From: a virus | DNA length: 64,000 bases | Direction: 5' to 3' (one strand) | Virus genome (UHGV): UHGV-1440165 | Shown: positions 1-64,000 of the stretch, piece by piece | Numbering within the stretch: the first letter of the stretch is position 1 | Layout of the letters: every line of letters starts with the position of its first letter | Program-made: the position numbers and the translations under genes | The notes under the pieces: generated by a model | Told to the model about the DNA's origin: nothing | What the model saw: only the letters and a program-made list of their open reading frames with translations | The model's database searches: none

Positions 1-310
1 TCTGTTCAATGGTTACATCCTTCGGCATGGCGTGGATGTAATAGATCGAGCCTTCGAAGTAGACGTCCACCAGTTCATCTGGTATCTCGACGCCACCACT
101 GGCATACTCTTCGATCATCCTGAACAGAGACTCTGGTTGCTCGCTGGCGATCTTATGCGTAACAGTCGCCGAAAGACCGTCGCCCGGTTTAACAGGCCTG
201 GTGTATTCAGTGAGGAATACATTATGGCCGCTGCCGATGATGTGCTCGGCGAATTTGGAGGACGCCTCAGCAGCGTTCTCCGCATGGTAAGAAACGACGA
301 CTGTAAACAT
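1..310 (-). CDS. partial CDS (N-terminal ~103 aa; remainder beyond window start), hypothetical protein
   Basis: Open minus-strand frame from ATG at 310-308 to position 1; start overlaps stop of upstream gene (TAATG); absent from ORF track because no stop inside window. Confidence 0.4.
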   Translation of the reverse strand, partial: MFTVVVSYHAENAAEASSKFAEHIIGSGHNVFLTEYTRPVKPGDGLSATVTHKIASEQPESLFRMIEEYASGGVEIPDELVDVYFEGSIYYIHAMPKDVTIEQ

Positions 311-852
311 TAGAACTCCAGGGTCAGAGGGGTTTCTGCGGACTTGTCGTAATCCGCGCCGCCAGCAGCGCGCAGACGATTGCGATCGTTCTTGCGTTTG
401 TGTGCCAGCATGTACGTCTCAATGTCGATCTCCATATAAGAACACGCAGCGTTCAGGAAGAACATGAGAGTCTCAACGCAAGGATCGTTCATGAACTGCC
501 CAAGGCGGTATGTAACATCGCGATGCCCGGCAACGTATGGTTTGAATCCTTCAATTAGGATTTCAAATTCTTCTTCGATCTCGCCTTTGGTCCGATCCAA
601 TAGCACGAAGCACAGCATGAAGTGAACCACGTCCACCAGTTCATAAACTGCGTTCGCATGATGAAACCCGATGTCATTGCCATAGACCTTCCAGTCACGG
701 GTAGTTTCGTCAAGGAACTCTGCCCACTCACGATAGATGGAGTTGATGACTGCGTTCTGACTCCATACGTTCTTCCACTCTTCCCCAAAGTAGGCCACGT
801 TGGTGGCCTTTTGGAGTTCGAGCAGGCTTTTGATATGCCCTGCTGTGATCAT
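310..852 (-). CDS. dNTP pyrophosphatase, T4 gp56 (dCTPase/dUTPase) family
   Basis: Segment YELVDVVHFMLCFVL resembles T4 gp56 FELVDIFHFVLNMFV; acidic all-alpha NTP-PPase-like composition; sits next to dNMP kinase as gene 56 does in T4. Confidence 0.55.
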   Translation of the reverse strand: MITAGHIKSLLELQKATNVAYFGEEWKNVWSQNAVINSIYREWAEFLDETTRDWKVYGNDIGFHHANAVYELVDVVHFMLCFVLLDRTKGEIEEEFEILIEGFKPYVAGHRDVTYRLGQFMNDPCVETLMFFLNAACSYMEIDIETYMLAHKRKNDRNRLRAAGGADYDKSAETPLTLEF

Positions 853-1418
853 TTACGTTCTCCGTAGAATTTAACGAACGGTGCCCAACCATCAAATGGA
901 TTGAGGAATTCGTAGTCCACTTTCATCTGGTCAATGAAAGCCTCTATATCGTCCTCTATGATACCAGCGCGGTCGGCCTTTGAAATGCGGGTGATAGGGC
1001 ATTTCGTACTCAGCGCCCATTCATATTCCTGAGGGGTGCGCAGATCGCTCACGATATAATGGACGTCAGGGTTCTGCTCTACCAGAGGAAGCTGGAAGCG
1101 CTTGAAGAATGCCAGGAACAGATCAGGCTGTACGTAACGCAAGCCCGTATCGCTGCCTAGATGAAGCCAGATCTGCCGTGGGGTTAAGCCCTTGGGGTTA
1201 TCAGGGTGGACGTAAGGAACGTCCTTCACGGCATCCTCCACCTCCGCTGGAAGCCATGGATAGATGAAGTTGGCAACCCGGCGCAGTTCGTCTGAGAACG
1301 AAAGGCGCTGGATATCCATATCGCCCTGTAGATGGTGATAGCTGATGAGGGACTCCAAACAGAAGTCCTTACCGGAGCGCTTGCGCCCCGTAAAGAATTC
1401 AAGGTTAGGATACATCAT
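849..1418 (-). CDS. deoxynucleoside monophosphate kinase (T4 gp1-like)
   Basis: N-terminal P-loop FFTGRKRSGKDF comparable to T4 gp1 FLSGVKRSGKDT; size 189 aa. Confidence 0.7.
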   Translation of the reverse strand: MMYPNLEFFTGRKRSGKDFCLESLISYHHLQGDMDIQRLSFSDELRRVANFIYPWLPAEVEDAVKDVPYVHPDNPKGLTPRQIWLHLGSDTGLRYVQPDLFLAFFKRFQLPLVEQNPDVHYIVSDLRTPQEYEWALSTKCPITRISKADRAGIIEDDIEAFIDQMKVDYEFLNPFDGWAPFVKFYGERK

Positions 1419-2464
1419 TCTTTATCACCCAGGAACTTAGGATCAACAATCTTGCGGTCAACCGGGGAATGGGTGAGCGCGACGTTCAGGGACTGGTCAC
1501 TGACGTTATCCAGATTGATGAGCTTACCACTCAGCTTGCACCACAGGCAGTATGCCATATCCAGAATTAACCCGGCATCGGCTCCGTGTTCGTGTAGAGT
1601 TTTCATAACGTCTAACCATGATGAACCTTTGGAAATCACTTCAACGATATCGGCGAACATGACTCGGATACGTGTTTGATTCCCAGGGACACCAAACAAA
1701 ATAGGGGAGAAGTAAGAACCCGTGTGGAATACACTGGTGGCAGGAGTAATTTTACCCAGCTGCTTCTGGCTGACTTCATTGTTGTAATAATGAAGGTTGT
1801 TAGAGAAGAGGCGGTACAGCCCAACTTCCACATTCAGCACCCTAGCGACGATCTCTTGGAGGATGGAGAATTCAATGAAATTGATTGAACTCATGCCCCA
1901 CAGAACATCCTGAGATCGGTTGATGACTGTTAGGTTCAGGCGACCATCCACGATAGAGAACAAAAGGGCTAGGTTACACACCATATCCTTGGTCTTTGGT
2001 TCCCCGCTTTCGTTGGACCAGATCAGACCAGAGTCCGAGTCAAGAGCAGGGTCATAGATGGTGAGGTATGCTTGGCGACTGTTTGGATTTTCTTTCAAGC
2101 GGCGAATCACACTGTCAATCTGACCATAGGCGTACAGGCGCGGTCCATAAGCAGCTCGCCATGTAGTGCCGTTATCAGAGAAGTTGACAGCGCGAGGTAA
2201 TACACGGGAAAGGAACTCAACGTCATTGCGCCCAGCAAGCACCCAGAAAGTCTCACCAATGGCAGCAACAGCAGAAGAGTTGCGCCCTTCCACGGATAAC
2301 CAACGGTCGCGTGGGTTCTGCACGGTGATCGTCACACCGTCAAGGAAGCGGGTGCCGTCAGTGTTGATCTCCGCGTTACCAGGATCAGATTCAATCCCGT
2401 GCTCACGGATAGCCAAGACAGCCTGTTTCAGCATGTCATTGTTGTTTATTGCTTTGATTTCCAT
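1415..2464 (-). CDS. thymidylate synthase-family enzyme, possibly a pyrimidine (dUMP) hydroxymethylase
   Basis: ThyA-like motifs (NPNSRQAYLTIYDP; nucleophile Cys in DMVCNLAL; RSQDVLWG); 349 aa is longer than canonical ThyA; RBS GGGAG upstream; TAATG coupling to neighbouring kinase. Confidence 0.6.
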   Translation of the reverse strand: MEIKAINNNDMLKQAVLAIREHGIESDPGNAEINTDGTRFLDGVTITVQNPRDRWLSVEGRNSSAVAAIGETFWVLAGRNDVEFLSRVLPRAVNFSDNGTTWRAAYGPRLYAYGQIDSVIRRLKENPNSRQAYLTIYDPALDSDSGLIWSNESGEPKTKDMVCNLALLFSIVDGRLNLTVINRSQDVLWGMSSINFIEFSILQEIVARVLNVEVGLYRLFSNNLHYYNNEVSQKQLGKITPATSVFHTGSYFSPILFGVPGNQTRIRVMFADIVEVISKGSSWLDVMKTLHEHGADAGLILDMAYCLWCKLSGKLINLDNVSDQSLNVALTHSPVDRKIVDPKFLGDKE

Positions 2465-3126
2465 TAATCGATACTCCCAAAATCACGACAGAGGAATGCC
2501 ATCACAGCCTGGTCTACTGTTAGACCGTGAGACTTCATCATACCTGCAGCCACCGTAGGGAACAAGCCCTTATGGCGCTGGCGGTGGTCTTGAACGCGCT
2601 CCCACTTCTCGACCACCAGGCTTTCATTGAAGTCCGCGCCGCCGTTGCGTGATTTAACACGGGCGATGCAGGTTTCAAGAGGCGTGTCCATGAAGAGCAC
2701 AACCAGTTCGCGCGGTGGGCGCGTCAGGCGAGGGATCCAGGAACTCAGCAGAGTTGAAGGAATGATGCCTTCGAAGATCACATCGTATCCCAGATACTCT
2801 GGCTGATCAGCGATGCTCAGGGCGAAGAGCATTTGTTCAGTATCCTTCAGGGAATCAACTCCCTTGGACTTCGACTTGTCATATTTGCCGATGCAGACCA
2901 CATTGAAAGAAGGGCAGACGGTCAGCATAATCTTTCCGTTGTGGGTCACGACATATGCCTGAGGATCCCTCTCCGCCAGCTGGGAAGGCACGGTAGATTT
3001 ACCGCTACCATTCGAGCCTTTGACGTAATAGAGTTGCCCTCGTGCTGGGTATATGCCCTTGACGACAGGCGGCTTAAAGAATGTGTGGACGGGGCGCTTC
3101 AACAGCCCCTTCAGGGAATAGGACAT
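2464..3126 (-). CDS. P-loop kinase (Walker A GSNGSGKST), candidate nucleotide/DNA 5-hydroxymethyl kinase
   Basis: Walker A motif; ORF-track start is TTG, ATG with GGAG RBS at 3126 preferred; translationally coupled to TS-family gene. Confidence 0.5.
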   Translation of the reverse strand: MSYSLKGLLKRPVHTFFKPPVVKGIYPARGQLYYVKGSNGSGKSTVPSQLAERDPQAYVVTHNGKIMLTVCPSFNVVCIGKYDKSKSKGVDSLKDTEQMLFALSIADQPEYLGYDVIFEGIIPSTLLSSWIPRLTRPPRELVVLFMDTPLETCIARVKSRNGGADFNESLVVEKWERVQDHRQRHKGLFPTVAAGMMKSHGLTVDQAVMAFLCRDFGSID

Positions 3127-3201
3127 AGACTGCTCCAATAAACAAAAGGAGCTGCTATTATAGCAGCCCCTTCATCTATTGAACAGCTTCTGAACTTAAA
3201 T

Positions 3202-4116
3202 TTAAGCAGCAGCTTTCGCTTCGGCCAGCGCCTGTGGCAGCCATTCATTGATCGCCTTAACCAGAGACTCAGCATCGGTCTCTTTGATTTTCTGGCGCTT
3301 GGTGAAGGACTTGCCGTTCACGTACAGGCTGAAGCCCCAGCCGCCGGAAACGATAGGCGCGACATCAACGTATGTGTTGGTGCGGGCATGCAGGTTATCC
3401 GGGTTGGCCAGTTCGGTGACCGGGAACTGGAACCAGCGCATGTCTGGGTTCACGTAGCTCAGGAAGACGCCTGGGACAACGCCTGCTTCAATAGCAGCCA
3501 GAATCGGACCGTGGGTAGATGCGCGAGCCGCTTCAACCATTTCTTCACGTTTGGTGTGGCGACGTTTACGCTCTTCAAGAGCGGCCTGCGGAGTGAGGGT
3601 CTTACCCTTCGCCGCTTCTTTCAGCATTGAGGAAGCCAGGGAACCCACTTTGGCGTCGGACGGTTGATCACCTTCAGCCAGAGCAGCATTCACCGCATCT
3701 TTGACGGCATCGGTTGGTTCCGCCGGATCAGCTGGCTCCTGTGCCGCGCCGTCAACGGTTTCAGCCGCTTCTTCACCACCTTCACTACCTGCCACGCCGC
3801 CAGCGTCGGCATTGGTGTTGTCGGCAGATACCGGGACGTCTTTGGTCACGTCTTCGGCGTCTTTCAGGGCTTGCTCGGAATCAGCCTGCTCTTTAGCACG
3901 AGCCAGCGCTTCGGCTTGCTCTTCCTGCTCTTCTTCGCTCAGGCTGGCGATAACTTCGAAGCCGTTGGCGGACTGAAGAACACCTTCCACCATACGGCGC
4001 AGGGTGACGTTGCCGATGATCAGGCCAGCTTCTTTGATTTCAGCCTGGATGGCAGAGACGTCTTTACCTTCAAGATCAAATTTAGAACCAGATTCTACAT
4101 GAAGAATATATGACAT
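3202..4116 (-). CDS. hypothetical protein with acidic low-complexity central region
   Basis: Internal ATG (MSYILHV) at 4116 preferred over ORF-track start; D/E/A-rich centre. Confidence 0.5.
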   Translation of the reverse strand: MSYILHVESGSKFDLEGKDVSAIQAEIKEAGLIIGNVTLRRMVEGVLQSANGFEVIASLSEEEQEEQAEALARAKEQADSEQALKDAEDVTKDVPVSADNTNADAGGVAGSEGGEEAAETVDGAAQEPADPAEPTDAVKDAVNAALAEGDQPSDAKVGSLASSMLKEAAKGKTLTPQAALEERKRRHTKREEMVEAARASTHGPILAAIEAGVVPGVFLSYVNPDMRWFQFPVTELANPDNLHARTNTYVDVAPIVSGGWGFSLYVNGKSFTKRQKIKETDAESLVKAINEWLPQALAEAKAAA

Positions 4117-4254
4117 AATAAAAACCCTTTCGTTATTAAGACCGTCTTCGCGGCATATTGCTGTTCTGACTGTGTAGTGAGAACATAATATACTGCATTT
4201 TTCATAGATGTAAACCACTTTTTATTGAAAAGAAGTTAACACCATCGTGTTAAA

Positions 4255-4280
4255 CAGCGCCCAGCCAAGCGGGGCGCGAA
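4255..4280 (-). terminator. GC-rich hairpin (GCGCCC...GGGCGC) downstream of 4323..5075
   Basis: Inverted repeat in intergenic region. Confidence 0.3.
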
Positions 4281-4322
4281 CTTGCGTGAATAATAACTTT
4301 CAACGTCGATATTGAAAACAAA

Positions 4323-5075
4323 TTATTCTTTGGTCAGATAGAAGTTCGGAACTTCAGGACATGCCTCTGGGAGATAGTACCCCACGACACCCTGCTTCAC
4401 TTTCTTCTCAATGTCATCACGGATTTTGCGAACAACTTCTTCCTTCTGCTCGTTGGCCATAACTTCCTCCATGGCACTGTACAGAGAATCAACGATGACG
4501 CTGACATAGTTGTGGATGGCGCGACAAGTGTTCTGGTCATAAACCATATCCGGATCGATCTTGAGATCAACCTGATCGCGTCCGACCAGCAAATGCCCGC
4601 CAGACACGTTAACAGTGTGTTTGAACACATCACTAGATTTCATGACCACGCCATCGGCCTGTGCCAGGTAGAACTCAGTTTTAGAGAAATTCTCCAGAAC
4701 TTCGGCCGGGAAATCGATTTGGATGTCACTACGGTGGCGGCCAAGGTAGTACAGGCAATGTGATAACTTGGAACACGCTTCTTGCGCCATCTTCATGTGC
4801 GCTTTGGCATGTTCATAACCAGCCAGGACGTCGCGGACAAAGTCTGCAACTTCTTGGTTTCCGTATTTGACTTCGTCTTCGAAGTCCATAGCAGTAGGAC
4901 TGTCCGGCTCAATACCCAGCATGTCGAACAGGTTGCGTTCGCGAACAGATTTACCCTGGCGGTCGAAGCCGAGTTTACAACCGACTTCAAACCCGGTTGG
5001 TTCGAAGGTGGTCAGTTTCACATCAAGGCGAGCTGGTGTAAAGTCCAGCCCGAACAGACGATATAGTTGTGACAT
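4323..5075 (-). CDS. hypothetical protein (250 aa)
   Basis: Long ORF in operon context. Confidence 0.55.
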   Translation of the reverse strand: MSQLYRLFGLDFTPARLDVKLTTFEPTGFEVGCKLGFDRQGKSVRERNLFDMLGIEPDSPTAMDFEDEVKYGNQEVADFVRDVLAGYEHAKAHMKMAQEACSKLSHCLYYLGRHRSDIQIDFPAEVLENFSKTEFYLAQADGVVMKSSDVFKHTVNVSGGHLLVGRDQVDLKIDPDMVYDQNTCRAIHNYVSVIVDSLYSAMEEVMANEQKEEVVRKIRDDIEKKVKQGVVGYYLPEACPEVPNFYLTKE

Positions 5076-5139
5076 GTTATAGCCTCATGGTTGAAGGAAT
5101 TACCCGTTCGCGAATTATCACTCGGAACGGGTTATAGAA

Positions 5140-5841
5140 CTATTTCTTGTGTACTCGGCGGGCATCTTTCCAGACAGACATCTGGCTCTGTTTCTGGAAG
5201 CGAGCGGTGCGCATGAAGAGCACGATTTCCCAGTATTGTGGCTCAATCTCATAAAGCTGAGAGCGGAACTGATCGGCGCGGTACAGCTTCACACAGTGAT
5301 TGTACAGCGGGTGGTTGGCGAAGCGCTTCAGGGCATCCCAGGTGAGTTTCAGACGCGTCTTTGAGCGGTATGCCCGTTCGTTGCGCAACTTGATCAGATC
5401 CTCGAACACCAACAGCCTGAGCTTCGGTGGCAGGTAGTGCATGTTGAGTCCCCAGAGATAGGTCACACCCCTCTCCCCGAAGTTAATGCCGTCGCCCTTC
5501 GCAAAGTTGAAGAAGAACACCAGTGGATACATGTCCCAGTACGGCAGTTCATTCTTCGTCAGCGCATCGTATTTGAAATAGAACATACGCCCGATCATGT
5601 ACCGCACACCCTGTACCGGGCGCTTGTGATCAGCGAACGCCTGCTTCATGTGGTTTGGCGACAGGTTTGCATCCTTGGACACACGTTCCATGAACCACAC
5701 GTGCGAACGGCGGATGTTGCGCTTCGCCTCTGGACCGAAGTGTTGACGGTACTTGCGGATGTAACGCTTCACCAACTCGGGGGCGTCCATCTCGGCCGGG
5801 AACAGCAACGGATCTTCTTCGCCAGCTGTGTTCTTTGCCAT
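5140..5841 (-). CDS. hypothetical protein (233 aa), aromatic-rich
   Basis: ORF with GGAG RBS directly upstream of ATG. Confidence 0.55.
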   Translation of the reverse strand: MAKNTAGEEDPLLFPAEMDAPELVKRYIRKYRQHFGPEAKRNIRRSHVWFMERVSKDANLSPNHMKQAFADHKRPVQGVRYMIGRMFYFKYDALTKNELPYWDMYPLVFFFNFAKGDGINFGERGVTYLWGLNMHYLPPKLRLLVFEDLIKLRNERAYRSKTRLKLTWDALKRFANHPLYNHCVKLYRADQFRSQLYEIEPQYWEIVLFMRTARFQKQSQMSVWKDARRVHKK

Positions 5842-5852
5842 TTGTCAACTCC

Positions 5853-5860
5853 TATAAATA
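5853..5860 (+). promoter_or_regulatory. T4-type late promoter box TATAAATA
   Basis: Exact TATAAATA ~35 nt upstream of the GTG start at 5895; gp55 late sigma homologue encoded in window. Confidence 0.5.
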
Positions 5861-5894
5861 ACAACAGTTATCATATTTAAGTGGAGTCCTCATC

Positions 5895-6842
5895 GTGGAA
5901 GACTATCGCAATTTCATCACCCAATTGTTGCAGCGCGGGATATCGCGGAAGAACCGTTTCCGCGTCACCATCCCCCTGCCACCGGGCGTGTTCGATTCAA
6001 ACGCCACCCTGAGCAATGACGGGGATGCTTACAAATCAAGTTCATCATCGTTTGGCGACTTGTTTAAGGAGTCAGCCCGTATTGTAAACGCTTTCTTTGG
6101 AGGGACAAACCAGACGGCGCGTTCCCTTCAGATGATGTGTATGGTCGCAGGTCTGCCGGGGGTCGGCGTCGACACCACCCCAATGAACAACAACGGCAAC
6201 CACATCAAGATGCCAAACAACAAGTCCAACGTCGATCTGGATCTAACATTCCTCATTGCCAACGACTACTATGAGAAGTCGGTCATGGACAAATGGAAGA
6301 ATCTGATCTTTGATCCGTACACAACTAAGATGGGTTATTACGAAGACTTCGTGACTGACATCTGTATCGAGCAGATGGATACAGAAGACCAGGTTGTGCA
6401 CCGGGTGTACATCGTGGAGGCGCATCCGATCAACTTCAGCACGATTGACCTTGACAAGGGTGCAACAGATCAGTTCAACCAATACAACATCACATTCTCT
6501 TACAACAAAGTGTTATCGGAGACTGAGTATGAAACACGCAGCCTTGCCAGCGATTTTCTTCCTCTTGGGATTACTGACGCTCTTGCCAGTGGAGATTGGG
6601 AAACTGCGGCCTCAAAAGCCGGGCAACTTTATCGCAAGGTGAAGGAAGGCAACTTCACAGGGGAAGCGCTCCTGGCGTACAAGCAGCTGGATCAACTGGT
6701 AAACAATCTGGCTGGCATCAGCCTGCAGGACTTCGAGCGCATCTCTATCGGCATCTCTCGTGACATCATGGGGAATGATAACCTGACTGCAGCTGAAAAG
6801 ACCAGCCTGCTGGGTATCCTCCAGGACGTCATGGGCAAATAA
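5895..6842 (+). CDS. baseplate tail-tube family protein (gp48/gp54-like)
   Basis: N-terminal NRFRVTIP resembles gp19/gp54 family NLFQVEIS; GTG start with AAGTGGAG RBS; late promoter upstream; terminator downstream. Confidence 0.45.
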   Translation: MEDYRNFITQLLQRGISRKNRFRVTIPLPPGVFDSNATLSNDGDAYKSSSSSFGDLFKESARIVNAFFGGTNQTARSLQMMCMVAGLPGVGVDTTPMNNNGNHIKMPNNKSNVDLDLTFLIANDYYEKSVMDKWKNLIFDPYTTKMGYYEDFVTDICIEQMDTEDQVVHRVYIVEAHPINFSTIDLDKGATDQFNQYNITFSYNKVLSETEYETRSLASDFLPLGITDALASGDWETAASKAGQLYRKVKEGNFTGEALLAYKQLDQLVNNLAGISLQDFERISIGISRDIMGNDNLTAAEKTSLLGILQDVMGK

Positions 6843-6864
6843 AAAGCCCCTCACGGGGCTTTGT
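6841..6864. terminator. bidirectional rho-independent terminator (AGCCCCTCACGGGGCT)
   Basis: Perfect stem flanked by A-run and T-run; stop codon of the minus-strand membrane gene lies inside the loop. Confidence 0.65.
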
Positions 6865-7255
6865 CTTCTGAATACTTCTTGTATTCTTGTCTAGTTCCGT
6901 ACTCCACTATGCGATACAACAGAATCACAACAGCATGGGACACCGCCAAGAAGGTGTAACCTGCCCAAGCAAGCAGAATGAAAATGATGATCGCCTTCAC
7001 AGTTCTTGCAACCCATTTGTACGGCTTCCCCAACTCTGTCATCTTCAACAACGCGCTCGGGTCGGTCTTGGCATGGGAAGAAACGCAGAGATAGAGAAAA
7101 GACAGAACTATCAGCAGAATAATATTCAGACAAGTAACTGCTACTGCGACTGTCGGGAAAGGCGTTATTCCCAATGGTGCGATAGCGGATAGAAGAGATG
7201 AGACCAACAATAAGAAGATCAGTTGTCGAAGAACAGACAAGAACAAAGTTTTCAT
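6851..7255 (-). CDS. integral membrane protein (about 4 TM segments)
   Basis: Hydrophobic segments throughout 134 aa. Confidence 0.55.
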   Translation of the reverse strand: MKTLFLSVLRQLIFLLLVSSLLSAIAPLGITPFPTVAVAVTCLNIILLIVLSFLYLCVSSHAKTDPSALLKMTELGKPYKWVARTVKAIIIFILLAWAGYTFLAVSHAVVILLYRIVEYGTRQEYKKYSEDKAP

Positions 7256-7269
7256 GGTATAGATGCCTC

Positions 7270-7296
7270 AGAGAAAGCCCTCCGAAGAGGGCTTTG
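7270..7296 (-). terminator. rho-independent terminator (AAAGCCCTCTTCGGAGGGCTTT) after SSB gene
   Basis: Stem-loop immediately downstream of 7301. Confidence 0.6.
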
Positions 7297-7300
7297 TGGT

Positions 7301-8344
7301 TTAGTTGTTTTTCAGGAACTGCTCGAATTCTTCAATTGAACCAGTTTCTTTCGGGTTCGGTTGAGCACCCGGATTGTTCACAGCGGCCTGGGACGGCTGA
7401 GCCTGCTGTTGGTTCAGGCTGTCTTGAGCAGTTGGCTGCTGATTGACAGACTGTTGAGCCGGAGCCTGGTTGGTAGGGGCATGGGCCATAGTGGCCGCAC
7501 CACCTTCAACCAGAGGCTGGCCGTCAGGGATTGCCAGCACTTTGCGCAGACGTTTTTCCAGATCTTCGTAGCTCTTGAAGTTCGCCGGATTGAAGAACTC
7601 AAACAGGCTGTGTTCACGAGACCAAACGTCTTCCATGTAGGCTTCGTCTTCGCTCAGTGGAGCCGGAGCAGCCCAGCTGACGTTGGAGAAGTTGGCCACC
7701 AGACCTTCCCAGTTCCCGAACTTCTTCTGCTCGCCGAAGAGCTTGAGGTTCAGGTTCGCACCTTCCCACAGATCGAACGGGTCGAATTTAGGGTCGGTTG
7801 GGAACTTAGGATTCTGCGCCTGGTCCAGGATTTTCTTGATGGCGTTACCAAACTCCAGCAGGAAGACCTTGCCGTTGTTTTCCGGTACGTTGACATCTTC
7901 GATCACCAGGATGTTGGCGTAGTATTTGGTGTCCGGCAGACGTTTCTTCAGCACGTCCTTCAGCTTTTCGTCGTTCGTTTCTTTCTGTTGCGCCCACAGC
8001 GGACGGTCATGGTCACGCACCGGATCGTCGTTGCCGAACGTCTGAGGTGAGTTCTCAATGTACCAACCACCAGCGCCCTGGAACTGGTGCTTCATGATCA
8101 TGGCGCAAGGGGTCAGGATCTGATCTTTATCGATCGTACCTTCTTCCTGTGCCTTGAGGTCTACCAGCGGAACTGGCAGGAAGCGGATGGTGTTCTGAGA
8201 GATACCATCTTTGTTCCACGTCCATTTCCAGATGCGAGGATCCTTCTGGAAACCAGACTTCTGACCTTGCTGAGCCAGACGCGCTTGCATCGCGTCGGTC
8301 TGCTGGCCACGGGACTGTTTCAGACGATCGAATAAATTACCCAT
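7301..8344 (-). CDS. single-stranded DNA-binding protein (T4 gp32-like)
   Basis: NTIRFLPVP matches gp32 AVIRFLP region; size 347 aa; acidic/Q-rich C-terminal tail. Confidence 0.75.
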   Translation of the reverse strand: MGNLFDRLKQSRGQQTDAMQARLAQQGQKSGFQKDPRIWKWTWNKDGISQNTIRFLPVPLVDLKAQEEGTIDKDQILTPCAMIMKHQFQGAGGWYIENSPQTFGNDDPVRDHDRPLWAQQKETNDEKLKDVLKKRLPDTKYYANILVIEDVNVPENNGKVFLLEFGNAIKKILDQAQNPKFPTDPKFDPFDLWEGANLNLKLFGEQKKFGNWEGLVANFSNVSWAAPAPLSEDEAYMEDVWSREHSLFEFFNPANFKSYEDLEKRLRKVLAIPDGQPLVEGGAATMAHAPTNQAPAQQSVNQQPTAQDSLNQQQAQPSQAAVNNPGAQPNPKETGSIEEFEQFLKNN

Positions 8345-8441
8345 TTCTTAATTCCTCTGTTTCCGCCCCTCGGGGCTATTCTGTTGCATGTATTTTCAGT
8401 TTGTTTCAAGCGGGGTAATTATACCCCGATACTACATTGAA

Positions 8442-8681
8442 TTAACCCTTAAGCACTTGATTCGCTGGGTCAATTTCAATAATGTCATACACGTCTGAGA
8501 ACGTCTTTTTGCCCTCATCGTGCGTATGGTACTCAACCACATATGAGCGACCATCAGGGGTGACATAACGAATACGATCCGTGTTGTCGGCGTTTTCGTT
8601 CAGACTACCCACGCGCCAGCGCATTGAGCCTGGCAGGAACTCTTGGACTTTCATTGCACTGTAAATTGATTCTTTGCTCAT
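8442..8681 (-). CDS. hypothetical protein (79 aa)
   Basis: ORF. Confidence 0.45.
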   Translation of the reverse strand: MSKESIYSAMKVQEFLPGSMRWRVGSLNENADNTDRIRYVTPDGRSYVVEYHTHDEGKKTFSDVYDIIEIDPANQVLKG

Positions 8682-8688
8682 AATATGC

Positions 8689-8934
8689 CTACACTAATTT
8701 CTTCGATTTCAGCACATCTTTTATCAGACGTGCATCGGAGCACTCAGCTGTCAGTCGGGACAGAAGAGGTGCTGTGATCATTTTTCTGACCTTCGTTTCG
8801 TCTATGTCGTTTTCTTCACAGACGGCGACGAGGGTCTCAAGGATTGTTTCCCTGGTACGGGCGGCGCGGAGCAGAACGGCTTCTGAGAAGGAGTCTGCGG
8901 TCAGCACCTGGGCGGGTGATTTATCGTCAGACAT
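8689..8934 (-). CDS. hypothetical protein
   Basis: Internal start MSDDK preferred (track start overlaps neighbour). Confidence 0.4.
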   Translation of the reverse strand: MSDDKSPAQVLTADSFSEAVLLRAARTRETILETLVAVCEENDIDETKVRKMITAPLLSRLTAECSDARLIKDVLKSKKLV

Positions 8935-9172
8935 CGATCGTGTTCTCCTTGCCAGAACCCTTCTTGATCGTGCGCAGAACGTCCTTGAAACCGTCCGGCG
9001 CAGACTGTGGTCCCTTAACCCCAGACACGATCTTAGGAGCACCCACCACCATTTTAATCTCCCCTCCACACTCAGTGCAAGGGTTGGATTCAGGCTTGTG
9101 GCGATCAGCGATAGATTTACGCAATGTCATCTCGTTGCCACAGCCTTTGCATTGATAATCATACAGCGGCAT
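8927..9172 (-). CDS. zinc-ribbon protein (FmdB-like CxxC...CxxC)
   Basis: YDYQCKGCG...CTECGG. Confidence 0.5.
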   Translation of the reverse strand: MPLYDYQCKGCGNEMTLRKSIADRHKPESNPCTECGGEIKMVVGAPKIVSGVKGPQSAPDGFKDVLRTIKKGSGKENTIDV

Positions 9173-9473
9173 GGAACACCCCCACAGTTGTCAGCACAAA
9201 ACGAACCATAATGATAACCAGCAGCGCCACTGTAGAAAACACGATGCGTTTGATCATTTTGTCACGGATCTGAATGAACTGATAGGAGAGGATGGCCTCT
9301 GCCTGTTGATCAGCACGCACGTTCGTGTCACGATGAGGCGACAACGTGTAGAAGTTGATCTGGTACACATATGCGTGAACCAGAGTGAAGAATGTCTTCA
9401 CCCAGACCAACACAACCACCAACAACAAGGCGAACGTCAAAAAGTTCGCCAACAACCAGTAATCGACCATCAT
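9159..9473 (-). CDS. small membrane protein
   Basis: Two hydrophobic helices. Confidence 0.45.
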   Translation of the reverse strand: MMVDYWLLANFLTFALLLVVVLVWVKTFFTLVHAYVYQINFYTLSPHRDTNVRADQQAEAILSYQFIQIRDKMIKRIVFSTVALLVIIMVRFVLTTVGVFHAAV

Positions 9474-10060
9474 ACACCTCTGTTGAAGTCTGGATTATTC
9501 TCAATGAAGTAAGAGCCGCAAGACATGATTGCAAACGAATCCACGAGGTCATCGATTGGCTTGGGATCCTTAACTTCCAACATGTCCATTATACCGCGCA
9601 TATTAACATTGAACAGCGACTCGAAGTGGGAGATCATGGCGAGTTTATCCGCGTTGCCCTTGTCCGTGAACATCTTTTTCACATGTGTCGGCGTGACGAT
9701 CTGGAAGTCGAAATTGTTCCGGCGCAGGGCTTGCTTCAAAAGAGAAGTGTTCTCTGCGGTCTGACAGATATTGTTGGAGTTCTTTGAGTTCCCCATGGCA
9801 TACCCTTCGAGGGTAATGACATCAGGCTTCTCAGTCAGCAGTACAGCCTCAGCCCATTTGCAAATGTTGTAGAAGCGCTCTTCTGGCGTCTCCCACTTCG
9901 GTTGCTTGAGGATCAGGATGTTCTGGCGAATTTGGCTGCAGTACTTCTCCACGGTGTAATACGCGTAGAAGTTCAGGTGGTCAAAATCAAGAGGGTCTTT
10001 GTCGTCCCAGATACAGATGGACGGGCAACCGTATGAGTAGTCAATTCCGCAATATTTCAT
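9470..10060 (-). CDS. RuvC-like Holliday junction resolvase
   Basis: N-terminal CGIDYSYG and C-terminal DDLVDSFAI resemble RuvC catalytic motifs. Confidence 0.5.
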   Translation of the reverse strand: MKYCGIDYSYGCPSICIWDDKDPLDFDHLNFYAYYTVEKYCSQIRQNILILKQPKWETPEERFYNICKWAEAVLLTEKPDVITLEGYAMGNSKNSNNICQTAENTSLLKQALRRNNFDFQIVTPTHVKKMFTDKGNADKLAMISHFESLFNVNMRGIMDMLEVKDPKPIDDLVDSFAIMSCGSYFIENNPDFNRGV

Positions 10061-10111
10061 GTAAATAGCCCATAACGAAGTTTCATTGGTGTATGGGCTA
10101 TTTACGCCGGA

Positions 10112-10621
10112 TTAACGGGTGATGATTTTACCTTCAGGCAGGATCAGGCCTGGATGGTCCAGGTTCTTCTGCATCTGCTGGATGCTCTGGAGGATCACGG
10201 TGGTGTCAATATGGCGTTTCACTTTACGCGCTTCCTCGCCATAAGAAATCTGCCCCTGGGGGTCGATGTAATGAGCTGACACAACCCGCAGATCATAGCC
10301 ACATTTCAACATATACTTGGCAATGTTGCTAACTTCCAGCGACAGTGATTCACCATCCACGCCGATGTTAGCCGAATAGATGACCGCGCCGTTTTCTGCC
10401 GCCTCTGGATCGAACATCACCATACCAGCGATCGTCTGGATCAAAGGAACTCCCTCGGTATCGAAAGCTACCTGATCGAACGCGCCGATGAACTCATCCG
10501 GCACTTTACCTTCGGCGTCAGAAACTGTATGTTTCATCAGGTCCAGAACGTGTTGCTGTACTTCCTCAATCGGAGCACGTTCAACGGGTTTTTCGTTTTG
10601 CATTACTTTTCTCCAGTTCAT
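10112..10621 (-). CDS. hypothetical protein
   Basis: Start at MNWRK with GGAG RBS preferred. Confidence 0.45.
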   Translation of the reverse strand: MNWRKVMQNEKPVERAPIEEVQQHVLDLMKHTVSDAEGKVPDEFIGAFDQVAFDTEGVPLIQTIAGMVMFDPEAAENGAVIYSANIGVDGESLSLEVSNIAKYMLKCGYDLRVVSAHYIDPQGQISYGEEARKVKRHIDTTVILQSIQQMQKNLDHPGLILPEGKIITR

Positions 10622-11111
10622 AATCGCGCTCCACAACATATTGGTAGACACGCATCTTAATATAGTCGGCACCGCCTGCTGAAGACAGCACCCTCCATCC
10701 ACTACTGAGGGCATTCATCTTATATTGACCAACACCCTCTTGAAAATAACTTTTAATCTGTTCCAGCTTTCGCCCACGATGATAATAAGAGATGAGTTCG
10801 CCGATGACAATACATTCTGGATAATGTTTGTCCAATGTATTGATGTTGCGGTGGACATACACGGGCAAAACTTCCTCATCATCGATAGGGCTGTACAATG
10901 GGTCGACGATGATTACATTCAGACCATAACGCAGCAGATCTTTGACGCCCAGTCGACAGAACTTATAATCTTCGTGCTTCATCGCCACATATTCGATATT
11001 CTCTTTCTGAGCATAATCCGTCAAGAAAATAAAGAAGTCTGTGTTGGGATCTGGATATTGTATCGACAATTCCTTGCCGATTTCACTAAAACAAAATCCG
11101 CGCATTTTCAT
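10581..11111 (-). CDS. hypothetical protein (176 aa)
   Basis: ORF. Confidence 0.5.
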   Translation of the reverse strand: MKMRGFCFSEIGKELSIQYPDPNTDFFIFLTDYAQKENIEYVAMKHEDYKFCRLGVKDLLRYGLNVIIVDPLYSPIDDEEVLPVYVHRNINTLDKHYPECIVIGELISYYHRGRKLEQIKSYFQEGVGQYKMNALSSGWRVLSSAGGADYIKMRVYQYVVERDYELEKSNAKRKTR

Positions 11112-11118
11112 TCCTCGT

Positions 11119-11126
11119 TATAAATA
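11119..11126 (+). promoter_or_regulatory. T4-type late promoter box TATAAATA
   Basis: Exact TATAAATA ~30 nt upstream of ATG at 11156. Confidence 0.5.
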
Positions 11127-11155
11127 TCTGTACAACTATACTGTGGAGACATATT

Positions 11156-11962
11156 ATGAAATTGCCTTCATTGCCCAGAACGGAAAAGACGTTCAAAAGT
11201 GATTTTTGGCCGAGTGTTATCAAATACCGCGCTTTCACTGCCGGGCAACAAACCCTCATGCTGCAGGTGGCAGATCCAAACACTCCGGTAGCCGAACGCG
11301 CCGAGATCATGGAGAGCCTGTTTGCAGATTGTGTTGAAGCTGGAGCACCGTTCAACAAATTACCCATCGGTGTGGTTGAAGAAGTGTTCATCCGCATGCG
11401 CAGTATCGCTATTGGCGAGCTGATGAAGATTCGTTACAAGTGCAATAACCCTATCGAAGAAACAACCGACCTCGGTGATGGCGAATCCAGAAAAGAAATG
11501 GTTCCGTGTGGGCAAGAACTGACTCTGCCGATCCCCCTCTTGAACGTGAAATGCGTGGCAAAGGAAGGGTTCAAAGAGGTCTTCGACCTGCCTGGTGGTT
11601 ATCACCTGAAGATGCGCCAGCCGTCCTTCGCTGATGCCACCGCGCTGTCCGAATCGGCAAGTGTTGAGCAAATGCTGGCCACCTTTATCGACTGCTTGTA
11701 CGATGACGACGGCCAGGTGTGGAGTGTTGAGAACCCTGATGAACCGGGTATCAAGCCGGAAGATGCTATCGAGCGCCGTCGTGTCAAAGAAGCGTTTATC
11801 GAATGGGTGAAAGATAACCTCGAATCAGATGTCATCGAGGATATCACCAAGAACTTCTTCCATAAGATTCCTCGCATCCACTACAAGAACAAGATCAAGT
11901 GTCCAAAATGTGGTAAAGAACACCCGATCGAGTTCAACAGCATTAATGAAATTTTCATCTAA
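11156..11962 (+). CDS. putative baseplate protein with C-terminal CxxC (late gene)
   Basis: Late promoter; located upstream of gp5-like and gp25-like genes; C-terminal KCPKCGKEH. Confidence 0.35.
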   Translation: MKLPSLPRTEKTFKSDFWPSVIKYRAFTAGQQTLMLQVADPNTPVAERAEIMESLFADCVEAGAPFNKLPIGVVEEVFIRMRSIAIGELMKIRYKCNNPIEETTDLGDGESRKEMVPCGQELTLPIPLLNVKCVAKEGFKEVFDLPGGYHLKMRQPSFADATALSESASVEQMLATFIDCLYDDDGQVWSVENPDEPGIKPEDAIERRRVKEAFIEWVKDNLESDVIEDITKNFFHKIPRIHYKNKIKCPKCGKEHPIEFNSINEIFI

Positions 11963-12105
11963 TGTTTGAAACTGATTTGCTATCCTACTTCGTGATGTGT
12001 GATGAATTGAAGTTACACGGCTATAACATATTCGAAATCAACGAGTCGATGCCATGGCACCTTGACTTGTTAACCGAAGCCCTCCGGGTCAGGTTATCTA
12101 AGAAG

Positions 12106-12128
12106 AACCCCGCATAAGCGGGGTTTTT
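12106..12128 (+). terminator. rho-independent terminator (AACCCCGCATAAGCGGGGTT + TTTT)
   Basis: Stem-loop plus T-run after 11156..11962. Confidence 0.7.
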
Positions 12129-12468
12129 ATTGGCTTAACTGTAAAACAGGTTAATGCCGCTCCTCTTTACCCGAAATTGTTATAATAGGCGTGTTCCTGA
12201 GTTAACAATTGGCGGTCTCTGGTTTTGAATCAGATTGTCAATTAAAAACCATTTTTCAAGGGATGTTCTGAGGTGTACAGTTATTGCCTCGCTCTTATGC
12301 CTCCATGGCATTGGAATGGTGCTGCCTGCATAAGGCGGTCTGATGAGCGAAGCGAATAGGATCGAATAAGACAATAACGGAACGGAAGCAGAGCTTCCTA
12401 TAGTATATAAGGCAAAATCCGTTGCGCATAAATACCTTCAAATCCTTGTTTGACAACTGGAACACAAC

Positions 12469-14079
12469 ATGTTAGACAAAATGAAATGGTTTTATGGCAC
12501 GGTTGAAGACGTCAACGATCCGGACCAAAACGGGCGCGTGGCCGTCCGCATCTATGGCGTACACACAGACGATCCAGTCCTCCTGCCTACCGATAAACTC
12601 CCATGGGCGAAGGTGTTAATGCCTGCATCGAATGCCTCCTCGGCTGGTTTAGGCTGGTCACCGACTGGTATTATCGTTGGCACTGAGGTCATGGGGTTCG
12701 CCCTGGACGATGCGTATCAGAATCTGCGTATCACTTGGACATGGCCGGGGGCTTCTCCTACCGATGGGGCAGACACAAACCCGCTGGCTCTGGGGCAGGT
12801 TGTGCAATCTGTCGAACGTCAGGCGTACAATGCTGTGACGGACGTGCCTGTGAAGGAAGAAGACACACCGCCACCGGACCCCCAGCCTCCTGTTGGTGGA
12901 TATGATCCTGAAAAATGGATGACTATCGCTCGTGGTGAATTGGGTGTCAAAGAGTACGCTGGCAAGTTCAATAACAACCCACGAATCGTTGAGTACCACA
13001 AGACCACCTCCCTCGGCGCATCTGAAGATGAGGTGTCATGGTGTGCGGCGTTCGTCGGTTGGGTTATGCTCAAGGCCGGATTTACGTCTACGCGCTCTGC
13101 TCTTGCCCGATCATACCTGACATGGGGTAGTCCACTGTCAGGACCACAATATGGCGCTATCGTAGTGTTCCGGCGCGGGAACAACCCTACGTTCGGTCAC
13201 GTGGCGTTTGTACAGAAGTTCGATGCCAACTATGTGTGGTGTCTTGGTGGCAACCAGTCTGACTCCGTGAAGGTGAGCCGTTTCAGCCGATCTTCAGTTC
13301 TGGGCTACCGCTGGCCGGGTCCGACTAACACTACCGCAGCAGCCCCAGCACAACAGAACGGGAAGTGGTCTGAACCTATCCCAGACCGTACTCCAAAAGA
13401 GCAGACGACTCCGCCTCCTTCCGGGCGTGTGCAGGATATTGACAACACTGGCGAGACTATGGTTCCGGCAGCGGGTGGTTCCAAATATCCGTACAACAAT
13501 GTCATGGCTTCACGTGCGGGGCACATCATGGAAGTGGACGACACTCCTGGTGGTGAACGTCTCCACTGGATGCACATGTCAGGCTCGTACAAGCAGATGC
13601 TGCCGGACGGGGATGTTGTCAACAAGTCGGTCAAAGACCACTATGACCTGACTATGTTCAACAAACGCTATTATGTTGGCGGCGATCACAACCTGACTAT
13701 CAAAGGGACTGAGGTGCAGCGCAAGAACGGTGAAGTCTATCACCTGCACTCCAGCAATTACTCAAATGTGGTTGCAGGCACGGCGCTATTAAAGTTCAGC
13801 GATCTGGTCGAAATGCAGGCACAGAAGATCTTGCGTATCATCTGTGAGACTCTTGAAGTTGGCGGTGTTCTGAAAGTTCCTAAGCTGCTGGTCACAGAGA
13901 TCATCGCCGATAAACTGACGGTGGCACAGACAATCAACGGCAACATCATATATGCTGAAGGTGCTGGTCGTGCTTCTTCTCTGTCGGGTGCAACCCCGGC
14001 CAGCCCTACGGGTCCGGGTGAGATAGATATCAAGGCAGAGCTAAAAGACAATGGTGGTAATTTCTCCTCAGGGGAATAA
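12469..14079 (+). CDS. baseplate central spike / tail-associated peptidoglycan hydrolase (T4 gp5-like)
   Basis: N-terminus WFYGTVEDVNDP...RVAVRIYGVHT matches gp5 OB domain (WFVGVVEDVMDP...RVKVRVYGLHT); central CHAP/TIGR02594-like peptidase segment (EVSWCAAFVGWV...GHVAFV); C-terminal repeat region. Confidence 0.8.
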   Translation: MLDKMKWFYGTVEDVNDPDQNGRVAVRIYGVHTDDPVLLPTDKLPWAKVLMPASNASSAGLGWSPTGIIVGTEVMGFALDDAYQNLRITWTWPGASPTDGADTNPLALGQVVQSVERQAYNAVTDVPVKEEDTPPPDPQPPVGGYDPEKWMTIARGELGVKEYAGKFNNNPRIVEYHKTTSLGASEDEVSWCAAFVGWVMLKAGFTSTRSALARSYLTWGSPLSGPQYGAIVVFRRGNNPTFGHVAFVQKFDANYVWCLGGNQSDSVKVSRFSRSSVLGYRWPGPTNTTAAAPAQQNGKWSEPIPDRTPKEQTTPPPSGRVQDIDNTGETMVPAAGGSKYPYNNVMASRAGHIMEVDDTPGGERLHWMHMSGSYKQMLPDGDVVNKSVKDHYDLTMFNKRYYVGGDHNLTIKGTEVQRKNGEVYHLHSSNYSNVVAGTALLKFSDLVEMQAQKILRIICETLEVGGVLKVPKLLVTEIIADKLTVAQTINGNIIYAEGAGRASSLSGATPASPTGPGEIDIKAELKDNGGNFSSGE

Positions 14080-14151
14080 CCTGGTATAGTTTAGCGGCAG
14101 AGAGGCAGCACGTCTCTCTGCTCCTTCTAGGCATCCTCAGGGGGTGTGTAA

Positions 14152-14532
14152 ATGAAAGAGTACAAAGATGTCGATCTGAAGTTTGGGATGCACCCGGTCA
14201 CCAAGGACGTCACCATGAAGTCTGGGGTGTATGCTGTGCTTCAATCCGTGAGGAATATCACGATGTCCGCTGTTGGTGACTGGCCGACATATCCTGGTAT
14301 CGGTGCAGGGCTTTACGGTCTTCTGGGTGAGAACACGAACCCGACGATTCAGGTGGACGTGGCGAAGAAAGTAGAGGACGCCATTGCCCTGTATGAGCCT
14401 CGAGCAGAGGTGGATGATGTGAGCGTGTCCCTGTCAGATGATTATCATTCTCTGGGCGTGACCATCAGATTCTATGTGGTCAACAACCCAGAGCCGATAA
14501 CAGACACAGTCTGGTTGAAGCGGACGAACTGA
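14152..14532 (+). CDS. baseplate wedge protein (T4 gp25-like)
   Basis: VEDAIALYEPRAEVDD...IRFYVVNNPEP matches gp25 VRNYEPRIDK...IRFSVIDNPDD. Confidence 0.75.
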   Translation: MKEYKDVDLKFGMHPVTKDVTMKSGVYAVLQSVRNITMSAVGDWPTYPGIGAGLYGLLGENTNPTIQVDVAKKVEDAIALYEPRAEVDDVSVSLSDDYHSLGVTIRFYVVNNPEPITDTVWLKRTN

Positions 14533-14922
14533 TTAACTGGCGTTGGGTGGTGTGAACATAGGCTTCAGGACGATAGTCATTTTGAAACCCACCAACAACG
14601 CAAATCTGTACTTCACGCCATCCTCCCGGAATTCGTGTGCGACTGGTTCTAAGAACAGGTCATATTTCTGAAGATCGACTGGCTTGTCAATCATGAACCT
14701 CATCATCATTGACGATTCTCTTGGCTTGAAATTCTCCGTGCGATTGAAATCAAATGCCCAGTATTCACTGTCATCAATCGCACATGAGACTCCCTTCCCA
14801 ACTTTCTTCCCACCCTCGTACACTGGGATTGTTTCCCCGGCGGCCAAGAGTTGGTGCAGAACACGGAAAGTGTTCAATTCTGATCTTGGAAGAATAAACT
14901 TCGCGTCAAGAGGATAGTTCAT
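14533..14922 (-). CDS. hypothetical protein
   Basis: Internal start MNYPLD preferred. Confidence 0.4.
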   Translation of the reverse strand: MNYPLDAKFILPRSELNTFRVLHQLLAAGETIPVYEGGKKVGKGVSCAIDDSEYWAFDFNRTENFKPRESSMMMRFMIDKPVDLQKYDLFLEPVAHEFREDGVKYRFALLVGFKMTIVLKPMFTPPNAS

Positions 14923-14927
14923 GATGG

Positions 14928-15389
14928 TTACTCCGCGAGGGTGATCACAACCATATTTAAGACAGTGTCGACAGCGCGGCCTGTTTCCTCTTCGTGGAGG
15001 GTTTCGGCGCGGAGGTGAACGTCGGTGATGAAATTGTCTATGTGCATTGACGTCAGGTACGGGCGGTGCTGACATACAGGTCGATTAATCAGAACGTATT
15101 CGCGCAGAATGCCAAAATCTTTCTGCGAGCACCCGGTGGTATCGATGCGCAGGAAGCGCTCATTGTGACTCGTCTTTAGTTCAGTCACTTTGCCGAGGTA
15201 GACCAGAGGTCCATTGAGACCGATACGGAACATGACATCAACCACAGACTTGAAGATTTCGCGTTCAATCAGTGCGGTGGGTGACCAGCAGATCTCTTCT
15301 TTGTCGTCGGCGTACAGGGTGTCGATCACCAGAGGGAGCTGAATGTAACCGAAGTTGTGCAGTGGGTTGGTGAGTACTTTGTTTGTCAT
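14928..15389 (-). CDS. hypothetical protein (153 aa)
   Basis: ORF. Confidence 0.5.
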   Translation of the reverse strand: MTNKVLTNPLHNFGYIQLPLVIDTLYADDKEEICWSPTALIEREIFKSVVDVMFRIGLNGPLVYLGKVTELKTSHNERFLRIDTTGCSQKDFGILREYVLINRPVCQHRPYLTSMHIDNFITDVHLRAETLHEEETGRAVDTVLNMVVITLAE

Positions 15390-15400
15390 GATATAGTTCC

Positions 15401-15634
15401 TTATTTCACATATTCAAGGGCTTTGGACAGGCCAAAGCGAAGACGTTCACGAGCAACCTTCAATTCCTCTCGGTCTTCCCCTTTGTTGTCGTGGTTCATG
15501 ATAATTTGGTAGTTAACCGCCGCACGAAGGGCACGGAGTTCCCCCACCCAGTAGGCTTTGTCGGCAGCACAGCCTTTCTTGGCAACTTTGGCGTGATAAG
15601 TCATTGAGGCATTGTAGACTTCGGAGTCTGTCAT
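15401..15634 (-). CDS. hypothetical protein
   Basis: Start MTDSEV with AGGAA RBS; promoter upstream. Confidence 0.45.
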   Translation of the reverse strand: MTDSEVYNASMTYHAKVAKKGCAADKAYWVGELRALRAAVNYQIIMNHDNKGEDREELKVARERLRFGLSKALEYVK

Positions 15635-15685
15635 GGTGTAGTTCCTGCTGTTCAATTTGTGGCGAATGCCAATGAATTACTGGGA

Positions 15686-15714
15686 AGTATAGGGGAGGGT
15701 GTTTCAAAAGTAAA
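15686..15714 (-). promoter_or_regulatory. sigma70-like early promoter TTTACT-N17-TATACT
   Basis: Hexamers with 17-nt spacer immediately after terminator hairpin. Confidence 0.5.
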
Positions 15715-15737
15715 GCCCCTCATTGAGGGGCTTTGGC
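15714..15737 (-). terminator. rho-independent terminator (AAAGCCCCTCATTGAGGGGCTTT)
   Basis: Stem-loop after glutaredoxin gene. Confidence 0.6.
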
Positions 15738-15740
15738 AGA

Positions 15741-15965
15741 TCAGCGTTTGAGGCTGGCGGCGAGTCCACTAACGTCGGTCACGGTCTGGTCAGCGAGGAC
15801 GATAACAGGCATCGACATGCGCTGCTTACCCGTCAACTTCTGAAGTTCTTCCAGCTGATAATCCTTGTCCAGCTTCAGAATCTTGTGGTCCAGCCCTTTC
15901 ATCTTGCACAGATTTTCAGCTGTAACACACTGCGCGCAACCTTGTTTAGAGTAGATCGTAATCAT
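15741..15965 (-). CDS. glutaredoxin/NrdH-like redoxin
   Basis: CAQC active-site motif, 74 aa, directly upstream of nrdB/nrdA. Confidence 0.65.
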   Translation of the reverse strand: MITIYSKQGCAQCVTAENLCKMKGLDHKILKLDKDYQLEELQKLTGKQRMSMPVIVLADQTVTDVSGLAASLKR

Positions 15966-15974
15966 TTCTCACCT

Positions 15975-17078
15975 TTAAGCGAATTTGAGACCGTCGGATA
16001 CTGAACCAGTCAGTACACCCATCAGATAATCAGGAGCTTCCGCTTCCTGCAACGCGTACTGCATTGTCTTATTATTTAGCCACTCGTTGATCCATGGCAC
16101 TGGGCATTCCTTACGTGGTTCCCCAGGATATGGGTGTCCGATAGCGCCCATGCGGTGGGTGAGCAACCAGTCTACCATATGGTGTAGGATCTTCGCGTTC
16201 AGGCCAAGCATGGAGCCGTCCTGGAACAGATAGTCAGCCCATTGCTTCTCCTGATTACCCACGTCCAAGAACATCTGGGTCATCTCACCACGCAGTTCCT
16301 CACGGATGATTTCGAAGTCAGGGTCCATACCAGGCAGGCGGTTCAGCAGAGTCTGGGTAAGGATCAAGTGGTCTTGCTCATCACGGGCGATCTGGCGGAT
16401 GATTTTAGCGTTGCCTTCCATCTTCTTCTGGAACTGCGTGAACGCCCAAGAGCATGCAAAGGACACGTAGAAGCGGATGCCTTCCAGTGTGTTGGCAGCA
16501 AACAGAGCACGCCAGAATGCGCGTTTGGCATTCATAATGTCTTCACGAGTAAAGGCGCGACCAGCCATACGCATACCACTGTAACGAACCATATCGTCAT
16601 AGTGAGTACTAATCTGATGAGCGCAGTCCACGATCTCTGCAACGTCTAACACGTGGTCAAACACGATACCAGGATCGTTCACAGTGTTTCGCAGGATGTG
16701 GGTGTACGACAGGGAGTGAATGGCTTCTTGACGTGTCCACTCAAGGACGGCGAACTGCATTTCAGGGGTAGACGCCCATGGACCAAACGCCTCGAACGGA
16801 GCCGCGCCCTGGATAGAATCCAGCATGGTCTGGCGCTTCAGGTTGCTTTCATAGATGCGCTTTTCAGCAGGTGTGAGTGTTGCATAGTCGGCCTTGTCCT
16901 TAGTGATGTCTACTTCTTCCGGACGCCAGAACTGGCTGAGGCCTTTCTCATACCACTTCTGTACGAATGGCCAAGCTACGATGTCATAGCGCTGAATGCT
17001 CACCGGATCGCCGAAGAACGGCAGGCCAGTGTTGTCAGAGCTTGGGTCGAATACGGAGAATTGTTTCTGTTCGCTCAT
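15975..17078 (-). CDS. nrdB: ribonucleotide reductase class Ia beta subunit
   Basis: Ferritin-like di-iron R2 motifs, 367 aa, adjacent to nrdA. Confidence 0.9.
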   Translation of the reverse strand: MSEQKQFSVFDPSSDNTGLPFFGDPVSIQRYDIVAWPFVQKWYEKGLSQFWRPEEVDITKDKADYATLTPAEKRIYESNLKRQTMLDSIQGAAPFEAFGPWASTPEMQFAVLEWTRQEAIHSLSYTHILRNTVNDPGIVFDHVLDVAEIVDCAHQISTHYDDMVRYSGMRMAGRAFTREDIMNAKRAFWRALFAANTLEGIRFYVSFACSWAFTQFQKKMEGNAKIIRQIARDEQDHLILTQTLLNRLPGMDPDFEIIREELRGEMTQMFLDVGNQEKQWADYLFQDGSMLGLNAKILHHMVDWLLTHRMGAIGHPYPGEPRKECPVPWINEWLNNKTMQYALQEAEAPDYLMGVLTGSVSDGLKFA

Positions 17079-17148
17079 GTTTCTTTCCTGATGAATAAGG
17101 GGTGATCTCTCACCCCTGATGATATAACGGTAGCAGGTTTAGACCAAC

Positions 17149-19428
17149 TCAGACAACACAGGTGTCACAAACTTCTTCAGCCTGTTTCAGCTCTTCGTCT
17201 TCCTTGGCGTCCTTGTTCGTGTTGTAATACAGAGTCTTGCCGCCCCACATATAGAAGGACAGGATATCCTGCATCATCTTGGCACGAGGAATTTTGCCAC
17301 CCGGGAACTTCTCTGGGTCATACCAGGTGTTGGTGCTGATGGCCTGGTCAACCCAGCGCTGAATAACAGCAGCGGTCTTCAGGTACTCGATGCATTCCAG
17401 GTCCCACTTCAGGTCATACAGCGGTCCAAGGGTCTCTACATCCGGAACAACCTGCTTGTAAGTGCCGTCCTTGCTACCCTTAATGCTTACCAAGCCCTTC
17501 GGCGGCTCAATGCCGTTCGTTGCGTTGAGGACTTGTGAGGAGCTTTCGGTAGGGGCTACTGCCAGCAGGGTGGCGTTGCGGATACCATAGGTCTTCAGAT
17601 CATCCTTCAGTTCTTCCCAATCCAGACCGTATGCCATGCCTTCCGGCTTCTTACCATTCGGCAGGATATCAAGTGGAAGCGGCTGAAGATCGGCAGTCAC
17701 CTGACCCATACCATGAATGGTCGCACGTTTGCATGCACCGAACTTCATCGCCAGACGGTTGGATGCCTTGACCAGATAGTAGTGTAGGTGCGCCATCCAC
17801 GCATCCAACATCTCGAGACCAGCTGGTGAGCCGTACCCCGTGAAGTTCTTGGCCAGGAAGTGAGCCACGTTCACGATACCAACACCCAGAGGGCGATAGT
17901 CTTCAACAGCTTTACGAGCCTGGATTGCCGGATAGTCTTGATATTCCAACAGCATGTCCAGCGCAGACACCAACACGAACGCCACGTCTTCCATCTCAGT
18001 CGGGTCTTCGAACGCCGTCAGGTTAAAGGAAGCCAGGGTACACAGAGCCACGCGCCCGTTTTCATCGTTGTACTGCTCAAACTCACGGGTCGGCAGGGCG
18101 ATTTCAAGACACAGGTTGGAGCTGTAGATGGTGTCGAGGTTGAATGGGCTGTATTCATTCATGTGATCGACAAATGCGATATAGATGCGGCCTGTGTCTG
18201 AACGCTGGTCTAACAGCATCTGGAACACTTCTTCAGCCTGCAGCTTCTTAGAACGCACCAGACCAGCATCGGCGGCCTTGATCATGTTCTCATACAGAGT
18301 ACGGAACTTGTCAACGTCGGCGAAGTATGCTTCGTACATTTCGCGGTTGTCTTTCGGGTCGAACAGATACAGAGGCTGCTTGGCAACCAGGCGCTCAAAC
18401 ATTACACGATTGATCTGAATACCGTAGTCGATACGACGTTCGCGGTTCTCTTCAGTACCACGGTTGTTCTTCAGAACAACGACGTCATCGAACTGGTAAT
18501 GCCACAGAGGGATATAAGCTGTTGCTGCACCACCACGAATGCCGCCCTGAGAGCACGACTTCAGCGCCCCAGTGAGGTACTTGATGAACGGGATCAGGCC
18601 TGTGTGAACCATCTCTCCGCCGCGAATAGGACTGCCAATCCCACGGATAGCCCCGATGTCGAAGCCGATACCCGCACGTTTGGACACATAGTCAACGATG
18701 GTCTTGGCTGTTGCGTTGATAGAATCCAGGGTGTCACCAGTTTTGATCAACACACAGGAACTGAACTGACGGGTTGGCGTACGAACGCCTGCCATGATCG
18801 GGGTTGGAAGACTGAACTTGCCTGTGCTGGCATATTCATAGAACTTCTTCACCATATCCAGGCGGCTGTCTTTGTCCCAGTTGGAGAACAACGCCATGGC
18901 GATGCCCATGTACATGACCTGTGGGGTTTCATAGAAGATCTTGCTGTCCTTCTTGGAACGGTCACGCAGCAGATACTTCTCTGTCAGCTGGCCCATGGCC
19001 GCCCAGGTGAAGTTCTTGTCACGTTTGTGGTTGATAACATCGTTCAGCTCGTTGAACTCTTCGGTAGTGTAGAGATCAAGGAACTCACGATCATACACGC
19101 GCTGTTTGATGTTCTTGGCGAAGATATCCAGCAGGTGAGGCGGCTTGTACTGGCCATAGGCGCTCTTACGCAGATCATATGACTTCAGACGAGCAGCCAC
19201 ATACTGGTAATTGGGTTTGTCTACGGAGATCAGTGAAGCCGCAGCCTGGATGAGGATATCCTGAATGCGATCTGTTCTCATGTTATCGGTGAACTGGATC
19301 TTCGATGCAGCAATCACCTCTGACATTGATACCCCAGGCAGACCATCACACGCACGGTCTACGACAGTGTGGAGTCTTTCAATATCAAAGGGGACAGAAG
19401 ATCCGTCCCGCTTAATGACGTTAATCAT
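17149..19428 (-). CDS. nrdA: ribonucleotide reductase class Ia alpha subunit
   Basis: N-terminal ATP-cone (VIKRDGSSVPFDIERL), 759 aa, C-terminal CxxC tail. Confidence 0.9.
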   Translation of the reverse strand: MINVIKRDGSSVPFDIERLHTVVDRACDGLPGVSMSEVIAASKIQFTDNMRTDRIQDILIQAAASLISVDKPNYQYVAARLKSYDLRKSAYGQYKPPHLLDIFAKNIKQRVYDREFLDLYTTEEFNELNDVINHKRDKNFTWAAMGQLTEKYLLRDRSKKDSKIFYETPQVMYMGIAMALFSNWDKDSRLDMVKKFYEYASTGKFSLPTPIMAGVRTPTRQFSSCVLIKTGDTLDSINATAKTIVDYVSKRAGIGFDIGAIRGIGSPIRGGEMVHTGLIPFIKYLTGALKSCSQGGIRGGAATAYIPLWHYQFDDVVVLKNNRGTEENRERRIDYGIQINRVMFERLVAKQPLYLFDPKDNREMYEAYFADVDKFRTLYENMIKAADAGLVRSKKLQAEEVFQMLLDQRSDTGRIYIAFVDHMNEYSPFNLDTIYSSNLCLEIALPTREFEQYNDENGRVALCTLASFNLTAFEDPTEMEDVAFVLVSALDMLLEYQDYPAIQARKAVEDYRPLGVGIVNVAHFLAKNFTGYGSPAGLEMLDAWMAHLHYYLVKASNRLAMKFGACKRATIHGMGQVTADLQPLPLDILPNGKKPEGMAYGLDWEELKDDLKTYGIRNATLLAVAPTESSSQVLNATNGIEPPKGLVSIKGSKDGTYKQVVPDVETLGPLYDLKWDLECIEYLKTAAVIQRWVDQAISTNTWYDPEKFPGGKIPRAKMMQDILSFYMWGGKTLYYNTNKDAKEDEELKQAEEVCDTCVV

Positions 19429-19513
19429 AGCGATCCTCGGTTTGTGTTATAAGCAGGTTTTATTATACGCCGCCCTCGTAGATTGAAGGCGGCGGGGAGT
19501 GTTGATGAGTTAC

Positions 19514-20356
19514 TTAAATGTCGTACAGATCGTTGACTTCCAGCATCAGGCGGGTGAAGTCGCCGCGCCCGTTGCGATCAGACTTGTCGAACTCGATGAT
19601 GCTGAACGGCTGAACCCATTCAGGATATTCATCACCGACGCCAACACCATCGATCTTCAGGGTTCCGGCCTCCAGCTTGGTGTTGAAGTCACGGAAGGAC
19701 TGAACGTACTTCTCAAGAGCACTGTCACGCAGGCGCTTGTTGGGCTGTTTGATGTCACCGTTGACAAAGATGTAAGTCGAATCGGAAGCACGGGTCAGCA
19801 GGTTCTTCAGCTGCTCCATATCGCATTCCTGGGCTTCTTCAATGATCAGGAAGGTGTCATCAAAGGTCATACCCTTGATGGTCTCCAGATCCTGGATCTC
19901 AATGATCCGCTTCTCCCACAGATAGTTGAAGAACCCGTCGCTGCCCGTATCTGTCTTCAGCACCTTCTTCAGAGTCTGAATCAGGGGCATCAGATATGGC
20001 ATCAGCTTTTCGTATGTATCACCGGGGCGGAAGCCTGCAGTCTGGCCTGTTGGCAGCGGAGAGCGCGTGATGACGATCTTGCTGACGACTTTATCGATCA
20101 GGAGCTTGGCGGCGGCTGAGGCACCACAGTATGATTTACCTGTACCAGCAGGACCGATTGCGATGGTGAGGTTTTCTTCAAGAGCAGATTGATAAGCGAG
20201 GTTCTGATTCTCTGAGAGGCCATTGAACGGAGCGATTCTGAAGTCACCTTTGGAGAACTTCATCCAGTCATCTTCTTTCTGGACAGTTTCTTTCCGACGT
20301 GCTGACTTGGTTTTGCCCGCTGGCTTCATACTTACAACTTTGGTGGCAGATTGCAT
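19514..20356 (-). CDS. phoH: PhoH-like ATPase
   Basis: Walker A GPAGTGKS and PhoH-like downstream motifs; start at MQSATK with AGGAAGG RBS. Confidence 0.75.
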   Translation of the reverse strand: MQSATKVVSMKPAGKTKSARRKETVQKEDDWMKFSKGDFRIAPFNGLSENQNLAYQSALEENLTIAIGPAGTGKSYCGASAAAKLLIDKVVSKIVITRSPLPTGQTAGFRPGDTYEKLMPYLMPLIQTLKKVLKTDTGSDGFFNYLWEKRIIEIQDLETIKGMTFDDTFLIIEEAQECDMEQLKNLLTRASDSTYIFVNGDIKQPNKRLRDSALEKYVQSFRDFNTKLEAGTLKIDGVGVGDEYPEWVQPFSIIEFDKSDRNGRGDFTRLMLEVNDLYDI

Positions 20357-20434
20357 GGGAACCTTCCTATATCTAAGGGGTGTCATCACCTTTAATTAAG
20401 GCGACACACCCAGCATACCCGAGGCTTGGATAAA

Positions 20435-20457
20435 GAAAAAGGCCGTTTCCGGCCTTT
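20435..20457 (-). terminator. rho-independent terminator (AAGGCCGTTTCCGGCCTT)
   Basis: Stem-loop after endolysin gene. Confidence 0.6.
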
Positions 20458-20460
20458 GAG

Positions 20461-21255
20461 TTAACTGAAGCTTTTGTATGCCGCTGCGAGCTTCGTGTCG
20501 TACTGGTTCTTGGCGTATGCTGGGCCATTGTAGCGCCGCGCAAACTCCGCCCAGTTCTTGTCTTTCAGAGCCTGCCAGAGCTTGGCATCGGCCTTGATGA
20601 ACTTCACGAATGCCAACAGATGAGCGCGTTCGCCTGTCAGGAAGTCATTGAACATCTCCTTGGCGTTGGCATACCCACAGACCTGGCAGTTGAAGCCCAT
20701 GATCTGGAAGAGGCCGTAAGAGGCGCTCTCGTACGCACAATCCTCATCGATGTTGATGGCCGCATGGAGTCGATCCAGTTCTGCGTCGCCGCCCGTGTAC
20801 CCGCCCGCAGCCGGACTGACCAATGTTGGATACATCTGACCCATGGCATTCGCCCGAGCCTGACCGAACTTCGCCATCAGTTTTTTGTACATGATGTGAC
20901 GTTCGAACAACGTTTTTATCTTGCCTGACTTGGTGAAGCCCGTGCCACGGGATTCGACCTGGTTGACCGCCTTCACAGAAGCGAGGTCGACACCCAGCTG
21001 ATTGGCCGCCTCGATAAGGTCGGCCTCAGTCAGGTGATCCTGATGCGCTTCCCCGGCGTTGCGAATGGCATAGGAGGTCTTTGGACCCACGATACCATCA
21101 ATGACAAGCCCCGCACCCGCCTGAACAGTCTTCACAGCGTTCTCTGTTGCCTTACCAAAGATGCCGTCAGCGACGAGAGTGAAGCCGATTTTGTTGAGGC
21201 TATCCTGAAGTGCCTTCACTTCAGTGCCACGGTTGCCAAGTTTTAGAATGGCCAT
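20461..21255 (-). CDS. modular endolysin: N-terminal peptidoglycan-binding domain plus C-terminal muramidase/transglycosylase-like domain
   Basis: PG_binding_1-like repeats (GxxVxxLQ...DGxFGxxT); catalytic-domain-like SYGLFQIMG; GGAGG RBS before ATG at 21255. Confidence 0.65.
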   Translation of the reverse strand: MAILKLGNRGTEVKALQDSLNKIGFTLVADGIFGKATENAVKTVQAGAGLVIDGIVGPKTSYAIRNAGEAHQDHLTEADLIEAANQLGVDLASVKAVNQVESRGTGFTKSGKIKTLFERHIMYKKLMAKFGQARANAMGQMYPTLVSPAAGGYTGGDAELDRLHAAINIDEDCAYESASYGLFQIMGFNCQVCGYANAKEMFNDFLTGERAHLLAFVKFIKADAKLWQALKDKNWAEFARRYNGPAYAKNQYDTKLAAAYKSFS

Positions 21256-21314
21256 AAGAAAATACCTCCGCAATGAATGCGAAGGTATTTAAAGTGAAAG
21301 TGAACTACTTGAGA

Positions 21315-21593
21315 TTACATTCCAGATAAGAAGTGCGATATTTTCTCGACCATATGGCGAAGTCGGATATATGCTTCTGCTGCCGAAGGTTCGGATCTCA
21401 ACTCTAGAGGGATCCCGACGATATGAGCCGACCAGCGTTTGGTGGTTTGATGGTATGTTAACAGAACCCCAGAACGCCCCATCTTGATGTCTCGCCCTTC
21501 GACATTCATCAATACAAGCCAGTCATCGTGTCCTAACGATACTTTCAAATCCCATTTAGCCTGCCTGATCAATTCAATGTTAGCCATTTTCAT
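21315..21593 (-). CDS. hypothetical protein
   Basis: ORF. Confidence 0.4.
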   Translation of the reverse strand: MKMANIELIRQAKWDLKVSLGHDDWLVLMNVEGRDIKMGRSGVLLTYHQTTKRWSAHIVGIPLELRSEPSAAEAYIRLRHMVEKISHFLSGM

Positions 21594-21778
21594 CTTGCTA
21601 CCACCACAGGCATGACTTCGTTGAAGGACGTACGAACTTCAGTGTCGTACCCGTATTTTTCCAGGACTGCTAACATCGCCTGCTCGAGTTCCTCTTGGAA
21701 CTGAGGGAAGACTTTGTTCGGAATGCGGTCGGCAACCCAGAGAGCGCCTGAAGAGGCTTGAATGACCACACGGCTCAT
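21590..21778 (-). CDS. hypothetical protein
   Basis: ORF, ATGA overlap with neighbours. Confidence 0.4.
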   Translation of the reverse strand: MSRVVIQASSGALWVADRIPNKVFPQFQEELEQAMLAVLEKYGYDTEVRTSFNEVMPVVVAR

Positions 21779-21975
21779 GCTACTTCCTCCCTCTGGAGTT
21801 TAGCGACAGCAGAGGCGATGTCCATCACTACTTCCTGGGCGTCCTTACAGAAGCCTACTGCCAGCCCGAGGGAGAAATCGAACGCGCTCGGGGAGCTTGA
21901 GTTCACCATGTTCGGGTTCCGGTTGAACAAAGTGAACGCGATATTGTTGATGCACATTTCGTATGCGGTCATCAT
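21775..21975 (-). CDS. hypothetical protein
   Basis: ORF. Confidence 0.4.
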   Translation of the reverse strand: MMTAYEMCINNIAFTLFNRNPNMVNSSSPSAFDFSLGLAVGFCKDAQEVVMDIASAVAKLQREEVA

Positions 21976-22000
21976 GACCTCCTACCAAAAATCTGAATAA

Positions 22001-22020
22001 GGAGGGGAGTTTCCTCCCCT
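22001..22020 (-). terminator. rho-independent terminator (GGAGGGGAGTTTCCTCCCCT)
   Basis: Perfect stem, U-run on minus strand; same core recurs at 47551. Confidence 0.65.
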
Positions 22021-22025
22021 TTCGA

Positions 22026-22514
22026 TTAAGCCAGTTTGCTTACCAGGGTCTGAACGTCTTTGGCGGTCAGTTTACCCATTTTGACGTACTGAGCTTTTGC
22101 TTCGCCACCAGCAGCTTTCACGATGTCGGTGTTGTCGTAGCCCTTCTTAGGGAAGACCATCACAGAGAAGGAACCGTTGTTCAGCGGGTTCAGCTGGATG
22201 CGACCTTTGCCGACTACGATGGTGCCGTAAGTTTCGGTGTTCGCTTCGACAACGTGGATGTCGTGGCCCAGGTCTTTCAGCATGCCAACTTTGTCGGCAG
22301 TCTTAGAAACCACAGCTTTGTCAACCACAACCTGCTCTACCAGGGTGAAGCCGTTAGTCGCTTTCACTTTACCGTTCAGCAGGTTCATGAAGGAAGTCTT
22401 GCCACCAGTGAAGCCAGCTGCCTGAGCGATGCGGAACATTTCAACTTTAGCAACTTCGGTGTTCAGTTCGAAAGAGATGGTGCCGTTGGTGATCAGAGTT
22501 TTGGTAGTAGCCAT
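22026..22514 (-). CDS. hypothetical protein (162 aa), probably abundantly expressed early protein
   Basis: Start MATTK with GAGGAA RBS; own strong promoter and terminator. Confidence 0.55.
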   Translation of the reverse strand: MATTKTLITNGTISFELNTEVAKVEMFRIAQAAGFTGGKTSFMNLLNGKVKATNGFTLVEQVVVDKAVVSKTADKVGMLKDLGHDIHVVEANTETYGTIVVGKGRIQLNPLNNGSFSVMVFPKKGYDNTDIVKAAGGEAKAQYVKMGKLTAKDVQTLVSKLA

Positions 22515-22587
22515 GATGTAATTCCTCATAATGTAGTTGGTTCGTTTCACTTTTCATTCGGCGGTGTGTTGCCGCCCTATGTGAACT

Positions 22588-22616
22588 ATAATAGGGCACC
22601 ATTATTGAAGAGTAAA
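22588..22616 (-). promoter_or_regulatory. sigma70-like early promoter TTTACT-N17-TATTAT with AT-rich upstream region
   Basis: Hexamers and spacing read directly; GC hairpin (GGCGGCAACACACCGCC) lies just downstream at predicted transcript 5' end. Confidence 0.55.
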
Positions 22617-22660
22617 GTCTTTTTCAATAATTTTTTAAAATATTTTTGAAGTATTTTAAA

Positions 22661-22681
22661 AGGCCTCATTCGACGAGGCCT
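22661..22681 (-). terminator. rho-independent terminator (AGGCCTCGTCGAATGAGGCCT)
   Basis: Stem-loop plus T-run on minus strand. Confidence 0.6.
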
Positions 22682-22710
22682 GGAGGGAAGGTGATGTGAA
22701 GTAAAAAGTT

Positions 22711-22917
22711 TTAGCTCGGACGAAATCTTACAAACTCGCGAGCCAATTCGGCCTGCTCAGCACTGATGGGAACCCCATGAAAGTCTACCTGACCATTCTT
22801 CCAGCCGTGGATGAAACTCGGGGATTCATCGCCAGACAGGGCATACCCCTTGCGGGACATCTCATACCCGCGCTGGATCTCACTGTCGTCCAGCTTGTTC
22901 AGTTCTTCTAGAGTCAT
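22711..22917 (-). CDS. hypothetical protein (68 aa)
   Basis: ORF. Confidence 0.4.
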   Translation of the reverse strand: MTLEELNKLDDSEIQRGYEMSRKGYALSGDESPSFIHGWKNGQVDFHGVPISAEQAELAREFVRFRPS

Positions 22918-23975
22918 CGTACTTTCCTCAGTTCGGCAAATTGTAATGATGCGGCCATACCCTGGTAGACGTTCTGAGCAATCAGCTTCAGGAGGTCTCG
23001 TATGGCCATGTTACCCTTCGAAGGCATAACCATATCGTTGATGTCCTTCCACGGAATGTTCGGTGGGAAGAGGACGACCTTGACACCTTTATCTATCATC
23101 TTCTGAATACCGTCGCACACTTGAGGGTTTCGGTACTGGTTGTCAGGGATATAGATGTCTCCCTTCACGCTCAGCAAATCCGCATCAGCTGATGCAAGAC
23201 AGTTGGGTAGGAACAGACTGTCAATCGGACCTTCCACGACCAGCTTGGTCTTGTGAATGTTCACCCGGTCTTCACCATACACCTTCGTGTCTTCATCGCG
23301 GGGCTTGACAGTAGAATACCGGAGCACACCATCACGCACTTCAAATGCACGCCCCTGAACGACCTTCATGCGACCATCCTGAGTCCAGAATGGGATTACC
23401 AGGCGCTCGTCATCGGGGATTTTCAGCTGCTTCTCAGGGTTCGTTTCGAACTGGAGTAGATCCTGGCGGAAGTGCTGGGTGTAATACAGGAGGGGCAACG
23501 TGCTCTCCGGCATTCCCCTGCCCTGTACGTACTGTCGAGCCTTATGGTCAGGCGGTAGCAGATCAAGTCTGAGCATATTGCCGAGGAGGCTCTCGTCGCG
23601 TTTAGCCTCCATTGAACCGATACGGGCTGTCTGTGTCAGCTTTGGCAAAGGCTTCAGCGCCGGGAGCGGCTTGGAAGATGAATCACCCAGCAGACGGAAC
23701 TTCTCCATGTTGTACTCGGTGGACAAGCGTTCATCAAACTTCTTCAGCCAGAACTCAAACGCCCAGCCGTTCATCTGGTTGCAGTTGTGGCACTTGAACC
23801 GGAAGCAGTCATGGTCCCGGTCGAAAAAGAAGTACCCACGACGCTTGTTGGCAGACTTCGTGGAGTCACCACACAGGGGGCAGCGGAAGTTCGCAACCGA
23901 TCCCACGCGCTCCCACTTGAACTTGTCAAGGCGCGGTGACACGTTGTTGATAAATTGCTCGTCAAGAAATTTCAT
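22914..23975 (-). CDS. DNA primase (T4 gp61-like, zinc finger + TOPRIM)
   Basis: CPLCGDS...CHNC zinc finger near N-terminus, TOPRIM-like VVEGPIDSLF; start at MKFLDE overlapping upstream stop (TAATG). Confidence 0.65.
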   Translation of the reverse strand: MKFLDEQFINNVSPRLDKFKWERVGSVANFRCPLCGDSTKSANKRRGYFFFDRDHDCFRFKCHNCNQMNGWAFEFWLKKFDERLSTEYNMEKFRLLGDSSSKPLPALKPLPKLTQTARIGSMEAKRDESLLGNMLRLDLLPPDHKARQYVQGRGMPESTLPLLYYTQHFRQDLLQFETNPEKQLKIPDDERLVIPFWTQDGRMKVVQGRAFEVRDGVLRYSTVKPRDEDTKVYGEDRVNIHKTKLVVEGPIDSLFLPNCLASADADLLSVKGDIYIPDNQYRNPQVCDGIQKMIDKGVKVVLFPPNIPWKDINDMVMPSKGNMAIRDLLKLIAQNVYQGMAASLQFAELRKVR

Positions 23976-24586
23976 TAGATCTTCGGCCTCTGGAACACTT
24001 CGGTCACAGTATAGTCTACACCACGACTTTGAGCTATACACAGTTGTCGCCAAGCCCCATACAGGATATTCTGCTCCCCGGCAGTGTTGCGCTCAAAGTG
24101 GGCGAAGCCGTCAAGGAGTTCCATGTAGCTGCGCATATGCCGGGTAACGGTTCTTCCTCTCTTGATCTGTTCATCAAGATACTTCTGATAATGCTCTGGT
24201 GATGACAATGAAGAGTACTGCATGTCTGGCACATGAACTGGCATCAGGGACTTGCGGGGTGTGAAGTAGAACAACCCCCACTTTGGTGGCAGGTCTTCAA
24301 CCCTGATCACGTCCTGAGGGCAGACATAAAAGCGGTATGCGCCCATTCCTGTTGTGGGGTCCATCCGATGGGGCTTCTTCTTGTCAGTGAGGAAGTCGGC
24401 GCGGGACACCTTCACTTCCATCAGGACAGAGCACCCACCTGAACGAAACCCGATGGCATCAGGTGATTCTTTGTTGTCAAACGAATTTGGCTCGATGAAG
24501 ACAGCGCCGCAGTTCATGCGACCGCGCAGGTAGTTGGCCGCGATCTCACATCCTTCACGATGTGTCGGGGTAAAGATTTTGCTCAT
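23975..24586 (-). CDS. PD-(D/E)xK nuclease-fold protein
   Basis: SPDAIGF...VLMEVKV motif; GAAAGGAAAGG RBS. Confidence 0.4.
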   Translation of the reverse strand: MSKIFTPTHREGCEIAANYLRGRMNCGAVFIEPNSFDNKESPDAIGFRSGGCSVLMEVKVSRADFLTDKKKPHRMDPTTGMGAYRFYVCPQDVIRVEDLPPKWGLFYFTPRKSLMPVHVPDMQYSSLSSPEHYQKYLDEQIKRGRTVTRHMRSYMELLDGFAHFERNTAGEQNILYGAWRQLCIAQSRGVDYTVTEVFQRPKI

Positions 24587-24643
24587 TGTCCTTTCCTTTC
24601 GGTGAATAATGAGCAAAATTATATGCCTTTATTTTGTATTGAC

Positions 24644-24997
24644 TTACGACAGCTGCTTCAGTTTGTAGATCGTCTGATAACACAGCGTCTTGATTTCATC
24701 AAGCGTGTTCTGAAGGTGGGAGTCACACTGCCTGTAGATGCCATCGACGTCTATCACCACGCTGTTGACATAGGAGATAGGGTCTGGGTTATAGAGCTTG
24801 ATGTTCTCAAACGACGGAACGTACTGGCCACCCGCACCGATGTATGCTTCGGTAAACGTGTCCAGCAAGTCCTCCAGTTCCCCGTAGAACTCCCCGAGAG
24901 CTTTGTGCTTGGCGTAGGACGTTGTAACGAAGTGCAGGGCATGAGAGTGGGCTATAGCAAGCAGTCCACGGTTGATGAAAATACTCGCGTTAACCAT
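24644..24997 (-). CDS. hypothetical protein (117 aa)
   Basis: ORF. Confidence 0.45.
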   Translation of the reverse strand: MVNASIFINRGLLAIAHSHALHFVTTSYAKHKALGEFYGELEDLLDTFTEAYIGAGGQYVPSFENIKLYNPDPISYVNSVVIDVDGIYRQCDSHLQNTLDEIKTLCYQTIYKLKQLS

Positions 24998-25086
24998 GAT
25001 TTGTTTCCTGTATTGTGAACCATCTAGTATTTAGTGTTAATGGGTCCATGAGGTACTATATAGAATAATATAACTGGAGAACGAAA

Positions 25087-25692
25087 ATGAAAACTTTTCA
25101 AGACTTTCTGACCGAAGCCGCGCCGCCGATGTTTGTTCATATCAAGGCAGACAAGATCGGCAAATCCACCGAAGACAATATCGGTACTTTCTTGCGAGTT
25201 AGTGTTAGTGGCGACAAAGCCACCTTTGAAACCCCTGACGGTCGCAAGATAATCCTGACGGGTGCTAAAGACATCATCTCGGCATCTGGCCTGAAAGATG
25301 GGCAGTTTGCCAGTGCCCAGATGATTGACAAGGTTGATACTGACACCGCTGTCAAGTACAACAAATCAGGCAAATATATTGACTTGTTGGATGTCAAATC
25401 AGGTATGGGTAATTCCTTTATCTCCATTGACGGTAACAAGCAATGGAAAGAAATGACCGAAGGTGGTTGGTATGCGTATAAAGGCGGTCGCCCCGGCTTG
25501 GCTCGTTATAAGATCGCTATGGTTATGGGACCTCATGCGGGTATGCCATCTCCTGGGGAAGATATTGAATACGAGTTACCGAATGGCGGCAAAGAACGCG
25601 GAACCGTCATGAAACTGAATGGTGCATCCAAGCTGATGGATGTCAAAAACGAAAAAGGTAAGAAAGTACAAGTCAGTATGTATGTGAAATAA
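25087..25692 (+). CDS. putative internal head protein with T4 IP-like capsid-targeting N-terminus
   Basis: N-terminus MKTFQDFLTEA resembles T4 internal-protein CTS (MKTYQEFIAEA) with LxE protease-site-like motif; K/G-rich; terminator downstream. Confidence 0.45.
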   Translation: MKTFQDFLTEAAPPMFVHIKADKIGKSTEDNIGTFLRVSVSGDKATFETPDGRKIILTGAKDIISASGLKDGQFASAQMIDKVDTDTAVKYNKSGKYIDLLDVKSGMGNSFISIDGNKQWKEMTEGGWYAYKGGRPGLARYKIAMVMGPHAGMPSPGEDIEYELPNGGKERGTVMKLNGASKLMDVKNEKGKKVQVSMYVK

Positions 25693-25694
25693 CA

Positions 25695-25722
25695 AAACCC
25701 CGCGAAAAGCGGGGTTTATTTT
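25695..25722 (+). terminator. rho-independent terminator (AAACCCCGCGAAAAGCGGGGTTT + ATTTT)
   Basis: Stem-loop plus T-run. Confidence 0.7.
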
Positions 25723-25752
25723 ACGACTCACCCGGTTGCAAAGTTCACCCTT

Positions 25753-26322
25753 CTACACAGGCTTGACGCCGAGGAACTTGGCGATATCAGCAGCCAGGTT
25801 TTTACCCTTGCTGATGTCGTGTTCTTTACCGCCGACAGTAACGATTACATATGGATCGTCTTCACCGCCGAAGTTCACAGACACAGCCTTACCATGGCCA
25901 GGGATGCCAGAGTATTCGAACTCAGTACGACCACTCTTGCGAGACTTGCCAACACCCAGTGCTTTACCGATCATCTTGTCCATGTTCGCCAGTTCCTGAG
26001 CATAGGCTTCAGTCACCTGGCCTTTGTCAGCAGACTTGCCAAAGAAGAATTCGAAACCGTCATGGACAGCAACGACTTCCTGACCTTGGGAGATACCGTG
26101 AGTCTGGTCTGGGGTCAGTTTCACCTTGATGGTGTTGCCGTTGGTTAACTCCAGGTTGTAGACATCCGCCTGATTGTCAGGAGTGATCTGGGTCACGGTA
26201 GCACCGGAGCACCACTGAGTGCCATCGGCCTGTTTGGTGATGGATACGCTTTTGCCTTGGACACCAGCATGGGTCTGAGGCTGTGCAGCTTGCTCTTTAA
26301 AATATTCGATAAAAGGTTTCAT
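25753..26322 (-). CDS. putative internal head protein (CTS-like N-terminus MKPFIEYFKEQ)
   Basis: Start with GGAGAGA RBS; N-terminal motif shared with neighbours. Confidence 0.4.
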   Translation of the reverse strand: MKPFIEYFKEQAAQPQTHAGVQGKSVSITKQADGTQWCSGATVTQITPDNQADVYNLELTNGNTIKVKLTPDQTHGISQGQEVVAVHDGFEFFFGKSADKGQVTEAYAQELANMDKMIGKALGVGKSRKSGRTEFEYSGIPGHGKAVSVNFGGEDDPYVIVTVGGKEHDISKGKNLAADIAKFLGVKPV

Positions 26323-26353
26323 TGGATCTCTCCTCGGGGATTTAGATGTAATT

Positions 26354-26369
26354 AGCCCCCGGAGGGGCT
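26354..26369. terminator. hairpin AGCCCCCGGAGGGGCT between convergent genes
   Basis: Inverted repeat. Confidence 0.4.
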
Positions 26370-26394
26370 TTATTCTGTTCAAGACCAGCTAGTT

Positions 26395-28398
26395 TCACCA
26401 AACATTCAGAAATAGTGCATGACCCATACCGCCGTTTGACTGAAGAGACCATTTTCCTGTTTCTCTTCCCAGGCGTTCTATGTTGTTGAGTTGGTTTATC
26501 GACAATTCAGAAGAGTCGAATAATACCACATCACGTTTTTTGGGTTCTCTCAAATAAGGTCCGAGATCAATATCAATCATCCGGTTTATAAATTCTACTA
26601 CTTCGGCTTGTTTCTTTGGTAATGTGATATCCGGCCTGTTTGTCACTTTCTCCAAGCGTCTATTTTCTGCGCTTATCATGGACAGCATAATTTGTGTAAC
26701 TTTGCCGTCAGACAAGTTGTAATCGTTCCAAATCACTTCACCTTTATCCGTGATGGTTATATCATTCAAGAAAACCTGGTTTGGGTTGTATGTCTGACTT
26801 TTCAACTGTTGGAGGTTTCTGGAAAGATATTCCATTTTTGATGAGATTTCATCGATCATGGATTGAACAATATCTTTCTTCAAAGTAAGTTCATAGGTCT
26901 TCGGATTGTTCAGGGTACGCCCTTTCTGGGAGACAATTGGGGTGAATGCAACTTTGCCTTTGTCATGATAATAGGTTACGTTGGTTATCATAGAAGTACC
27001 GGCATATTTTCCGGTTTCAGGGAAATTGATTCCAGACCAAGTGATGGACATGCCGTTCTCTGTTTCCCCGAACACTGATGCGTTTTTCGGGATTCGCAGA
27101 TCTTTAGAACTGATTGCATTTGGATTCGGTTCTGCTGCTTTCGCCTGAGGAGCCAACTGATCGATAGCACCCTGTACCACTCCAGTCAATTTGGATGGTT
27201 TGGTGATGTCGATGTCACGGATTACGATAGGCTGGCCGATGGTTTGCCCACCAGGTCCCAATTCTGTAACTGCCTTGACTGTCAAGACAATCGGATCACT
27301 CCCTTTGATGATGCCACGGTTGATTGTGGCCACCACTGCAGATTTACCGCCGAATGTCAAGCTACCAGAGGCCATTGTCATAGAGGATACGCCGCGAAGA
27401 TCATTCACTTTGTAGAATGCGTTCACCAGAGCACGCCAGCGGTCTGTTGTGAGTTCGGCTGCCGTGGTTTGAGCAGGAGCCACAGCCCCAACGCCAAATT
27501 CAACATAAGCCACAATCTTACCACCAGACTTCAGTTCCCAACCCATGCCCTGGCGGTCAGAAGCCGCCATGATTTTGCGATCCACTTCCCCACGACCAAC
27601 ATACTCTTTGTCGAACACAGTTACCTGGGCGATGGTTTGGGTGCGGGCAATCTTCGCCATTGCGCCATCTTTGACCATGATGGCCAGGTCGTTGGAACTC
27701 AGAGTCACATCGTTGGCACCGACCACCTTCACAACAGAACTGAAGATGCCGTTGGATTTTGCCATGACGGAAATGTTCCAGTCTGGATTGTTGGGCGAAG
27801 CCCCCACATCCGGAGTATTGTTCTGAACCGGAACGTCGCCGACCTTGTCTGGATCATCCCAGGTGATGCCCTGCATCTTCGGACCGTCGAATACCTGAGC
27901 CGGATCTTTGCCCTTGCGGACCAGCCACACATAACCACGGTCAGGGACAGGCGCGTAAGTCAGGTCCATGACGTTCAGTTTCTGTTTCAAACCAGACTGA
28001 CGGATGATCTTTGGAATCAGGGTCATACCGCGATCCAGGGCTTTCTTGGAGAAGTTCACAGCATAGCCATCGATAGTCTTGCCAAGAGGAGTCGCCATGA
28101 ATTGTTTGGTCGCTTCGATCATGGAGGCGATGACGCGCATTGGGTTCTTGAAGCGAGCAATAGCGTCAGGGTAGACGGAGCCGCGCTTCTGGCCTATGAA
28201 GACCTGGCGGACATTCTTGCCCAACCCCTGTGGGGTATAGAACTGGATGCGGTATTCTTTTTCATCTTCGTCGATGAAGGTGAAGAACACATCGCCTGCG
28301 TTCTTCTTGCCCATGGTCAGCTCATACGGAGCGGAGTTGAACGCTTCGTCCAACTGATCTCTTTCCTGCATGAACTGGAGGAAACTTGGCTTTGACAT
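26395..28398 (-). CDS. large hypothetical protein (667 aa) with CTS-like N-terminus; candidate capsid-packaged, injected protein
   Basis: N-terminus MSKPSFLQFMQE...LDEAF; size similar to T4 Alt (no catalytic motifs confirmed). Confidence 0.4.
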   Translation of the reverse strand: MSKPSFLQFMQERDQLDEAFNSAPYELTMGKKNAGDVFFTFIDEDEKEYRIQFYTPQGLGKNVRQVFIGQKRGSVYPDAIARFKNPMRVIASMIEATKQFMATPLGKTIDGYAVNFSKKALDRGMTLIPKIIRQSGLKQKLNVMDLTYAPVPDRGYVWLVRKGKDPAQVFDGPKMQGITWDDPDKVGDVPVQNNTPDVGASPNNPDWNISVMAKSNGIFSSVVKVVGANDVTLSSNDLAIMVKDGAMAKIARTQTIAQVTVFDKEYVGRGEVDRKIMAASDRQGMGWELKSGGKIVAYVEFGVGAVAPAQTTAAELTTDRWRALVNAFYKVNDLRGVSSMTMASGSLTFGGKSAVVATINRGIIKGSDPIVLTVKAVTELGPGGQTIGQPIVIRDIDITKPSKLTGVVQGAIDQLAPQAKAAEPNPNAISSKDLRIPKNASVFGETENGMSITWSGINFPETGKYAGTSMITNVTYYHDKGKVAFTPIVSQKGRTLNNPKTYELTLKKDIVQSMIDEISSKMEYLSRNLQQLKSQTYNPNQVFLNDITITDKGEVIWNDYNLSDGKVTQIMLSMISAENRRLEKVTNRPDITLPKKQAEVVEFINRMIDIDLGPYLREPKKRDVVLFDSSELSINQLNNIERLGRETGKWSLQSNGGMGHALFLNVW

Positions 28399-28443
28399 TT
28401 TATATCTCCTGATGGGAATATGGCGGTTTCCCTTAATTAGCGA

Positions 28444-28671
28444 TCAGCCGCGCAATTGATACTGCATGATTCGTGAAAAGCTATCGCTTGTCAGGACGCA
28501 TCCTTCAACGATTTCCACAGAAAGATCCTGATCCACCCGATAACGCTTGCCATTCAAATCAAAGTAAACATAGAAATAACCGCGACGTTCCACCATATCC
28601 AGATTACTGATGCTTGAAACTTCTGGCAATTTGGTGATGATCGACTGAACGATATAAGACAACACATTCAT
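28444..28671 (-). CDS. hypothetical protein
   Basis: Start MNVLSY with AAGGAA RBS. Confidence 0.4.
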   Translation of the reverse strand: MNVLSYIVQSIITKLPEVSSISNLDMVERRGYFYVYFDLNGKRYRVDQDLSVEIVEGCVLTSDSFSRIMQYQLRG

Positions 28672-28693
28672 GATATAGTTCCTTCGGTTCAAA

Positions 28694-28927
28694 TTAAAGA
28701 GAGGCTTCAGATTTCACAACAGCTACCAGGGCGGCAATTTTCTTGCTGCTGGTAATCTTTTTACGGCTACCCTGGTTGCCCGCTTTCGGGGTGTTCAGCT
28801 GTACTACTGGGGTGTCAGTCTCGGCACCGTAAACGTGGTAAAAACCTTCACCTTCAACAGTAAATGTAGCGTGGGAAGCAAAGCGGCTAACTGCTGGTAC
28901 AAAGTAAAAACCGGTTACTGTAGTCAT
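28694..28927 (-). CDS. hypothetical protein (78 aa)
   Basis: Start MTTVTG with AAGGAA RBS; own promoter. Confidence 0.45.
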   Translation of the reverse strand: MTTVTGFYFVPAVSRFASHATFTVEGEGFYHVYGAETDTPVVQLNTPKAGNQGSRKKITSSKKIAALVAVVKSEASL

Positions 28928-28975
28928 GGTGTAGTTCCTTCGTTTCAAGTTGGTGTCGTACTGCTTATGTATTGA

Positions 28976-29004
28976 AGTATAGGGAAGGTTATTGAAGAAG
29001 TAAA
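28976..29004 (-). promoter_or_regulatory. sigma70-like early promoter TTTACT-N17-TATACT
   Basis: Directly follows terminator hairpin GGGGCTTTTGCCCC. Confidence 0.55.
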
Positions 29005-29022
29005 GGGGCAAAAGCCCCTTTT
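29005..29022 (-). terminator. rho-independent terminator (GGGGCTTTTGCCCC)
   Basis: Stem-loop after 29035..29673. Confidence 0.55.
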
Positions 29023-29034
29023 ATTGAATTATTT

Positions 29035-29673
29035 TTACGGTGTTGGGTTCACAACAGGAATATGGAATCTGATTCCAGCGATGATGTCCTTCAGCTGAGG
29101 TTTCCAGCCAGCCACCAAGCGAGGGAGAGCGACAGAACCGGGCTGAACTAAAATGATGTCGCTGCCTGTGATGTTGTGCTGAGGGAATTGGGCAAGATAT
29201 TGCTCCATTGTGACGCCCGGATCAATCAGAACAGGACCAACATCAGATGATGCATAAGTCGCACCCAGACCGTCAACACCCCATGCCAAGATACCCCAGT
29301 CAGGGATGTTGGCTTCAGATGTGATGGTGAACCCAAACACGGTGTTCAGCGAGGTGAAGGAGTAGACGTCGTGAGTGATGTCATACACCAGATACCCCTT
29401 GGCCAGCATATCGGCAAAGATCGCGTCTGTGTCTCCCGCCGCTGGAGTCGGTACGGTAAACAACAGCTCACCAGCCGGAGGAACAGGATACGTGCCGAGG
29501 GCATAGAGGCACCATGCGTCAATGCACTTCTTAATGAATGTCTCTGACGCCACATAATCGGCAAGGCGAACCGTGCCTGAGTACTCGGATACGATGATGC
29601 CTTCCTTCGCGCCCTGTAGAGCAATGAAGACCAAGATATGTTCATATCCGGTCTGGGATGGAGTGATGTTCAT
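29035..29673 (-). CDS. hypothetical protein (212 aa)
   Basis: ORF. Confidence 0.5.
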   Translation of the reverse strand: MNITPSQTGYEHILVFIALQGAKEGIIVSEYSGTVRLADYVASETFIKKCIDAWCLYALGTYPVPPAGELLFTVPTPAAGDTDAIFADMLAKGYLVYDITHDVYSFTSLNTVFGFTITSEANIPDWGILAWGVDGLGATYASSDVGPVLIDPGVTMEQYLAQFPQHNITGSDIILVQPGSVALPRLVAGWKPQLKDIIAGIRFHIPVVNPTP

Positions 29674-30287
29674 TATCTTGTCCTCTTCAGTTTCTCTATT
29701 GTGCGCTTGTTCATGGCGATCACCTGAGGGTCCACCTCAGAGATTGAGCGCCCTTTGAAGGACACACATTTCTGAAGATATTTAGCTTTCTTCACGACGT
29801 CAGCAGCATATGCATTGGACGCAGAATTACGGGCGAAGCCAGCATTGTACGAGGAGAGGGATTTGCGGACATTCTGTTTGTGATAGGTCAACCAGAACTG
29901 CATCTCATCGAGGGCGGCCTGAGCAGCATATTCCTGATCAGTCAGCAGCTTGACAGCAACATTGGCATAACACTTGCGATTCTTACAACCTTCGCGATCA
30001 CCAACAGTCTTCACCTTATTCTGAAAGGCTCCCATGTTGGCCGCCTTGAGGCCGTATCGCATTGACACTACATCTTCACCAGCGCGGCTCTCTCGCCAGG
30101 ATATGGCAGCCAGGGTGTAACCAAGATCTTGTGTCTTGCCTATGTGATAGGCAGTTGCCAGCGTATTAAGTTGTTGCTCAGAGAAATCATAAACACATTG
30201 ACTTGTATTTTGGGAAGCGTGCACATTCCCGCTGGCAATGGTAAAGGTCACGGATAAGGCCATGGCCTTCAACGTTGTCATCGTCAT
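29673..30287 (-). CDS. secreted protein with signal peptide; possible transglycosylase-like fold
   Basis: N-terminal signal peptide (cleavage near VHA-S); WRES motif; function uncertain. Confidence 0.4.
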   Translation of the reverse strand: MTMTTLKAMALSVTFTIASGNVHASQNTSQCVYDFSEQQLNTLATAYHIGKTQDLGYTLAAISWRESRAGEDVVSMRYGLKAANMGAFQNKVKTVGDREGCKNRKCYANVAVKLLTDQEYAAQAALDEMQFWLTYHKQNVRKSLSSYNAGFARNSASNAYAADVVKKAKYLQKCVSFKGRSISEVDPQVIAMNKRTIEKLKRTR

Positions 30288-30386
30288 GATGGCGTTCCTT
30301 ATGTGGTTTGTCGACTTGCAGCTCGATTGAGCCTCCTGACAGGGGTTAAAAGATAAAGGGCACGTGATATTTAGTGCCCTTCAGCC

Positions 30387-30671
30387 TCATTCGTAGATGA
30401 GGTGGTAGGATTCCTCGATACACTCCAGCCAGCCATAGACGAACTCCATCGGGTCATCCCAGGCCGTATTGGTCGCGACGGTGAAGTTGCCGTCCAGGAT
30501 CTGCATATCGTGGTACTTGTTGAAAGCGAGCACAGCGTCAACCACAATCAGGCCGCCTTGCTCAAGATAACGATTCGGATTGACCGTCACCTGATAATGC
30601 GGGTTCCGGCGGTTCCATATCTCCACAGCAATGTCACAGGATTCCTGAATTTCATCTTTGTTTTCTGACAT
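30387..30671 (-). CDS. hypothetical protein (94 aa)
   Basis: ORF. Confidence 0.45.
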   Translation of the reverse strand: MSENKDEIQESCDIAVEIWNRRNPHYQVTVNPNRYLEQGGLIVVDAVLAFNKYHDMQILDGNFTVATNTAWDDPMEFVYGWLECIEESYHLIYE

Positions 30672-30981
30672 ATGTTTGTCTCAGGTGTTCAGTAAAGGAT
30701 TTACCCAGCTTGCGGAATAGTTTAATACGCCCGATGACTTTGACGTAAACATCTCCGTGACAGGGGTGCGGCTTACACCAGCACCCCAGGATCTTCCCAT
30801 CAAGCTCAAGGAGTTCATCCTCGGTGATATCCCCTTCAATCAGGCGCACATACAGATCGTCCTCAAACAACTCTATGCAGTTGCCCCGCCCGTGGTCTTT
30901 GACCTCGAATGGGTTCCCCCATTTACCGGGACGACCGATGTAGATGTCGTATGGCTCCTTCTTGAAGTGGACGACTTTCAT
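30652..30981 (-). CDS. DUF4326-family protein
   Basis: Characteristic pattern VHFKKEPYDIYIGRPGKWGNPF ... GCWCKPHPCHGDV. Confidence 0.6.
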   Translation of the reverse strand: MKVVHFKKEPYDIYIGRPGKWGNPFEVKDHGRGNCIELFEDDLYVRLIEGDITEDELLELDGKILGCWCKPHPCHGDVYVKVIGRIKLFRKLGKSFTEHLRQTYVRKQR

Positions 30982-31146
30982 TTCAGGATTTGACCTGCAA
31001 GTAGATAACAGAACCAGACAGAGAACCCGAGATACCCCAGTGCTTTCAGGTAGTTTTTCCTTTCGGTTTCACGAGAAAATGCAATGATGTCAATGATGCA
31101 TGCAAAGATCAGAATAGCCAGTTTAATTTGTTCGTAGTTCATGATC
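30982..31146 (-). CDS. small membrane protein (~54 aa), not in ORF track; coordinates approximate
   Basis: Hand translation MNYEQIKLAILIFACIIDIIAF...; ATG overlaps stop of gp46-like gene (ATGA). Confidence 0.3.
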
Positions 31147-33481
31147 AATCCTTCTTGATAACTTCGGTCAGGCCGTTGCGCAGGCCATAGCGAATATTGT
31201 GTTGGAAGTATTCCTGGAACTCCTGCTCACGCTGGCTGATGACAAACAGGTTGTTTCCGCCGAACTTATGCTTCAGCATCTCAACCGATTCCTGCACCCC
31301 GCGCTCACTCATGTTCTCAAGGATTTCGTCCAGGACAAACAGATTACATTGCACCGATGCCTTGAGGTTAGCCACGTCACGCAGAGCTAGTGTCACCGCC
31401 AGGTTCAGGCGGCTCCGCTGGCCAGTAGACAGGGAGAAGATGCTCTGCCCCTTGCGGCCTGCTGCACTCATGGTGATCTCAAAGGTATCGTCAACAACGA
31501 TGTCCAGGAACATATTGAGGGCTTCAAGATACTCGTTGATCTTGCTATTGAGGAATGGCAAGTACAGGGCGATGATGCGCGCCTTGGTCTGATCATCCTT
31601 CAGGAAGAACAACAGGTGCTGTAAGTCCTGGAGTTCCTGGTCAGCATCCTCGCCGCGCTGGTATAGATCTTCCAGTTCACCCTCAATCGAGGAGATGGCA
31701 TTCTCCAGGTCGGCGGTAGGCGTCGGCTGTACGGCCAGTTTACGCTCCAGGTCGGCAATGGACGCCACGAGAGGAGCACGACGGGCTTTCATCTCGGCGA
31801 TCTTATCATCGACGGCTTTAATCCCGCTGACGGCATTCTCTCGCGTTTGTTGTAGTGACGCAGTGATATCATCGAAGCGCACATTCAGTGCCTTGCGGAT
31901 ATCAAGGATCTTCTGCTGGCATTCACGATTCAGAGAGTTGCACTCAATCGTGGCTGCATCATGGAATCCCTGAATGTCACGGCGCAGTTGCTTGATGTTA
32001 TCAACGATCTCATCAGCCTGTTTGCGCATGGCGTCCAGTTCAGCATCCAACACAGCAATGTCCGCAACCAGCTTGTCGTCCTGAGCCTTATGGTCATCAA
32101 TCAGGGCAGTGACTTCGGCGGTGACTTTATCCAACTGGTTTAACTTCGATTGCAGTTCCTGGATCTGAGGATTGTACTCGCTCTCAATGCGCGCTTTGGT
32201 ATCGTCGGACACCAGCTGGGTACACGTCGGGCAAGTCCCCATGTCGTGGAAGCGCTTGATGGCTGACTGATGGCCGTCCATTTCTGTTTGGAAACGGATG
32301 CGGAAGTTCTCACCCTGTTGGCGGCGCTGGATAGCAGCGTTCAGGGCGTCCAGGTTTGTGTTGCGCTCGGTGAGCAGAGTGTTTTTGCTTTCGGCTACTG
32401 TAAAGGCGCGGTCACGCAGGACCTGAAGATCATGCTCAGCAGCAGAAACCTCGATGCGTTCATAATCGTCGGCCTTTTCCTGGGCGACATCCTTCACCGC
32501 CTGGATCTTGGCATCAAAGTCTTTCTTGACAGCCTCGATCTCCACCATGGATTCATCATGCAGGCGGCTTTCTACCGTCTTCATTTCCTGGGTGGCTTCA
32601 AACTCAACCGCAGTGAGGCGGGTGCGCTCCTCATTCTGTGCGGCGATGTCAGCGTCCAAGGACTTCAGGGCTTCCTGTTGCTGTAAAAGGATATCAGCCG
32701 ACTGCTGCTGGATCAGGGCGTTGGATTGCTCAATCTGCTGCAGCTGCGTTTTCTTGTTCGTGTGGTCAACAACCTTCAGGGCGCACTCATTGGCGATCGT
32801 GTCCAGCTTTTCGTTCGCTTTCTTGATGGACGCCTTGACATCTTCATTCATCAGGCTGAAGAAGCCCAAGTCCCAGATAGTCTCCACCATGGCGCGGCGG
32901 TCGGCGGTGTACATCTCGGTGAACGGAATGAACTTCTCTTTACCCAGCACCAGAGAGTTCTCAAACATCTTCTGGTCCACTCCGATGAGGTTCACGATGT
33001 ACTTGTTCATGTCGGCTTTGGCTGCTTCGTTATCGATCTGCATCCATTTGCCGTCCACCATCTGATGGACTTCAACAAAGTCAGGCTTGATGCCACGACG
33101 AACCTTCCATTCGCTGCCACGGCAGGCAAACTCCACCTCACCCACACATTCCTTGCGGCTCTGTGAGTTCACCAGGCCTGCCTTCTTCTCCTTCTTGCTG
33201 TACGTGTCGTTGTACAGTACGAAGAACAACAGCCATACCAGCATCGTGGATTTACCCGCGCCGTTATCGTCAGACGTGACGAGGGTGGCCGGGTTGCGCT
33301 GGTAATCGATCTCCATGAACTGATTGCCGATGGAGCGGAAGTTCTTGGCGCGGCCTTTGCGGAAGGTCAGTTTGTGCGTAATGTTGTCACACACTTCAAA
33401 TGGGACTTCGACCTCAACCGGAGTGTCGGCTACCTTCAAAAGATTGCCAAATTTGGCCAGGATATCTGTGCTCTGAGTCAT
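31145..33481 (-). CDS. Rad50/SbcC-like recombination ATPase (T4 gp46-like)
   Basis: Walker A DDNGAGKST, long coiled coil with zinc-hook CPTC, signature LSTGQRSR, Walker B LFVLDE. Confidence 0.85.
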   Translation of the reverse strand: MTQSTDILAKFGNLLKVADTPVEVEVPFEVCDNITHKLTFRKGRAKNFRSIGNQFMEIDYQRNPATLVTSDDNGAGKSTMLVWLLFFVLYNDTYSKKEKKAGLVNSQSRKECVGEVEFACRGSEWKVRRGIKPDFVEVHQMVDGKWMQIDNEAAKADMNKYIVNLIGVDQKMFENSLVLGKEKFIPFTEMYTADRRAMVETIWDLGFFSLMNEDVKASIKKANEKLDTIANECALKVVDHTNKKTQLQQIEQSNALIQQQSADILLQQQEALKSLDADIAAQNEERTRLTAVEFEATQEMKTVESRLHDESMVEIEAVKKDFDAKIQAVKDVAQEKADDYERIEVSAAEHDLQVLRDRAFTVAESKNTLLTERNTNLDALNAAIQRRQQGENFRIRFQTEMDGHQSAIKRFHDMGTCPTCTQLVSDDTKARIESEYNPQIQELQSKLNQLDKVTAEVTALIDDHKAQDDKLVADIAVLDAELDAMRKQADEIVDNIKQLRRDIQGFHDAATIECNSLNRECQQKILDIRKALNVRFDDITASLQQTRENAVSGIKAVDDKIAEMKARRAPLVASIADLERKLAVQPTPTADLENAISSIEGELEDLYQRGEDADQELQDLQHLLFFLKDDQTKARIIALYLPFLNSKINEYLEALNMFLDIVVDDTFEITMSAAGRKGQSIFSLSTGQRSRLNLAVTLALRDVANLKASVQCNLFVLDEILENMSERGVQESVEMLKHKFGGNNLFVISQREQEFQEYFQHNIRYGLRNGLTEVIKKD

Positions 33482-33482
33482 G

Positions 33483-34598
33483 TTATGCGTCCAATTTGTT
33501 CAGGCGTTGTTGGGCAGCATTGTAGAAATGCTCTGCCAGTTTACAGACGTTGTCAGGGCGCTGGATGTTGTTCCCGGCGCGGATATCCTTCTTCAGGACT
33601 TCCACCGCATCGGTCGCCACCATCTCTTCGGTGACCTCAACCTTCTCAGCCGCCACTGTAATCGTCCGGTCTATGAAGTTGTAGTCAATGCACTTGCAGC
33701 GCTTCATTGCATCACAGAACTTTTCATAATGCTTGGCGTTGTCACGGTTCTGTACGATAACCTTAACGATTTGCCCTTCAATACCCAAGCCTGTGTTCAG
33801 CCATTCCGGGTCGATCCAGTTGCCTTCTTCATCGGAGGACAACTTGGTGTAGTCATACTCCACGAACCGGAAGAGCGTCTGGTGCTCGGCGTTCGGGATA
33901 AAGATCTCGCCACCGCGCATGTCGTCTACATAGAAGCCCCGGTTGGTGCCGTCTTTGTAGTCTTCCCAGTTCAGGTGATACGGAGTCCCAATATACTGAA
34001 TGTTACCTTCCATCGAACGGGTATGGAAATGCCCTGTGTCGACCCGGTCAAACTTGGAAAGCAATGCAACGTCGATCTGACCGTGATCACAAGTAGAGGA
34101 CTGGTACATTTTGAACCCTGCCAGCTCCAGATGCGCAAAACAGTACTTGGCGTCTGTATCTTGTATCGCCTTAATAGACGCATCATAGTTCTCCTTGTTG
34201 ATCCACGGTAGGAGCAGGGTCTTAACGCCCTCGATCATTACTTCAGTCGGTTCACTGTAATAGTGATAGACATCTGGGTCGAGTTCGTTCAGGTAGGACG
34301 GCCAGTTGATGCGGTTGGACTCTTCCAGGGTGATGTCATGGTTGCCCACGATGCCATTCCACTTGATACCAGCAGCTTTCAGCGCAGGAGTGAGTTCGTC
34401 CTTCAGCCAGTCTTTGTCGCGCCCGTACATGAATTTGCGGACATCAAAGGTGTCACCAAACTGCCAGATCTCTTTGATGTCAGAGTCAACAAGCTCAGGG
34501 ATGAAGTAATTGATGAGATAGTTCTTTATGAAGTCGCGAACGTAACGGGAACCATTACGGCTCCCGATATGCAGATCGCCGATTTTAGCAATCGCCAT
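33483..34598 (-). CDS. Mre11/SbcD-like nuclease (T4 gp47-like)
   Basis: Calcineurin-like phosphoesterase motifs GDLHIG, GDTFD, GNHD. Confidence 0.85.
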   Translation of the reverse strand: MAIAKIGDLHIGSRNGSRYVRDFIKNYLINYFIPELVDSDIKEIWQFGDTFDVRKFMYGRDKDWLKDELTPALKAAGIKWNGIVGNHDITLEESNRINWPSYLNELDPDVYHYYSEPTEVMIEGVKTLLLPWINKENYDASIKAIQDTDAKYCFAHLELAGFKMYQSSTCDHGQIDVALLSKFDRVDTGHFHTRSMEGNIQYIGTPYHLNWEDYKDGTNRGFYVDDMRGGEIFIPNAEHQTLFRFVEYDYTKLSSDEEGNWIDPEWLNTGLGIEGQIVKVIVQNRDNAKHYEKFCDAMKRCKCIDYNFIDRTITVAAEKVEVTEEMVATDAVEVLKKDIRAGNNIQRPDNVCKLAEHFYNAAQQRLNKLDA

Positions 34599-35326
34599 TA
34601 TTCTGTTTCTCCTTCGTTTTCGTCCAGATCGAATTGGGTGTTGCCGAAGTCTTGATCTGAATTGTCTTCGGCCTGCGCTGTTACCGTATTCTTACCTTGT
34701 GACATGTATTGAAGTATGCCTTTCGCGATCTTTTTGTTCGATTCGGCGGCTCGGGCGTTCTCTACCTTCTCCCGCTCCTTCTGTCTTTGGGCATCCTTCT
34801 TGTTTTCGAAGTTTCCGATGCGCTCGCGGAAGTCCATGCCAATCCCAGTGGCATCAACAAAGATCTCTTGTTGGAAGTCAGGATCATCGGCCAGGCCTGC
34901 AAATCCACCTGCCTCTTCAAAGGAACGCAGCTTGATGTATGTGTGCTCTTCTTCTATGTTCAGCTTGCGGGCAAATGAGCGGTCAGCGCACATGGTCACC
35001 CAGGAGAAGAAGTTGATCTTGCCTTTGCGCCCGACGTGACCAACATCGAAGGTGTGGAGATAGCGAAGGATGTTGACTACAGCTTCAGACACCATGTCAT
35101 CGCGGTACGGATAATCGCGGTAATTGTAGCGGGTGCTCATCTTGCTGATGATGCGCTGGACCTGGACTGCAACGTAGTTGGGGATCTTGGGGAGCGGTGT
35201 GCCTTCAGTTAATGCCTTCTTGCGAGCGGGGATCCAATCACGAAGGATACTGATGACACGCTCGTTATCTTCGTCCGTAAAATATTTGACGACATTCTCG
35301 CCACGATCAACATAATTCATACCCAT
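34598..35326 (-). CDS. late-transcription sigma factor (T4 gp55-like)
   Basis: Region similar to gp55 core; gene order 55-47-46 as in T4; TATAAATA boxes present in window. Confidence 0.55.
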   Translation of the reverse strand: MGMNYVDRGENVVKYFTDEDNERVISILRDWIPARKKALTEGTPLPKIPNYVAVQVQRIISKMSTRYNYRDYPYRDDMVSEAVVNILRYLHTFDVGHVGRKGKINFFSWVTMCADRSFARKLNIEEEHTYIKLRSFEEAGGFAGLADDPDFQQEIFVDATGIGMDFRERIGNFENKKDAQRQKEREKVENARAAESNKKIAKGILQYMSQGKNTVTAQAEDNSDQDFGNTQFDLDENEGETE

Positions 35327-35337
35327 TGTGGGAACCC

Positions 35338-35865
35338 TCAGATACCGATAAATTCATCAAAAGATCCAACAACCTTCTTCACAGAGATCTTGTCGTTCTC
35401 AATCAGGAAGTTGCTGTCGTTCTTGGCTGCGGTAGCCCATGTGTCCGCGAGTTCATTGCCTTCAACACCCGCATGACCTTTGACCCATTTTAGTTCAACT
35501 TCACAAATTGAACTAACGAGATCATATATTCTGAACAGATCTTTTATGAGTTCAACATTCTTTTCCGGGAACCCCTGATACTCCCACTTGGCTCGCCATT
35601 CGGTGACGCTCTTGATGGTGTATTGACTGTCAGACCAAATTGTTGCCTTTGGTATCCTGCGCTCACCCTTTCCCGAGAATGCCCACAGTAGCTTCAATGC
35701 GTTGGTCACACCCAACAACTCGGCGATGTTGTTGGTGGACGGAGGAGGTAGGTGGCCGAAGAACACCTTCCATTGCATACCCGATATCGGCCTGATGGCA
35801 AAAGCCCACCCTGCAGCCTGATTTGTCCGAGGGTTAGAACCCCCGTCAGAAAAGATTTCAATCAT
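35338..35865 (-). CDS. rnhA: ribonuclease H (RNase HI type)
   Basis: SDGGS, TNNIAELLG, SDSQY, KGHAGVEGNELAD catalytic motifs; start at MIEIF. Confidence 0.75.
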   Translation of the reverse strand: MIEIFSDGGSNPRTNQAAGWAFAIRPISGMQWKVFFGHLPPPSTNNIAELLGVTNALKLLWAFSGKGERRIPKATIWSDSQYTIKSVTEWRAKWEYQGFPEKNVELIKDLFRIYDLVSSICEVELKWVKGHAGVEGNELADTWATAAKNDSNFLIENDKISVKKVVGSFDEFIGI

Positions 35866-35867
35866 GA

Positions 35868-35875
35868 TATAAATA
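35868..35875 (+). promoter_or_regulatory. T4-type late promoter box TATAAATA
   Basis: Exact box ~36 nt upstream of ATG at 35911. Confidence 0.5.
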
Positions 35876-35910
35876 TCCCAAACTGGTTTTATAGAAAGAG
35901 GAATGAAACT

Positions 35911-36678
35911 ATGGCACCCCGCGCATATCGTTTCAGTCTCACCGCCCCGCAGATTGAGCAATTGCTCCTTTCTATCAATGATGCTATCAAGTCAGAAGAT
36001 ATCATCTATGATTATGCTACAGGTGGGACTGTTGGGCAAGTCGCAGCAGCGTCTGCCGTCAAGAACATGTGGCTCAAGCTCAATGAGATGGTGACAGGCC
36101 AAGGCCTCAAAGACGCCATCAACAGTGCTGGCGACAGCAACGTGTTCACCGACTATTATAAGTCTCTTCTGGATCGCGAAGGCTGGAAATTTATTGGCTC
36201 CCCAGCAGATATCCTGGCTCGAGACGATATCGACACCACGAACTTCACGGGCGGCGAAGTCATTCTACTTCAGAAGAACGCCTCAGGCAACCCTGAGTTC
36301 CAATACTGGAAGCGAACTCCCGTCGCGGGTGGTGACCCTACCTTCGCCTGGGCTTCGGTCTATGAAGGGAACTCCAACGACTCAACAATCGAAATCCCGG
36401 TGATCGGCACGAGCGTCCTCAAAGACATTCCCAAGGCTCTCTTCCATATGGTGGAGTTCCGAGTTCATGTCTATGACGAAACGCTGGGGCACTGGCAGGA
36501 TACAGACGGCAAGGTCGGTTATCGTGGTGAGGATCTGTTCTACAGCACGTACAATCATGTGCAGACCAAACCGCTCGCCACCATTGACTTCAGCCAAGAC
36601 ACAGACAGCATGAAGATCTCCGTGACTTCCCTGGAGCCGAATGTCAAATGCCATCTGTCGTTTATCGCTGGTTACTAA
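35911..36678 (+). CDS. hypothetical late protein (probable virion component)
   Basis: AAGAGGAA RBS; late promoter; plus-strand like other structural genes. Confidence 0.45.
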   Translation: MAPRAYRFSLTAPQIEQLLLSINDAIKSEDIIYDYATGGTVGQVAAASAVKNMWLKLNEMVTGQGLKDAINSAGDSNVFTDYYKSLLDREGWKFIGSPADILARDDIDTTNFTGGEVILLQKNASGNPEFQYWKRTPVAGGDPTFAWASVYEGNSNDSTIEIPVIGTSVLKDIPKALFHMVEFRVHVYDETLGHWQDTDGKVGYRGEDLFYSTYNHVQTKPLATIDFSQDTDSMKISVTSLEPNVKCHLSFIAGY

Positions 36679-38393
36679 ACCTCAAACACGGCATCGGTAA
36701 ACCAGGCGGGGAAGAACTCTGGGTTGCGCATCATCAATGATTCAAAAGACGAATCAAGGATGTATGTCGCAGCCCAGTCATTCACACCCCTGACCGAACG
36801 CCCGCACATCTGAACGATACGCAGCACCGCCATCCTGAAGTACGCCGAAGGGTCTACACTGTTGACATGAGCTACAAGCGGGTCACCCAGGTAGTCATAA
36901 GGCACTTTGATCAGGATTTGGAAGCGGCTGTAATCGCCTTTGAAGTCATACCCCTCTTCCATAGCCGGACTGGCAATCACACAAGGCTGCTTGGTCCGGA
37001 ACGCATGTTCCATGATATCCATCAGGGCTTTGCGAGTACGAGGCACATGAATGATGTTCCGGTACTTGCTGAACTTCTGTAGAGCCAGGGCACGGTCATA
37101 GCTAACGGTGTGGATGATACCGGACTGGCCGGGATGAAATGCGATGATCTCGTCCACGTACTCAGCCAGCTTCTTCATCTCGTAGTCGCCCATGTTCGCC
37201 GTCATCTTCATGACGGGCATGTAGTTGACCTTGCGATTCTCAATCGGGATAGGGTTGCCGATCTGAATCTTGTGGTACTCGCCATCACGGATGCCCAGTG
37301 ACCGGGCGTACGAGTCGATCCCGCAGATGGTCGCCGACATATGAACATGGTAATCGCCCTTGCGAAACAGGCCGAACTGGGACACATCAGACGCGATGAC
37401 AGGCTTGAACTGAATCATGCCCTTGTCCTTCTCCTGAACGATGAAGGTGCTGGCGTTGGTCTGTCCCATGATGCCGCAGTAGTCGCTGAGGTTGTGAAGG
37501 GTGTCTATGATGTCCGACAGCTTCATCACCTGGGCTTCCGTCAGGCGCTCGTCCTCGACCAGTTCCTCAAGAGTTTCCAGCAGGGCTTCAACCTTATCAT
37601 GCAGGTCGTCAAAGATTGCATGCATCTCACCTGTCAGCGAGTACAGCTTGCCCAACTCATAGTTCTCTGTGCGGATTACGATATCTTTGATGATCTCCAC
37701 GATAGGCACTCCCTCGGGGATCGTAAGCAACCCTTCCACAGCCTTTATGCTGTATTCCATGATCGTGTGCTCTAGGAGCGTAGAGGGCATCTTATGGCAC
37801 TCGTCAAGGATCAACATATCGGCACGGTTTTCTGGCTTCATACAGATCGTCGTACACATCTCCACCATCATGGCGGCGTTGGTGCAGCGCAGGGAGGAGA
37901 CGTCTGTCCACTGACGTCGCGCCTGAACATATGGGCAACGATTCTTGCTGCAGTGGCCATCCCGGCATGCCATACGGCACTGGATGGCGTTGTAGTACAG
38001 GTCAGGGCTGATATGGCAACGATAGTTCTTCTTGCCTTTCAGGATGTCTATCACCACTGCCCTTTCAGCCGCATACTGATCTTGCAGCCCTTTGGTCGGT
38101 GTCGTAATAGACGTGCGGAACTGACCATATGGGTTGCGCTCAAGAACCAGGTGGCGAAGCACATTATGAATAGTAGTACCGATCAGGGATTTACCCACAC
38201 CAGTTGGAGCCTCAATGATCACGTGTTTGACCTTCTTGTTCACGAGGGCATCAACGGCTTCAACGATGCATTCCATCTGGCCGGGGTTGGCGGTGTCGTA
38301 TGGGAAGAACTCAGTAGCAAGAGACTTGATGCGGTCTATGCTGACTGGTCCGACGCCATCGAGCGCCTTGGTGTATTGGTTGAATGCTGTCAC
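36675..38393 (-). CDS. DinG/Rad3(XPD)-family ATP-dependent helicase with Fe-S cluster domain
   Basis: Walker A EAPTGVGKS, DEAH-like LILDECH, four-Cys cluster CRMACRDGHCSKNRCPY. Confidence 0.65.
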   Translation of the reverse strand: MTAFNQYTKALDGVGPVSIDRIKSLATEFFPYDTANPGQMECIVEAVDALVNKKVKHVIIEAPTGVGKSLIGTTIHNVLRHLVLERNPYGQFRTSITTPTKGLQDQYAAERAVVIDILKGKKNYRCHISPDLYYNAIQCRMACRDGHCSKNRCPYVQARRQWTDVSSLRCTNAAMMVEMCTTICMKPENRADMLILDECHKMPSTLLEHTIMEYSIKAVEGLLTIPEGVPIVEIIKDIVIRTENYELGKLYSLTGEMHAIFDDLHDKVEALLETLEELVEDERLTEAQVMKLSDIIDTLHNLSDYCGIMGQTNASTFIVQEKDKGMIQFKPVIASDVSQFGLFRKGDYHVHMSATICGIDSYARSLGIRDGEYHKIQIGNPIPIENRKVNYMPVMKMTANMGDYEMKKLAEYVDEIIAFHPGQSGIIHTVSYDRALALQKFSKYRNIIHVPRTRKALMDIMEHAFRTKQPCVIASPAMEEGYDFKGDYSRFQILIKVPYDYLGDPLVAHVNSVDPSAYFRMAVLRIVQMCGRSVRGVNDWAATYILDSSFESLMMRNPEFFPAWFTDAVFEV

Positions 38394-38439
38394 TTGCTTC
38401 CTCCTATGGGATTCGCCTTTAGTTTAACCGATTCCCAAG

Positions 38440-38470
38440 AACGAAAAAGCCGGAGCGTTTGCCCCGGCTT
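38440..38470 (-). terminator. rho-independent terminator (AGCCGGGGCAAACGCTCCGGCT + TTTT)
   Basis: Stem-loop plus T-run after HU gene. Confidence 0.6.
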
Positions 38471-38521
38471 TCTCTTTTGCCATGCCCTGCGTTGCAGAGC
38501 CAGGCCGCGCGTCAGATAGAA

Positions 38522-38800
38522 TTACTTGCCGTTGGCAGCGTTCTTCAGACCTTCGCCCACTTTGAATTTCACAACGTTTTTCGCCGCGATCTGAATGGTC
38601 TGGCCGTTCAGAGGATTGCGACCTTCACGAGCTTCTTGTGCTTTAACTTCGAACGCGCCGAAGCCGACCAGCTGTACAGACGCGCCTGCAGCAACTGCAG
38701 TTTTAACGCCGTCGATAAAGGATGCCACTACTTTCTCCGCTTCGCCTTTGGTGATGTTCTGGGTCGAAGCAATGTGGGCAACAAATTCAGTACGATTCAT
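38522..38800 (-). CDS. HU/IHF-like DNA-binding protein
   Basis: MNRTEFV...GFGAFEVKAQEAREGRNP...; GGAGAAA RBS. Confidence 0.75.
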   Translation of the reverse strand: MNRTEFVAHIASTQNITKGEAEKVVASFIDGVKTAVAAGASVQLVGFGAFEVKAQEAREGRNPLNGQTIQIAAKNVVKFKVGEGLKNAANGK

Positions 38801-38894
38801 CTGGATTTCTCCGTTTGGGTTAATGTTTACTTTCATGTTCACTACAAGAGGACTACAGCTTACCTAACAAAACATATTGAATAAAGCGAAATTA

Positions 38895-39143
38895 TTAGTT
38901 TTCCGCCATGACTTCATTCGTCATCGTTCCCCTGCACCTACAGTGTTCACAGACCACGGCAACGCAAGGCTTAAACTTCTGAACACTGGCGACGGGGACA
39001 TTCACCGCATTTGGAAAAACTGGAATCTCTCTGGCTTCAATCCGTTGCTCAGAGAGACGGTCTTCATCCAAGAAGGTGACTGTCTTGTGCGGACAACGCA
39101 TTGACGCTTCACCTTCCCAGGTGATTACTGTGTTTGAGGTCAT
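38895..39143 (-). CDS. small Cys-rich protein (putative zinc-binding)
   Basis: CPH...CVAVVCEHCRC. Confidence 0.4.
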   Translation of the reverse strand: MTSNTVITWEGEASMRCPHKTVTFLDEDRLSEQRIEAREIPVFPNAVNVPVASVQKFKPCVAVVCEHCRCRGTMTNEVMAEN

Positions 39144-39427
39144 GATTCTACCTCCGATTTGGAGATGAATGATTCCATGTCTGACCGGGAAATAATCGTT
39201 TCTACACGATCTTCATCGATCAACATTTCGTTCAGAAGGTCATAGCCCAGCACTTGCACACCACGAACACCCCAAGACCTTTTCTTCAGCTCTGCCTCAA
39301 TACTCAGAACTCTCTGAACCGTTAGACCGCCGGAAGAGAATGGAACCGGATAGAAGGTGGAGCACATTTGCGCGCTGCCATTTAATCTATAGCGAACCAG
39401 CAGAACATCACACCATACACCAGCCAT
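39140..39427 (-). CDS. hypothetical protein (95 aa)
   Basis: ORF. Confidence 0.4.
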   Translation of the reverse strand: MAGVWCDVLLVRYRLNGSAQMCSTFYPVPFSSGGLTVQRVLSIEAELKKRSWGVRGVQVLGYDLLNEMLIDEDRVETIISRSDMESFISKSEVES

Positions 39428-39428
39428 G

Positions 39429-40091
39429 TTACACCTCCACCGCGTGGGACTTCAGGAGTTCGTCAATCGCTTTCTGTCCCATGTAGGAGAACGGGGTGCG
39501 CTGGTAGAACGCCCACAGTACCAGCTGAACAACGGCACGGGAACGGGTTTCAGCCGTCATCACCAGGTCACTGAAATGAGGAGACTCGGCTGTCCATTGG
39601 ATCACTTCGCCGAAGTCCTGATTGCAAGTCACAGAGATGCGGAACTTGTTGCACAGATCGTCGACTTCTTTGTAGGCATCGGTGGACACTCGGAGTTGTT
39701 CCGCATGCATCCAAGGGGTTGTGACGATCCTTTCACCCAATGTCTTGTCCGAAATGAACCATTCGACCGTTTTGTCAGATTTGGAGAATCCGTTGATGCG
39801 GTAGATACCGCCTTGTGACTCCATACTGCGCATGGCGTGATAGCGAGCATCGATTTCGTTGTTATGCATGGCATTGAAGTCAATGAACACGCGCCGCGCC
39901 AACACATCGTCCTCCGGCTGAAGAGCCAGGAAATCGTTCAGGCGGCTATAATGGAGGACATTGGAACCGTCGTGGCCATGTGTGCAATATGCGTAATAGC
40001 TGCCGATACGGGCGTGGGCAACATAAGACAACGGGGCGAAGAATAATCCGTCAGGATCAGGTCCGACGATGATAGAATAAAGTTTTTCCAT
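39429..40091 (-). CDS. hypothetical protein (220 aa)
   Basis: Start MEKLYS. Confidence 0.5.
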   Translation of the reverse strand: MEKLYSIIVGPDPDGLFFAPLSYVAHARIGSYYAYCTHGHDGSNVLHYSRLNDFLALQPEDDVLARRVFIDFNAMHNNEIDARYHAMRSMESQGGIYRINGFSKSDKTVEWFISDKTLGERIVTTPWMHAEQLRVSTDAYKEVDDLCNKFRISVTCNQDFGEVIQWTAESPHFSDLVMTAETRSRAVVQLVLWAFYQRTPFSYMGQKAIDELLKSHAVEV

Positions 40092-40146
40092 GATATAGTC
40101 TCTCAAATGAAAGGCGGCCTTATGATAAGCCGCCCGAGATTATTGA

Positions 40147-41064
40147 TTATTGGAAATCGCCAACATACATGTTCAGCTTGTCATCCCACTCCACGACGAC
40201 GCGGATCGTTCCGGAATCTTCAGGGAAGGTCAGCTTAGAGCACATGGCGCGGTTGACATAAGTCCCGCTCTGGTTGACGTTGTAGTCCTTCCCAGCACAG
40301 ACACCGAAACGTTTGAAGTCACGGGTCACCATCATGTTCAGAGTTGTCCAAGGGAGTGCATCGCGCAGGGCTTTACACAGGATGATCTTTCCATCCGGTC
40401 TGAAGGAGACAAACATCTCATTGGCAACCCGGCGGCGAGCAGGCGGTTCAAGTTCGCGCAGGGAGATGAATTCAGAGGGATCATCCAAGGCACCCAAGGC
40501 ACCCAGGGCGACCATGTCTTCGCGAACTTTACTGACAACTTCAGTTACTGCGGACACGACTTCAACAGCCGGATTCGCCTTAAATGGTTCAACAGTCTTG
40601 GACATCTTGGATACAGACATCCCATCACCCTTGCGCTTCTCCGCATATTGCTCGACGGACTTGTCGCTCACCGGAGGCAGTTTGGTGGCAGGGGTTATAA
40701 CCGGGCTTGCATCTGGTTTCGACTTCGGGGTGCTACGAGCCAGGCGAAGATTTTCTTGGGCTTGCAGAATACGCTCTTGTCGTGTCTGTGGAGCCTTTGG
40801 TGAGATCTTCGTACTGAAGTCAGAAACACCGACCCAGTCACCCTGGTCATTGCGCTTGGCAACCAATGTCAGTTTGTGGATGATGCCCTGCAGCTTGCTT
40901 TCACGCAAATTGTCGGCATACCAGAACCTGGCGCCCATCTCGAACTTCTCGGCGAAGATGACACGAGCGTCTTCATGTACGAGCATCACTCGAGCCGCGT
41001 TGGGAGCGAACGTTTTGTTCTTTTCAATGATCGCCGCAGCGATAGTTTTCGTCAGGAGCATCAC
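40147..41064 (-). CDS. hypothetical protein (305 aa)
   Basis: ORF. Confidence 0.5.
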   Translation of the reverse strand: MMLLTKTIAAAIIEKNKTFAPNAARVMLVHEDARVIFAEKFEMGARFWYADNLRESKLQGIIHKLTLVAKRNDQGDWVGVSDFSTKISPKAPQTRQERILQAQENLRLARSTPKSKPDASPVITPATKLPPVSDKSVEQYAEKRKGDGMSVSKMSKTVEPFKANPAVEVVSAVTEVVSKVREDMVALGALGALDDPSEFISLRELEPPARRRVANEMFVSFRPDGKIILCKALRDALPWTTLNMMVTRDFKRFGVCAGKDYNVNQSGTYVNRAMCSKLTFPEDSGTIRVVVEWDDKLNMYVGDFQ

Positions 41065-41111
41065 GATGTATTCCTATCGGTTCAATTGGAGGTTAAATTT
41101 TACCCTGAAAT

Positions 41112-41444
41112 CTATTTTGAAACGCCGACAAAGTCCTGGGCAATTCCCCGACAATACATCAGGTCGGTCTTCGTTTGTGGGCTGTTTTCTGCCGCCGACA
41201 TCATCATTGGCAGGTCCAGCGCATTCTCTATCTGGTCAACGCTGAACAGGTCAAGGCGCTTCAGCTCTCCCTCGAAGTCGGACAGGAGAATAGACGTGTC
41301 TTTGTCGTCCGGATGGAATTGCTGATACGTCTCCATCCAGGCAGCGCATGTATTCAGTTTGGACGGCGGGGCGGCATGTACCCCGCCGATATAGGCAACC
41401 ACGACAGCCAGGATTAACAAGAGGATGATTTTACGAGTCATCAT
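41112..41444 (-). CDS. small secreted/membrane-anchored protein
   Basis: N-terminal hydrophobic signal IILLLILAVVVAYIGGVHA. Confidence 0.5.
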   Translation of the reverse strand: MMTRKIILLLILAVVVAYIGGVHAAPPSKLNTCAAWMETYQQFHPDDKDTSILLSDFEGELKRLDLFSVDQIENALDLPMMMSAAENSPQTKTDLMYCRGIAQDFVGVSK

Positions 41445-42127
41445 TCGTTCTCCTTCATCATGTTATCACAGTCGACACGAGTCTGTTGCAGCTCACGCGA
41501 CATACGAGGATCGTCGAGGTTCACACTCAGATTCGTGGCCAGATCTTTCAGGCCGTTCTGAACACGATCCTCATAATAGTGGTCGTTCTCAACCAGCCAG
41601 GCTCTGAGGCCAAGAGCGCGGGTACGCCATTGTTTCTTCAGAACACGGTCGGTTGTTTGTTCGGCACTGTACTCAAAGACCTTGATGCACTGGTTGCCAT
41701 CGTCGATAAGGTTCAGGTGACGGCGGCCAATCTGCACACCCTTCTGTAATGCCGGAGAAGGGAGCGAACGGCACTGTCTGACGGTCATGCGTCCTTGGGT
41801 GCCCATACGCCCAGTCATGATCAGATCGCTGGCCTCCATGCCTCCACGGTTAAATTCGTCGTCATTGAGGTAGCCCTTGAGGTTATAGGCTCCCTGTTTG
41901 TATCGGTTGAACTCAATCCCGGCATTGACAACAGCGGTGGAGACGTTGCCTGTGTTCCAGAGTTCAGCAAAGTTCTCTATGGATCCAGACTTATCGATTG
42001 CGACTGCCTGGGAGAACCCAGCGCAGTAGGAAAGATCAGACCACAGTTTGTCACCTGTGGTGTTCAGCTTGGCAGCGGCAGGGAGTGCCAGACCTGCAAG
42101 CACAACCCCAAGGATTAAACGTTTCAT
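41441..42127 (-). CDS. secreted (periplasmic) protein
   Basis: Signal peptide MKRLILGVVLAGLALPAAA; AAGGAGAA RBS. Confidence 0.55.
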   Translation of the reverse strand: MKRLILGVVLAGLALPAAAKLNTTGDKLWSDLSYCAGFSQAVAIDKSGSIENFAELWNTGNVSTAVVNAGIEFNRYKQGAYNLKGYLNDDEFNRGGMEASDLIMTGRMGTQGRMTVRQCRSLPSPALQKGVQIGRRHLNLIDDGNQCIKVFEYSAEQTTDRVLKKQWRTRALGLRAWLVENDHYYEDRVQNGLKDLATNLSVNLDDPRMSRELQQTRVDCDNMMKENE

Positions 42128-42211
42128 GGTGATTCTCCTTATTTCATTGGATGAAATGATAGGCGGCTCACCATGCTGAGTAAAGGGTTTCAATAAACTA
42201 TCGTATTCAGA

Positions 42212-42670
42212 TTAGTACCGACTATCACTGACCGTCCGGTACTTCACACCCTTGAACTGCTTGGCAACCTTGACGAACTCCATCGCAGGCATGTCCACTT
42301 TGTAGACCTTGATGCGCTGACGGTCATCCATGTTCAGAGCAGCCACATAGCGGTGGGAGCCGTCGACCACATAGTTATCAGAAGACACCCAAACCCGACC
42401 CATGGGCTTCTTGTTTCTGATGTTCTTCATGATCTTCCAGACCTTCATCTTGTTGATTTCGTTCTGGGTGAGACGGAGCGATTTGATAGGAACCTGGCCA
42501 GCATCGATAGTGATGCCGAGTTCCTCCAGGTAGTCATGGAAGGCATCCTGTTTGTCATCGTCGATTTGTGGCATAGAAGAACGCGAAAGCCCGAGGTTTC
42601 CAACAGGAATCCTCAGGCCGTTGATAATGTTCAACCAGTCTATGAAGGAAGACATGAACATGAGATTCAC
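42212..42670 (-). CDS. ParB/Srx-like nuclease domain protein
   Basis: VVDGSHRYVAA resembles ParB/sulfiredoxin-fold DGxHR motif. Confidence 0.4.
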   Translation of the reverse strand: MNLMFMSSFIDWLNIINGLRIPVGNLGLSRSSMPQIDDDKQDAFHDYLEELGITIDAGQVPIKSLRLTQNEINKMKVWKIMKNIRNKKPMGRVWVSSDNYVVDGSHRYVAALNMDDRQRIKVYKVDMPAMEFVKVAKQFKGVKYRTVSDSRY

Positions 42671-42685
42671 CTCGGGATATGAATT

Positions 42686-42802
42686 ATCCCTTAGTTAGTC
42701 GTGAAATGTCTTGGCGAGAAACCTCCCGACATATTCACAAAAGGCAATGATCACTAAACCCAATCCGCAACCAATAAGCCAACCCCAAAATTCAATGTCC
42801 AC
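42686..42802 (-). CDS. small hydrophobic protein (~38 aa), not in ORF track; coordinates approximate
   Basis: Hand translation MVDIEFWGWLIGCGLGLVIIAFCEYVGRFLAKTFHD; ATG overlaps upstream stop (TGATG). Confidence 0.3.
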
Positions 42803-42804
42803 CA

Positions 42805-43092
42805 TCACACCTCGTCTTCTTCAGGTCCACCGTCAATCAGGATACGAGCGGTGTCGAAAGTTTCCCCGCCCGTGTTCAGCAGCTTGGTCAGATCGTCAAG
42901 ATATCGGACCGTGCCAAGATCAGATGACCGCGTTATAAATTCCAGCATACCATACAGGGCTGATTTGAATCGGCTGTTGTCGATATCGTTCTTGATTTCC
43001 ATCAGGCGCAAGATGTTCTCTGACTGAGTATGGCCAACACACGCCTTGTCTCTGATCATCTCCTTGATAGAACTTCTCTCTGTTGGTGTCAT
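42805..43092 (-). CDS. hypothetical protein (95 aa)
   Basis: ORF. Confidence 0.4.
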   Translation of the reverse strand: MTPTERSSIKEMIRDKACVGHTQSENILRLMEIKNDIDNSRFKSALYGMLEFITRSSDLGTVRYLDDLTKLLNTGGETFDTARILIDGGPEEDEV

Positions 43093-43466
43093 AACGAACC
43101 ACCCCCGACAGAGATCAAGAACTCTTCTTCAATGGTCGTGACCGGGCGGCGGTTGCGGGTTTCGATCATGAAGCCCCAGCCGCCGTCGGCGACGTTGCCA
43201 AAGGTCTTGACGCCAAAGGTCTTCTTCCCGTTGGAGCAGGCATAGAAGTCCAGGATGAACGGGCTACCCTGATTGTCGATCCCACGGTTTACGCCGTCCG
43301 CTACACAGCGCTCAATCATCTTCCCGTTCTTATACAGAACGAGGTCTTGGCCATACGCCTTGAAAGCATAAACGCCGTTGGTAGACACTCCGGTGATGAC
43401 AGGAGGAGCGGAAACAGCAGAGAAGGAAGCGCCCAGCAGGGCAACGGCGAGGATTAACTTTTTCAT
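43089..43466 (-). CDS. secreted protein
   Basis: Signal peptide MKKLILAVALLGASFSAVSA. Confidence 0.55.
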   Translation of the reverse strand: MKKLILAVALLGASFSAVSAPPVITGVSTNGVYAFKAYGQDLVLYKNGKMIERCVADGVNRGIDNQGSPFILDFYACSNGKKTFGVKTFGNVADGGWGFMIETRNRRPVTTIEEEFLISVGGGSL

Positions 43467-43518
43467 GATATAGTCTCTTGGTTTCAAATGGGCGGGGTAT
43501 GATTACCCCGCCGTGGGT

Positions 43519-44025
43519 TTATAGGGTAACAAGTGATACGGTAAAAACCATCGTCCCGTCAGTTGCCATTTTTCTTGAAACTGGTATGACGCGAGGCTGG
43601 CAGAATATCCATTCTTTCTCCATGGACGCCAAGTCCAGCATATCCATTTCTGATTCATCGCCTTTGTTCACAAATTTTTCTAGAGAACCATAGACATTAA
43701 GCCCCTCCGGGAGTCCGTTTCGATGTTTGTAACATATGCGGGCGACAGCTCTGGTTCCATACGATTTAGAAAATTGTTTGGCCACATGCTTCAGTTCACT
43801 GAAGCTAAGACAAGAATCCCATGTCTGAAACATGTCTCCTCGTTCAAACATCATCTCCAAACGCGCAACGTCCTCTTTAGGCAACCCGCGATAAAGTGTG
43901 GTCATCTGCGGTTCGCGTAATTCTCGCACCAGACCACGGATGGCAGGGGAAACAGTGCCAGGGCGCATGATGTGGGACTTATCATGGACGAGGTAAAATA
44001 AATCTTGAATTTGTTGATCGGTCAT
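43519..44025 (-). CDS. mono-ADP-ribosyltransferase, T4 ModA/ModB-like
   Basis: R motif TLYRGLPKE (T4 ModA PLWRGVPAE), S-x-S region DSCLSFSE, ExE-like SMEKEWIF, in ModA order and spacing. Confidence 0.55.
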   Translation of the reverse strand: MTDQQIQDLFYLVHDKSHIMRPGTVSPAIRGLVRELREPQMTTLYRGLPKEDVARLEMMFERGDMFQTWDSCLSFSELKHVAKQFSKSYGTRAVARICYKHRNGLPEGLNVYGSLEKFVNKGDESEMDMLDLASMEKEWIFCQPRVIPVSRKMATDGTMVFTVSLVTL

Positions 44026-44084
44026 GATGTATTTCCTTCATTTCAAATAGGCGGGGTAATCATACCCCACCCTAAGTTATAGAA

Positions 44085-44324
44085 TTAACTGATGTGCTTC
44101 AGAAGAGCGAAGAGGATCGCGGCCTTGGCTTTCACCTTTCCGACGACGCCTGTTTCGACATCGACTTCTTCGGCAACCCAATCTTTTCCCTTCTTGCTGA
44201 TGATAACATCGCGGCGCTGGGCATATACTTCTTTGGTCGCATACACACGGCGGAACCCTTTAGCGCGGAGCAAGCCCCAATTGCGATCAATCTCTACTGA
44301 AGTTTCGACCATTTTGTTCTTCAT
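44085..44324 (-). CDS. hypothetical protein (79 aa), basic
   Basis: ORF with own promoter. Confidence 0.45.
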   Translation of the reverse strand: MKNKMVETSVEIDRNWGLLRAKGFRRVYATKEVYAQRRDVIISKKGKDWVAEEVDVETGVVGKVKAKAAILFALLKHIS

Positions 44325-44375
44325 GATATAATCTTACCTTTCAACCTGGTGAACCCATCGTTCGCCAGTTATTGA

Positions 44376-44404
44376 ATAATAGGACATTCTTTAGAGGAAG
44401 TAAA
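44376..44404 (-). promoter_or_regulatory. sigma70-like early promoter TTTACT-N17-TATTAT
   Basis: Hexamers read directly; follows terminator hairpin. Confidence 0.6.
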
Positions 44405-44421
44405 CCCCTAAAAGTAAAAAT

Positions 44422-44439
44422 CCCCAACAAACGTTGGGG
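44422..44439 (-). terminator. rho-independent terminator (CCCCAACAAACGTTGGGG) followed by U-run on minus strand
   Basis: Perfect 7-bp stem. Confidence 0.6.
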
Positions 44440-44457
44440 ATTTAATAAAAGTTATGC

Positions 44458-44682
44458 CTATTTAATTTCTCGGCTTGAATTTTCCAGTTCTAATTTTCTT
44501 ATAGCGGAAATTCTACCTTCATCAGTTGCGGGAAACTCCCAAACAGCACGACGTCCGTTGTGAGTATCACAACTTGCCAGCCAGAAGAAATTAGAGGGAT
44601 CTTTAAACAAGACCAATTTAGGGTTAGCAATATTGTTCAGGCAAAATGGGGCGAGGTCAACAACGCGTGATACAGCAGACAT
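44458..44682 (-). CDS. hypothetical protein (74 aa)
   Basis: ORF flanked by duplicated terminator-promoter cassettes. Confidence 0.45.
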   Translation of the reverse strand: MSAVSRVVDLAPFCLNNIANPKLVLFKDPSNFFWLASCDTHNGRRAVWEFPATDEGRISAIRKLELENSSREIK

Positions 44683-44731
44683 AATATATACCTTCTTTCA
44701 ACGGACGGGAACGCCCCGCCCTATGAATTCA

Positions 44732-44760
44732 ATAATACGTATTTGCCTTATAGAAGTAAA
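44732..44760 (-). promoter_or_regulatory. sigma70-like early promoter TTTACT-N17-TATTAT
   Basis: Same architecture as 44376..44404. Confidence 0.6.
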
Positions 44761-44777
44761 CCCCTAAAAGTAAAAAT

Positions 44778-44795
44778 CCCCAACGTTTGTTGGGG
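44778..44795 (-). terminator. rho-independent terminator (CCCCAACGTTTGTTGGGG)
   Basis: Same stem as 44422 with reverse-complemented loop. Confidence 0.6.
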
Positions 44796-44802
44796 ACTTC
44801 TG

Positions 44803-45126
44803 TTATTTGCGCAGGGCAACCACGAATTCAGCGAGTTCACCCATGGTCGGGTCATCGCCTTTACTGCCCAGCCAGCCGTCGTCTATTTCGACCTGAAACT
44901 CTTCTTCTAGTTCCATTACGATTTCGATAGCATCCAGTTCATCGCCGCCGAGGTCTTTCTTGGTGCGGAGGCCAGCCAGTTTGTCCAGGGCGTCTTCGTT
45001 TTGAGATGCCACGTCGTCCAGCAGTTTGCGCTTGTCATCGTCGCGCCACAGATCCATATTCAGATTCTCTGTAGCGTACTGAGCCAGGTGTCGCATCACC
45101 TCAACATATGTCGGTTTACTGCTCAT
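44803..45126 (-). CDS. acyl carrier protein homologue lacking the phosphopantetheine-attachment serine
   Basis: DLGGDELDAIEIVMELEEEFQVEIDD versus E. coli ACP [26 protein letters not shown]; the DSL serine is Glu here. Confidence 0.65.
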   Translation of the reverse strand: MSSKPTYVEVMRHLAQYATENLNMDLWRDDDKRKLLDDVASQNEDALDKLAGLRTKKDLGGDELDAIEIVMELEEEFQVEIDDGWLGSKGDDPTMGELAEFVVALRK

Positions 45127-45168
45127 GTCACTTCTCCCAAAGAAGGGCGGGTTGCCCCGCCCGTTGGA

Positions 45169-47397
45169 TTAGATTTTGATCTCTTTCTCTGCCAGTTCGG
45201 CAGTGACCTTGTACTTCACGCCATCCACTTCAACTTCCATGGTTGACTCTTCCAGGTCGAGGTCGGTGAACCAGCCATGGCCAGCAACGATACCATACAC
45301 CACTTTAGACAGCGTCTTGTTCAGGGCGCGGACTTCAGTGATGGCCGCCTTGGCAGCAGCGTCGATCCAGTTTTCGATCAGCTGTTTCTGTACGGCTTCA
45401 GGCACAGCAGTAATAGCCGGGGACTTCACGAATGCGTCGTATTCTTTCAGTGCATTGGCGATGAACATATCACCCGCATTGAGAGCCTTTTTATCAGCAA
45501 TCTTCTTCTGTACCGCAGCGATGGACGGCAGAGAAGACGCCCCGGCGATCTTAACGTTCAGCTCACGGCTCATGTAGACGTCCGTGGAGTCCTTCAGCTC
45601 GGTCTTCGGTGAGAAGCCATAATCGCGGATACCAACACTAGACAGGTATTCTGCGGCCGCAGCGCCGTACTGAATAGCCAGACCTTTGGCATTACCCTTA
45701 CCAACCAGGGCGTCGCGATAGAACTTCAGTACCTTCTGCTTGCCTTTCAGGGCTTCCAGGCGAACGTTGTCGGCAAAGAACTGTGCAGCACTGATGTTCT
45801 TGACCATCGCACGGTTGACCAGCGGTACGCTTTCCAGGTTCAGAATGAACACTTCCGGACCAACGAACACGTGGACGCCCATTTCGATCAACTTCTGCAC
45901 AACTTCGATATCAGCCTTGAACGGCAGGGTCTTCACATTGATGATGCCGTCTTTGACGATGGTGTAGTTGCGCCACTGGAATGTGTCCAATTCTTCGGGT
46001 AGACCGAACTTCTTCTGAGCGAATTCGGGCACCGCCACAGTTCCATGCTGGATTGTACGCACACTGATGTTCGGGCGCTCAGAGTTATAGACCAGGTCGC
46101 TGATTGAGATCACGCCCAGATCGTTAGCAGGTTCAAACGACGGTGTCCACTCTTCGTGCTCAGCCAGCTTGAGAGCGAGGGCTTTACGCTCTTCTTTGGA
46201 CTTGGCGTTCGCGATTTCTTCCGCCAGCTTGTCTTCGGTATCATCGGCTTTCTGCACAGTACCGCGACCAATGCTCTTGTAGGAGAACATCGGGTGCTTG
46301 GTGGCAACAGACACGCCAGCTTCGGCCAGGTACGTCAGCACATCAACGACAGTGGTCGCATCTTCAGCCGGAACCATATTGTAGTCGATACCGTCCACGC
46401 CGCGCAGCTGATCATCAACGATGGCCTGGGTCAGATCAACTTTGATGTTGGAGTAGTCCTGCTTGGTGAAGCAGTTGCTGTACTGTTTGATGAAGCGGAC
46501 GTCGCCCGTTTTCTTCAGCGCAGCCCACACCAGGTCGGCGTCCATGATGTGTACGCCGTAGAACGCCAGCACGTATGCTGCCTGGATGTCCGTCAGCGCA
46601 TCAAGCTGGTCGATCATGTTAGGGTTGACGACCCACAGCTTCGTGACGCTCTCAGGGATGCTCACGTGGCCGATAGGATGGTCTTCATCCGGCTGTACCG
46701 CCAGCACGGTTGCTACGCCGTTTTCAACGTAGATGGCGTGAGTGTACACCACAGGAACGTCAACACGAACCTTCGGCACCGAGGACTTCAACACGTTTTC
46801 CAGCTCAGTCTGATATTCAGTCTGTCCTTCGGCGAACACGTGAGTCGCGCCGGAACGCTCGGACATCTGGGCCAGGAGTTCGCGGTTACAGTACCAGCCG
46901 TATTCGATAAAGGTGATGTTATCGAAAACAAATGGCAAGGTTTCGGCGACGGCCAGGATTTCATTGGAGCGCCAGCAGTTGTCATAACCATCGGTCATGA
47001 ACGCCAGGTTGTTGACGTAGCCGGGTTTCTTCAGGCTACGCGCAGTATCTACCGCGAGACCCAGGGGTTCGACGAAGCCAGTGCAACCGGATGGTTGCAG
47101 GAAGCGGTCGATCAGTTTGTTCAGCTCGCTCAGGTCAGACGCAGCACTGACCTGGCGGCCAGCGAACACAGTACCAAAGTCGCCACGGGATGAGAAGTAC
47201 AGGAGGCTCACTGTGTCTTCCGGTTTCACCAGGGAAGGCAGGTTCTCCTTCAGGTGCTTACGGACTTCAGGGAGCGCCCGGTACATGGAACCGGAAATGT
47301 CCACAACGATTACATGGTTGGACGGGGCAGCAGTCGCAACCGCATTCTTAAACTCCAGGGATTCAATCATCGTTATTGCCTTCTTCAGGGTTGTCAT
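45169..47397 (-). CDS. large von Willebrand factor A (vWA) domain protein
   Basis: N-terminal MIDAS motif VVDISGSM; ~740 aa; start at MTTLKK with GGAAGGTGAGG RBS. Confidence 0.55.
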   Translation of the reverse strand: MTTLKKAITMIESLEFKNAVATAAPSNHVIVVDISGSMYRALPEVRKHLKENLPSLVKPEDTVSLLYFSSRGDFGTVFAGRQVSAASDLSELNKLIDRFLQPSGCTGFVEPLGLAVDTARSLKKPGYVNNLAFMTDGYDNCWRSNEILAVAETLPFVFDNITFIEYGWYCNRELLAQMSERSGATHVFAEGQTEYQTELENVLKSSVPKVRVDVPVVYTHAIYVENGVATVLAVQPDEDHPIGHVSIPESVTKLWVVNPNMIDQLDALTDIQAAYVLAFYGVHIMDADLVWAALKKTGDVRFIKQYSNCFTKQDYSNIKVDLTQAIVDDQLRGVDGIDYNMVPAEDATTVVDVLTYLAEAGVSVATKHPMFSYKSIGRGTVQKADDTEDKLAEEIANAKSKEERKALALKLAEHEEWTPSFEPANDLGVISISDLVYNSERPNISVRTIQHGTVAVPEFAQKKFGLPEELDTFQWRNYTIVKDGIINVKTLPFKADIEVVQKLIEMGVHVFVGPEVFILNLESVPLVNRAMVKNISAAQFFADNVRLEALKGKQKVLKFYRDALVGKGNAKGLAIQYGAAAAEYLSSVGIRDYGFSPKTELKDSTDVYMSRELNVKIAGASSLPSIAAVQKKIADKKALNAGDMFIANALKEYDAFVKSPAITAVPEAVQKQLIENWIDAAAKAAITEVRALNKTLSKVVYGIVAGHGWFTDLDLEESTMEVEVDGVKYKVTAELAEKEIKI

Positions 47398-47550
47398 CGG
47401 CCTCACCTTCCGGATTGACCAGCATGTGTTCAACGAATTCGCGATTCAGCTCAATCTGGCTCATCAGCGCATCCGTCGGAGTAAAGCGGCGGTCGAGGTT
47501 ATCGACACCCGCACGTTTAAATGGTTTGGACATTCCTCGACCTCAAAACA

Positions 47551-47568
47551 GGGGAGTTTCCTCCCCTT
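47551..47568 (-). terminator. rho-independent terminator (AGGGGAGTTTCCTCCCCT)
   Basis: Same hairpin core as 22001..22020. Confidence 0.6.
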
Positions 47569-47574
47569 CAGTTA

Positions 47575-49239
47575 TTAGATTTGTGAGGCCAGTTCTGCCA
47601 CCAGAGGAGCAGCACGAACACGCGCATCTTCCAGAGTCTGAGTGTTGAAGAACTTGCCATCACGGTACACCAGTTGGTGTTGGTTGTCGGCGTCTTGCAC
47701 CTGATCAAAGGTGATGCCGTCAACCAACACTAGTTTACCCTGAGAGTCTTTAATGACTTTAAGGAAACCACGCGCAGACTTTTTAGTCCCGCCTTTGTCG
47801 GTCTTCGGCTCTTTGAAGATCTCGCGGAATTCACCGTTCACCTTACCAGCCGTCGCTTTCACTGCCGTTCCAGTACTGTCACGGGTGTTCATCTGGTAGG
47901 TGTAGGAACCAATACCGAAGACCACGTTAATGGAAGCGAAGTTCCGGCCAGCCAGACGACCAAAGATCTGGTCTTCACGTGCCAATGTGATAGAGTCACC
48001 GTAGATCAGACCGATGTGATCGTCCAACAGGAAGTGGCCAGTCTCAGTTTGAGTACCGCCAAAGATCTCCCACAGGCGCTGAATAGAGCCGACTGCTTCA
48101 GAACGGCTGATGATATTACTGTCGTCTGCCATCAGAGAGTTGATCGTACCTTCGCCTGTGATCAGGTGATAGGTGTTCGTCTCTTCGATGTGGATGACTT
48201 CGGTGCTGCTGGACACGCCGCTGATGTTCAGCATAGCGCGGTCTTTGAACCCCTCGATGCGGTAGCCGCCGACGATGTGAACTGGGTCGCCAGAGTCAGG
48301 GCGGATCACGACTTTGCCGTTGCGTGCCATGATAATGTCTTTCAGGCGAGGGAGATAGTCGTCGATGACCTGCCAATAGTCCCACGCATCCGACACAATG
48401 CTGACGATGCCATCAGGATACACGTCCTGCACCAGGCGACGGAAGGTTTCGAATTCTCCATTCTTCGTACCCATGCACATCACGGCGTGTTCGGTGGCTG
48501 CAACGGAGCCAGCAACGACATAGTCTTCATCGATATCCGCGCCGTAATACTCTTCAACGAAGTCCAGGGCAGGGTTGGTGTCAGTGCCTTTGAAGAACAC
48601 CAGATGGCCAGAACCGGAAGACGCCGCGTCATGCCATCCGCTCATACCACGGAAGGAGAAGTCGTGGCCTTGGTAATCGATGAACCAATGGTCCGGTGAC
48701 ACGCCTGTGGCGATAGCGGCTTTCACCATCAGTGCCTTGTAATGCAGGGCGATGGTGGCGTTCGTCATGGGCTTCCAGATCTCAGAGCTGAACACAGTCT
48801 CCAGATAGTTGGTCAGCCAGTAGAACTCCGGCAAGGTGTTGAACATCACATACACCGGAACGCCATACGGGCACATGGTGCCTTCGGGTAGAGCACGGAC
48901 TTCGATAGGCAGATAACCGAGGTCATGCAGGGCTTCGATATGCTCTGTGCCAACACGACCTGGACCCAGTACTTTGTTCATGCGACGGGCATACTTCTTC
49001 AACACCTTGGCCTTCGGGCGCTGGAAGAACGCTTCGTCAAACAGTTCGTGGAACCAGGTCATGAAACCCTGGATGCCCCAGACCACCACGCCGTTCTTCG
49101 GCAGGTGAGAGTTGAATAATTTGTTGGAACGCGGAGTCCCGTTGGAGAACACCAGCTCACTACCTTCAGGGAACTGATAGATGTGCCCTGATTTGTAGAA
49201 GTCGATTGCATGAATTGGGTCTAAGTGGCGCATGCTCAT
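47575..49239 (-). CDS. nicotinamide phosphoribosyltransferase-family enzyme (NadV/NAMPT-like; candidate NARP1 Namat)
   Basis: Full-length NAMPT-like sequence (554 aa) read from the translation; no single motif checked. Confidence 0.75.
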   Translation of the reverse strand: MSMRHLDPIHAIDFYKSGHIYQFPEGSELVFSNGTPRSNKLFNSHLPKNGVVVWGIQGFMTWFHELFDEAFFQRPKAKVLKKYARRMNKVLGPGRVGTEHIEALHDLGYLPIEVRALPEGTMCPYGVPVYVMFNTLPEFYWLTNYLETVFSSEIWKPMTNATIALHYKALMVKAAIATGVSPDHWFIDYQGHDFSFRGMSGWHDAASSGSGHLVFFKGTDTNPALDFVEEYYGADIDEDYVVAGSVAATEHAVMCMGTKNGEFETFRRLVQDVYPDGIVSIVSDAWDYWQVIDDYLPRLKDIIMARNGKVVIRPDSGDPVHIVGGYRIEGFKDRAMLNISGVSSSTEVIHIEETNTYHLITGEGTINSLMADDSNIISRSEAVGSIQRLWEIFGGTQTETGHFLLDDHIGLIYGDSITLAREDQIFGRLAGRNFASINVVFGIGSYTYQMNTRDSTGTAVKATAGKVNGEFREIFKEPKTDKGGTKKSARGFLKVIKDSQGKLVLVDGITFDQVQDADNQHQLVYRDGKFFNTQTLEDARVRAAPLVAELASQI

Positions 49240-50090
49240 TTTACACGTCCTGTATTTTCAGTTTTGAAAGGAAGACCGTCGGCGGTGATGTTCTCCCACC
49301 AGACAGTGTCGGCATACACAGCATCGTAGATCCCGTCGAAAACAGAGAGACCTTTGCTGAAGATGCCATGGGTAACGAAGAGCGTCATGTGCTTAGGCTT
49401 GTGCTTCTGAAGCTCTTTACCCAGCTCAACAAACGTGCGCCCACCGTCGCAGATATCATCAACCACAACCAGATAGCGGTCTTTGATCAGTTCAGGGTTT
49501 GTAATACTCACCCCAATGATTTCACCAGTCTTGGTGTCACGGTTCTTGTGTCCGTAGACAACAGGAACGCCATCCAATGACAGGCTGAGGGTTTCGGTCT
49601 TCTTCGCCGCGCCGCCGTCAGGGGCTACCAGCACAGCATTGTTCCCACGGATGAACCAGCCCAGATACTGGCGCACGATGTGATCTTGTGGGACCACATG
49701 GACGTTGTTGATCAGGGAAGACACAACATGGCTGTGAGGGTCTTTGATCGCCACGCGGTCAAAGTTCATGTTGTTGATGAACTCAGCCGCCCACTTCACG
49801 GACAGAGGCTCGCCGAAGTCGCAATGGCGGTCCTGGCGAGCATACGGGAAGTAAGGGATATACGCATGGAAGGTAGTCAGACGGTCCACGTTACCCAGGC
49901 CGCGCACGGCGTTTACCAGAAGCGCCAGCTCAATGAAGTCGGCTGATGATTTGATGTGAGCATCAATCACCACGTTCTGGACGTGACCGACAGGGATGCC
50001 AGCCTTTTGGATCTTGATATGTTCCTCACCACCTGGGAAGGTGAAGTGCTTGTAGAACACATCTTGGTCGTTCAATTTCAAACGAAACAT
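49236..50090 (-). CDS. ribose-phosphate pyrophosphokinase-family enzyme (Prs-like; candidate NARP1 Adps)
   Basis: PRPP-binding motif VVVDDICDGGRT; 284 aa; ATGA-coupled to NAMPT-like gene. Confidence 0.75.
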   Translation of the reverse strand: MFRLKLNDQDVFYKHFTFPGGEEHIKIQKAGIPVGHVQNVVIDAHIKSSADFIELALLVNAVRGLGNVDRLTTFHAYIPYFPYARQDRHCDFGEPLSVKWAAEFINNMNFDRVAIKDPHSHVVSSLINNVHVVPQDHIVRQYLGWFIRGNNAVLVAPDGGAAKKTETLSLSLDGVPVVYGHKNRDTKTGEIIGVSITNPELIKDRYLVVVDDICDGGRTFVELGKELQKHKPKHMTLFVTHGIFSKGLSVFDGIYDAVYADTVWWENITADGLPFKTENTGRVK

Positions 50091-50200
50091 AATGTAGCCT
50101 CATGGTGTATTGTACAGCCGTATTATACTGTGATGCACAAATTGAAACGCCCAGCAAATATACCGGGCGTTATTGTTATTGAAGGAGTTTGCTGATTCAG

Positions 50201-50995
50201 TTATTTGTAGGAATCGACGATGGCCTTGAACAGCGCGTCCTTCTGATCAGTTGGGATATAATTCGCCGGAGCCAGCAAGAGTCGCCTTATGTGTTCACAG
50301 CAGTCTTTCTGTTCTTCAGCGCTCATCTTATCCCAGGTGACAGCATTGAAGTAGATCCCGCCCTTGTAAGCCGCCATGCACGTCTTGGCCAGGCGAACAA
50401 CGAGTTCGGAATACAGCTCATCGGGATGCATGTATGAACGCAAATATGCTTCCACTCCAGCTTGGGCTGTGCTGTTGTGTAGATCGTTGTATCGTTCATT
50501 GTCGGTGCGAACCAAGCCAGCAACGAACCCTCGACTCGGATCTCGTGGATGTCGGAACACGAAAGACTGGCCGTGGCCTTGTAGGAATTCCGCCCCAGCC
50601 ATCTGATTTATCGTCCCTCTTTCGGAGACATACTGGAAGATGTCTATCTTCGCATCGGCGGTAGCCACCTCCAGCATCTGCTTCTCTACGACGGCGCGGT
50701 AGGCTTCCAGTTCCCACAGCTGGGAAAAGGTCTTGTCATAGGCCAGCTTCTTACCCAACTCTTCATCAAAGTTGGCGGGGTCGATAGAGGTGGAGCTATT
50801 CTTACCCCAAACGACAAAGCCGTTGTCCATCTTGAAGTGGCAGGTTATAACGCGATGGCCGCCGACTTCACGGTCTTCATAGATGACTTCGGCAATGTGG
50901 GACTTCAGAAGATCTGGGGACAGCCTCAGACCTTCTCGAACAGATTTACCCTTCAGTTCCACACCTTTGGGTTCATTACGATTGATGGTTGCCAT
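50201..50995 (-). CDS. hypothetical protein (264 aa)
   Basis: ORF. Confidence 0.5.
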   Translation of the reverse strand: MATINRNEPKGVELKGKSVREGLRLSPDLLKSHIAEVIYEDREVGGHRVITCHFKMDNGFVVWGKNSSTSIDPANFDEELGKKLAYDKTFSQLWELEAYRAVVEKQMLEVATADAKIDIFQYVSERGTINQMAGAEFLQGHGQSFVFRHPRDPSRGFVAGLVRTDNERYNDLHNSTAQAGVEAYLRSYMHPDELYSELVVRLAKTCMAAYKGGIYFNAVTWDKMSAEEQKDCCEHIRRLLLAPANYIPTDQKDALFKAIVDSYK

Positions 50996-51017
50996 AATAG
51001 TTTCCTCAGATAAAAGA

Positions 51018-51039
51018 AACCCCGCACAAGGCGGGGTTA
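51018..51039 (-). terminator. rho-independent terminator (AACCCCGCCTTGTGCGGGGTT)
   Basis: Stem-loop plus U-run on minus strand. Confidence 0.6.
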
Positions 51040-51059
51040 CTCAGGCCGGAGCCGACAGA

Positions 51060-51431
51060 TTATTTCAGCAGCGCTTCCAGTTCTTCAACAGATTTGCCTT
51101 CCAACTCCTGCTGTTTCTTACGCTGGATCAGCTCCAGGATAACCTGGTTGTTCGCCTTACGCTCTGCCGCGTCTTTGCTGTCATCACGCTCTTTCAGCTT
51201 GACGCCGATGATGTGCTTGACAACGTCGAAGCGCAGCTGCAGTTCGGAGTCAACGTTGCTTTTGGTGCCGATGAAATCTTCTTCATCGGTTTCCGCTGCC
51301 TTCACCTGACGGCTCAGGCTTTTCGCCATTTCGTTCAGGGCAGTCAGGCTCAGGTCCCAAACCTGCTCAACAGACAGCAGACCTTTGTTAGACTCGAAGC
51401 GCAGTTTCAGACGGGTTACTTTATCAAACAT
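51060..51431 (-). CDS. hypothetical coiled-coil protein (123 aa)
   Basis: ORF. Confidence 0.45.
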   Translation of the reverse strand: MFDKVTRLKLRFESNKGLLSVEQVWDLSLTALNEMAKSLSRQVKAAETDEEDFIGTKSNVDSELQLRFDVVKHIIGVKLKERDDSKDAAERKANNQVILELIQRKKQQELEGKSVEELEALLK

Positions 51432-51477
51432 TTTACTATCCTCAATGATGAATGGGTTACAGTTTCAAATCAGGGTT

Positions 51478-53496
51478 TTAGAACACAACTTTCACAGTAC
51501 GGTTGAACGAGCCGCTCACCTTCACGAACACGTGGTTGCGTTGGGTGGTAGAGAAGCCCAGTCCGGACAGCTGCTCAGTGCTTGGCTGTACCTTAATCTT
51601 ACTACCTAACATTTCAAAAACCTTACGGTGTTTATCCAGTTCCGGCTTCAGATATTCGTTGTAGAAGCCACGGGTGCCGACCGGGTTGGCACAACCTTCC
51701 AGGATGAAGAACACGTGCTTGTTGCCCGTCTGCTCGCCGTCCCAATGGTTTGGTGAGTTCAGAACCAGTTGCACCTTCTGGAAGACTGAGGTCTTGATAC
51801 CCCAGATTTCCTGGGAGCGAGCGTCGTCTTTCAGGGTCGAACTGATGCCTGTCAATTGTCCAGCGCGGACGTGGAGCACAACAGCCAGGGTGCGGTCTTT
51901 ATGCTTCAGACCGGGATGTGAGAAGCGCTTGGTCTGCCCTTTGTATTCGACTTCAATTTCAAAGCCCATATCGCAGGTTTCACGCTGGCTGAAGTTGGTG
52001 ACATAGAACTCATAGTCGCCATCGCGCAGCTTGCGCTCATCGCTGAAGAAGATGTTCTCGACCGGGCGACGATTTGGATCAATACCGTCCATGCCGTTCA
52101 TGTCGATGTCCAGGGTTGCGCCAGTTGCTGAACGACGGTTGTGGTAATACACATGGTTGTGCAGCGGATCGTTCATGCTCAGGTCCAGGTCATCGTTGTT
52201 GTGCCAAGCCAGGGACACCCGGAGGAAGCTGTCAACGTTGCCACCAGCGGTCTTCACGCGCTCTTTGATGGAGTCAGCCACTTCACCGTTGTATGACCAG
52301 CTGAAGCCGTTGTTCCACTTGAACAGGTTAGGAGCGCCAGCGGTAGCCGGAGCAATCAGAGACATCAGGTTGCCAGTGTGGGAGTTCTCAACCAGCACTT
52401 CCAGGGAATGCGCCTTTGGCAGCACGTTCGTCAGGAAGTCATCGATAGTGATCTCTTCAACCTTATCCAGGGACTTGGTTGGAGTCTTCACTTCAGACGC
52501 CAGCTGAGCAAACGGGTCCATCTTCTTCTGAGCCGCCAGGTCGGCGAACAGAACGTTGTTGATGGTCAGATCGTCATACACGGCATAACGGCGACCCAGT
52601 GAATCGGTCAGACCCAGCGCTTCAACTTCTTTCTGCGCGTTTTCGATCATCGACTTGGTCACCAGCGCAGTTGGGCGCTTGTAGTTCGTCGGAGCTACTT
52701 TGGCTTCGAAAGACTTGACGGCGGTTTCCAGGTCGCGGCCTTCGTTGAGGTCTACCAACAGAGAGCCAATCACGGTATTACGAATGCCGTGAGGGGTATG
52801 ACCGTTCGCACGATAGCCAGTGCGCCAAGCCCACAGAGCGCGTTTCTCTTCTGCAGTCTGTTCGTACAGGGTCTTGTTCACCACGAACGCCTGCACTGCC
52901 GCCTTGTGCTCTTCACCGCGATACAGAGAATTCTGATCAATCAGTTCCAGGACGATTTCGGCCGATTCCAGAGACAGCTCACGCAGACCGCGCTCAAACA
53001 CTTCGATCGCCTGGCGGATTTCACCCTTCTTAGAAGCGATGCCATCAGCGCGCAGAACATAGCTGCCCAGCAGATCGGCATGGAAGTGGTTATAAGTGCG
53101 CACGTTGCCGTCTTTCATTTCGTGATTCGACTCAACGCCGACTTTCTTGGTGTCGTTGAAGTATACGTCGACGATTGCGTGCTGTTTAACATACGCCGAC
53201 AGCGCCGCCGCAACAACATCGTATTCGTTACCCAGCTGAATGCCGTCCCAGATAGTAATCATTTCGTAATCAGGGGTGATGGTGACCACGCCGCCGATGT
53301 TACGGATGAATTGTTTGCAGCAGGTGCAGTCGTGCTCGGTGCGCTCACGGTAAAGCGGGTTAGTGCCCGCAGGGAAAGAAGACAGATACAGATCCCACAG
53401 AGCATCTTTATCGGTGTTGGTCATGAACAGACCAGTTGCTGACATGGCCAGCACGTTGTTGTTTACGGCTACTGCGAAGGGCTTGAATTGTGACAT
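51478..53496 (-). CDS. large hypothetical protein (672 aa)
   Basis: AGGAAG RBS; N-terminal HDCTCC cysteine cluster; no family recognised. Confidence 0.55.
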   Translation of the reverse strand: MSQFKPFAVAVNNNVLAMSATGLFMTNTDKDALWDLYLSSFPAGTNPLYRERTEHDCTCCKQFIRNIGGVVTITPDYEMITIWDGIQLGNEYDVVAAALSAYVKQHAIVDVYFNDTKKVGVESNHEMKDGNVRTYNHFHADLLGSYVLRADGIASKKGEIRQAIEVFERGLRELSLESAEIVLELIDQNSLYRGEEHKAAVQAFVVNKTLYEQTAEEKRALWAWRTGYRANGHTPHGIRNTVIGSLLVDLNEGRDLETAVKSFEAKVAPTNYKRPTALVTKSMIENAQKEVEALGLTDSLGRRYAVYDDLTINNVLFADLAAQKKMDPFAQLASEVKTPTKSLDKVEEITIDDFLTNVLPKAHSLEVLVENSHTGNLMSLIAPATAGAPNLFKWNNGFSWSYNGEVADSIKERVKTAGGNVDSFLRVSLAWHNNDDLDLSMNDPLHNHVYYHNRRSATGATLDIDMNGMDGIDPNRRPVENIFFSDERKLRDGDYEFYVTNFSQRETCDMGFEIEVEYKGQTKRFSHPGLKHKDRTLAVVLHVRAGQLTGISSTLKDDARSQEIWGIKTSVFQKVQLVLNSPNHWDGEQTGNKHVFFILEGCANPVGTRGFYNEYLKPELDKHRKVFEMLGSKIKVQPSTEQLSGLGFSTTQRNHVFVKVSGSFNRTVKVVF

Positions 53497-53611
53497 GATG
53501 TAGTCTTCCTGTTTCAGTTCAAATGTGCGCCCCGTTTGCCAGGGCGCTTCGTTTAAGTGAGGTCAATAATACGTTGAAAAGAGTTATTGAAGAATGAAGT
53601 AAAGGGAATCT

Positions 53612-54832
53612 TTATTCAGGTTTCTTCAAACGATCAAGGAGATTGACAGAGCTGCGACCGAGCACAACTTCATCACAGCGCTTCTTGTAAGCACCACTTC
53701 CGTCATAACCGACCTTACCCCGAGGCTTATCTCCCCGTTGAACGGCTTCTACGCAGCGGGTGTACTTGCTCAGTTCACAGAACATGTTCTCCAGCTGCAT
53801 GACGTTCATACACTGATCTTCCGGGGCTTCAGCCGACCAGAACTGCTCCCGGACATAACCATAGTCCCCGTAAATCGAATCCTGGTGGTCACGCAGCCAG
53901 AAGATACATTCTTCATGCGTCATGCCGTCCTTGTTCAGGAACAACAGGTCGATCCCAGCGCGGCAACCCGGTCCAGCGATAGTGAAATGGTTCTCACTGA
54001 ACGGATACTCAGGAATGTACGTGAAGTCCACCCAGATCTGATAGGCCAGGAATGGACCCAAGCCTTCGATTTCGTCGTACATGGCCTGGTAGACTTCATC
54101 CGGAGATTCGCATTCCAGCAGCCGCTCGAAGTAATCAGGGTGCTTGTTGACGAATGCCCTCAGAGAACGGATGACGCGCATCGGCATGTACGGTTCCCAA
54201 CCCTCAATGGTGTAGAAGTCCGGCTCTGCTTCAGCAATTGCCTTCGCTTCTTTATAATCCATATTCTGGGTTGAACCGTCTTTGCAGATCAGATTCACCA
54301 TCATCCCACCGAAGCGCTGCTCCTTGTGGTTGACAACCAGCTCAGGGAAAGCCAGGCATTGCTTCAGGCCGCCCGTGTTGAAAGCATTGGTGAAGACTTT
54401 GCCGCCGTTGGCCTCGAACTTCTGTAAACGTTCGCGGGTCGCGTCAAGGTTGATCTTGGCGAAGTCGGAGATCGTCATCGCGCCGCCGATAGCCTGGATC
54501 GGATCCCAGAGGTTAAACATGCGGAACAACACGCAGTTGAACATCTTATCCGGCATAGACAGCGCATCGTTGTTAACGATGTTGTTGATTAGGTTGAGAG
54601 ACTGCCTGTCGTGCTCTCTCCGGACGTTGCAGAACTTGACCTGCCGTAGTATGGCATTATCCGTCCAAGGAGCAGGAAGACGCTGGACGTCCTTCTTAAC
54701 GTGGATCTTGTATCGCTCGCTCATCCATTCGTAAGAAAGACGACGATGAAACGGACTGAGCACGGGCTTGGCGGACTTGATTTTATCTTCGCGGACACCA
54801 CAATAAGGGATGTCACGGGCTTTATCTTTCAT
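53612..54832 (-). CDS. hypothetical protein (406 aa), candidate DNA-modification enzyme
   Basis: Start MKDKAR with GAGGA RBS; family not confirmed. Confidence 0.5.
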   Translation of the reverse strand: MKDKARDIPYCGVREDKIKSAKPVLSPFHRRLSYEWMSERYKIHVKKDVQRLPAPWTDNAILRQVKFCNVRREHDRQSLNLINNIVNNDALSMPDKMFNCVLFRMFNLWDPIQAIGGAMTISDFAKINLDATRERLQKFEANGGKVFTNAFNTGGLKQCLAFPELVVNHKEQRFGGMMVNLICKDGSTQNMDYKEAKAIAEAEPDFYTIEGWEPYMPMRVIRSLRAFVNKHPDYFERLLECESPDEVYQAMYDEIEGLGPFLAYQIWVDFTYIPEYPFSENHFTIAGPGCRAGIDLLFLNKDGMTHEECIFWLRDHQDSIYGDYGYVREQFWSAEAPEDQCMNVMQLENMFCELSKYTRCVEAVQRGDKPRGKVGYDGSGAYKKRCDEVVLGRSSVNLLDRLKKPE

Positions 54833-54901
54833 GGTATCCTCACAGAATACGAAAACAGAGGCCATTATAAGCCTCTGCTGTTTAGTGAATAACTGGTTGT
54901 C

Positions 54902-55774
54902 TTAATCGATACGGGTCAGCTGGGTGATCGATGGAGTGATCGGAGTAGCGACGAACACGCGGACGTTAGCTTTCCATTTACCCCAGATCAGTGGCACGTC
55001 TGGCATGTTCTCTTTGTCAAACACAAACACCGGAACATAGCTTTCCATCGCTGTATCAGCATGCGCCTGGAAGCCAGGTTCCATGTACTGCATGATAGAA
55101 CGGACGAAGTCGAATGGGGCGAACCCGACACCAGCTTGTTCGTTGAAGCCGATCTGACCAGAATCGGCAGTGGCGGTCAGGATGATCTCAGTGATCTGAT
55201 GCTTAGGGGTAGCCGTCAGCATATCGGAGAAGTCAGGCTCTTTGAAGGTGGCCATGTTCTTCAGGAACTTCCCAGCCGGGTACTCTTTACCGTCGACGGT
55301 GATGGTGTCAACCACCTTGATGCAAGCCTGAGGGAATTCGCCTTCGATGCGCAGACTTTCACGTGGGAAGCCTTTATCGTAATAGTAGTCCAGCGCTGGC
55401 ACAACTTCATCCATGCTGCGGACGAACTTGCTCATGTTAGAGGCATACACGCGCTGTAAGCATTCATCGCCGTCGAAACCAGCAATGTGCGCCACGCCGT
55501 CGTTGACAGTTGTGATGTCGCCCTGGGCATCCATGATCTGGCGCATGATGTCTTTGGTGTCTACGATGGCAGGGGCGTCGCTCGGCTTAGGATTGACCGT
55601 CAGAGTCAAAGTCACATCGTGGTCAAAGAACGCCGCTTCCAGCAGTTCACGAGTTTCTTCCAGCACCAGTTTGGCCTGGTTGCGGATCTTTGCGAAGTTG
55701 GGCGACGTCACATCGCCCTTTGCATTACCGAAAGCCAGATTCAGTTTCACGTTCTTGTCAAATGTAGTTGTCAT
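54902..55774 (-). CDS. hypothetical protein (290 aa)
   Basis: Start MTTTFDK. Confidence 0.45.
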   Translation of the reverse strand: MTTTFDKNVKLNLAFGNAKGDVTSPNFAKIRNQAKLVLEETRELLEAAFFDHDVTLTLTVNPKPSDAPAIVDTKDIMRQIMDAQGDITTVNDGVAHIAGFDGDECLQRVYASNMSKFVRSMDEVVPALDYYYDKGFPRESLRIEGEFPQACIKVVDTITVDGKEYPAGKFLKNMATFKEPDFSDMLTATPKHQITEIILTATADSGQIGFNEQAGVGFAPFDFVRSIMQYMEPGFQAHADTAMESYVPVFVFDKENMPDVPLIWGKWKANVRVFVATPITPSITQLTRID

Positions 55775-55790
55775 AATATAGCGACTCCAG

Positions 55791-56255
55791 TTATTCGCTT
55801 TTGGCCTTCGTAGGCCGGATGATGTATTTTGGAACCAGCTTCCATTCAGGAACCTGATCATGTTTGACCACTTTGATGCGAGACATATCGGCGGCCTCAG
55901 TGATCTGCTCAGGGTTCAGAACCTTCAACATGTTCCACTGCTCCAGCAGCTTGATGATGCGGTTCATTCGCAGGATGTCCTCACGGTTGAAGCCGTTGTA
56001 GTGGCCATCCAGCATGAACAGATGCTTGAAGTGAACGATATAATACTTGCCATACTTATGAAGAATATGACAAGTCTGGTACAGAGTATTCGGCTCTTGG
56101 CGCGTGTTTACCCCAATTCGGCTCAGTGTTTCCTTGATCCCCAGGAAGATCCCTGGCCGATCTTGGTTCAATTGAACTTCAACCATACAATCAACGATGC
56201 TGGCCTCATCGTTGACGGCTGAAATGTTCAATATGTCTAGCGTATTGCGCGCCAT
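55791..56255 (-). CDS. regA: translational repressor RegA
   Basis: TLYQTCHILHKYGKYYIVHFKHLFMLDG matches T4 RegA VLYQSCHILQKKGLYYIVHFKEMLRMDG; C-terminal EWKLVPKYIIR matches. Confidence 0.8.
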   Translation of the reverse strand: MARNTLDILNISAVNDEASIVDCMVEVQLNQDRPGIFLGIKETLSRIGVNTRQEPNTLYQTCHILHKYGKYYIVHFKHLFMLDGHYNGFNREDILRMNRIIKLLEQWNMLKVLNPEQITEAADMSRIKVVKHDQVPEWKLVPKYIIRPTKAKSE

Positions 56256-56284
56256 GACTTATTCCCCTTTTACAATAGTTTGAA

Positions 56285-56707
56285 CTACTTAGCCTTGCGC
56301 GGTTTCGCTTTGGCGTTCAACTCAGTACGTCCCATCTTCTCGCGTATCTCGGCCAGGACTTCCTGCGGCAAGAAACGGACGTACTCGGATGCCTTCTCCA
56401 TACTGATGTAGAAGTATTCGGACAGCATCTTCACATCAGGGTCTACAGCGCCCTTCTTAGACCATTTGTCATAACGTTTACGCGCCGGAATGGAATGAAA
56501 GGCGTATGACCATTGCATCCATGGAGTGATAGCATGCAGCTTATTCATCTGCTGTGCAAACACCAGAGTATCTTTGCTCTGGGCGAGACCACGCCGCGTC
56601 ATGAACGGGTCGAACCCCTTCTGCACTTCCGGATCATCGGTTTGCAGAAGGTTCTCTTTGCTGCTGTTCAGGGCAGACAGATAATCGAACAATCCAGGTG
56701 CGGCCAT
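56285..56707 (-). CDS. clamp loader small subunit (T4 gp62-like)
   Basis: Position between regA and gp44; ARKRYDKWSKK resembles gp62 RGKRYGKWAKL. Confidence 0.5.
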   Translation of the reverse strand: MAAPGLFDYLSALNSSKENLLQTDDPEVQKGFDPFMTRRGLAQSKDTLVFAQQMNKLHAITPWMQWSYAFHSIPARKRYDKWSKKGAVDPDVKMLSEYFYISMEKASEYVRFLPQEVLAEIREKMGRTELNAKAKPRKAK

Positions 56708-56711
56708 AGTA

Positions 56712-57701
56712 TCACTTCCACTTGATGTTGAGCATGATGTTGGTCAGGAAGTACACGGCATGCAGCCATACGTCCCCAACCTGACGGTGCTCAATTTGAG
56801 ACTGACCGCAGACACAGACAAGGTCAGGGATAGACTCAGTCTGTACAGACATCGGCTTCTCTTTGTCCTGTGGTACACAGAACTGGAAGAAGCGGGAATA
56901 GAAGTCTTCGGTGATGTAGTTCTGATTGTCAGTCACCCACTGCTTCATGCCAGCCCAGTCATTGGCTTTCAGCATGCCGACCAGAGTGCCGAGGTCAGCC
57001 GCTTTCAACACAGCCAGGGCGCGTTCGTCAATCTTACCGAACGTGGTGACGTTGTCCTGCAGCGTACCCATGATGCGGCGGTTGTCGGGGAAATGGCGCT
57101 TAACGATAGCAGCCAGAACCTGTGGAACGAATTCAACGTTTTCGGCTCTGAGGATTTCAACGCAGCGCAGACAGAATTTACCCTGAACTTCCAGCGCTTC
57201 CTGCTCGTTCCAGATGAAGTCGATCTCACGGCAACGCGAGCGCAGAGGTTCGTTGACACGCTGCTTGGCGTTCGTGGTCAGGATAAAGGAGCAGTTCTTT
57301 GAGACCTTCTCTACGATACCCTTCAGGGATTCCTGCGCCGACATAGACAGGCGCTCAACTTCGTCGAGGATAACGACTTTGCGGCCGCCGAAGACGCTCA
57401 CGCCCGTAGAATACTGAATGACGCGATCACGGATAACATCGATGCTGTTGTCCAGGGATGCGTTGATAAACAGAGGTTGCTTACAACCGATCTCATTACA
57501 CACGGCCAGAGCAGTAGTGGTCTTGCCCGTACCCGGCTGAGGGGAGTAGAACAGCATGGACGGGATGTTGCCGCTGCCGCTGGTAATGTACCCATGGATT
57601 TTAGCGCGGACGTCCTGAGGGATGATGATCTCATCGAGGTTGTCAGGTCTGTACTTGTTCTCCCACGCATATTGGTCGGACACGATAGTGATATTGGACA
57701 T
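56712..57701 (-). CDS. clamp loader large subunit, AAA+ ATPase (T4 gp44-like)
   Basis: Walker A PQPGTGKTT; Walker B VVILDEVE; RFC-like. Confidence 0.8.
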   Translation of the reverse strand: MSNITIVSDQYAWENKYRPDNLDEIIIPQDVRAKIHGYITSGSGNIPSMLFYSPQPGTGKTTTALAVCNEIGCKQPLFINASLDNSIDVIRDRVIQYSTGVSVFGGRKVVILDEVERLSMSAQESLKGIVEKVSKNCSFILTTNAKQRVNEPLRSRCREIDFIWNEQEALEVQGKFCLRCVEILRAENVEFVPQVLAAIVKRHFPDNRRIMGTLQDNVTTFGKIDERALAVLKAADLGTLVGMLKANDWAGMKQWVTDNQNYITEDFYSRFFQFCVPQDKEKPMSVQTESIPDLVCVCGQSQIEHRQVGDVWLHAVYFLTNIMLNIKWK

Positions 57702-58357
57702 TATGAATTCCCATGATATAGTTTACAGAATAGAACCCAAGCACTGTCATTATATGGGTTCCAACCTTCTTTGAATTTGTTTATCATACTCATTGCAGTG
57801 TTCTCTTTTATTGAGAACAAACGAGCAATTTTACGACAACCATCTCCGGTTTTCAACCAATGTAAGTAAACATCGCCCGATTTCAACCACATTGGTCTAG
57901 TGTTATGCAACAACGCAGCCCCTGTGTCCCAAGGGTTTATACCGAACACCGGATGAGAAGAACCTTTCCTACCGTTCATCGGATGTTCTTTCCCTTTCTT
58001 TCCTTTTAGCCAACCAGGCTTTCCCCTTCTGTGATGGTTTGGTCCTGCTGCTCTTCCGTTAGCCACAGAACACCCTTCCGGTTGAAACATCAAGTTTAAA
58101 CAGAGAGGATTTTGTGAATGTTCTGAAATGAGTTTCTGTTCTTTCCAATATGCATCTTCTGGAGAGTCGAACAATTCTACAAATATCACATCAAAGAAAT
58201 CAGAACCTTTCTTAGATATGATTTCCTTGACCGTTTGTGAAGAAGTGAAATACGAAGTGAACAATTGTAAAGGATGCGCACCCAATTTCGTTCTAGAACC
58301 AAAATAGAAAGAACCATCCTTTCCTAACAAATGATATACAAACGGTTGGTTCCTCAT
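57701..58357 (-). mobile_element. free-standing GIY-YIG homing endonuclease gene (Seg-like)
   Basis: N-terminal VYHLLGKDGSFYFGS (GIY-X10-YIG spacing); inserted between clamp-loader and clamp genes. Confidence 0.5.
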
Positions 58358-58436
58358 TTCAGCCTCTTGTAGAAGAATCATTTCAAATGGGCGGGAAAGC
58401 CCCGCCCACACATTATAGCATCAGGCTGGAGATTGA

Positions 58437-59105
58437 TTACTCAATCTGCGCGCCGACGAAGTAATTGATCGTCGCGTCGGAGGACTGGAAGTTAACCATC
58501 TGCAGTTCAGCACAGGCACGGAGCGTGTAGTTGCCTTCGATCATCTTCAGGTTGGCAACGTCCAGAGGCATAACAAAGTCGCTCATGGCGGTTTCGCCCA
58601 GCTCTACGGTGTAGTTGTTGGAGTTGTCCAGGCCAGTAGTAGTCGCCACCATGCGGGTTTTGCCACCCTGAGCAACCAGGCGAACTGTTTTGTGGCCGAG
58701 GGTAGAACACGCACGAGTCAGTTCTTTCATCTTCTCTGGAGTGATGATCGCTTCAAAGTCGACGGAAGGCAGTTCGATGGTGTCAGCCGGGACCACAGTC
58801 AGTTCTTTGGCGGAACGCCAGAACTGCAGTTGAGAGCTTTCGCCTTTCAGCAGGATGTAGTCCTGATGGAATTCGGCTTTCGCGCCTTTAAAGGAAGGCA
58901 GACGCTGAATGGCCAGCAGCTTGGTCAGGTCCAGAATAGGGAATTCAAACGGGAAGTCTTCTTCGATCTGCGCAACGGCGATCACAGTAGAAGAATCGTT
59001 GATGCTGCGCAGCATTTTACCCGGTGTCAGAACGATAGAAGGGTTGATGGTCTCAAAGTTGGCCAGCAACTGAAGTGTACGTTCGGAGAGAGTGATCTCT
59101 TGCAT
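58437..59105 (-). CDS. sliding clamp (T4 gp45-like)
   Basis: N-terminal LLANFETINPSIVL resembles gp45 LLKNFATINSGIML; 222 aa; gene order 45-44-62-regA. Confidence 0.65.
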   Translation of the reverse strand: MQEITLSERTLQLLANFETINPSIVLTPGKMLRSINDSSTVIAVAQIEEDFPFEFPILDLTKLLAIQRLPSFKGAKAEFHQDYILLKGESSQLQFWRSAKELTVVPADTIELPSVDFEAIITPEKMKELTRACSTLGHKTVRLVAQGGKTRMVATTTGLDNSNNYTVELGETAMSDFVMPLDVANLKMIEGNYTLRACAELQMVNFQSSDATINYFVGAQIE

Positions 59106-59211
59106 TTATGTATCCTCAAAATATAGTGGGGGTTCAAGTCATGTTCGACGCAATCTAGTATCGCTGTGTTGTGCTTATAGAACAAGTGGCAAATTGCGCT
59201 ACGCGTTATAA

Positions 59212-59230
59212 TAAATGCCTTCGGCATTTA
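59212..59230. terminator. hairpin AAATGCC-TTCG-GGCATTT (UUCG tetraloop) in AT-rich intergenic region
   Basis: Inverted repeat read directly. Confidence 0.4.
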
Positions 59231-59383
59231 TGGACTTTATTAAAGATAATAACCTTTATTATTCCTATTCGCTTCGCTCATAAAACAAATACTCGTTGCT
59301 CGTTAACACTCACAACTCGTATAATACCACGCCAGATGTTCAACAAGAAAGCAGTTTTTATTCAACAGCAAAATTAATTTAAT

Positions 59384-59412
59384 TTGGTCTAAACATGTAC
59401 GCGAAATAATAT
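59384..59412 (+). promoter_or_regulatory. sigma70-like promoter TTGGTC-N17-TAATAT for 59448 gene
   Basis: Hexamers and spacing. Confidence 0.4.
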
Positions 59413-59447
59413 GTATGTCAGGTTAACCCAACACACGAGAGTAATAT

Positions 59448-59825
59448 ATGAAACAGTTCGTAGGATTGTACGCAGTGGGATGCAGCAAGCCAGATGCTAT
59501 CCTCACCGCAGGGGAATTTGTTACAGGAACACCAGTGTATCTGTCACAGCTGGCGTCTGATAAGAACTTACCATCGGAACCGCGCTTTGTGCCACTTGGC
59601 CTGATGACAGGCATGAAAGTTGGCTTGTACATTGGTGTCGTTACCTTCAACGATGGTATCGAAGCGAAGGTGCTGCCATTCCAACTCAACAGTGAGCAAA
59701 CACTGAAAGAAACGATTGCTGAGCATCTGAATCCTCAGTGCCTGGCTTCCCTCGATAAATTGTTCGGCGCGGCGGGAGATGAAGGCGAGGCCACCCCCGC
59801 CTATGTGAATCAAGATCAATCGTGA
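59448..59825 (+). CDS. hypothetical protein (125 aa)
   Basis: Plus-strand ORF with own promoter; 3' end overlaps convergent UvsW gene. Confidence 0.45.
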   Translation: MKQFVGLYAVGCSKPDAILTAGEFVTGTPVYLSQLASDKNLPSEPRFVPLGLMTGMKVGLYIGVVTFNDGIEAKVLPFQLNSEQTLKETIAEHLNPQCLASLDKLFGAAGDEGEATPAYVNQDQS

Positions 59826-61324
59826 TTCCCGAGCGCCACCTTCATGAATTCCACGGGGTGACGCTCTGTTAGATAGAATTTGTATCGCTCTTGAGAATGC
59901 CTCACAGCGTGGTTCTGGGATCCTTTGTACGATGCATTGTCGACTAAGTCCCAGATCCATGCAACATCCTTAGAGGAGTGCTGGCGCATCAGACGGCCTA
60001 ATGTCTGTATGACACGGATGTATGACTTGCTCGGGTGAGCCAGTACCAGGTGATGTAGCTTTTTGATAGACACGCCCTGCTGCATTGTGCCATACGATGC
60101 CAACAGCGTGATATCCTCGCCATCTTCCATCGCTTTCTGAATACGCCGACGATCCTCGATCTTCACTTCACCGTTGATGACGAACACGTTGGGTTTCACC
60201 GCGCTCAACATCTCGTACACCACCATCATGTGGGCATCAATACGCTCAAACATGACAGCCACGTTCCCATTGAGGTTCAGTGCCATCTTCGCAATCACTT
60301 CGTTTCGTGACTGATGGGTGATGAGGTATTCAATTTCCTTGCTGTATTCCCCGTCCAGTGTCATTGCGTCGGCGATGGTATGCCTCAGCTCAATCATCTT
60401 GACTTTGATGTCAGTGGCGTAGCCCAGATTAATGAGGTCGCGAGCCGTGATGATCTTGTGATAGGTGCCGAAGTGAGCGACAACCTGCAGCCCAGCAACC
60501 TTCGTGTTCGCAAGCGTACCTGTCACGCCCAGACGCTGGTCGGCATAGATGCAGTTGTTGAGGATGTAGGACAGCTTCTCCGACTTGGAGGTGTGAACTT
60601 CGTCCACCACGATATCACCGAACTGATGGAACCATTCCTTCGGCTGATCTTGTATGCCCTGCCAGGTGCTGATTACAATCGGCTTGGTGATGTTTTTAGT
60701 CGCGCCCTCAAAGATCAGCTGAGTGTTGACAACAGGCTTCCAATCAGTCCCGTGGGAGTATTCTTCGAAGTTGTCATACAGCTGCGTAACCAGGTGGATT
60801 GACGGCACCACGATAAGCGTCCTCAGATTGCTTTCCAGAGCTTCTCTGCGTTGCCTGTAGTACCGCGCCATGACATACAGAACAAAGGACTTCCCGGCAC
60901 TCGTAGCCAGCTCACAGACGCATCTGGTCTGACGCATCGCCTTGGCTATCGTGTCAAACTGGTAATCACGGGTGATCGCATCGATGTACTCATGATTCTC
61001 TGTCCGGACTTTGGCATGCAGGCTGTTGATGAATTCGTGTATCTCTTCATCAGGAATGTTCTGAACGTATTTCAGCGCCGGGTCCAGCTCAATAGTGTAG
61101 CCGTTCTGTTTGCAGAACTTGAACACCTCGAACAACAGGCCGATGTCGATAAGGCCGGAAGATTTGGTGAACAGACGGACAATCCCATCCCATTTAGAGA
61201 ACGGGTTCGGAGTGTAGTTTGGGTCTTCGAATTTGAAGTAATCGTTCAGCTCTTCCCTGATAGAAAGATCTGCGATGCATCGCATGCGGACTTCGTTAAC
61301 CTTAACAATCTGAACGTCTGCCAT
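59816..61324 (-). CDS. uvsW: SF2 DNA helicase UvsW-like
   Basis: DExH box VVDEVH, helicase motifs, ~503 aa, adjacent to uvsY as in T4; start at MADVQ (coordinate +/-1). Confidence 0.65.
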   Translation of the reverse strand: MADVQIVKVNEVRMRCIADLSIREELNDYFKFEDPNYTPNPFSKWDGIVRLFTKSSGLIDIGLLFEVFKFCKQNGYTIELDPALKYVQNIPDEEIHEFINSLHAKVRTENHEYIDAITRDYQFDTIAKAMRQTRCVCELATSAGKSFVLYVMARYYRQRREALESNLRTLIVVPSIHLVTQLYDNFEEYSHGTDWKPVVNTQLIFEGATKNITKPIVISTWQGIQDQPKEWFHQFGDIVVDEVHTSKSEKLSYILNNCIYADQRLGVTGTLANTKVAGLQVVAHFGTYHKIITARDLINLGYATDIKVKMIELRHTIADAMTLDGEYSKEIEYLITHQSRNEVIAKMALNLNGNVAVMFERIDAHMMVVYEMLSAVKPNVFVINGEVKIEDRRRIQKAMEDGEDITLLASYGTMQQGVSIKKLHHLVLAHPSKSYIRVIQTLGRLMRQHSSKDVAWIWDLVDNASYKGSQNHAVRHSQERYKFYLTERHPVEFMKVALGNHD

Positions 61325-61352
61325 ACAAAATCTCCCAAGATATATGGGATAT

Positions 61353-62099
61353 TTAGTGGTTCGGCCATACTCCGTTCTGTTCTTTGTCCATACGATGGTA
61401 CAGGCGGACACGCTCAAACATCTTGCTCAGGATGTCATCACGGTGGAACTCGATGATGGTTGGGTTCAAAGAGGATTCGTTGGCGATGACGTTTATCAAC
61501 CGGGTGATCTTTACGCCAAACATCTGCTGGAACATGACCGAGTACAGGCAAAGCTGAATGCTGTAGTCCTCGATCATTCCGCGAGTCTTGATGGTATTGG
61601 AAGTCTTGAAGTCAATGATGGCTGGTTTACCCTCATACACCCCGATGAGGTCTACGCGCCCAGCGAGGCCAAGGACTTCGCTATATAATGGGATCTCCTG
61701 AGCATAGATCTTGCTCATCTTGTTCAGGTAAGGGAAGAGTTGCTTGAACATGAACATGTATTCGCCAGCCGCCTCAAGCACTTCTTTCATCGGGCGATTC
61801 TTCAAATACAGTTCACAGGCGAGGTGCAACTTCTCACCACGGTCGGCACACCGCATGGTCTCTAAATCGGCGGCCTCGTGTCCTAGCTTGTCCCTCCAGG
61901 CTTCTAGCCATTCATGGTCCCCAGTACGCCCAAGCATCGTCGTGACCGAAGTCAGTTTGACGCCAGTTGGTGAGACGTAGTGGCGACCATTCTCCGTCGT
62001 GACACATTCCAGTTCTTTGTATGGGAGTTCATACTGCTGGAATGTGTGGTGACGATTTTCGAAGTCGTTCAGCTTACGAAGAGCCTGGAGGGATGCCAT
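61353..62099 (-). CDS. RecB-family PD-(D/E)xK nuclease
   Basis: VDLIG...IIDFKTS...QLCLY motifs. Confidence 0.45.
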   Translation of the reverse strand: MASLQALRKLNDFENRHHTFQQYELPYKELECVTTENGRHYVSPTGVKLTSVTTMLGRTGDHEWLEAWRDKLGHEAADLETMRCADRGEKLHLACELYLKNRPMKEVLEAAGEYMFMFKQLFPYLNKMSKIYAQEIPLYSEVLGLAGRVDLIGVYEGKPAIIDFKTSNTIKTRGMIEDYSIQLCLYSVMFQQMFGVKITRLINVIANESSLNPTIIEFHRDDILSKMFERVRLYHRMDKEQNGVWPNH

Positions 62100-62114
62100 T
62101 ATATATGATCCTTG

Positions 62115-62567
62115 TTATGCACCATCAAGATATTTTCTCCATTCAATAGCGTTCTTCACTTCGTAGCCCAGCTTGTTCAGGCGGTCCAAACAGCTTTCGA
62201 TAAATTTCACTTTGGCTTTCTGTTCCTGAAGCAGGATAGACAGTTCGACGTAATCTTCGTCGGCCTTGATCCACACATCGATCTCTGACTTCAGAGGACG
62301 GACTTTCAATGGACGCTCGGCATAGATGTTGGGTGGTAACTCCCCGGCGTAATAGCGACGCAGGTAAAGATCAATCTGTCGGAAGCGCCCATTGAGGAAT
62401 TCCAGATAGCGCCCTTCACGCAGGTAATGGCGCTGCACGACCATCCATGAGCGCCCGACCTTCAGTGAGATCTGATCGAGGTTCATGTCTTCTGGGTTCA
62501 CCGCAACCAGCGGCTCCAGCTCATCCATGATGTCCTCGGTCTTCATTGTTTGTAGTTGCTCTGTCAT
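62115..62567 (-). CDS. uvsY: recombination mediator UvsY-like
   Basis: Size and pattern (LYLRRYYAGE...) comparable to T4 UvsY; next to uvsW. Confidence 0.5.
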   Translation of the reverse strand: MTEQLQTMKTEDIMDELEPLVAVNPEDMNLDQISLKVGRSWMVVQRHYLREGRYLEFLNGRFRQIDLYLRRYYAGELPPNIYAERPLKVRPLKSEIDVWIKADEDYVELSILLQEQKAKVKFIESCLDRLNKLGYEVKNAIEWRKYLDGA

Positions 62568-62609
62568 AACATATCCCAGCTTGTCAATGTCATAAAATTA
62601 TACCGCACA

Positions 62610-63110
62610 TCACGGATTAGAATCTATCTCACGGCCCACAATGGTGGGGACCATCTCCTGGAACTTGAACGTCACAGTTGAAACCAGCTGAGGAACAGCA
62701 GCGTCCACGTCGACCAACACGTTGTCAAGAGCCGTCGGGCGGGAGTCTTGTAACACCAGAGTCAGGCCAATCGGGCGGTTCAGGTTGTCCAGCAGGTCAA
62801 TGGTGATATCCTTGCTCACAGGCAGATCCTTCCCGACGTTGGAGCGAATCCAGTTGTGTAACATCAGCCACGTTTTCCAGTCCTCATCGATTACGAAAGT
62901 AAATACGACGGGGTCATATGTGATACGTTCCGACGGGATGGAAACGAGAACGTCACCAGGTGATGGACCGTCGATGCCCTCGGAATACAAGCCTGGAATG
63001 CTGAAGTCATGGATGTTACGGGATACAAGTACAAGGTCTCCGATAGATAAACGCCACTTATCGGACGCCGCAAAATTAGGGTTTTCGTTTTTGAATTGTA
63101 CATCAGACAT
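62610..63110 (-). CDS. tail-tube family protein (gp19/gp54-like fold)
   Basis: DPVVFTFVIDEDWKTWLMLHNWIRS and C-terminal pattern resemble T4 gp19 (DDWTVTVMNDEAHDARQKFVDWQS); 166 aa. Confidence 0.4.
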   Translation of the reverse strand: MSDVQFKNENPNFAASDKWRLSIGDLVLVSRNIHDFSIPGLYSEGIDGPSPGDVLVSIPSERITYDPVVFTFVIDEDWKTWLMLHNWIRSNVGKDLPVSKDITIDLLDNLNRPIGLTLVLQDSRPTALDNVLVDVDAAVPQLVSTVTFKFQEMVPTIVGREIDSNP

Positions 63111-63121
63111 AATAGCACCTT

Positions 63122-63790
63122 TTGCTGTGGAGATATTTTGTGACCCTGATGCGCGGGATCAGTAGATTGATGTTGGCATGTGCGATGCTCTTACTCACGA
63201 GCTGTCGCATCTTTGTCACGCCGATCATTTCTGTTTCCGAATTGTGGAACCCGGAAGTGCGCACCCTACCAGTCACCATATCGGCTAATGTCCAGACTTG
63301 CAACAAAGGAATCTTGGACGGCATCGTCCAAGAGTTCCAGAACTTCCAGAAGCTCGTGCCCCTGGGTTGCTTCGAGGAGAACACCAACACCCTCAAACCG
63401 TATTGGAAGACAACCATTCCACTTCTGCGCCGGGGCGATGAAGGGAAGATACCTTACCTGTCTGCCAGTATTTATTACTCCCAGAACAACAGCATCATCA
63501 TCACATTCAATCCATCATTCTATAAAAAACTGAAGCAGCACACTGTGGGGCGTGTTGATGTTGGATCAGAAGTGATTGTTACATTCAAGATCGTGAACGA
63601 CACAGGCAAGCCCGTCCGGATCGCAACTCAGGGCGTGTTCGTCAACAATGATGCCGTTGGGAATGAGATGAACATCTTTGAAGTGAAGCCAGAGGGAACG
63701 ATCTGGGTCAGACTGAGCAATGTGGGAGTGAACTCCCTACTGTTGGATGGCATCGAACCAGTGGGAGTTCTTCCGGCGCGGGAGCGCTGA
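63122..63790 (+). CDS. putative lipoprotein
   Basis: N-terminal signal with lipobox-like LLLTSC; start codon uncertain (63149-63170 candidates). Confidence 0.45.
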   Translation: MLWRYFVTLMRGISRLMLACAMLLLTSCRIFVTPIISVSELWNPEVRTLPVTISANVQTCNKGILDGIVQEFQNFQKLVPLGCFEENTNTLKPYWKTTIPLLRRGDEGKIPYLSASIYYSQNNSIIITFNPSFYKKLKQHTVGRVDVGSEVIVTFKIVNDTGKPVRIATQGVFVNNDAVGNEMNIFEVKPEGTIWVRLSNVGVNSLLLDGIEPVGVLPARER

Positions 63791-64000
63791 TTACTTCAGG
63801 GCGCTCTTCAGATTATCGGAACCGATGTTGTTGATGACGCCTCCGGCACACAGATCTTTAGCCCACTCGGACAGAACATTGGCAAACGAGAAGTTCAGAC
63901 ACTTGCTGACCATGTCTTGGATGTGGGCTAACTCTGCAGCAATACCATTGGCGATGTCTTGACCGATTTGTGCCACCTGAGCAATAGCAGTATTGATGTA
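63791..64000 (-). CDS. partial CDS (C-terminal part in window; start beyond window end), hypothetical
   Basis: Minus-strand open frame running to window edge. Confidence 0.35.
   Translation of the reverse strand, partial: YINTAIAQVAQIGQDIANGIAAELAHIQDMVSKCLNFSFANVLSEWAKDLCAGGVINNIGSDNLKSALK

Follow-up and report, generated by a model that had tools for sequence, protein, structure and literature searches.

A probable counterpart of the T4 internal-protein system in an Agtrevirus-like Ackermannviridae genome

Three neighbouring genes in a 64-kb stretch of an Agtrevirus-like, ViI-like Ackermannviridae genome (the whole stretch analysed here, hereafter the window) probably form the Ackermannviridae counterpart of the internal-protein (Ip/Alt) system of T4, i.e. 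a set of proteins that would be packaged in the head and injected into the host; we put the probability of this reading at about 0.75. According to the mechanism we propose, late synthesis would yield proteins that each begin with a short capsid targeting leader, which would dock them onto a T4-type scaffolding core during prohead assembly. A gp21-type prohead protease (Peptidase_S77) would remove the leader by cutting at a hydrophobic-x-Glu site, behind the Glu, giving predicted mature N-termini at A11 in the 201-aa protein, Q11 in the 189-aa protein and A19 in the 667-aa protein (AFNSAPYE...), and the mature proteins would remain in the DNA-filled head and exit with the DNA at infection. The 667-aa protein would be a carrier in which a conserved N-terminal domain is fused to shuffled cargo modules, one of them Ip9-like; the 189-aa protein would be a conserved component of the family, and the slot beside its gene would accommodate exchangeable small cargos, of which the 201-aa protein would be a rare example. 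By analogy with T4 Ip1–3 and Alt, the most likely targets of the variable cargos would be host defences or host machinery, at the very onset of infection. The cluster is presented here as one of overlooked, fast-changing and likely injected proteins.

Results

The three ORFs were confirmed at 25087..25692 on the plus strand for the 201-aa accessory protein (start MKTFQDFLTEA), at 25753..26322 on the minus strand for the 189-aa protein (start MKPFIEYFKEQ) and at 26395..28398 on the minus strand for the 667-aa protein (start MSKPSFLQFMQERDQLDEAF). Taken mechanically, the ORF of the 189-aa protein reaches as far as position 26382 (a TTG); the ATG at 26322, which has a GAGGAG ribosome-binding site, agrees with the annotated homologues. 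The 201-aa and 189-aa genes converge, and the gap between them contains a G+C-rich hairpin flanked by A/T runs on both sides (25695..25717), a likely bidirectional terminator judging solely from a consensus-scan pattern match. The T4 late-promoter consensus TATAAATA was not found near the 201-, 189- and 667-aa genes; in LIMEstone1 it is present upstream of the 189-aa gene, the window copy being degenerate. The variable slot described below is bordered by the gene of a 117-aa ferritin/Dps-like protein (24644..24997, minus strand; Pfam DUF5856, 8.8e-30), which has no leader and may for that reason be handled differently.

In T4, IPII and IPIII start with MKTYQEFIAEA and IPI with MKTFKEFTSTTTPVSTITEA (translated from NC_000866), and experiments on the capsid targeting sequence (CTS) link targeting to residues 4 and 7 and processing to residues 8 and 10 (PMC9026906). 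All three window leaders agree with the T4 pattern at these four positions, with a shift of two residues in the 667-aa protein: the targeting positions, aromatic in T4, are F4/F7 (201-aa), F4/Y7 (189-aa) and F6/F9 (667-aa), and the processing positions, a hydrophobic residue and Glu, are L8/E10, F8/E10 and M10/E12 plus L16/E18↓A19, respectively (the arrow marks the predicted cut). The leaders of the 201-aa and 189-aa proteins comprise residues 1–10 (25087-25116, MKTFQDFLTE↓A, and 26293-26322, MKPFIEYFKE↓Q), and that of the 667-aa protein residues 1–18 (MSKPSFLQFMQERDQLDE↓A; 28345..28398, minus strand), in which a CTS-like F-L-x-F-[MLI]-x-E is followed by a canonical L-x-E↓A site. Besides the latter, L-D-E↓A, the N-terminal region of the 667-aa protein has no [LIVMF]-x-E-[ASGQTN] site.

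When a loose leader pattern, ^M.{0,4}[FYW]..[FYW][ILMVF].E, was run against the candidate starts of both window strands (1,901, from ORFs of 50 aa or longer), the three genes were the sole genes matched, the single additional match being an internal GTG of the 667-aa ORF. In the complete genome of the relative MK-13 (158,755 bp; 5,627 candidate starts), the same pattern matched five annotated genes, four of them adjoining (gp120 to gp123), with further matches at an internal GTG of gp123 and at two spurious starts elsewhere. The exact T4 register, MK.[FY]..[FY][ILFVM].E, for which about 0.01 match is expected per 1,901 starts by a hand calculation from rough amino-acid frequencies, is present in two of the window genes, the 667-aa protein having the same motif two residues off. 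[quoted passage not shown] Both points are borne out: the T4 pattern is present in all three leaders and is specific to these genes, and a hydrophobic-x-Glu is present in each of the three leaders.

The similarity is not peculiar to the window, since alignment of N-termini across relatives shows the leader to be retained in homologues of all three proteins (21 related loci). Each gene found in the variable slot of these loci has a leader, including variants missed by the pattern (e.g. MKGFQDFLLKEA), and the same leader stands on small cargos of 79, 80, 142, 160 and 201 aa, which come and go within the one slot. These cargos are not all fully unrelated, because a C-terminal SH3-like module is common to them. 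In the 189-aa family, where leader variants include MKTFLEFFTEQ, MKSFIQYFNEQ and MKKFSEFLVEQ, residues 3, 5, 6 and 9 vary and F4, Y/F7, F/L8 and E10 are invariant, an invariance that is partly circular as the sequences compared were chosen with the leader pattern itself. The residue that follows the cut in this family is Gln, whereas it is Ala in T4 IPII and IPIII, which counts against our reading. In the 667-aa family (17 homologues), F6, L7, F9, E12, Q15, L16, D17, E18 and A19 are invariant.

According to published virion mass spectrometry, the 667-aa and 189-aa proteins have homologues in the particles of both LIMEstone1 and Sajous1, and the 79-aa cargo in those of Sajous1 only; the 201-aa protein is encoded by neither phage. 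In LIMEstone1 virions, ORF080 (the 189-aa homologue), ORF081 and ORF082 were found. In Sajous1 virions, the large protein gp214 gave 196 spectra, which places it among the five most represented proteins, gp215 (the 189-aa homologue) 32 and gp216 20 (PMC10892097), figures that report presence in virion preparations and not position within the head. Homologues of the DUF5856 protein were also found in virions, as ORF078 of LIMEstone1 (confirmed structural) and gp217 of Sajous1 (PMC10892097 for Sajous1). The absence from purified virions that would have told against packaging was therefore not observed for the 667-aa and 189-aa homologues, recovered in both studies, nor for the small leader-bearing protein, recovered in one (Sajous1). 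As to the machinery, the close relative MK-13 encodes a T4-type prohead protease (Peptidase_S77, 2e-30), scaffold (T4_CASP, 5e-44), capsid (Gp23) and portal (Portal_T4) protein; the Peptidase_S77 and T4_CASP genes of the window phage lie outside the 64-kb window, and we infer their presence from relatives. A search for a solved Ackermannviridae capsid returned T4-type structures only, and L49-G50-E51↓S52 of the major capsid protein can be named as a candidate cleavage site, no more.

The 189-aa protein belongs to phrog_4048, and its predicted mature form has 179 aa and a pI of 6.2. In all, 277 phage records contain homologues of at least 60% identity; the phages concerned all infect enterobacterial-type hosts and have genomes that measure about 150-160 kb. 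Its match to Pfam TOBE (17 bits) falls below the cut-off of 22.3, and comparison with solved structures yielded no match at E <= 0.6. Because it is so highly conserved, the protein is unlike an arms-race effector, a second point that counts against our reading. The predicted mature 201-aa protein (191 aa, pI 9.3) carries at its C-terminal end an SH3/Tudor-like β-barrel, the model of which resembles generic SH3/Tudor barrels only. Sequence searches of Pfam, PHROGs and the PDB gave nothing usable on the function of the 201-, 189- and 667-aa proteins.

Immediately behind its leader, the 667-aa protein has a near-invariant N-terminal domain (N-domain; residues ~19-190, 27829..28344, minus strand), in which almost all columns are invariant over three genera and which we read as a candidate carrier or head-anchoring domain. 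There is no Pfam hit on record for it. The N-domain family comprises about 90 representative clusters of proteins of 306-1677 aa, in which the domain is always N-terminal (one additional match in the search was a 50-aa fragment), and 84 of 89 clusters have [LIFVM]-x-E↓[AS] immediately before the domain, with leaders of 4-45 aa. Six distant proteins of the family carry ADPrib_exo_Tox (PF03496), as T4 Alt does, the gene of one of them adjoining those of Gp23, T4_CASP, S77 and the portal; an ATLF toxin-type domain is also seen among family members. The remainder of the 667-aa protein, up to its C-terminus (residues ~191-667, with the stop codon included in 26395..27828, minus strand), is mosaic, with a hypervariable middle and an end that is one of two alternative modules. 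The mature protein is basic (pI ~9.3), and its AF2 model is poor (mean pLDDT 51.5). We also considered a polyprotein with internal leaders and rejected it, the shared modules not being preceded by leader-like sequence.

Residues 604-664 of the 667-aa protein (26407..26589, minus strand) form an Ip9-like module, which matches phrog_7673, 'internal head protein', with E = 2e-8. The module is 43% identical to residues 30-89 of RB32 Ip9 (ORF140c, 90 aa; pairwise E = 6e-13), the N-terminus of which is MKTYQEFISEA. A tblastn search with the module found 136 records at less than 60% identity; among the matches listed, all are T-even-type phages and several are annotated as Ip9 or internal head protein. 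By sequence comparison, the 667-aa protein shares homology with Ip9, a recognised internal protein of T-even phages, over its C-terminal residues 604-664 only.

A likeness to Alt had been proposed on size alone. It proved right in part, and on other grounds: the N-domain family has ADP-ribosyltransferase members, but in the 667-aa protein itself a Pfam search found no such domain (PF03496); nor do precomputed tables contain a match between this protein and the Alt N-terminal family PF26846. The Alt N-terminus gave a weak, collinear match to the N-domain family with hmmsearch (9.7 bits) and, with hhalign, a probability of 55% (P = 1.2e-4) over 163 collinear columns starting from the cleavage site, a value obtained with three Alt relatives, a single Alt sequence being uninformative. 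T4 Alt loses a 7-residue N-propeptide (PMC9026906), and in the same hhalign alignment (probability 55%) the propeptide site aligns with the site of the N-domain family.

Discussion

The alternative that survives best is that the proteins are indeed packaged by their leaders, but serve as structural parts inside the head, whether as accessories of the core or scaffold or as proteins that condense DNA (after the model of T4 gp67, gp68 and perhaps IPIII), and not as injected effectors. This would hold chiefly for the 189-aa protein and for the N-domain conserved in the 667-aa protein, and it is favoured by the occurrence of the former in 277 records at 60% identity or more, by the near-invariance of the latter, by the high spectral count of the large protein (196, Sajous1) and by the basic character of the mature 201-aa and 667-aa proteins (pI ~9.3). 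However, hypervariability and mosaicism mark both the small-gene slot and the C-terminal portion of the large protein, which points to accessory or conflict genes and away from structural components; the N-domain family carries toxin-type enzyme domains (ADPrib_exo_Tox and ATLF); and the T4 proteins with this kind of leader are ejected (PMC9026906, PMC12373910). We give a structural role an appreciable but clearly less than even probability, and for some of the proteins it is compatible with the Ip/Alt-like reading, the two being not strictly exclusive.

In the Sajous1 study the cluster was interpreted as tail-associated and as part of a 'ferrojan horse' entry system (PMC10892097). All four proteins are indeed present in CsCl-purified Sajous1 virions, Phyre2 assigned ferritin to gp217 with 96.7% confidence and BiMOP to gp215 with 63% (PMC10892097), and the 189-aa protein shows the weak TOBE match mentioned above. 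This match is nevertheless under the Pfam threshold, the 'tail completion' label of gp214 is unsupported (hypothetical in GenBank, no Pfam hit), and TonB and FeoB mutants were infected normally (PMC10892097). Moreover, a tail-associated entry system leaves unexplained the Ip9 homology, the presence of T4-type leaders and the conservation of the L-x-E↓A boundary, and the ferritin-like DUF5856 protein itself is without a leader; we regard the tail-associated reading as very improbable. Least credible of all is that the N-terminal resemblance stems from chance or from a translation-initiation or mRNA constraint unrelated to head targeting: although the motif spans only about ten residues, T4 and Ackermannviridae are distantly related and the 667-aa leader is two residues out of register, the three matches among 1,901 starts are all neighbours (as are four of the five annotated genes in MK-13), conservation is at the protein level, with the positions functional in T4 kept while others vary, and the homologues occur as virion proteins.

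Few phages are as widely used as Ackermannviridae (ViI, CBA120, LIMEstone and relatives) in the biocontrol and detection of Salmonella, E. coli O157, Shigella, Klebsiella and Dickeya. In the literature, we found no paper describing T4-style head-packaging leaders for this family, and in a 2024 Ackermannviridae review the terms 'internal', 'injected', 'ejected', 'anti-defen…' and 'prohead' never occur. A T4-type head-targeting system would yield a handful of testable candidates for injected effectors, which could help explain host-range differences beyond tailspikes, and would lead the published 'ferrojan horse' tail operon to be re-read as a head-packaged protein cluster. The leader is also a possible handle to load foreign proteins into Ackermannviridae, for which T4 offers a precedent, and the leader followed by an L-x-E↓A-F-N-S boundary supplies a sequence rule by which some 90 clusters of large phage proteins, so far unannotated, could be annotated.

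More tentatively, and with somewhat less than even confidence, the N-domain may define a large unannotated carrier family, possibly the broader superfamily to which the T4 Alt N-terminal domain belongs, that would deliver swappable injected effectors, the Ackermannviridae version being tuned against defences directed at hypermodified-thymidine DNA. Such carriers would belong to phages with T4-type heads, lose their short leader at L-x-E↓A and have their modules injected with the DNA. The modules concerned are ADP-ribosyltransferase, lethal-factor-like protease, Ip9-like and SH3-like, and the same modules are also seen free-standing behind a short leader. If true, this would amount to a polymorphic injected-effector system of phages.

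Other head-packaged effector carriers are the MuF-domain polymorphic toxins and the Dar proteins of phage P1, and the 'polyvalent proteins' of Iyer et al. 2017 are reportedly another case. Among the ejection proteins of phiKZ and SPN3US, a gp21-related protease cuts after Glu (PMC5694885, PMC9026906). All these carriers resemble the 667-aa protein in having a conserved N-terminal packaging part and variable C-terminal effector modules; they differ in that no sequence or fold relation was detected and that the signal here is a T4-type leader. T4 Alt is alike in its size, in its short N-propeptide ending in hydrophobic-x-Glu and in the succession of an N-terminal domain and an effector part, but it is a head-packaged, injected ADP-ribosyltransferase, whereas the 667-aa protein has no such domain.

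The closest comparison is with the T-even internal proteins (Ip1/IPI, Ip2/IPII, Ip3/IPIII and Ip4-Ip10), which, together with the capsid targeting sequence, are said to have been described by Repoila et al. 1994 and by Mullaney and Black 1996. Common to the T4 proteins and to those of the window are a 10-residue leader MK-x-[F/Y]-x-[D/E]-[F/Y]-[L/I/F]-x-E, a phage-encoded prohead protease of T4 type with Glu specificity (here from the relative MK-13), the presence of the leader on otherwise unrelated cargos, a hypervariable locus and occurrence in virions (here, of homologues of some of the proteins). The two systems differ in phage family (Ackermannviridae versus Straboviridae), the window cargos lack sequence similarity to Ip1, Ip2 and Ip3, and the 189-aa member is a conserved core gene of its family. 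They also differ in their DNA, which in Ackermannviridae contains hypermodified thymidine and in T4 glucosyl-hmC. T4 Ip1–3 have the leader alone in common, and each is an inhibitor of its own GmrSD type IV restriction enzyme (PMC12373910); because of the different DNA modification, targets of the GmrSD type are not to be assumed here. Finally, Ip9, which in T-even phages is free-standing behind a 10-residue CTS, has its counterpart here in the module at the C-terminal end of a 667-aa protein built of several modules.

Capsid-targeting-like leaders on three neighbouring proteins

By megablast, positions 24600–28800 of the window matched 255 phage records, all of Ackermannviridae type, the nearest relatives (~95% identity) being the Agtrevirus phages ChubbyThor, MK-13 and SKML-39 together with some Salmonella phages; the G+C content of the window is ~50%, as in ChubbyThor. 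The three ORFs singled out by the sequence-only reading, encoding proteins of 201 aa (25087–25692, +), 189 aa (25753–26322, −) and 667 aa (26395–28398, −), are indeed present at these positions and have plausible ribosome-binding sites. Their N-termini (MKTFQDFLTEA, MKPFIEYFKEQ and MSKPSFLQFMQERDQLDEAF, respectively), hereafter called leaders, resemble the T4 capsid targeting sequence (CTS), which reads MKTYQEFIAEA in IPII and IPIII and MKTFKEFTSTTTPVSTITEA in IPI, and the N-termini of RB32 Ip5 (MKTFKEFATK...), Ip9 (MKTYQEFISEA) and Ip7 (MKTFKEFINEA). Residues 1–10 of IPIII are enough for packaging, CTS residues 4 and 7 mainly governing targeting and residues 8 and 10 processing (PMC9026906). 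These four positions are occupied by F, F, L and E in the 201-aa protein and by F, Y, F and E in the 189-aa protein; in the 667-aa protein, F, F, M and E are shifted two residues downstream and followed by a canonical L-D-E/A motif (the slash marks the predicted prohead-protease cut).

With a leader search pattern that was loose on purpose, we retrieved these three genes only among the 1,901 candidate starts of the window. In the complete MK-13 genome (5,627 candidate starts), five annotated genes match, four of which are adjacent (gp120–gp123) while the fifth lies among tRNA genes; the remaining matches are a GTG inside gp123 and two starts that are evidently false positives. Chance similarity within the genome therefore does not account for the resemblance. 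The isolated MK-13 gene, gp207 (L005:10512–10709, −, outside the window), encodes a 65-aa protein beginning with MKTFGDFIAEW....

The sequence-only reading had proposed aligning the N-termini across related phages, and in such an alignment the leader is conserved in homologues of all three proteins. Leaders of the 189-aa family differ between genera (MKTFLEFFTEQ, MKSFIQYFNEQ, MKKFSEFLVEQ) with positions 4, 7, 8 and 10 constant and the others variable, an invariance that is partly circular since the pattern had selected the sequences; the 201-aa family keeps M1, K2, F4, L8, E10 and A11 (five homologues, 61–79% identical overall), and the 667-aa family keeps F6, L7, F9, E12 and Q15–A19 (17 homologues). 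ORFs in the slot, i.e. the variable gene position between the 189-aa gene and the DUF5856 gene, were listed irrespective of the pattern, and all begin with a leader, one-residue-longer variants (MKGFQDFLLKEA) included.

A conserved locus with variable cargos

Gene order is constant in 21 related loci: the large (667-aa-type) protein, the 189-aa protein, zero to two small leader-bearing genes with products of 79, 80, 142 or 160 aa, and the DUF5856 protein. The 201-aa protein, found in 15 of ~277 records and encoded on the opposite strand, has in common with the 79/160-aa family both the leader and a C-terminal SH3-like barrel of ~48 residues (29% identity, pairwise E = 7e-5; BFVD TM 0.6 over 66 columns), the middle part being different. 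MK-13, FEC14 and Gloob are phages in which all three leader-bearing types occur together. A conserved G+C hairpin separates the large gene from the 189-aa gene (window 26340–26370, −; LIMEstone1, L035:6370–6400); behind it, LIMEstone1 has a perfect match to the T4 late-promoter box (TATAAATA), and the window has a degenerate version (AATTACAT).

The large protein combines an almost invariant N-domain (residues ~19–190, compared over three genera) with a block mosaic that has two alternative C-termini, total lengths ranging from 535 to 975 aa. At L001:8028–8119 (allotria_82), the large protein of allotria has an annotated repeat that duplicates the peptide ASDGKTIFGSINTN within the variable region, which points to rearrangement still under way. 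Large family members contain cargo modules that also occur in the small leader-bearing proteins. Residues 604–664 of the 667-aa protein match the PHROG "internal head protein" (2e-8) and 136 records below 60% identity, from T-even-type phages throughout among the matches listed; with 43% identity to RB32 Ip9 (pairwise E = 6e-13), they are homologous to T-even Ip9. Structure prediction of the 667-aa protein was uninformative.

An exhaustive phmmer search with residues 1–200 placed the N-domain in 90 representative clusters, N-terminal in every case, in proteins of 306–1677 aa; one further match is a 50-aa fragment. In 84 of 89 clusters, the N-domain is directly preceded by a motif of the type L-x-E/A, with L (59), I (15), F (6), V (2), M (1) or Y (1) at the first position and A (68), S (15) or G (1) after the cut, the leaders being 4–45 residues long. 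Recognisable domains occur in some of 57 distant members: ADPrib_exo_Tox, which is the catalytic domain in T4 Alt, in six, an anthrax lethal-factor-type domain in one and a DinI-like domain in one. One ADP-ribosyltransferase member adjoins Gp23, T4_CASP, Peptidase_S77 and portal genes, as well as a 516-aa gene whose product has no Pfam match; because its length equals that of cluster P0064, our guess is that it encodes a second family member. The 1677-aa member (L033:6001–11034) is flanked by genes for a DnaB-type helicase and a DNA ligase; its phage additionally has a gene for a 5-hmdU DNA kinase-type protein.

Between the N-domain family profile and the Alt N-terminus, 163 columns align collinearly, the first of them at the site where Alt loses its 7-residue N-propeptide. 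Since the probability is 55% and PF26846 does not match the window 667-aa protein, we consider this relationship likely but unproven. The 667-aa protein itself is not an Alt family member, as it lacks the ADP-ribosyltransferase domain.

Head machinery and presence in virions

MK-13 encodes a Peptidase_S77 protease, a T4_CASP scaffold, Gp23 and Portal_T4 (also in PHROGs and the SH19 table); these genes fall immediately beyond the window. The MK-13 major capsid protein can be aligned with mature T4 gp23* and displays a possible L-G-E/S cleavage site at residue 51.

Homologues are found in virions. The "confirmed structural proteins" of LIMEstone1 comprise ORF078 (DUF5856), ORF080 (189 aa), ORF081 (23 peptides, 55% coverage), ORF082 and ORF085 (DUF7270), a cluster (ORF078–ORF085) for which the authors found functional prediction not possible (PMC3296691); our gene mapping identifies ORF081 and ORF082 as the large protein in two pieces. 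In CsCl-purified Sajous1 virions, the large protein (gp214, 196 spectra) is within the top five most represented proteins, gp215 (189 aa), gp216 (79 aa, leader-bearing) and gp217 (DUF5856) accounting for 32, 20 and 10 spectra (PMC10892097). Virion presence, as the sequence-only reading anticipated, thus holds at the homologue level for the 667-aa and 189-aa types in both phages and for the 79-aa type in Sajous1. The Sajous1 authors proposed from Phyre2 matches that the cluster is a tail "ferrojan horse" operon, but their own experiments did not find TonB or FeoB dependence (PMC10892097).

Several neighbouring features deserve mention. The LIMEstone1 pieces (L035:6416–8012), an N-domain ORF of 163 aa and a C-terminal ORF of 375 aa with a 23-nt overlap, are both in virions; the split may reflect a frameshift, either programmed or due to sequencing, or may be genuine, with the leaderless part packaged all the same. 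The DUF5856 protein (24644–24997, −; 117 aa), a virion protein in LIMEstone1 and Sajous1, is ferritin/Dps-like, has no leader and is labelled "starvation-inducible transcriptional regulator" in relatives. The DUF7270 protein (29035–29673, −; 212 aa) has a confirmed structural homologue in LIMEstone1 (ORF085), which makes 24.6–30.3 kb a second and scattered group of genes for virion proteins, remote from the main structural module. The 204-aa protein (29673–30287, −), called "RegB endoribonuclease" in relatives, has a signal-peptide-like N-terminus and a near-threshold SLT lytic-transglycosylase match (21.0 bits, cut-off 21.3), and 31 spectra from purified Sajous1 virions belong to its homologue gp211; the RegB annotation is probably incorrect.

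Proposed mechanism and comparison with T4

On the best-supported reading, the leader would direct incorporation of the proteins into the scaffolding core and then be removed by the S77 protease, giving predicted mature N-termini AAPPMF... or AVPPMS... (201 aa), QAAQPQTH... (189 aa, possibly as pyroGlu) and AFNSAPYELT... (667 aa); AFNSSPYELTFGK, QAQQPQTHGGIQGK and AKVDHR are candidate Sajous1 and LIMEstone1 peptides relevant to this cleavage. In T4, an E10D substitution prevents processing yet leaves targeting intact. The mature proteins would be kept in the filled head and leave with the DNA and, by analogy with Ip1–3 and Alt, the variable cargos would be active at an early stage of infection. 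For the conserved 189-aa protein and the N-domain, a structural or carrier role may apply instead. Ip1–3 are GmrSD inhibitors (PMC12373910). As Ackermannviridae DNA contains 5-NeOmdU (PMC11721090), modification-dependent defences would be a reasonable class of targets for the cargos.

In the literature searched, which excluded subscription journals, we found no description of a CTS in Ackermannviridae, and none of the terms "internal", "injected", "ejected", "anti-defen…" or "prohead" occurs in a 2024 review of the family. The proposed mechanism is the one known from T4; its extension to a further phage family is new, as are the cargos and the putative family of carriers. The parallels with T-even phages extend to gene arrangement: slot variability gives the same picture as their hyperplastic ip loci (PMC12373910; PMC9026906), MK-13 gp207 among tRNA genes recalls T4 ipI and RB32 Ip5-Ip9-Ip7, which adjoin a tRNA cluster, and T4 alt adjoins the T4 DNA ligase gene (gene 30) much as the gene for the 1677-aa member adjoins a ligase gene.

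Follow-up and report, generated by a model that had tools for sequence, protein, structure and literature searches.

The five open reading frames examined in this window, a stretch of 64,000 nucleotides from an Ackermannviridae phage with 96.7% identity to Salmonella phage pSal-SNUABM-02, are genuine genes, conserved and under purifying selection, and export of all five products to the envelope is well supported. The best explanation of the set as a whole, which is considered probable, is that the five exported proteins comprise an orthologue of T4 Vs.1 (SLT204), a periplasmic pair (p228 and p110) that does not function as a spanin, a lipoprotein and an accessory secreted protein (p125). The products of these genuine phage genes would all leave the cytoplasm and would belong to four unrelated families. 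All five reading frames are present where the original prediction had placed them, four on the minus strand (29673-30287, 41112-41444, 41441-42127 and 43089-43466) and one on the plus strand (63122-63790). The ratio dN/dS lies between 0.04 and 0.17 in the genes for which it was computable (p228, p110, p125 and SLT204), and in the lipoprotein gene synonymous sites are saturated. A 2024 review of the Ackermannviridae mentions neither lysis nor spanins, the periplasm or superinfection.

Export signals of the five products

The signal peptides that had been noticed on four of the reading frames and the lipobox noticed on the fifth were both confirmed: each of the four N-termini opens with a basic n-region, continues with a hydrophobic core free of charges and ends in a small-x-small cleavage motif, and the fifth has the same basic n-region and uncharged hydrophobic core followed by a lipobox instead of small-x-small. 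With cleavage sites placed by rule-based reading and conservation, the N-termini are MTMTTLKAMALSVTFTIASGNVHA before SQ in SLT204 (29673-30287), MMTRKIILLLILAVVVAYIGGVHA before AP in p110 (41112-41444), MKRLILGVVLAGLALPAAA before KL in p228 (41441-42127) and MKKLILAVALLGASFSAVSA before PP in p125 (43089-43466), and the signal of the lipoprotein (63122-63790) ends in LMLACAMLLLTS before the lipobox C. The weakest signal of the five is that of SLT204, in which the best 10-residue Kyte-Doolittle window scores 1.86. The signal peptide of p110 varies in sequence and keeps its architecture across orthologues, in which the mature domain and both cysteines are invariant; the signal peptides and cysteines of p228 and p125 are likewise kept across orthologues, and Ala-x-Ala signals are also present in distant relatives of p228 and p110 (approximately 30% identity). 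In a crude scan of the whole window, p110, p228 and p125 had the top signal-peptide scores among reading frames that match genes annotated in related phages. The hydrophobic core of p110 in the window is 17 residues long, a length sufficient for a membrane anchor.

SLT204 and T4 Vs.1

Judged by its sequence, SLT204 (29673-30287, minus strand) is the Ackermannviridae orthologue of T4 Vs.1, with intact ES, G-x-F-Q and Y-N-x-G motifs, and homology and motifs together assign it to the exported SLT-type lytic transglycosylases. SLT204 and T4 Vs.1 have 31% sequence identity (BLASTP, E 5e-19). The motifs that define SLT enzymes are a catalytic glutamate in E-S, plus G-x-x-Q and Y-N-x-G, and those found in SLT204 are W-R-E66-S, G86-A-F-Q and Y147-N-A-G150. 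Five distant orthologues all keep E66, G86, Y147, N148 and G150; W-x-E, G86 and Y-N-x-G are invariant among the orthologues of Ackermannviridae, T4, Vibrio phages and Acinetobacter phages, all of which have hydrophobic N-termini. The Pfam SLT profile scores SLT204 at 21.0 bits, just below the cut-off of 21.3, and T4 Vs.1 at 25.1 bits; a conserved SLT match of T4 vs.1 is recorded in the literature (PMC1524935). Homologues of SLT204 were found in 2141 phage records, and its dN/dS is 0.09.

T4 Vs.1 is of the same length class as SLT204 and resembles it in its signal-peptide-like N-terminus, its ES, G-x-F-Q and Y-N-x-G motifs and its basic mature protein (pI 9.6 for exported SLT204). Unlike T4 Vs.1, SLT204 has four cysteines and a 25-residue C-terminal extension, and its N-terminal segment, which is weakly hydrophobic, hardly differs between genera. 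This weakly hydrophobic N-terminus could be an anchor of the signal-arrest-release (SAR) type. From these features SLT204 is predicted to be a family-1 lytic transglycosylase that would be exported by the Sec pathway and would cut the glycan strands of peptidoglycan from the periplasmic side. The proposal that these reading frames encode envelope-modifying factors appears to hold for this one protein, by its homology to T4 Vs.1.

The p228-p110 pair

The genes of p228 (41441-42127, minus strand), a secreted periplasmic protein with four invariant cysteines, and p110 (41112-41444, minus strand), a small, acidic, secreted periplasmic protein with two invariant cysteines, are a translationally coupled, co-transcribed pair; an Ala-x-Ala signal-peptidase site is present in each protein. 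The larger gene comes first and overlaps the smaller by 4 nt in the window, and Shine-Dalgarno-like sequences precede both ATG codons (AAGGAG for p228, GAAGGAG for p110). L008 and Serratia phage 3M, at approximately 30% identity, have the same overlapping arrangement, and in L009 the overlap is 1 nt. The third gene of the predicted operon encodes p305 (40147-41064, minus strand; phrog_3828, function unknown), which lacks an export signal and is 57% identical to its counterpart in SFP10; no match to a promoter or terminator was found ahead of it within the operon. The unit is closed by a hairpin resembling an intrinsic terminator (40112-40135, minus strand), with six G-C pairs in a 9-bp stem and a T-rich tail, TTCATTT.

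Upstream of p228 is a sequence matching the sigma70 consensus (TTTACT-N17-TATCAT; 42156-42184, minus strand), which is predicted to be a functional promoter. MK-13, CAU_YEP3 and Kuttervirus SFP10 share its exact -35 and -10 hexamers and almost all of the intergenic sequence, and further minus-strand copies of the motif lie at 44760, 44404, 29004, 22616 and 15714. The promoter is of the host type, and therefore p228 and p110 are probably made early, a timing drawn from the promoter consensus alone. The original assignment of these genes to early operons was upheld in part: the conserved sigma70-like promoter bears it out for at least p228-p110, but no promoter of this type was found directly upstream of the SLT204 gene.

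The pair is confined to the Ackermannviridae, where the two genes are always inherited together. The 271 phage records that contain p228 are all of enterobacterial Ackermannviridae, and just 10 matches were found among 1.84 billion representative proteins. The identity of p228 to its Kuttervirus orthologue is 88% (83% for the helicase), and in distant relatives it is 32-35% (63-64% for the helicase); its dN/dS is 0.04-0.05. All cysteines of p228 and p110 are invariant, distant full-length homologues included, and Serratia phage 3M keeps only the N-terminal half of p228. A core gene as strongly conserved as p228 is a pattern commoner for an essential function than for an exclusion factor. No sequence match to p228 was found in Pfam, NCBIfam or the PDB, and its AF2 model has a pLDDT of 35. 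Mature p110 (86 aa, pI 4.3, two cysteines) is modeled by AF2 as a compact five-helix bundle with a pLDDT of 86.8. None of these proteins was detected in virions purified from a related phage. Both are probably soluble periplasmic proteins carrying disulfide bonds, and the small, acidic, helical p110 would most likely form a complex with the N-terminal half of p228.

The original prediction had offered a spanin-like pair as an alternative. In such a pair p228 would be the inner-membrane i-spanin and p110 the outer-membrane o-spanin, which fuse the membranes in the last step of lysis. Like spanins of the lambda Rz/Rz1 type, p228 and p110 are envelope proteins encoded by adjacent, overlapping genes with the larger first, and this adjacency is kept, with overlaps of 1-4 nt, in L008, L009 and phage 3M. 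The spanin genes of T4 likewise lie in a region of early genes. Public annotation agrees: phrog_3843, to which p110 belongs, carries the name 'Rz-like spanin', and the labels 'Rz-like spanin' and 'i-spanin' (the latter on p228 in some records) occur in RefSeq, GenBank and UniRef. The name given to phrog_3843 was the sole link to spanins that the family searches returned. A lipobox-like L-I-A-G-C is present in two of 22 aligned orthologues of p110. However, the defining features of a spanin (lipobox, family and fold) fail. The signal of p110 in the window ends in G-G-V-H-A before A-P, and a lipobox is absent from the other 20 aligned orthologues and from all three distant homologues; the accompanying remark that neither protein resembles a lipoprotein is right. 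The 12-residue hydrophobic core of p228 and the P-A-A-A that precedes K are, by rule-based reading, typical of a cleaved signal and are kept in distant homologues. Neither protein has any Pfam match at E<=0.1, spanin families included, or any NCBIfam match, and hhalign comparison with lambda Rz gave a probability of 0.1-0.4%. The fold expected of an Rz/Rz1-type spanin is also missing, neither coiled-coil nor proline-rich: the confident model of p110 predicts a compact helical bundle that is not extended or proline-rich, and in p228 glycine plus proline make up 10%, and no stretch free of both is longer than 28 residues (88 in Rz). The manual curation of the Young laboratory (Kongari et al. 2018; PMC6139136) lists Vi01, SFP10, Maynard, SJ2, SJ3, CBA120, ECML-4, PhaxI, AG3 and RC-2014 as spanin-less. 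A spanin function is very unlikely, the least probable of the roles considered for the pair; p228 and p110 are judged not to be spanins, and the public label is unfounded.

A second explanation is that p110, with or without p228, is a functional analogue of T4 Spackle (Sp, gp61.3), the periplasmic inhibitor of the gp5 tail lysozyme. It would inhibit either the gp5-like tail lysozyme of a superinfecting phage or the phage's own exported SLT, so that superinfecting phage would be excluded and lysis from without resisted. Spackle (75 aa, pI 4.6, two cysteines) resembles p110 in being secreted, small, acidic and entirely helical and in having one cysteine near each end of the mature chain. The setting is also Spackle-like, in that early and middle genes surround the p110 gene and a sigma70-like promoter stands before the pair, and this phage family has both a gp5-like tail lysozyme and a basic exported SLT. 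Two of 37 members of the p110 family have a weak match to Pfam T4_Spackle (E 0.088), but the weak full-length Spackle signals of the family stem from signal peptides. No relationship to this precedent, named in the original prediction, was found: comparison of the mature domains by hhalign gave p110 a probability of 0.1% and a score of 9.2, below shuffled controls that scored up to 15.8, and fold searches with the confident p110 model retrieved neither Spackle nor RI. Unlike Spackle, which acts alone, p110 is always paired with p228. What points to a protective role like that of Spackle is no more than location, size, charge and timing, and a Spackle analogue is considered unlikely.

[quoted passage not shown] T4 RI (73 aa, pI 4.9, two cysteines) likewise has a small, acidic, two-cysteine periplasmic domain after a cleavable signal peptide (PMC8385771). 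The core status of the pair and its very strong conservation in enterobacterial Ackermannviridae would suit an important role in lysis, and neither a holin nor a spanin is established for the family. Against this explanation, no sequence similarity to T4 T or RI was found (hhalign probability 0.1-0.4%; no Pfam match), nor any fold similarity to RI for p110, the only one of the pair with a usable model, no holin partner of the T type was identified, the annotated endolysin gene is not adjacent to the pair, the two proteins appear to be soluble rather than membrane-anchored, and no lysis-inhibition phenotype is reported for the family. A role in lysis timing is rather more doubtful still. It is very unlikely that p228, p110 and p125 instead target functions of the host periplasm apart from phage entry or lysis, for example by inhibiting proteases, nucleases or envelope stress sensors or by providing immunity to bacteriocins or type VI effectors.

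In the favored account of a non-spanin periplasmic pair, the p228-p110 complex may bind a periplasmic envelope target, which could be a muralytic enzyme or else one of the host's envelope machines that are conserved in Enterobacteriaceae, and would protect or condition the envelope of the infected cell as T4 Spackle or RI do, while being unrelated to both. A bolder and unlikely version is that p228-p110 is a previously unrecognized periplasmic two-protein system, a soluble complex that is probably disulfide-bonded and has no counterpart among the solved structures searched, and that it would provide either a new form of outer-membrane disruption or lysis control or a new superinfection immunity.

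The DUF7424 lipoprotein, p125 and the phage envelope

The plus-strand gene (63140-63790) encodes a lipoprotein with a match to Pfam DUF7424 over the full profile (E 8e-56), predicted to reach the outer membrane from the Arg/Lys at position +2. The lipobox of the reading frame originally placed at 63122-63790 stood, but its start did not: translation most likely begins not at TTG 63122 but at GTG 63140, where GGAG and GTG are conserved and the downstream ATG is ATA in SFP10, or at ATG 63149, which is the start annotated in relatives. Five divergent orthologues, ranging from enterobacterial phages to those of Vibrio and Aeromonas, all keep the leucine and the Ser-Cys of the lipobox L-T-S-C (L-x-S-C), and two further cysteines do not vary among the Kuttervirus, Taipeivirus, Vibrio and Aeromonas relatives. 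The gene, which is divergent from genes for a gp3-like tail completion protein and uvsY, was found in 295 phage records, full length in all, and would encode a family-wide core lipoprotein of the outer membrane. Lipoproteins of the T5 Llp/Cor type are also phage-encoded and resemble it in this predicted location. The mature form of T5 Llp has approximately 60 residues. Llp had been named as a precedent, but Pfam and PHROGs scans of the larger mature DUF7424 protein (approximately 195 residues) gave no family other than DUF7424. Unlike the receptor blockers Llp and Cor, the DUF7424 gene is core across all Ackermannviridae whatever the host receptor, and the receptors of this family are O-antigen or capsule, not protein.

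The remaining protein, p125 (43089-43466, minus strand; phrog_5474, function unknown), would be an accessory secreted orphan. It is Gly-rich and likely mostly beta in structure, and has two invariant cysteines, a dN/dS of 0.07 and no Pfam or PDB match. It occurs in 103 phage records, few of them from Salmonella phages, and is absent from the region of SFP10 that was checked. Its gene lies downstream of a gene for an Alt/Mod-like ADP-ribosyltransferase (43519-44025).

T4 Imm, the remaining precedent that had been named, is a small integral protein of the inner membrane with internal membrane spans, and it finds no counterpart here: none of the five proteins has an internal membrane span, as judged by hydrophobic 19-residue windows outside the N-terminus. 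Superinfection exclusion by these proteins is a guess, because the comparisons gave no link to the precedents named and Imm-like spans are absent.

Therapy, biocontrol and diagnostics make wide use of Ackermannviridae (Vi01, CBA120 and LIMEstone-like phages), yet there has been almost no study of how these phages lyse cells or deal with superinfection. Spanin labels are attached to p110 and p228 in many genome records and in the PHROG name, on which annotation pipelines may draw, and exposing the label as unfounded prevents a wrong answer from settling the matter too soon. The p228-p110 pair and the family-wide lipoprotein are the obvious genes with which to ask how these phages open or protect the envelope, and the SLT204 gene ties this question to the equally uncharacterized vs.1 of T4. 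If p228-p110 is indeed a new periplasmic two-protein system, it would supply what the 'spanin-less' Ackermannviridae miss.

Predicted export signals and genomic setting

The five ORFs that the original prediction had picked out as encoding envelope proteins are present in the window, four on the minus strand (SLT204, 29673-30287; p110, 41112-41444; p228, 41441-42127; p125, 43089-43466) and one, encoding a DUF7424 lipoprotein first listed as 63122-63790, on the plus strand. The signal peptides and lipobox proposed for them are borne out: every N-terminus consists of a basic n-region, an uncharged hydrophobic core and a small-x-small site, with a lipobox in the last ORF. A crude scan of all the window's ORFs ranked the signal peptides of p110, p228 and p125 highest among ORFs matching genes annotated in related phages; ORF 6851-7255 (minus strand), which also ranked high, was judged from position mapping only to be a spurious frame within the ssDNA-binding protein gene. 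Among orthologues of p110 the sequence of the signal peptide drifts freely while its architecture and Ala-x-Ala end are kept, and the mature domain and both cysteines are invariant; the signals and all cysteines of p228 and p125 are likewise conserved. The ratio dN/dS is 0.04-0.17 for p228, p110, p125 and SLT204, and synonymous sites of the lipoprotein gene are saturated. Sequence-profile searches of the PDB with the five proteins returned no match below E 0.2.

Over the 15-kb region surrounding these genes, the window shares 96.7% identity with Salmonella phage pSal-SNUABM-02 and 89-94% with Agtrevirus-type and related Ackermannviridae; matches to other genera of the family are at 60-80%. The gene order is that of a T4-like replication and recombination module (gp46/47, a gp55-like sigma factor, RNase H, helicase, HU and an Alt/Mod-like ADP-ribosyltransferase, followed by uvsY and uvsW). 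Yersinia phage CAU_YEP3 carries a GIY-YIG homing endonuclease gene (L002 6830-7552) between the sigma factor and RNase H genes, which the window lacks. Mass spectrometry of the virions of a related phage revealed none of the five proteins, although the neighbouring ParB-like protein was seen; its homologue accounted for 11 spectra in CsCl-purified virions of phage Sajous1 (PMC10892097). This protein of 152 residues (42212-42670, minus strand), similar to the ParB N-terminus, is encoded directly upstream of the p228 promoter and aligns to the middle of the 740-residue PHROG profile phrog_2859.

SLT204 and T4 Vs.1

On sequence comparison, the product of 29673-30287 (minus strand) is the orthologue of T4 Vs.1 (BLASTP, 31% identity, E 5e-19). 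Its score against the Pfam SLT family is borderline (21.0 bits, with a cut-off of 21.3), whereas that of T4 Vs.1 lies above the cut-off (25.1 bits). By tblastn, 2141 phage records have homologues, those of T-even phages among them, and the match in T6 adjoins vs, which is the position of vs.1 in T4. The W-x-E motif, G86 within the G-x-F-Q motif, and the Y-N-x-G motif are invariant in an alignment of orthologues from Agtrevirus-type, Kuttervirus, Vibrio, T4 and Acinetobacter phages; all three are motifs of family-1 lytic transglycosylases. Because T4 Vs.1 begins with MRKALLAGLLAISMMAHS, the export signal appears to be a trait of the family. The first 24 residues of SLT204 (30216-30287, minus strand) are identical at 23 positions in Kuttervirus SFP10, compared to only 81% identity for the whole protein; with its weak hydrophobicity and many Ala, Ser, Thr and Gly residues, this segment could be a signal-arrest-release (SAR) type of anchor instead of a cleaved signal. 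Earlier comparative work (PMC1524935) described the SLT match of vs.1 as conserved but marginal and proposed a function in lysis; no functional study was found.

The SLT204 gene has no recognisable conserved promoter upstream and is closely preceded by a hairpin (AGGGCAC/GTGCCCT) and a T-run (30348-30380, minus strand). A membrane protein of 56 residues with two predicted spans (30978-31148, minus strand) is encoded 0.7 kb upstream; it is annotated as a holin in the RefSeq record of phage MK-13, yet its PHROG (34593) is of "unknown function". The Ackermannviridae have no established holin, and a 2024 review of the family mentions none of lysis, holin, spanin, periplasm or superinfection.

The DUF7424 lipoprotein and p125

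The DUF7424 lipoprotein is encoded by a core gene, present at full length in 295 records, and in family members infecting enterobacteria, Vibrio and Aeromonas the Leu and Ser-Cys of its lipobox (L-x-S-C) do not vary. Translation probably starts at GTG 63140 (63140-63790, plus strand), since GGAG and this GTG are conserved and the downstream ATG is replaced by ATA in SFP10. The sequence ahead of the gene shows no recognisable conserved promoter. Residue +2 is Arg or Lys, from which the lipoprotein is predicted to reach the outer membrane. With neither a type II membrane protein encoded alongside nor a C-terminal membrane span, it is not, as judged from sequence features, a recognisable o-spanin or u-spanin, and it is probably a solitary lipoprotein lacking an i-spanin partner, as described by Kongari et al. 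(PMC6139136). The gene for p125 (43089-43466, minus strand) is accessory, occurring in 103 records of which few are from Salmonella phages; it is absent from the region of SFP10 that was checked, and sequence and profile searches found no detectable relatives.

The p228-p110 pair

The genes for p228 (41441-42127) and p110 (41112-41444) overlap by 4 nucleotides; with p305 (40147-41064, all minus strand) as the third gene, they end at a terminator-like hairpin. A promoter-like site, TTTACT-N17-TATCAT, and a strong Shine-Dalgarno sequence precede p228; the hexamers of this site are identical in a Kuttervirus, and the intergenic region is nearly identical. The general form TTTACT-N17-TAT(T/A/C)(A/C)T, usually with CC just before it, occurs in six copies on the minus strand (44760, 44404, 42184, 29004, 22616 and 15714, with a weaker one at 4214) and in none on the plus strand. 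The T4-type late promoter motif TATAAATA has only three copies in the window (5853, 11119 and 35868), all on the plus strand, and was found upstream of none of the five genes. With each motif thus confined to one strand, early transcription of p228-p110 by host RNA polymerase is a reasonable inference.

The p228 and p110 proteins are labelled as spanins in many public records and in phrog_3843, and the original prediction had offered a spanin-like pair as an alternative; that reading is rejected despite the public annotation, because the defining features point the other way. No lipobox is present in p110, and the short hydrophobic core of p228 is followed by P-A-A-A|K; neither protein matched any Pfam family, spanin families included. 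The model of p110 is a compact five-helix bundle of high confidence (pLDDT 86.8), and p228, for which the AF2 model has a pLDDT of 35, is rich in Gly and Pro with no long unbroken stretch compatible with a helix. Alignment by hhalign gave no signal between either protein and lambda Rz (0.1-0.4% probability), between p228 and T4 holin T, or between p110 and the T4 antiholin RI. By manual examination, Kongari et al. (2018) listed Vi01, SFP10, Maynard, SJ2, SJ3, CBA120, ECML-4, PhaxI, AG3 and RC-2014 as spanin-less in a main-text table (PMC6139136); no entry for these phages was found in the supplements.

Physically, mature p110 (86 residues, pI 4.3, all-helical, with two cysteines near its two ends) resembles the T4 periplasmic tail-lysozyme inhibitor Spackle (75 residues, pI 4.6) and RI (73 residues, pI 4.9). 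Homology to Spackle was pursued because of the layout of C-x-W and Y-C and because two members of the p110 family matched Pfam T4_Spackle weakly (E 0.088). The full-length hhalign probability of 11.7% fell to 0.1% when signal peptides were removed, with a score below those of column-shuffled controls, and three fold searches with the p110 model did not retrieve Spackle; homology is rejected on these results. As the physical likeness remains but the sequence comparisons are empty, p110 may work like Spackle or RI while, by sequence, not belonging to their families. Spackle orthologues (alignment A6; L007 7759-8052 and relatives) have an invariant Ser-Cys inside the signal peptide, such as L-A-S-C in T4, which resembles a lipobox and precedes the Ala-x-Ala site accepted as the point of cleavage. 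The K-L-N-T and Y-C motifs that p110 and p228 have in common do not make them paralogues (BLASTP, E 0.02 over 11 residues; hhalign, 5% probability).

The two proteins are orphans. Among 5.8 billion proteins, a word-indexed search returned only Ackermannviridae-type sequences; for p228, which occurs in 271 phage records, an exhaustive profile search covering 1.84 billion representative proteins gave just 10 matches. The three distant matches all have Ala-x-Ala signal peptides (the two that are full-length are about 30-35% identical to p228), and directly after each comes an overlapping gene for a p110 homologue, itself with a signal peptide. Between genera p228 is 88% identical, compared to 83% for the helicase and 71% for gp46, whereas in distant relatives it falls to 32-35% while the helicase is still 63-64% identical; this could be explained, for one, by a partner that is conserved across the Enterobacteriaceae. 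At L021/L022 8001-8683, Serratia phage 3M, a Miltonvirus, encodes only the N-terminal half of p228 (126 residues) before an overlapping p110 homologue, so it may be this half that acts together with p110. Approximately 0.7 kb downstream, 3M has a gene whose annotation reads "putative superinfection exclusion protein" (Pfam GP17). Directly after the pair in a distant relative (L008 2745-3077) is a gene for a third secreted protein (110 residues, signal MKLSNIFLAVVLMSPLSTFA|A, two cysteines) with no evident similarity to p125, which suggests a tendency for genes of exported proteins to gather at this locus. Between the pair and the HU gene, SFP10 (L015 15768-16777) and a metagenomic relative (L009 7028-8028) encode a small two-span membrane protein and an SPFH/Band_7 lipoprotein (lipobox L-S-G-C or L-T-G-C), both missing from the window; Band_7, in a neighbour of one relative, was the sole significant match in Pfam and NCBIfam scans of the distant homologues and their neighbours.

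Of the original reading of these proteins as envelope or envelope-modifying factors, the predicted envelope localisation holds on the strength of conserved signals, and one envelope-modifying enzyme, SLT204, is indicated by orthology to Vs.1; a role in superinfection exclusion is a guess. Three outcomes matter most: SLT204 is orthologous to T4 Vs.1, the spanin labels are corrected, and a core, co-inherited periplasmic pair, p228-p110, is singled out as the prime experimental candidate for how these phages handle the cell envelope.

Follow-up and report, generated by a model that had tools for sequence, protein, structure and literature searches.

ParB-fold proteins are now seen as versatile NTP-dependent modules that act well beyond chromosome segregation. 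In phages, ParB domains of the DdrB type sit in polyvalent proteins that are packaged in the head, with phage P1 providing the prototype (Iyer et al., 2017; PMC5512222). These authors argued that polyvalent proteins of the phage type are packaged and delivered alongside the DNA, and proposed that DdrB-like ParB domains act at an early stage of infection as sensors of NTPs or by degrading them (PMC5512222). Outside phages, the ParB fold is found in ToxB, an ATPase toxin domain of CdiA, which binds ATP, not CTP, and hydrolyses it slowly; the R108A mutation in its G105-N-H-R108 motif abolishes both binding and hydrolysis (bioRxiv 10.64898/2026.05.05.722872). Sequence is not a reliable guide to the nucleotide specificity of a ParB fold, and of 28 purified proteins with this fold, 17 showed no NTP binding in vitro (PMC12704722). 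Kaljevic et al. show that neither sequence nor AlphaFold3 predicts NTP specificity reliably.

Here, we describe a small ParB-like protein encoded in the UHGV virus genome UHGV-1440165, of which a stretch of 64,000 nucleotides (hereafter the window) was analysed. Over positions 41000-45000, the window shares 93.7% identity with Salmonella phage pSal-SNUABM-02 and 88–92% with Shigella phage MK-13 and others, and it belongs to an Ackermannviridae phage (Aglimvirinae/Agtrevirus-like). The first-pass annotation had placed the gene at 42212-42670. The gene is real, and an open reading frame is indeed listed on the minus strand at 42212..42670, but its start has to be moved to the ATG at 42661. The GTG at 42670..42668 falls within a Shine-Dalgarno sequence, GAGGTG (42673..42668 on the minus strand), which precedes the ATG with a spacing of 6 nt, and every annotated CDS of the orthologs has 450 bp (149 aa) and starts with MF(M/L)SSF; we therefore retained the ATG and not the GTG as the translation start. 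The product has 149 aa, a computed mass of 17.30 kDa and a computed pI of 9.6, and no second copy of its gene is present within the window. The gene and the motifs of its product are located as follows:

42668..42673, minus strand: Shine-Dalgarno GAGGTG, read from the sequence; it includes the GTG previously taken for the start
42212..42661, minus strand: CDS of the ParB/Srx-fold protein, stop included; 149 aa, single compact domain
42566..42589, minus strand: LSRSSMPQ, residues 25–32, in the N-terminal extension; R27, P31 and Q32 invariant, M30 at least 90% conserved
42458..42478, minus strand: LRLTQNE, residues 62–68, loop following beta1 of the core; Q66 invariant
42443..42445, minus strand: Lys73, at least 90% conserved, paired with Lys61 of human sulfiredoxin by hhalign
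42347..42370, minus strand: VVDGSHRY, residues 98–105, end of beta3 and GxxR phosphate-binding (P/Box II) motif

A ParB fold had initially been proposed from the VVDGSHRY motif, and both structure prediction and profile alignment bear this out. AlphaFold2 gave a model with a pLDDT of 83.3 and a pTM of 0.77 from 18 close homologs, and with a pLDDT of 94.3 and a pTM of 0.87 from 70 divergent stand-alone homologs, the topology being unchanged; with the deep alignment, the N-terminal 50 residues were also modelled with confidence, within the same domain. Foldseek matched the prediction to ParB-N, Srx, Noc and ParB with a probability of 1.00. The predicted order of secondary structures (strand 52–58, helix 71–82, strands 90–92 and 97–100, helix 102–111, strand 116–122 and helix 126–134) is that of the alpha/beta core of the ParB/Srx superfamily, i.e., beta1, loop, alpha1, beta2, beta3, a GxxR opening alpha2, beta4 and alpha3, and the P-motif arginine typical of this superfamily is present in G101-S-H-R104. 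In hhalign, residues 62–128 of the family profile align collinearly with residues 50–124 of human sulfiredoxin (Srx), in a match that is weak by its scores (pairwise E = 0.0017, probability 15.7%); K73 is paired with Srx K61, and D100-G-S-H-R104 with Srx G97-G-C-H-R101. We therefore place the ParB/Srx core at residues ~52–135. Relatives in BFVD align across 120–148 columns. Residues 1–51 are an extension specific to this ParB/Srx-fold family, in which an amphipathic helix (2–14) is followed by LSRSSMPQ and by another helix (35–47). The fold assignment as such was already present in databases, with UniRef labelling orthologs "ParB/Sulfiredoxin domain-containing protein".

The protein has no match in Pfam, NCBIfam or PADLOC (for the latter, 0 families at E ≤ 1). 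It is not a canonical partition ParB: neither PF02195 nor TIGR00180 is matched (Pfam E ≤ 10; NCBIfam E ≤ 1), its motif is DGSHRY with no GERRxRA Box II, the single 149-aa domain comprises neither an HTH nor a C-terminal dimerisation domain, and the neighbouring genes annotated in its relatives include no ParA. Nor is it a sulfiredoxin, since a serine (Ser102) stands at the position of the catalytic cysteine of F-G-G-C-H-R. Assignment to the SerK/SbnI kinases was rejected as well: the C-terminal substrate domain is absent, the window protein does not match the SerK model NF053625, for which its best relatives reach 24–25 bits against a cut-off of 380, and the best match in PDB sequence searches (with the single protein and with profiles), to the DGHHRW stretch of SerK, is insignificant (E ~0.6–1.4). 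The DdrB-like ParB family (PF18763) was rejected on the basis of Pfam, the family HMM and hhalign. Whereas residues 36–167 of P1 DdrB match PF18763 at 2.1e-39, this model is matched by 0 of 72 multidomain family members at 1e-4, nor is it matched by the window protein, and comparison of the family HMM and hhalign with P1 DdrB found nothing.

Judging by profile scores, the nearest curated family is ParBc_2 (PF08857), which some relatives reach weakly: the window protein has no match, relatives obtain 20.8–22.6 bits against a gathering threshold of 23.6, other relatives match weakly with E between 3.5e-5 and 8e-2, and precomputed PF08857 matches are carried by two of them (P0187 and P0207). The protein also matches phrog_2859 (unknown function; E = 1.4e-45, positions 314–467 of a 740-position profile) and, weakly, several "ParB-like" PHROGs. 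The label 'cytidyltransferase' given in PQ306799 was not retained, as the window protein covers the ParB-like part only; this label is probably an annotation transfer from fusions of a CTP_transf_like domain with a ParB-like domain.

Copies sharing at least 60% identity occur in 281 phage records, nearly all of them from Ackermannviridae, and remoter ones in phages of Vibrio, Aeromonas, Stenotrophomonas, Ralstonia, Pseudomonas and Chryseobacterium. An exhaustive HMMER search led to 4,545 clusters (50% identity) at E ≤ 1e-3, and to 1,609 at E ≤ 1e-10. As delineated by these searches, the family corresponds to a large ParB/Srx branch without Pfam or other curated model. The ParB-fold survey of 2025 was seeded with PF02195; lacking a Pfam model, the family would escape it.

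We determined conservation in the 70 divergent stand-alone homologs, which are 23–62% identical to the query. Seven residues are invariant (R27, P31, Q32, Q66, D100, G101 and H103) and six are at least 90% conserved (M30, K73, S93, D95, R104 and A107). The P motif is DGHHRW in the family consensus and DGSHR(Y/F) in the Ackermannviridae clade, with position 102 being His in the former and an invariant Ser in the latter. The G-S-H-R of the window protein (G-H-H-R in the family) resembles the GCHR of Srx, the GHHR of SerK and the GNHR of ToxB, while CTP-binding ParBs carry GERR. The Srx residue aligned with K73, Lys61, is an ATP phosphate ligand (Srx-ADP/ATP structures 1xw4 and 3cyi). Since G-x-H-R typifies the members that use ATP or ADP (Srx, SerK and ToxB) and GERR the CTP-binding ParBs, the motif favours ATP, and any NTP bound would probably be ATP, with the caution mentioned above on reading specificity from sequence.

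The family comprises both solo proteins and modules of much larger ones. In the best 150 family clusters, 68 correspond to solo proteins of at most 200 aa and 82 to multidomain proteins (> 200 aa), with 42 at 201–400 aa, 30 at 401–1000 aa and 10 above 1000 aa; two copies of the module occur in 14 of the 254 family proteins collected, a tandem duplication that hints at possible dimerisation of the domain. Pfam partners of the ~140-aa module include Zeta_toxin/AAA_33, CTP_transf_like, RelA_SpoT, PT-HINT and intein, and the PolyA_pol head, as well as ADPrib_exo_Tox, ART-PolyVal, Acb1 and GNAT. The module is preceded by CTP_transf_like in 21 clusters (~336 aa) and by Acb1 in 7 clusters (~300 aa), or it is followed by an unknown 130-aa domain that recurs in 18 proteins. 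In one protein (P0145), Portal_Mu, GNAT and Zeta_toxin occur together with two copies of the ParB-like domain; a BFVD relative carries the module fused to an XkdF-like head protein, and in Pseudomonas phage vB_PaeM_USP_18 it lies within a 4,948-aa ORF. Sequence searches of the PDB with the CTP_transf_like and 'unkC' partners gave no matches. Among the large uncultured phages of one lineage, the occupants of a syntenic slot vary as follows:

Arrangement 1: CTP_transf_like/ParB-like fusion
Arrangement 2: CTP_transf_like/DUF5824 protein, then ParB-like gene
Arrangement 3: Acb1/ParB-like fusion
Arrangement 4: solo ParB-like gene, then 897-aa Zeta-toxin protein

CTP_transf_like and ParB-like proteins are also encoded by neighbouring genes in L013. 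What stays constant is the ParB-like module; what varies is the nucleotide-handling partner. Occurrence both solo and fused with ART, Zeta-toxin, RelA/SpoT, 2H/Acb1, GNAT and HINT domains is characteristic of the modules of polyvalent proteins (Iyer et al. 2017), and the window protein is the stand-alone form of a module built into such phage proteins. Comparison with the Ackermannviridae relatives revealed no fused or adjacent effector partner of the window protein that is conserved across the family.

In two related phages, LIMEstone1 and Sajous1, orthologs were detected by mass spectrometry of purified virions. The LIMEstone1 ortholog (ORF101 in GenBank, 149 aa, computed mass 17.30 kDa) is tagged 'confirmed structural protein' and matches the 17.31-kDa "unknown structural protein" that Table 2 of the LIMEstone1 paper reports from mass spectrometry, with 5 unique peptides and 35.6% coverage. 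The numbering of that table, ORF 102, is off by one relative to GenBank. The Sajous1 ortholog gp192 (84% identity, same genomic position) was detected with 11 spectra in CsCl-purified virions, a number comparable to those of minor structural proteins such as the baseplate hub. Since RegB, SSB and other non-structural proteins were also present in this preparation, carry-over is possible. The ortholog is annotated as structural in JA15, rabagast, kage and moki, and the phiD3 virion proteome, with only 10 proteins identified, is uninformative.

The surroundings of the gene are organised as follows:

44418..44443, minus strand: terminator-like hairpin, directly upstream of the promoter-like site at 44376..44404
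44376..44404, minus strand: promoter-like TTTACT-N17-TATTAT, likely start of the transcription unit holding the ParB-like gene
Transcription unit, minus strand, in order: 79-aa ORF, ADP-ribosyltransferase (ART), 132-aa signal-peptide protein, 95-aa ORF, 36-aa transmembrane ORF, ParB-like gene
43519..44025, minus strand: solo ART, 168 aa (phrog_832, E = 1.1e-14, profile positions 1270–1425 of 1480)
42695..42805, minus strand: 36-aa transmembrane ORF, directly upstream of the ParB-like gene; 'membrane protein' in PQ306799
42156..42184, minus strand: promoter-like TTTACT-N17-TATCAT, between the ParB-like stop and the next gene
41441..42127, minus strand: 228-aa signal-peptide protein, next gene downstream of the ParB-like gene
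Further downstream, minus strand, in order: Rz-like spanin, 305-aa ORF, terminator at 40112-40135

The transmembrane ORF and the ParB-like gene are likely co-transcribed, because only 33 nt, with no terminator, separate the former from the ATG of the latter. In the first-pass annotation, the gene belonged to an early operon encoding secreted proteins and an ADP-ribosyltransferase. ART and signal-peptide proteins are indeed encoded on the same strand upstream and downstream, but the promoter-like site at 42156..42184 lies between the ParB-like gene and the genes for the secreted and spanin-like proteins further downstream, and the ART is not conserved, its slot being filled by DenV in most Ackermannviridae, including Limestonevirus and Kuttervirus. 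As the ART is specific to a subgroup, its juxtaposition with the ParB-like gene carries no functional weight, and a functional link between the two was rejected as a conserved linkage. The two proteins are both solo versions of modules known from polyvalent proteins. Concerning the timing of expression, a 'putative early promoter' is annotated in LIMEstone1 at the equivalent upstream place, and the promoters predicted near the ParB-like gene are exclusively of the sigma-70-like 'early' type; the T4-type late promoter TATAAATA occurs at only 3 sites in the window, none of them near this gene, and we found nothing usable in the literature on Ackermannviridae transcriptomes. The "early operon" status is thus a prediction from sigma-70-like promoters only, and it sits uneasily with packaging in the virion.

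We propose, giving this reading about an even chance of being correct, that the window protein is a single-domain ParB/Srx enzyme, packaged in the virion and ejected from it, which binds an NTP (probably ATP) and acts at the onset of infection. This proposal builds directly on the fold, on the conserved pocket residues, on the virion association of the orthologs and on the fusion repertoire. This small basic single-domain ParB/sulfiredoxin protein would travel in the virion and, most likely, enter the host by ejection together with the DNA. It could then bind the NTP via K73, G101, H103 and R104, the rest of the site being formed by Q66, D95, D100 and the R27/MPQ extension, and the NTP (ATP being favoured) would be hydrolysed, or its phosphate transferred to a presumed target, as infection begins. 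In this way, the protein may serve as an effector in host takeover or counter-defence. The possible carry-over in the Sajous1 preparation, the prediction of only early-type promoters nearby, the lack of a conserved fused or adjacent effector partner of the window protein, and the unpredictable nucleotide specificity of ParB folds, with 17 NTP-negative proteins among 28 (PMC12704722), weigh against this main reading.

One alternative, along the lines of the nuclease role raised in the first-pass annotation, is a ParB-like DNase or nickase, possibly regulated by NTP, that would cut host or competitor DNA or aid phage replication. Osa, a ParB-methylase of B. cereus and plant Srx have been reported to be non-specific nucleases (summarised in PMC5512222), the Pfam family nearest by weak matches, ParBc_2, is described as 'putative ParB-like nuclease', and the high pI points in the same direction. 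We nevertheless consider a nuclease unlikely: we identified no motif specific to nucleases, conservation falling instead on the residues of a nucleotide-phosphate pocket, the fusion partners are overwhelmingly enzymes acting on nucleotides or small molecules and not DNA-handling domains, and Iyer et al. judged NTP sensing or degradation likelier for polyvalent ParB domains (PMC5512222). The fusions could suit a small-molecule or protein phosphotransferase resembling SerK, SbnI or Srx, which would initiate a 'phosphorylate then nucleotidylate' pathway together with a cytidylyltransferase-like enzyme. Fusions of CTP_transf_like with the module (21 clusters) and the adjacent genes of L013 fit with such a pathway, bifunctional fusions of a kinase with CTP_transf_like are established elsewhere (HldE, RibF and NadR), the consensus DGHHRW coincides exactly with the motif of SerK, and the best of the weak PDB and NCBIfam matches are to SerK. 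This explanation seems improbable to us, however, since SerK and SbnI depend on a substrate domain of ~130 aa at the C-terminus, which this 149-aa protein lacks, the NCBIfam scores of the best relatives reach only 25 bits against a cut-off of 380, and the phage of the window has no adjacent nucleotidyltransferase.

The protein might also have kept the fold without catalysing any reaction, as a structural or internal virion protein, an assembly factor or a protein–protein activator. This is decidedly unlikely in our opinion, although it would agree with the virion detection of orthologs and with the many ParB folds that bind no NTP in vitro (PMC12704722), and has a precedent in a phage ParB that activates 5mYOX thymine dioxygenases and whose function is left intact by mutations of the NTP site (PMC13229309). 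The (near-)invariance of nine polar pocket-type residues in very divergent homologs would be unusual for a purely structural protein. We found no support for a role as 5mYOX activator or in thymidine hypermodification of the ViI type: no dioxygenase gene is located nearby, and five other gene products were used to reconstitute the ViI hypermodification, ParB not being mentioned (PMC5889632). Finally, one could imagine an intracellular CTP-dependent switch of the ParB/KorB/Noc type, produced early, with the virion detections resulting from contamination. The sigma-70-like promoters upstream and a fold common to CTPases are compatible with such a switch, but the HTH and dimerisation domains as well as PF02195/TIGR00180 matches are missing, GSHR replaces GERR, and orthologs were detected in two independent virion proteomes, in one of them at 35.6% coverage, so that we regard it as very unlikely.

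Extending the preferred reading, that of an ejected NTP-binding enzyme, to the whole uncurated branch (at least 4,545 clusters) is more speculative. We only tentatively suggest, and would rather expect to be wrong, that this branch represents a virion-loaded first-strike nucleotide enzyme, e.g., an ATPase or a phosphotransferase, whose partner heads (cytidylyltransferase-like, Acb1, Zeta-toxin kinase, RelA/SpoT) could be exchanged for one another and with which it would destroy, modify or rebuild the nucleotide or immune-signalling pools of the host. If this were true, it would define a new class of injected counter-defence effectors with the ParB-like module as constant part. The effectors known to be ejected by phages include T4 Alt and IPI*, P1 Dar and the N4 vRNAP, and this set would gain a new biochemical class if the window protein is an ATPase or kinase that is injected; if the protein turned out to be inert or merely structural, our results would amount to an ordinary annotation refinement. 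Ackermannviridae are widely used in the biocontrol of Salmonella, E. coli, Klebsiella and Dickeya. As a core virion-associated protein of essentially every phage of this family, the window protein offers an easy experimental entry to a module present in hundreds of polyvalent proteins. The fold annotation and the virion detection were already known from databases and papers. What appears to be new, within the searchable literature, is that the protein falls outside DdrB-ParB, ParBc, Srx and SerK, that its uncurated family is of such a size, and that a constant module is combined with variable partners (Acb1, CTP_transf_like and Zeta toxin).

The window protein can finally be compared with the named members of the superfamily. 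Like Srx, it is a single-domain protein with a ParB/Srx fold of ~100 residues, in which K73, H103 and R104 correspond to Srx K61, H100 and R101, but Cys99 of Srx is replaced by Ser102, the conserved N-terminus has ~50 additional residues and there is no peroxiredoxin context. The DGHHRW of SerK/SbnI is the family consensus, and these kinases gave the best, though insignificant, PDB sequence matches; their chains, however, have ~240–254 aa with a C-terminal domain, against 149 aa here. The CTPases ParB, Noc, KorB and PadC have the same N-terminal nucleotide-binding fold with GxxR, and differ from the window protein by their HTH, their C-terminal dimerisation domain, the association with ParA/parS and GERR instead of GSHR. 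ParBc_2 (PF08857; Atu1540, PDB 2hwj), the nearest curated family, is itself without known function. The DdrB-like ParB (PF18763, P1 DdrB) is likewise a ParB/Srx domain found solo or in large virion-packaged phage proteins, and likewise a hub fused to ART, RelA/SpoT, 2H/Acb1-type and GNAT domains; the family described here differs by the absence of a PF18763 match and by its own R..MPQ extension, TQ.E and DGHHRW motifs. ToxB, compared here through its published description, is also a ParB fold without DNA-binding domain, with GNHR in place of GSHR, and is an effector delivered into a target cell, as the phage protein would be if our proposal is correct. It operates in contact-dependent inhibition with a cognate immunity protein, whereas here the vehicle would be a phage virion, and no gene for an immunity protein is apparent. 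By analogy, ToxB would be the closest functional counterpart of the window protein, and the P1 DdrB-type ParB its closest counterpart in the mode of deployment.

In one group of related, large phages known only from uncultured sources, the ParB-like module was found with varying partners at one syntenic slot, flanked by genes for DUF6267 and DUF7207 proteins. Four arrangements occupy this slot: the module is fused to a CTP_transf_like domain or to Acb1, or it adjoins a CTP_transf_like/DUF5824 protein or an 897-aa Zeta-toxin protein. The slot is seen in the genomic context of the family protein P0232 and at three loci:

L007, 8001-9008
L013, 3548-6828
L012, 6001-9179

A repeated partner of the module is a domain of roughly 130 aa that carries no annotation and has no match in Pfam or PDB by sequence. 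It is present in the family protein P0212 (residues 146-275) and in 17 other family proteins; the proteins combining the two range from 275 to 964 aa. The 1,733-aa protein P0145 joins a Mu-type portal protein to a GNAT domain, a Zeta toxin and two copies of the ParB-like domain. In a 63-kb Pseudomonas phage, a ParB-like domain is contained in a 4,948-aa ORF (MT491207.1 28440-43283, locus L008).

One ortholog of the ParB-like gene (PQ306799.1 75315-75764; locus L001 7200-7649) is annotated in its record as a 'cytidyltransferase'. Since the gene spans the ParB-like module alone, the label is probably an annotation-transfer error originating in fusion proteins.

In the window, two neighbours of the ParB-like gene were noted:

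42695-42805, minus: single-pass membrane ORF, 36 aa
43519-44025, minus: solo ADP-ribosyltransferase, 168 aa (PHROG match)

The ATG of the membrane ORF overlaps the TGA of an upstream 95-aa ORF, and 33 nt separate its end from the ParB-like start. The ADP-ribosyltransferase matches just the C-terminal portion (positions 1270-1425 of 1480) of the PHROG for Alt-like 'RNA polymerase ADP-ribosylase'; a DenV glycosylase replaces it at the equivalent slot in Limestonevirus and Kuttervirus.

The window contains four copies of the promoter-like motif TTTACT-N17-TAT[TC]AT, against a chance expectation of none; they are listed here with two nearby hairpins:

22588-22616, minus: copy 1
42156-42184, minus: copy 2
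44376-44404, minus: copy 3
44732-44760, minus: copy 4
44418-44443 and 44777-44796: near-identical G+C-rich hairpins

Two of these copies lie directly downstream of the hairpins, and the pairs are predicted to be repeated terminator-plus-promoter cassettes separating small genes.

Other genes of the window have counterparts in related phages:

36675-38393, minus: helicase with a Cys-rich (Fe-S-like) insert
38522-38842, minus: adjoining HU/IHF-like DNA-binding protein
45169-47433, minus: vWA-domain protein, 754 aa, whose start is probably an internal ATG

Relatives label the first two 'DNA helicase' and 'DNA binding protein', respectively. The vWA-domain protein is called 'tail protein' in one record, and its ortholog in the related phage LIMEstone1 is a virion protein confirmed by mass spectrometry (six peptides).

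Follow-up and report, generated by a model that had tools for sequence, protein, structure and literature searches.

We report that a Vi1-like phage genome carries a gene whose 168-residue product is very probably a catalytically competent, single-domain mono-ADP-ribosyltransferase (ART) of the R-S-ExE type, from the same family as ModA and ModB of phage T4. Among close relatives, this gene is an accessory cassette that is gained, lost or swapped for a DNA-repair gene. Below, we set out the evidence for the enzyme and for the slot that it occupies, and weigh what the host target might be.

The gene and the genome that carries it

The window, by which we mean the whole 64,000-nucleotide stretch of DNA analysed, is, as judged by nucleotide identity, an Agtrevirus-like, Vi1-like myovirus of the family Ackermannviridae. 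This is because a 4-kb region around the ART gene matches Salmonella phage pSal-SNUABM-02 at 96% identity and Agtrevirus phages, such as MK-13, at approximately 90%. A preliminary description, made from the letters of the window, had placed a 168-residue open reading frame (ORF) at 43519-44025. This ORF is present on the minus strand, with an ATG start codon and a Shine-Dalgarno sequence upstream. Within the 64-kb window, three hidden Markov models (HMMs) detected no paralog. The gene and its key codons are as follows.

43519..44025 (stop codon included), minus strand: coding sequence of the Mod-family mono-ADP-ribosyltransferase, 168 amino acids, assigned from the ORF, PHROG 832, hhalign and an AlphaFold2 model with an ART fold
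44032..44038, minus strand: AAGGAAA, a Shine-Dalgarno sequence 6 nt before the ART ATG, by direct reading of the sequence
43888..43890, minus strand: codon for R46 in the LYRG motif, strand beta1; aligns with ModB R73, ModA R72 and the YRG of Vis
43798..43806, minus strand: codons for S74-F75-S76, the S-x-S motif, strand beta2; aligns with SAS in ModA, SFT in ModB and STS in Vis
43612..43620, minus strand: codons for E136-K137-E138, the ExE motif; aligns with EQE in ModA and ModB, and EAE in Vis

Three motif strings had also been quoted, TLYRGLPKE, DSCLSFSE and SMEKEWIF, and each is found, at R46, S74-F-S76 and E136-K-E138, respectively. The ModA string given for comparison, PLWRGVPAE, is correct when checked against ModA.

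Membership of the ModA/ModB family

In pairwise comparisons, identity of the phage protein (the query) to ModA and ModB is only approximately 20-28%, and single-sequence E-values are weak. BLASTP aligned the query with ModA over just 58 residues, which include the R and S motifs (E 8e-4), and with ModB over 154 residues with all three motifs aligned (E 0.02). To guard against circularity, we used two separate profiles, one built from the query family only and the other from ModA/ModB-type proteins only. When compared by hhalign, the two profiles matched at 99.4%, with an E-value of 4e-21 over 156 columns, and the R, S and ExE motifs were in register. Similarly, an HMM of ModA/ModB-type proteins, made without relatives of the query, singled out the ART gene among the 563 ORFs in the window (E 1.5e-7); the runner-up had an E-value of 4.4. 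Together with the conserved motifs, these scores bear out the ModA/ModB-like identity proposed at the outset.

Other searches were made with individual databases. The query matched PHROG 832 with an E-value of 1.1e-14. The precomputed label PF26816 is common to ModB-type proteins and two relatives of the query, P0003 (80% identity) and P0006 (56% identity). Neither the query nor three of its relatives had a match in Pfam-A, and this is uninformative because T4 ModA and ModB return nothing from that copy either. Scans of the query with NCBIfam and PADLOC also gave no match. A single-sequence phmmer search of the PDB produced only a chance match to citrate synthase (E 1.3). A profile search of the PDB reached Vis; note that the profile used contained ModA and ModB.

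The whole 168-residue model is a single ART domain with no extra domains. The query has the features of the R-S-E clade, namely the ART fold, the beta1 arginine, the beta2 S-x-S and the ExE motif. It also has those of the Mod family, since homology to ModA and ModB spans the whole domain and the protein is small and single-domain. We consider the assignment to the Mod family secure, and close to certain.

Comparison with other ARTs sharpens this placement. T4 Alt belongs to the same superfamily and clade, and is apparently lumped under the PHROG 832 label, but it is four times longer, is injected from the capsid and has no significant match to the query-family profile. We ruled out membership of the Alt/VIP2 family on the score to Alt (-0.5 bits) and on length (168 versus 682 amino acids). 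Placement in the Mod family, and not the Alt family, is, from these sequence comparisons, an incremental result. The Vis toxin of Vibrio splendidus and the C3, VIP2 and iota-type ARTs, which have solved structures, share 7-17% identity with the query. These are secreted toxins or effectors that act on eukaryotic targets, whereas the query is intracellular and has no signal or translocation domain.

Catalytic residues and predicted fold

Relatives were collected from sets of 5.8 and 1.8 billion proteins. What returned was a small and divergent family, of 164-188 amino acids, with 26-96% identity to the query. In a 21-sequence alignment that includes ModA and ModB, the invariant columns are G47, S74, F85, E136 and E138. 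In the same alignment, conservation reaches at least 90% at R46 and W139, also in register with ModA and ModB; one distant relative, P0020, has serine at the position of the motif arginine.

The AlphaFold2 model, made from a 19-row alignment, has a mean pLDDT of 91.4 and a pTM of 0.86. Strand 44-47 carries R46. Strand 72-76 carries S74 and is followed by a helix. Another helix ends at E136, and E138 opens strand 138-142. Hence, E136-K137-E138 is placed as an ARTT loop with the catalytic glutamate at the start of a strand. As modelled, these secondary-structure positions give the canonical arrangement of beta1-R, beta2-STS and ARTT-loop-ExE. Superposition of the predicted structures of the query and a ModB-type protein gave a TM of about 0.69. 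The ART fold, on which the preliminary description had staked its reading, was therefore found.

The N-terminal part of the protein is different. Here, the query family has a motif of its own, L-x-x-L-x-H-D-K-x-H, in which L9, L12, H14 and K16 are invariant and H18 nearly so. The motif is also kept in relatives from metagenomes and Erwinia jumbo phages. As a separate observation, the query family matches residues 8-145, at the N-terminus, of a 763-residue metagenomic protein (P0016) and six separate stretches of an 839-residue one (P0018). By sequence match, multidomain proteins such as these may also carry Mod-like modules.

A protein with this fold could instead act as a NAD+ glycohydrolase, or be an inactive relic, and modify no proteins. 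NADase side activity is common among ARTs, and this reading gains accordingly; moreover, going by genome comparisons, the gene is dispensable because many sister phages are without it. On the other side, the full catalytic triad and the acceptor-orienting first glutamate are kept down to 26% identity, and the ORF is uninterrupted in 78 of 78 phage records (coverage of at least 83%). Furthermore, the phage invests in NAD+ salvage, a poor fit with wasteful hydrolysis. We consider a glycohydrolase or relic highly improbable.

Conversely, an active Mod-type transferase is likely on these comparisons. The Arg-specific R-S-EXE motif is described for both ModA and ModB, and the R73A substitution abolishes ModB activity (PMC10468400). 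In our alignment, R73 of ModB is the equivalent of R46 in the query.

Existing labels and the host target

Near-identical orthologs of the query are labelled 'RNA polymerase ADP-ribosylase' in RefSeq. These include CBA120 orf140, Det7 gp48 and MK-13 gp146, with PM10 and SJ3 among further phages that have the label (RefSeq, pharokka-type annotation). Orthologs with the RefSeq label are 95.8-97.6% identical to the query, while most GenBank records call the ortholog 'hypothetical protein'. Hence, because near-identical orthologs are already labelled, identification as an ADP-ribosylase is not new; the family is present in RefSeq, PHROGs and Pfam. The label corresponds to PHROG 832, whose profile has 1,480 columns. 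Since RefSeq gives T4 modA and modB this same product name, we assume that PHROG 832 lumps Alt, ModA and ModB. We conclude that the public label takes its RNA polymerase target from the name of a lumped family, and overstates knowledge of the target.

The two T4 enzymes resemble the query in different ways. ModB (207 amino acids) is also a single-domain R-S-ExE ART, and aligns with query residues 26-163; LYRG is identical, SF(S/T) and E(K/Q)EW are in register, and ModB is the best T4 match of the query-family HMM. It differs in that identity is approximately 21%, and the query is without approximately 30 N-terminal residues and has the L-x-x-L-x-H-D-K-x-H motif. Furthermore, ModB is encoded by a member of the Straboviridae, and the query by one of the Ackermannviridae. 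ModA (200 amino acids), the RNA polymerase alpha ADP-ribosylase, is of the same family, is likewise small and has LWRG, SAS and EQE; neither ModA nor the query is known as a virion-packaged protein. However, pairwise similarity to ModA is limited to the 58-residue stretch that holds the R and S motifs, and the residue after ExE is V in ModA and W in the query.

Two readings of the target follow from these likenesses. In the first, the query is a functional equivalent of ModA that modifies the alpha subunit of RNA polymerase, and would shift host RNA polymerase off host or early promoters. The orthologs bear the RefSeq/PHROG label, although this stems from PHROG 832, a presumed lumped profile. 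The best pairwise BLAST E-value is that for ModA, in the region of the R motif. In addition, such phages use host RNA polymerase and a gp55-type late sigma factor (PMC3184105). Set against this, the query-family profile favours ModB over ModA (58 versus 43 bits), no target-recognition feature is available for comparison, and the N-terminal region is unlike that of ModA and ModB alike. We regard equivalence to ModA as unlikely.

In the second reading, the query acts like ModB, modifies S1, EF-Tu, trigger factor and L2, and may take NAD-capped RNA as a substrate (RNAylation). The query is slightly closer to ModB, judging from the full-length alignment and EKEW compared with EQEW, and, of the three ARTs of T4, ModB is the one that RNAylates efficiently (PMC10468400). 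However, the gap in score to ModA is small at such divergence, and the determinants of RNAylation are 'not understood' (PMC10468400). A ModB-like role is thus a tentative suggestion that we would rather doubt than accept.

Note that the N-terminus of the query is 30-40 residues shorter than those of ModA and ModB and, going by the alignment, target recognition could differ. We conclude that the query is a lineage of its own within the Mod family, to which neither RNA polymerase alpha nor the targets and RNAylation of ModB can be assigned.

Neighbouring genes and transcription

The genes and signals around the ART gene are listed below.

44085..44324, minus strand: 79-residue gene (orf79), phrog_804, function unknown, immediately upstream of ART
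44376..44443, minus strand: terminator stem-loop combined with a sigma70-like promoter, from promoter and terminator scans and RNA folding
43089..43466, minus strand: 125-residue protein with a signal peptide, phrog_5474, downstream of ART
47575..49239, minus strand: NAMPT, upstream of ART
49236..50090, minus strand: Prs-like PRPP synthetase, upstream of ART

The sigma70-like promoter, TTTACT-17-TATTAT, is at 44404..44376, one gene upstream of ART, and is directly preceded by a terminator stem-loop at 44443..44418. The composite element folds with -27 kcal/mol (z -5.5). From its position, 44404..44376 is the likely promoter of an orf79-ART unit; orf79 and the ART gene probably share a transcript, and early expression of the latter is plausible. 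We found no transcriptome for the Ackermannviridae in the literature, and early promoters could not be defined in the CBA120 genome paper (PMC3184105).

Secreted neighbours had been noted before, and they are indeed there. The product of 43089..43466 has a typical Sec signal peptide, MKKLILAVALLGASFSAVSA, and spanin-like genes come after it. The 43089..43466 gene is missing from this position in CBA120. The NAD+-related genes mentioned in the same description are likewise in place: NAMPT and the Prs-like gene are on the same strand as ART, 3.5-6 kb upstream of it. Nevertheless, we ruled out specific functional coupling of ART with NAMPT/Prs, because 1,543 phage records contain a NAMPT homolog and 78 contain ART.

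Some further features of the region deserve mention. The Prs-like and NAMPT genes share 4 nt (49236-49239), and their matches fall on the first 222 and last 329 positions, respectively, of a single profile, phrog_12872. This suggests that some phage records have the two genes fused or merged, and that they are translationally coupled here. An ORF of approximately 150 residues at 42212..42670 (minus strand) belongs to phrog_2859 and has a weak match to a ParB-like partition protein (E 1.5e-4); related records disagree on the product, which is called 'cytidyltransferase' or 'structural protein'. Its DGSHRY motif presumably resembles the ParB/Srx fold. Finally, a 23-nt inverted repeat, with 96% complementarity, has arms at 42308-42330 and 46583-46605, 4.25 kb apart. 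Both arms are coding, within the ParB-like 148-residue ORF and a vWA-domain gene, and the repeat is possibly due to chance.

Duplicated hairpins and a slot with three states

The ART gene is flanked by two copies of a hairpin.

44050..44071, minus strand: upstream hairpin with a GC-rich stem of 9-10 bp and a 4-nt loop, between the 79-residue gene and ART, found by pattern search
43491..43512, minus strand: second hairpin copy, immediately 3' of the ART stop codon, at the other end of the cassette

The pattern GGYGGGGTA-N4-TACCCCRCC occurs twice in 64 kb, where 0 occurrences are expected by chance, and both flank ART. Each hairpin is within a copy of a 57-nt direct repeat, and the two copies are 74% identical. 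RNA folding gave -18.7 kcal/mol (z -4.0) for 43491-43512 and -18.8 kcal/mol (z -3.3) for 44050-44071. On the plus strand, the sequence preceding the GC-rich hairpin is TTTCAAAT. An Rfam search of 43000-45200 found no family matching the hairpins.

We considered two roles for the ART-flanking hairpins. A role as promoters we rejected, since TTGAAA is only approximately 9 nt from TATATC, and a promoter scan finds no site. A role as strong intrinsic terminators is not supported, since the U tract in their tail, CAUUUGAAA, is weak and the hairpins are absent from the list of terminator-like sites. Elsewhere in the window, at 8409-8430, is a third hairpin of this type, AGCGGGGTAATTATACCCCGAT, which is more divergent and is preceded by TTTCA. 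In this genome, the hairpin may thus serve as an intergenic signal more generally.

In phage SKML-39, which has no ART gene, the site is empty. The same two neighbour genes are separated by one hairpin (L005 2964-2985), and this hairpin is chimeric; its left flank is that of the ART-distal copy, whereas the loop and right flank are those of the ART-proximal copy. Because the hairpin is duplicated around ART, and present as a single chimeric copy in SKML-39, the ART gene appears to be an indel that arose through recombination inside the hairpin.

Using the SKML-39 empty site as a query, we determined the state of the slot across the Ackermannviridae. The slot is empty in SKML-39, Ag3, Maynard and Marshall. 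It holds ART, with 559 additional nucleotides, in this window, MK-13, ZQ1 and fGh-Ecl02; the ART gene of CBA120 is in the same slot. In Dickeya Limestonevirus phages, the slot holds denV, encoding endonuclease V, with 469 additional nucleotides (10 nt fewer in EspM4VN). denV is likewise the occupant in Vi01/LIMEstone-type phages, and in the Kuttervirus aagejoakim. An annotated endonuclease V gene adjoins the 79-residue gene in other Kuttervirus records, such as SFP10, GG32 and S118. The upstream hairpin is found in every slot state (MK-13, SKML-39, phiD3, aagejoakim and CBA120), and is the only one of the two in denV-bearing genomes. Among the matches listed (60 of 78 for ART and 60 of 100 for denV), ART and denV records have no accession in common.

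The arrangement recalls the PeSLs of T4-type phages, which are composite terminator/early-promoter motifs that mediate indels (PMC2839356, PMC4122927). As with PeSLs, the ART indel is bounded by a duplicated stem-loop, with a single chimeric copy at the empty site. However, the ART-flanking hairpins have no detectable promoter and a weak T tract, and so are stem-loops rather than full PeSLs. We found no description of a PeSL-type mechanism for the Ackermannviridae in the literature.

Next to the slot is a separate insertion of 356 nt, which contains a 74-residue ORF (44458..44682, minus strand; phrog_22629, unknown function). On each side of the insertion, at 44376-44443 and 44732-44799, is a copy of a PeSL-like composite, in which a terminator stem-loop is joined to a sigma70-like promoter; the loop of the stem has opposite orientations in the two copies. 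In MK-13 and SKML-39, the composite occurs once and the 74-residue ORF is missing.

Exchange of the cassette between subfamilies

A 981-nt block, at 43463-44441 in the window, is 96.1% identical to CBA120, a phage of a different subfamily. The block spans both hairpins with ART between them, as well as orf79 and the terminator. Flanking DNA is less similar to CBA120, with 71% identity in the ACP/vWA region and 80-85% in the downstream genes. Within the block, orf79 is 98.3% identical to CBA120 orf141 at the nucleotide level, and the orf79 region is only 81% identical to that of the denV-type Kuttervirus aagejoakim. The ends of the block coincide with repeated regulatory elements, the upstream edge being at 44441. 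Because the block is so much more alike than its flanks, sequence comparison points to recent lateral exchange of an orf79-ART unit by recombination at short conserved stem-loops.

A parallel observation concerns denV. The DenV proteins of Dickeya Limestonevirus (phiD3, L006 903-1358) and Salmonella Kuttervirus are 95-97% identical, and these genera are in different subfamilies. This identity looks high for phages of two subfamilies, and denV may have been laterally exchanged at the slot like ART.

Such mobility raises a third possibility for the target. The gene could be an anti-defence or host-range cassette, and its product would then disable an immune or competitor protein of the host and not the core gene-expression machinery. 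It is accessory, as ART homologues occur in 78 phage records and the surrounding 4-kb region in 278. The slot is hyperplastic, being elsewhere empty or occupied by denV, and the block has 96% identity across subfamilies where flanks have 71-85%. However, patchiness does not discriminate, because T4 modA and modB are themselves non-essential accessory genes. Phage ARTs acting as anti-CRISPRs do exist, such as AcrIF11 (PMC12421852), but we found no Mod-family member among known anti-defence ARTs. The query also has no PADLOC match, although the PADLOC library holds defence, not anti-defence, proteins. We consider an anti-defence role improbable.

A broader proposal combines several of these elements. 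The short Mod-like enzymes of the Ackermannviridae would be a distinct functional lineage, marked by L-x-x-L-x-H-D-K-x-H, with a target outside the RNA polymerase alpha/ModB set, such as a host defence or stress protein. The lineage would spread as a hairpin-bounded [orf79-ART] module, conferring a host-specific advantage and competing with denV for the slot. This is speculative, and we would not expect it to hold as a whole.

Proposed mode of action

Returning to the preferred reading, of a catalytically competent Mod-family transferase, we infer enzyme activity, arginine specificity, timing and host target as follows, with the chemistry taken from what is established for the R-S-ExE clade. 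NAD+ would be held in a cleft between two beta-sheets, with its phosphates gripped by R46 on beta1. The catalytic glutamate would be positioned by S74 of the S-x-S motif, on beta2. As nicotinamide departs, E138 would stabilise the oxocarbenium intermediate, and E136, in the ARTT loop two residues upstream of E138, would orient an arginine side chain of a host protein. ADP-ribose would then be transferred to this arginine via an N-glycosidic bond.

In the infected cell, the ART gene would probably be co-transcribed with the upstream 79-residue gene, from the sigma70-type promoter at 44404..44376. Host RNA polymerase would then express ART ahead of late genes, and the enzyme would modify host proteins during takeover. 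Candidates are RNA polymerase, the translation apparatus or something else.

Discussion

We found no literature describing this gene in the Ackermannviridae. What is new here is the hairpin-bounded slot, with ART, denV or nothing inside, and the evidence of exchange between subfamilies. The gene is otherwise of a type expected for a large virulent myovirus. For annotation, the lesson is that the label 'RNA polymerase ADP-ribosylase' asserts more about the target than is known. For the phages, it follows from the assignment that a subset of the Vi1-like group, which is used in biocontrol of Salmonella and E. coli O157, carries a T4 Mod-type enzyme. Finally, the near-isogenic natural series, in which the slot contains ART, contains denV or is empty, is a ready comparison for the contribution that the enzyme makes.
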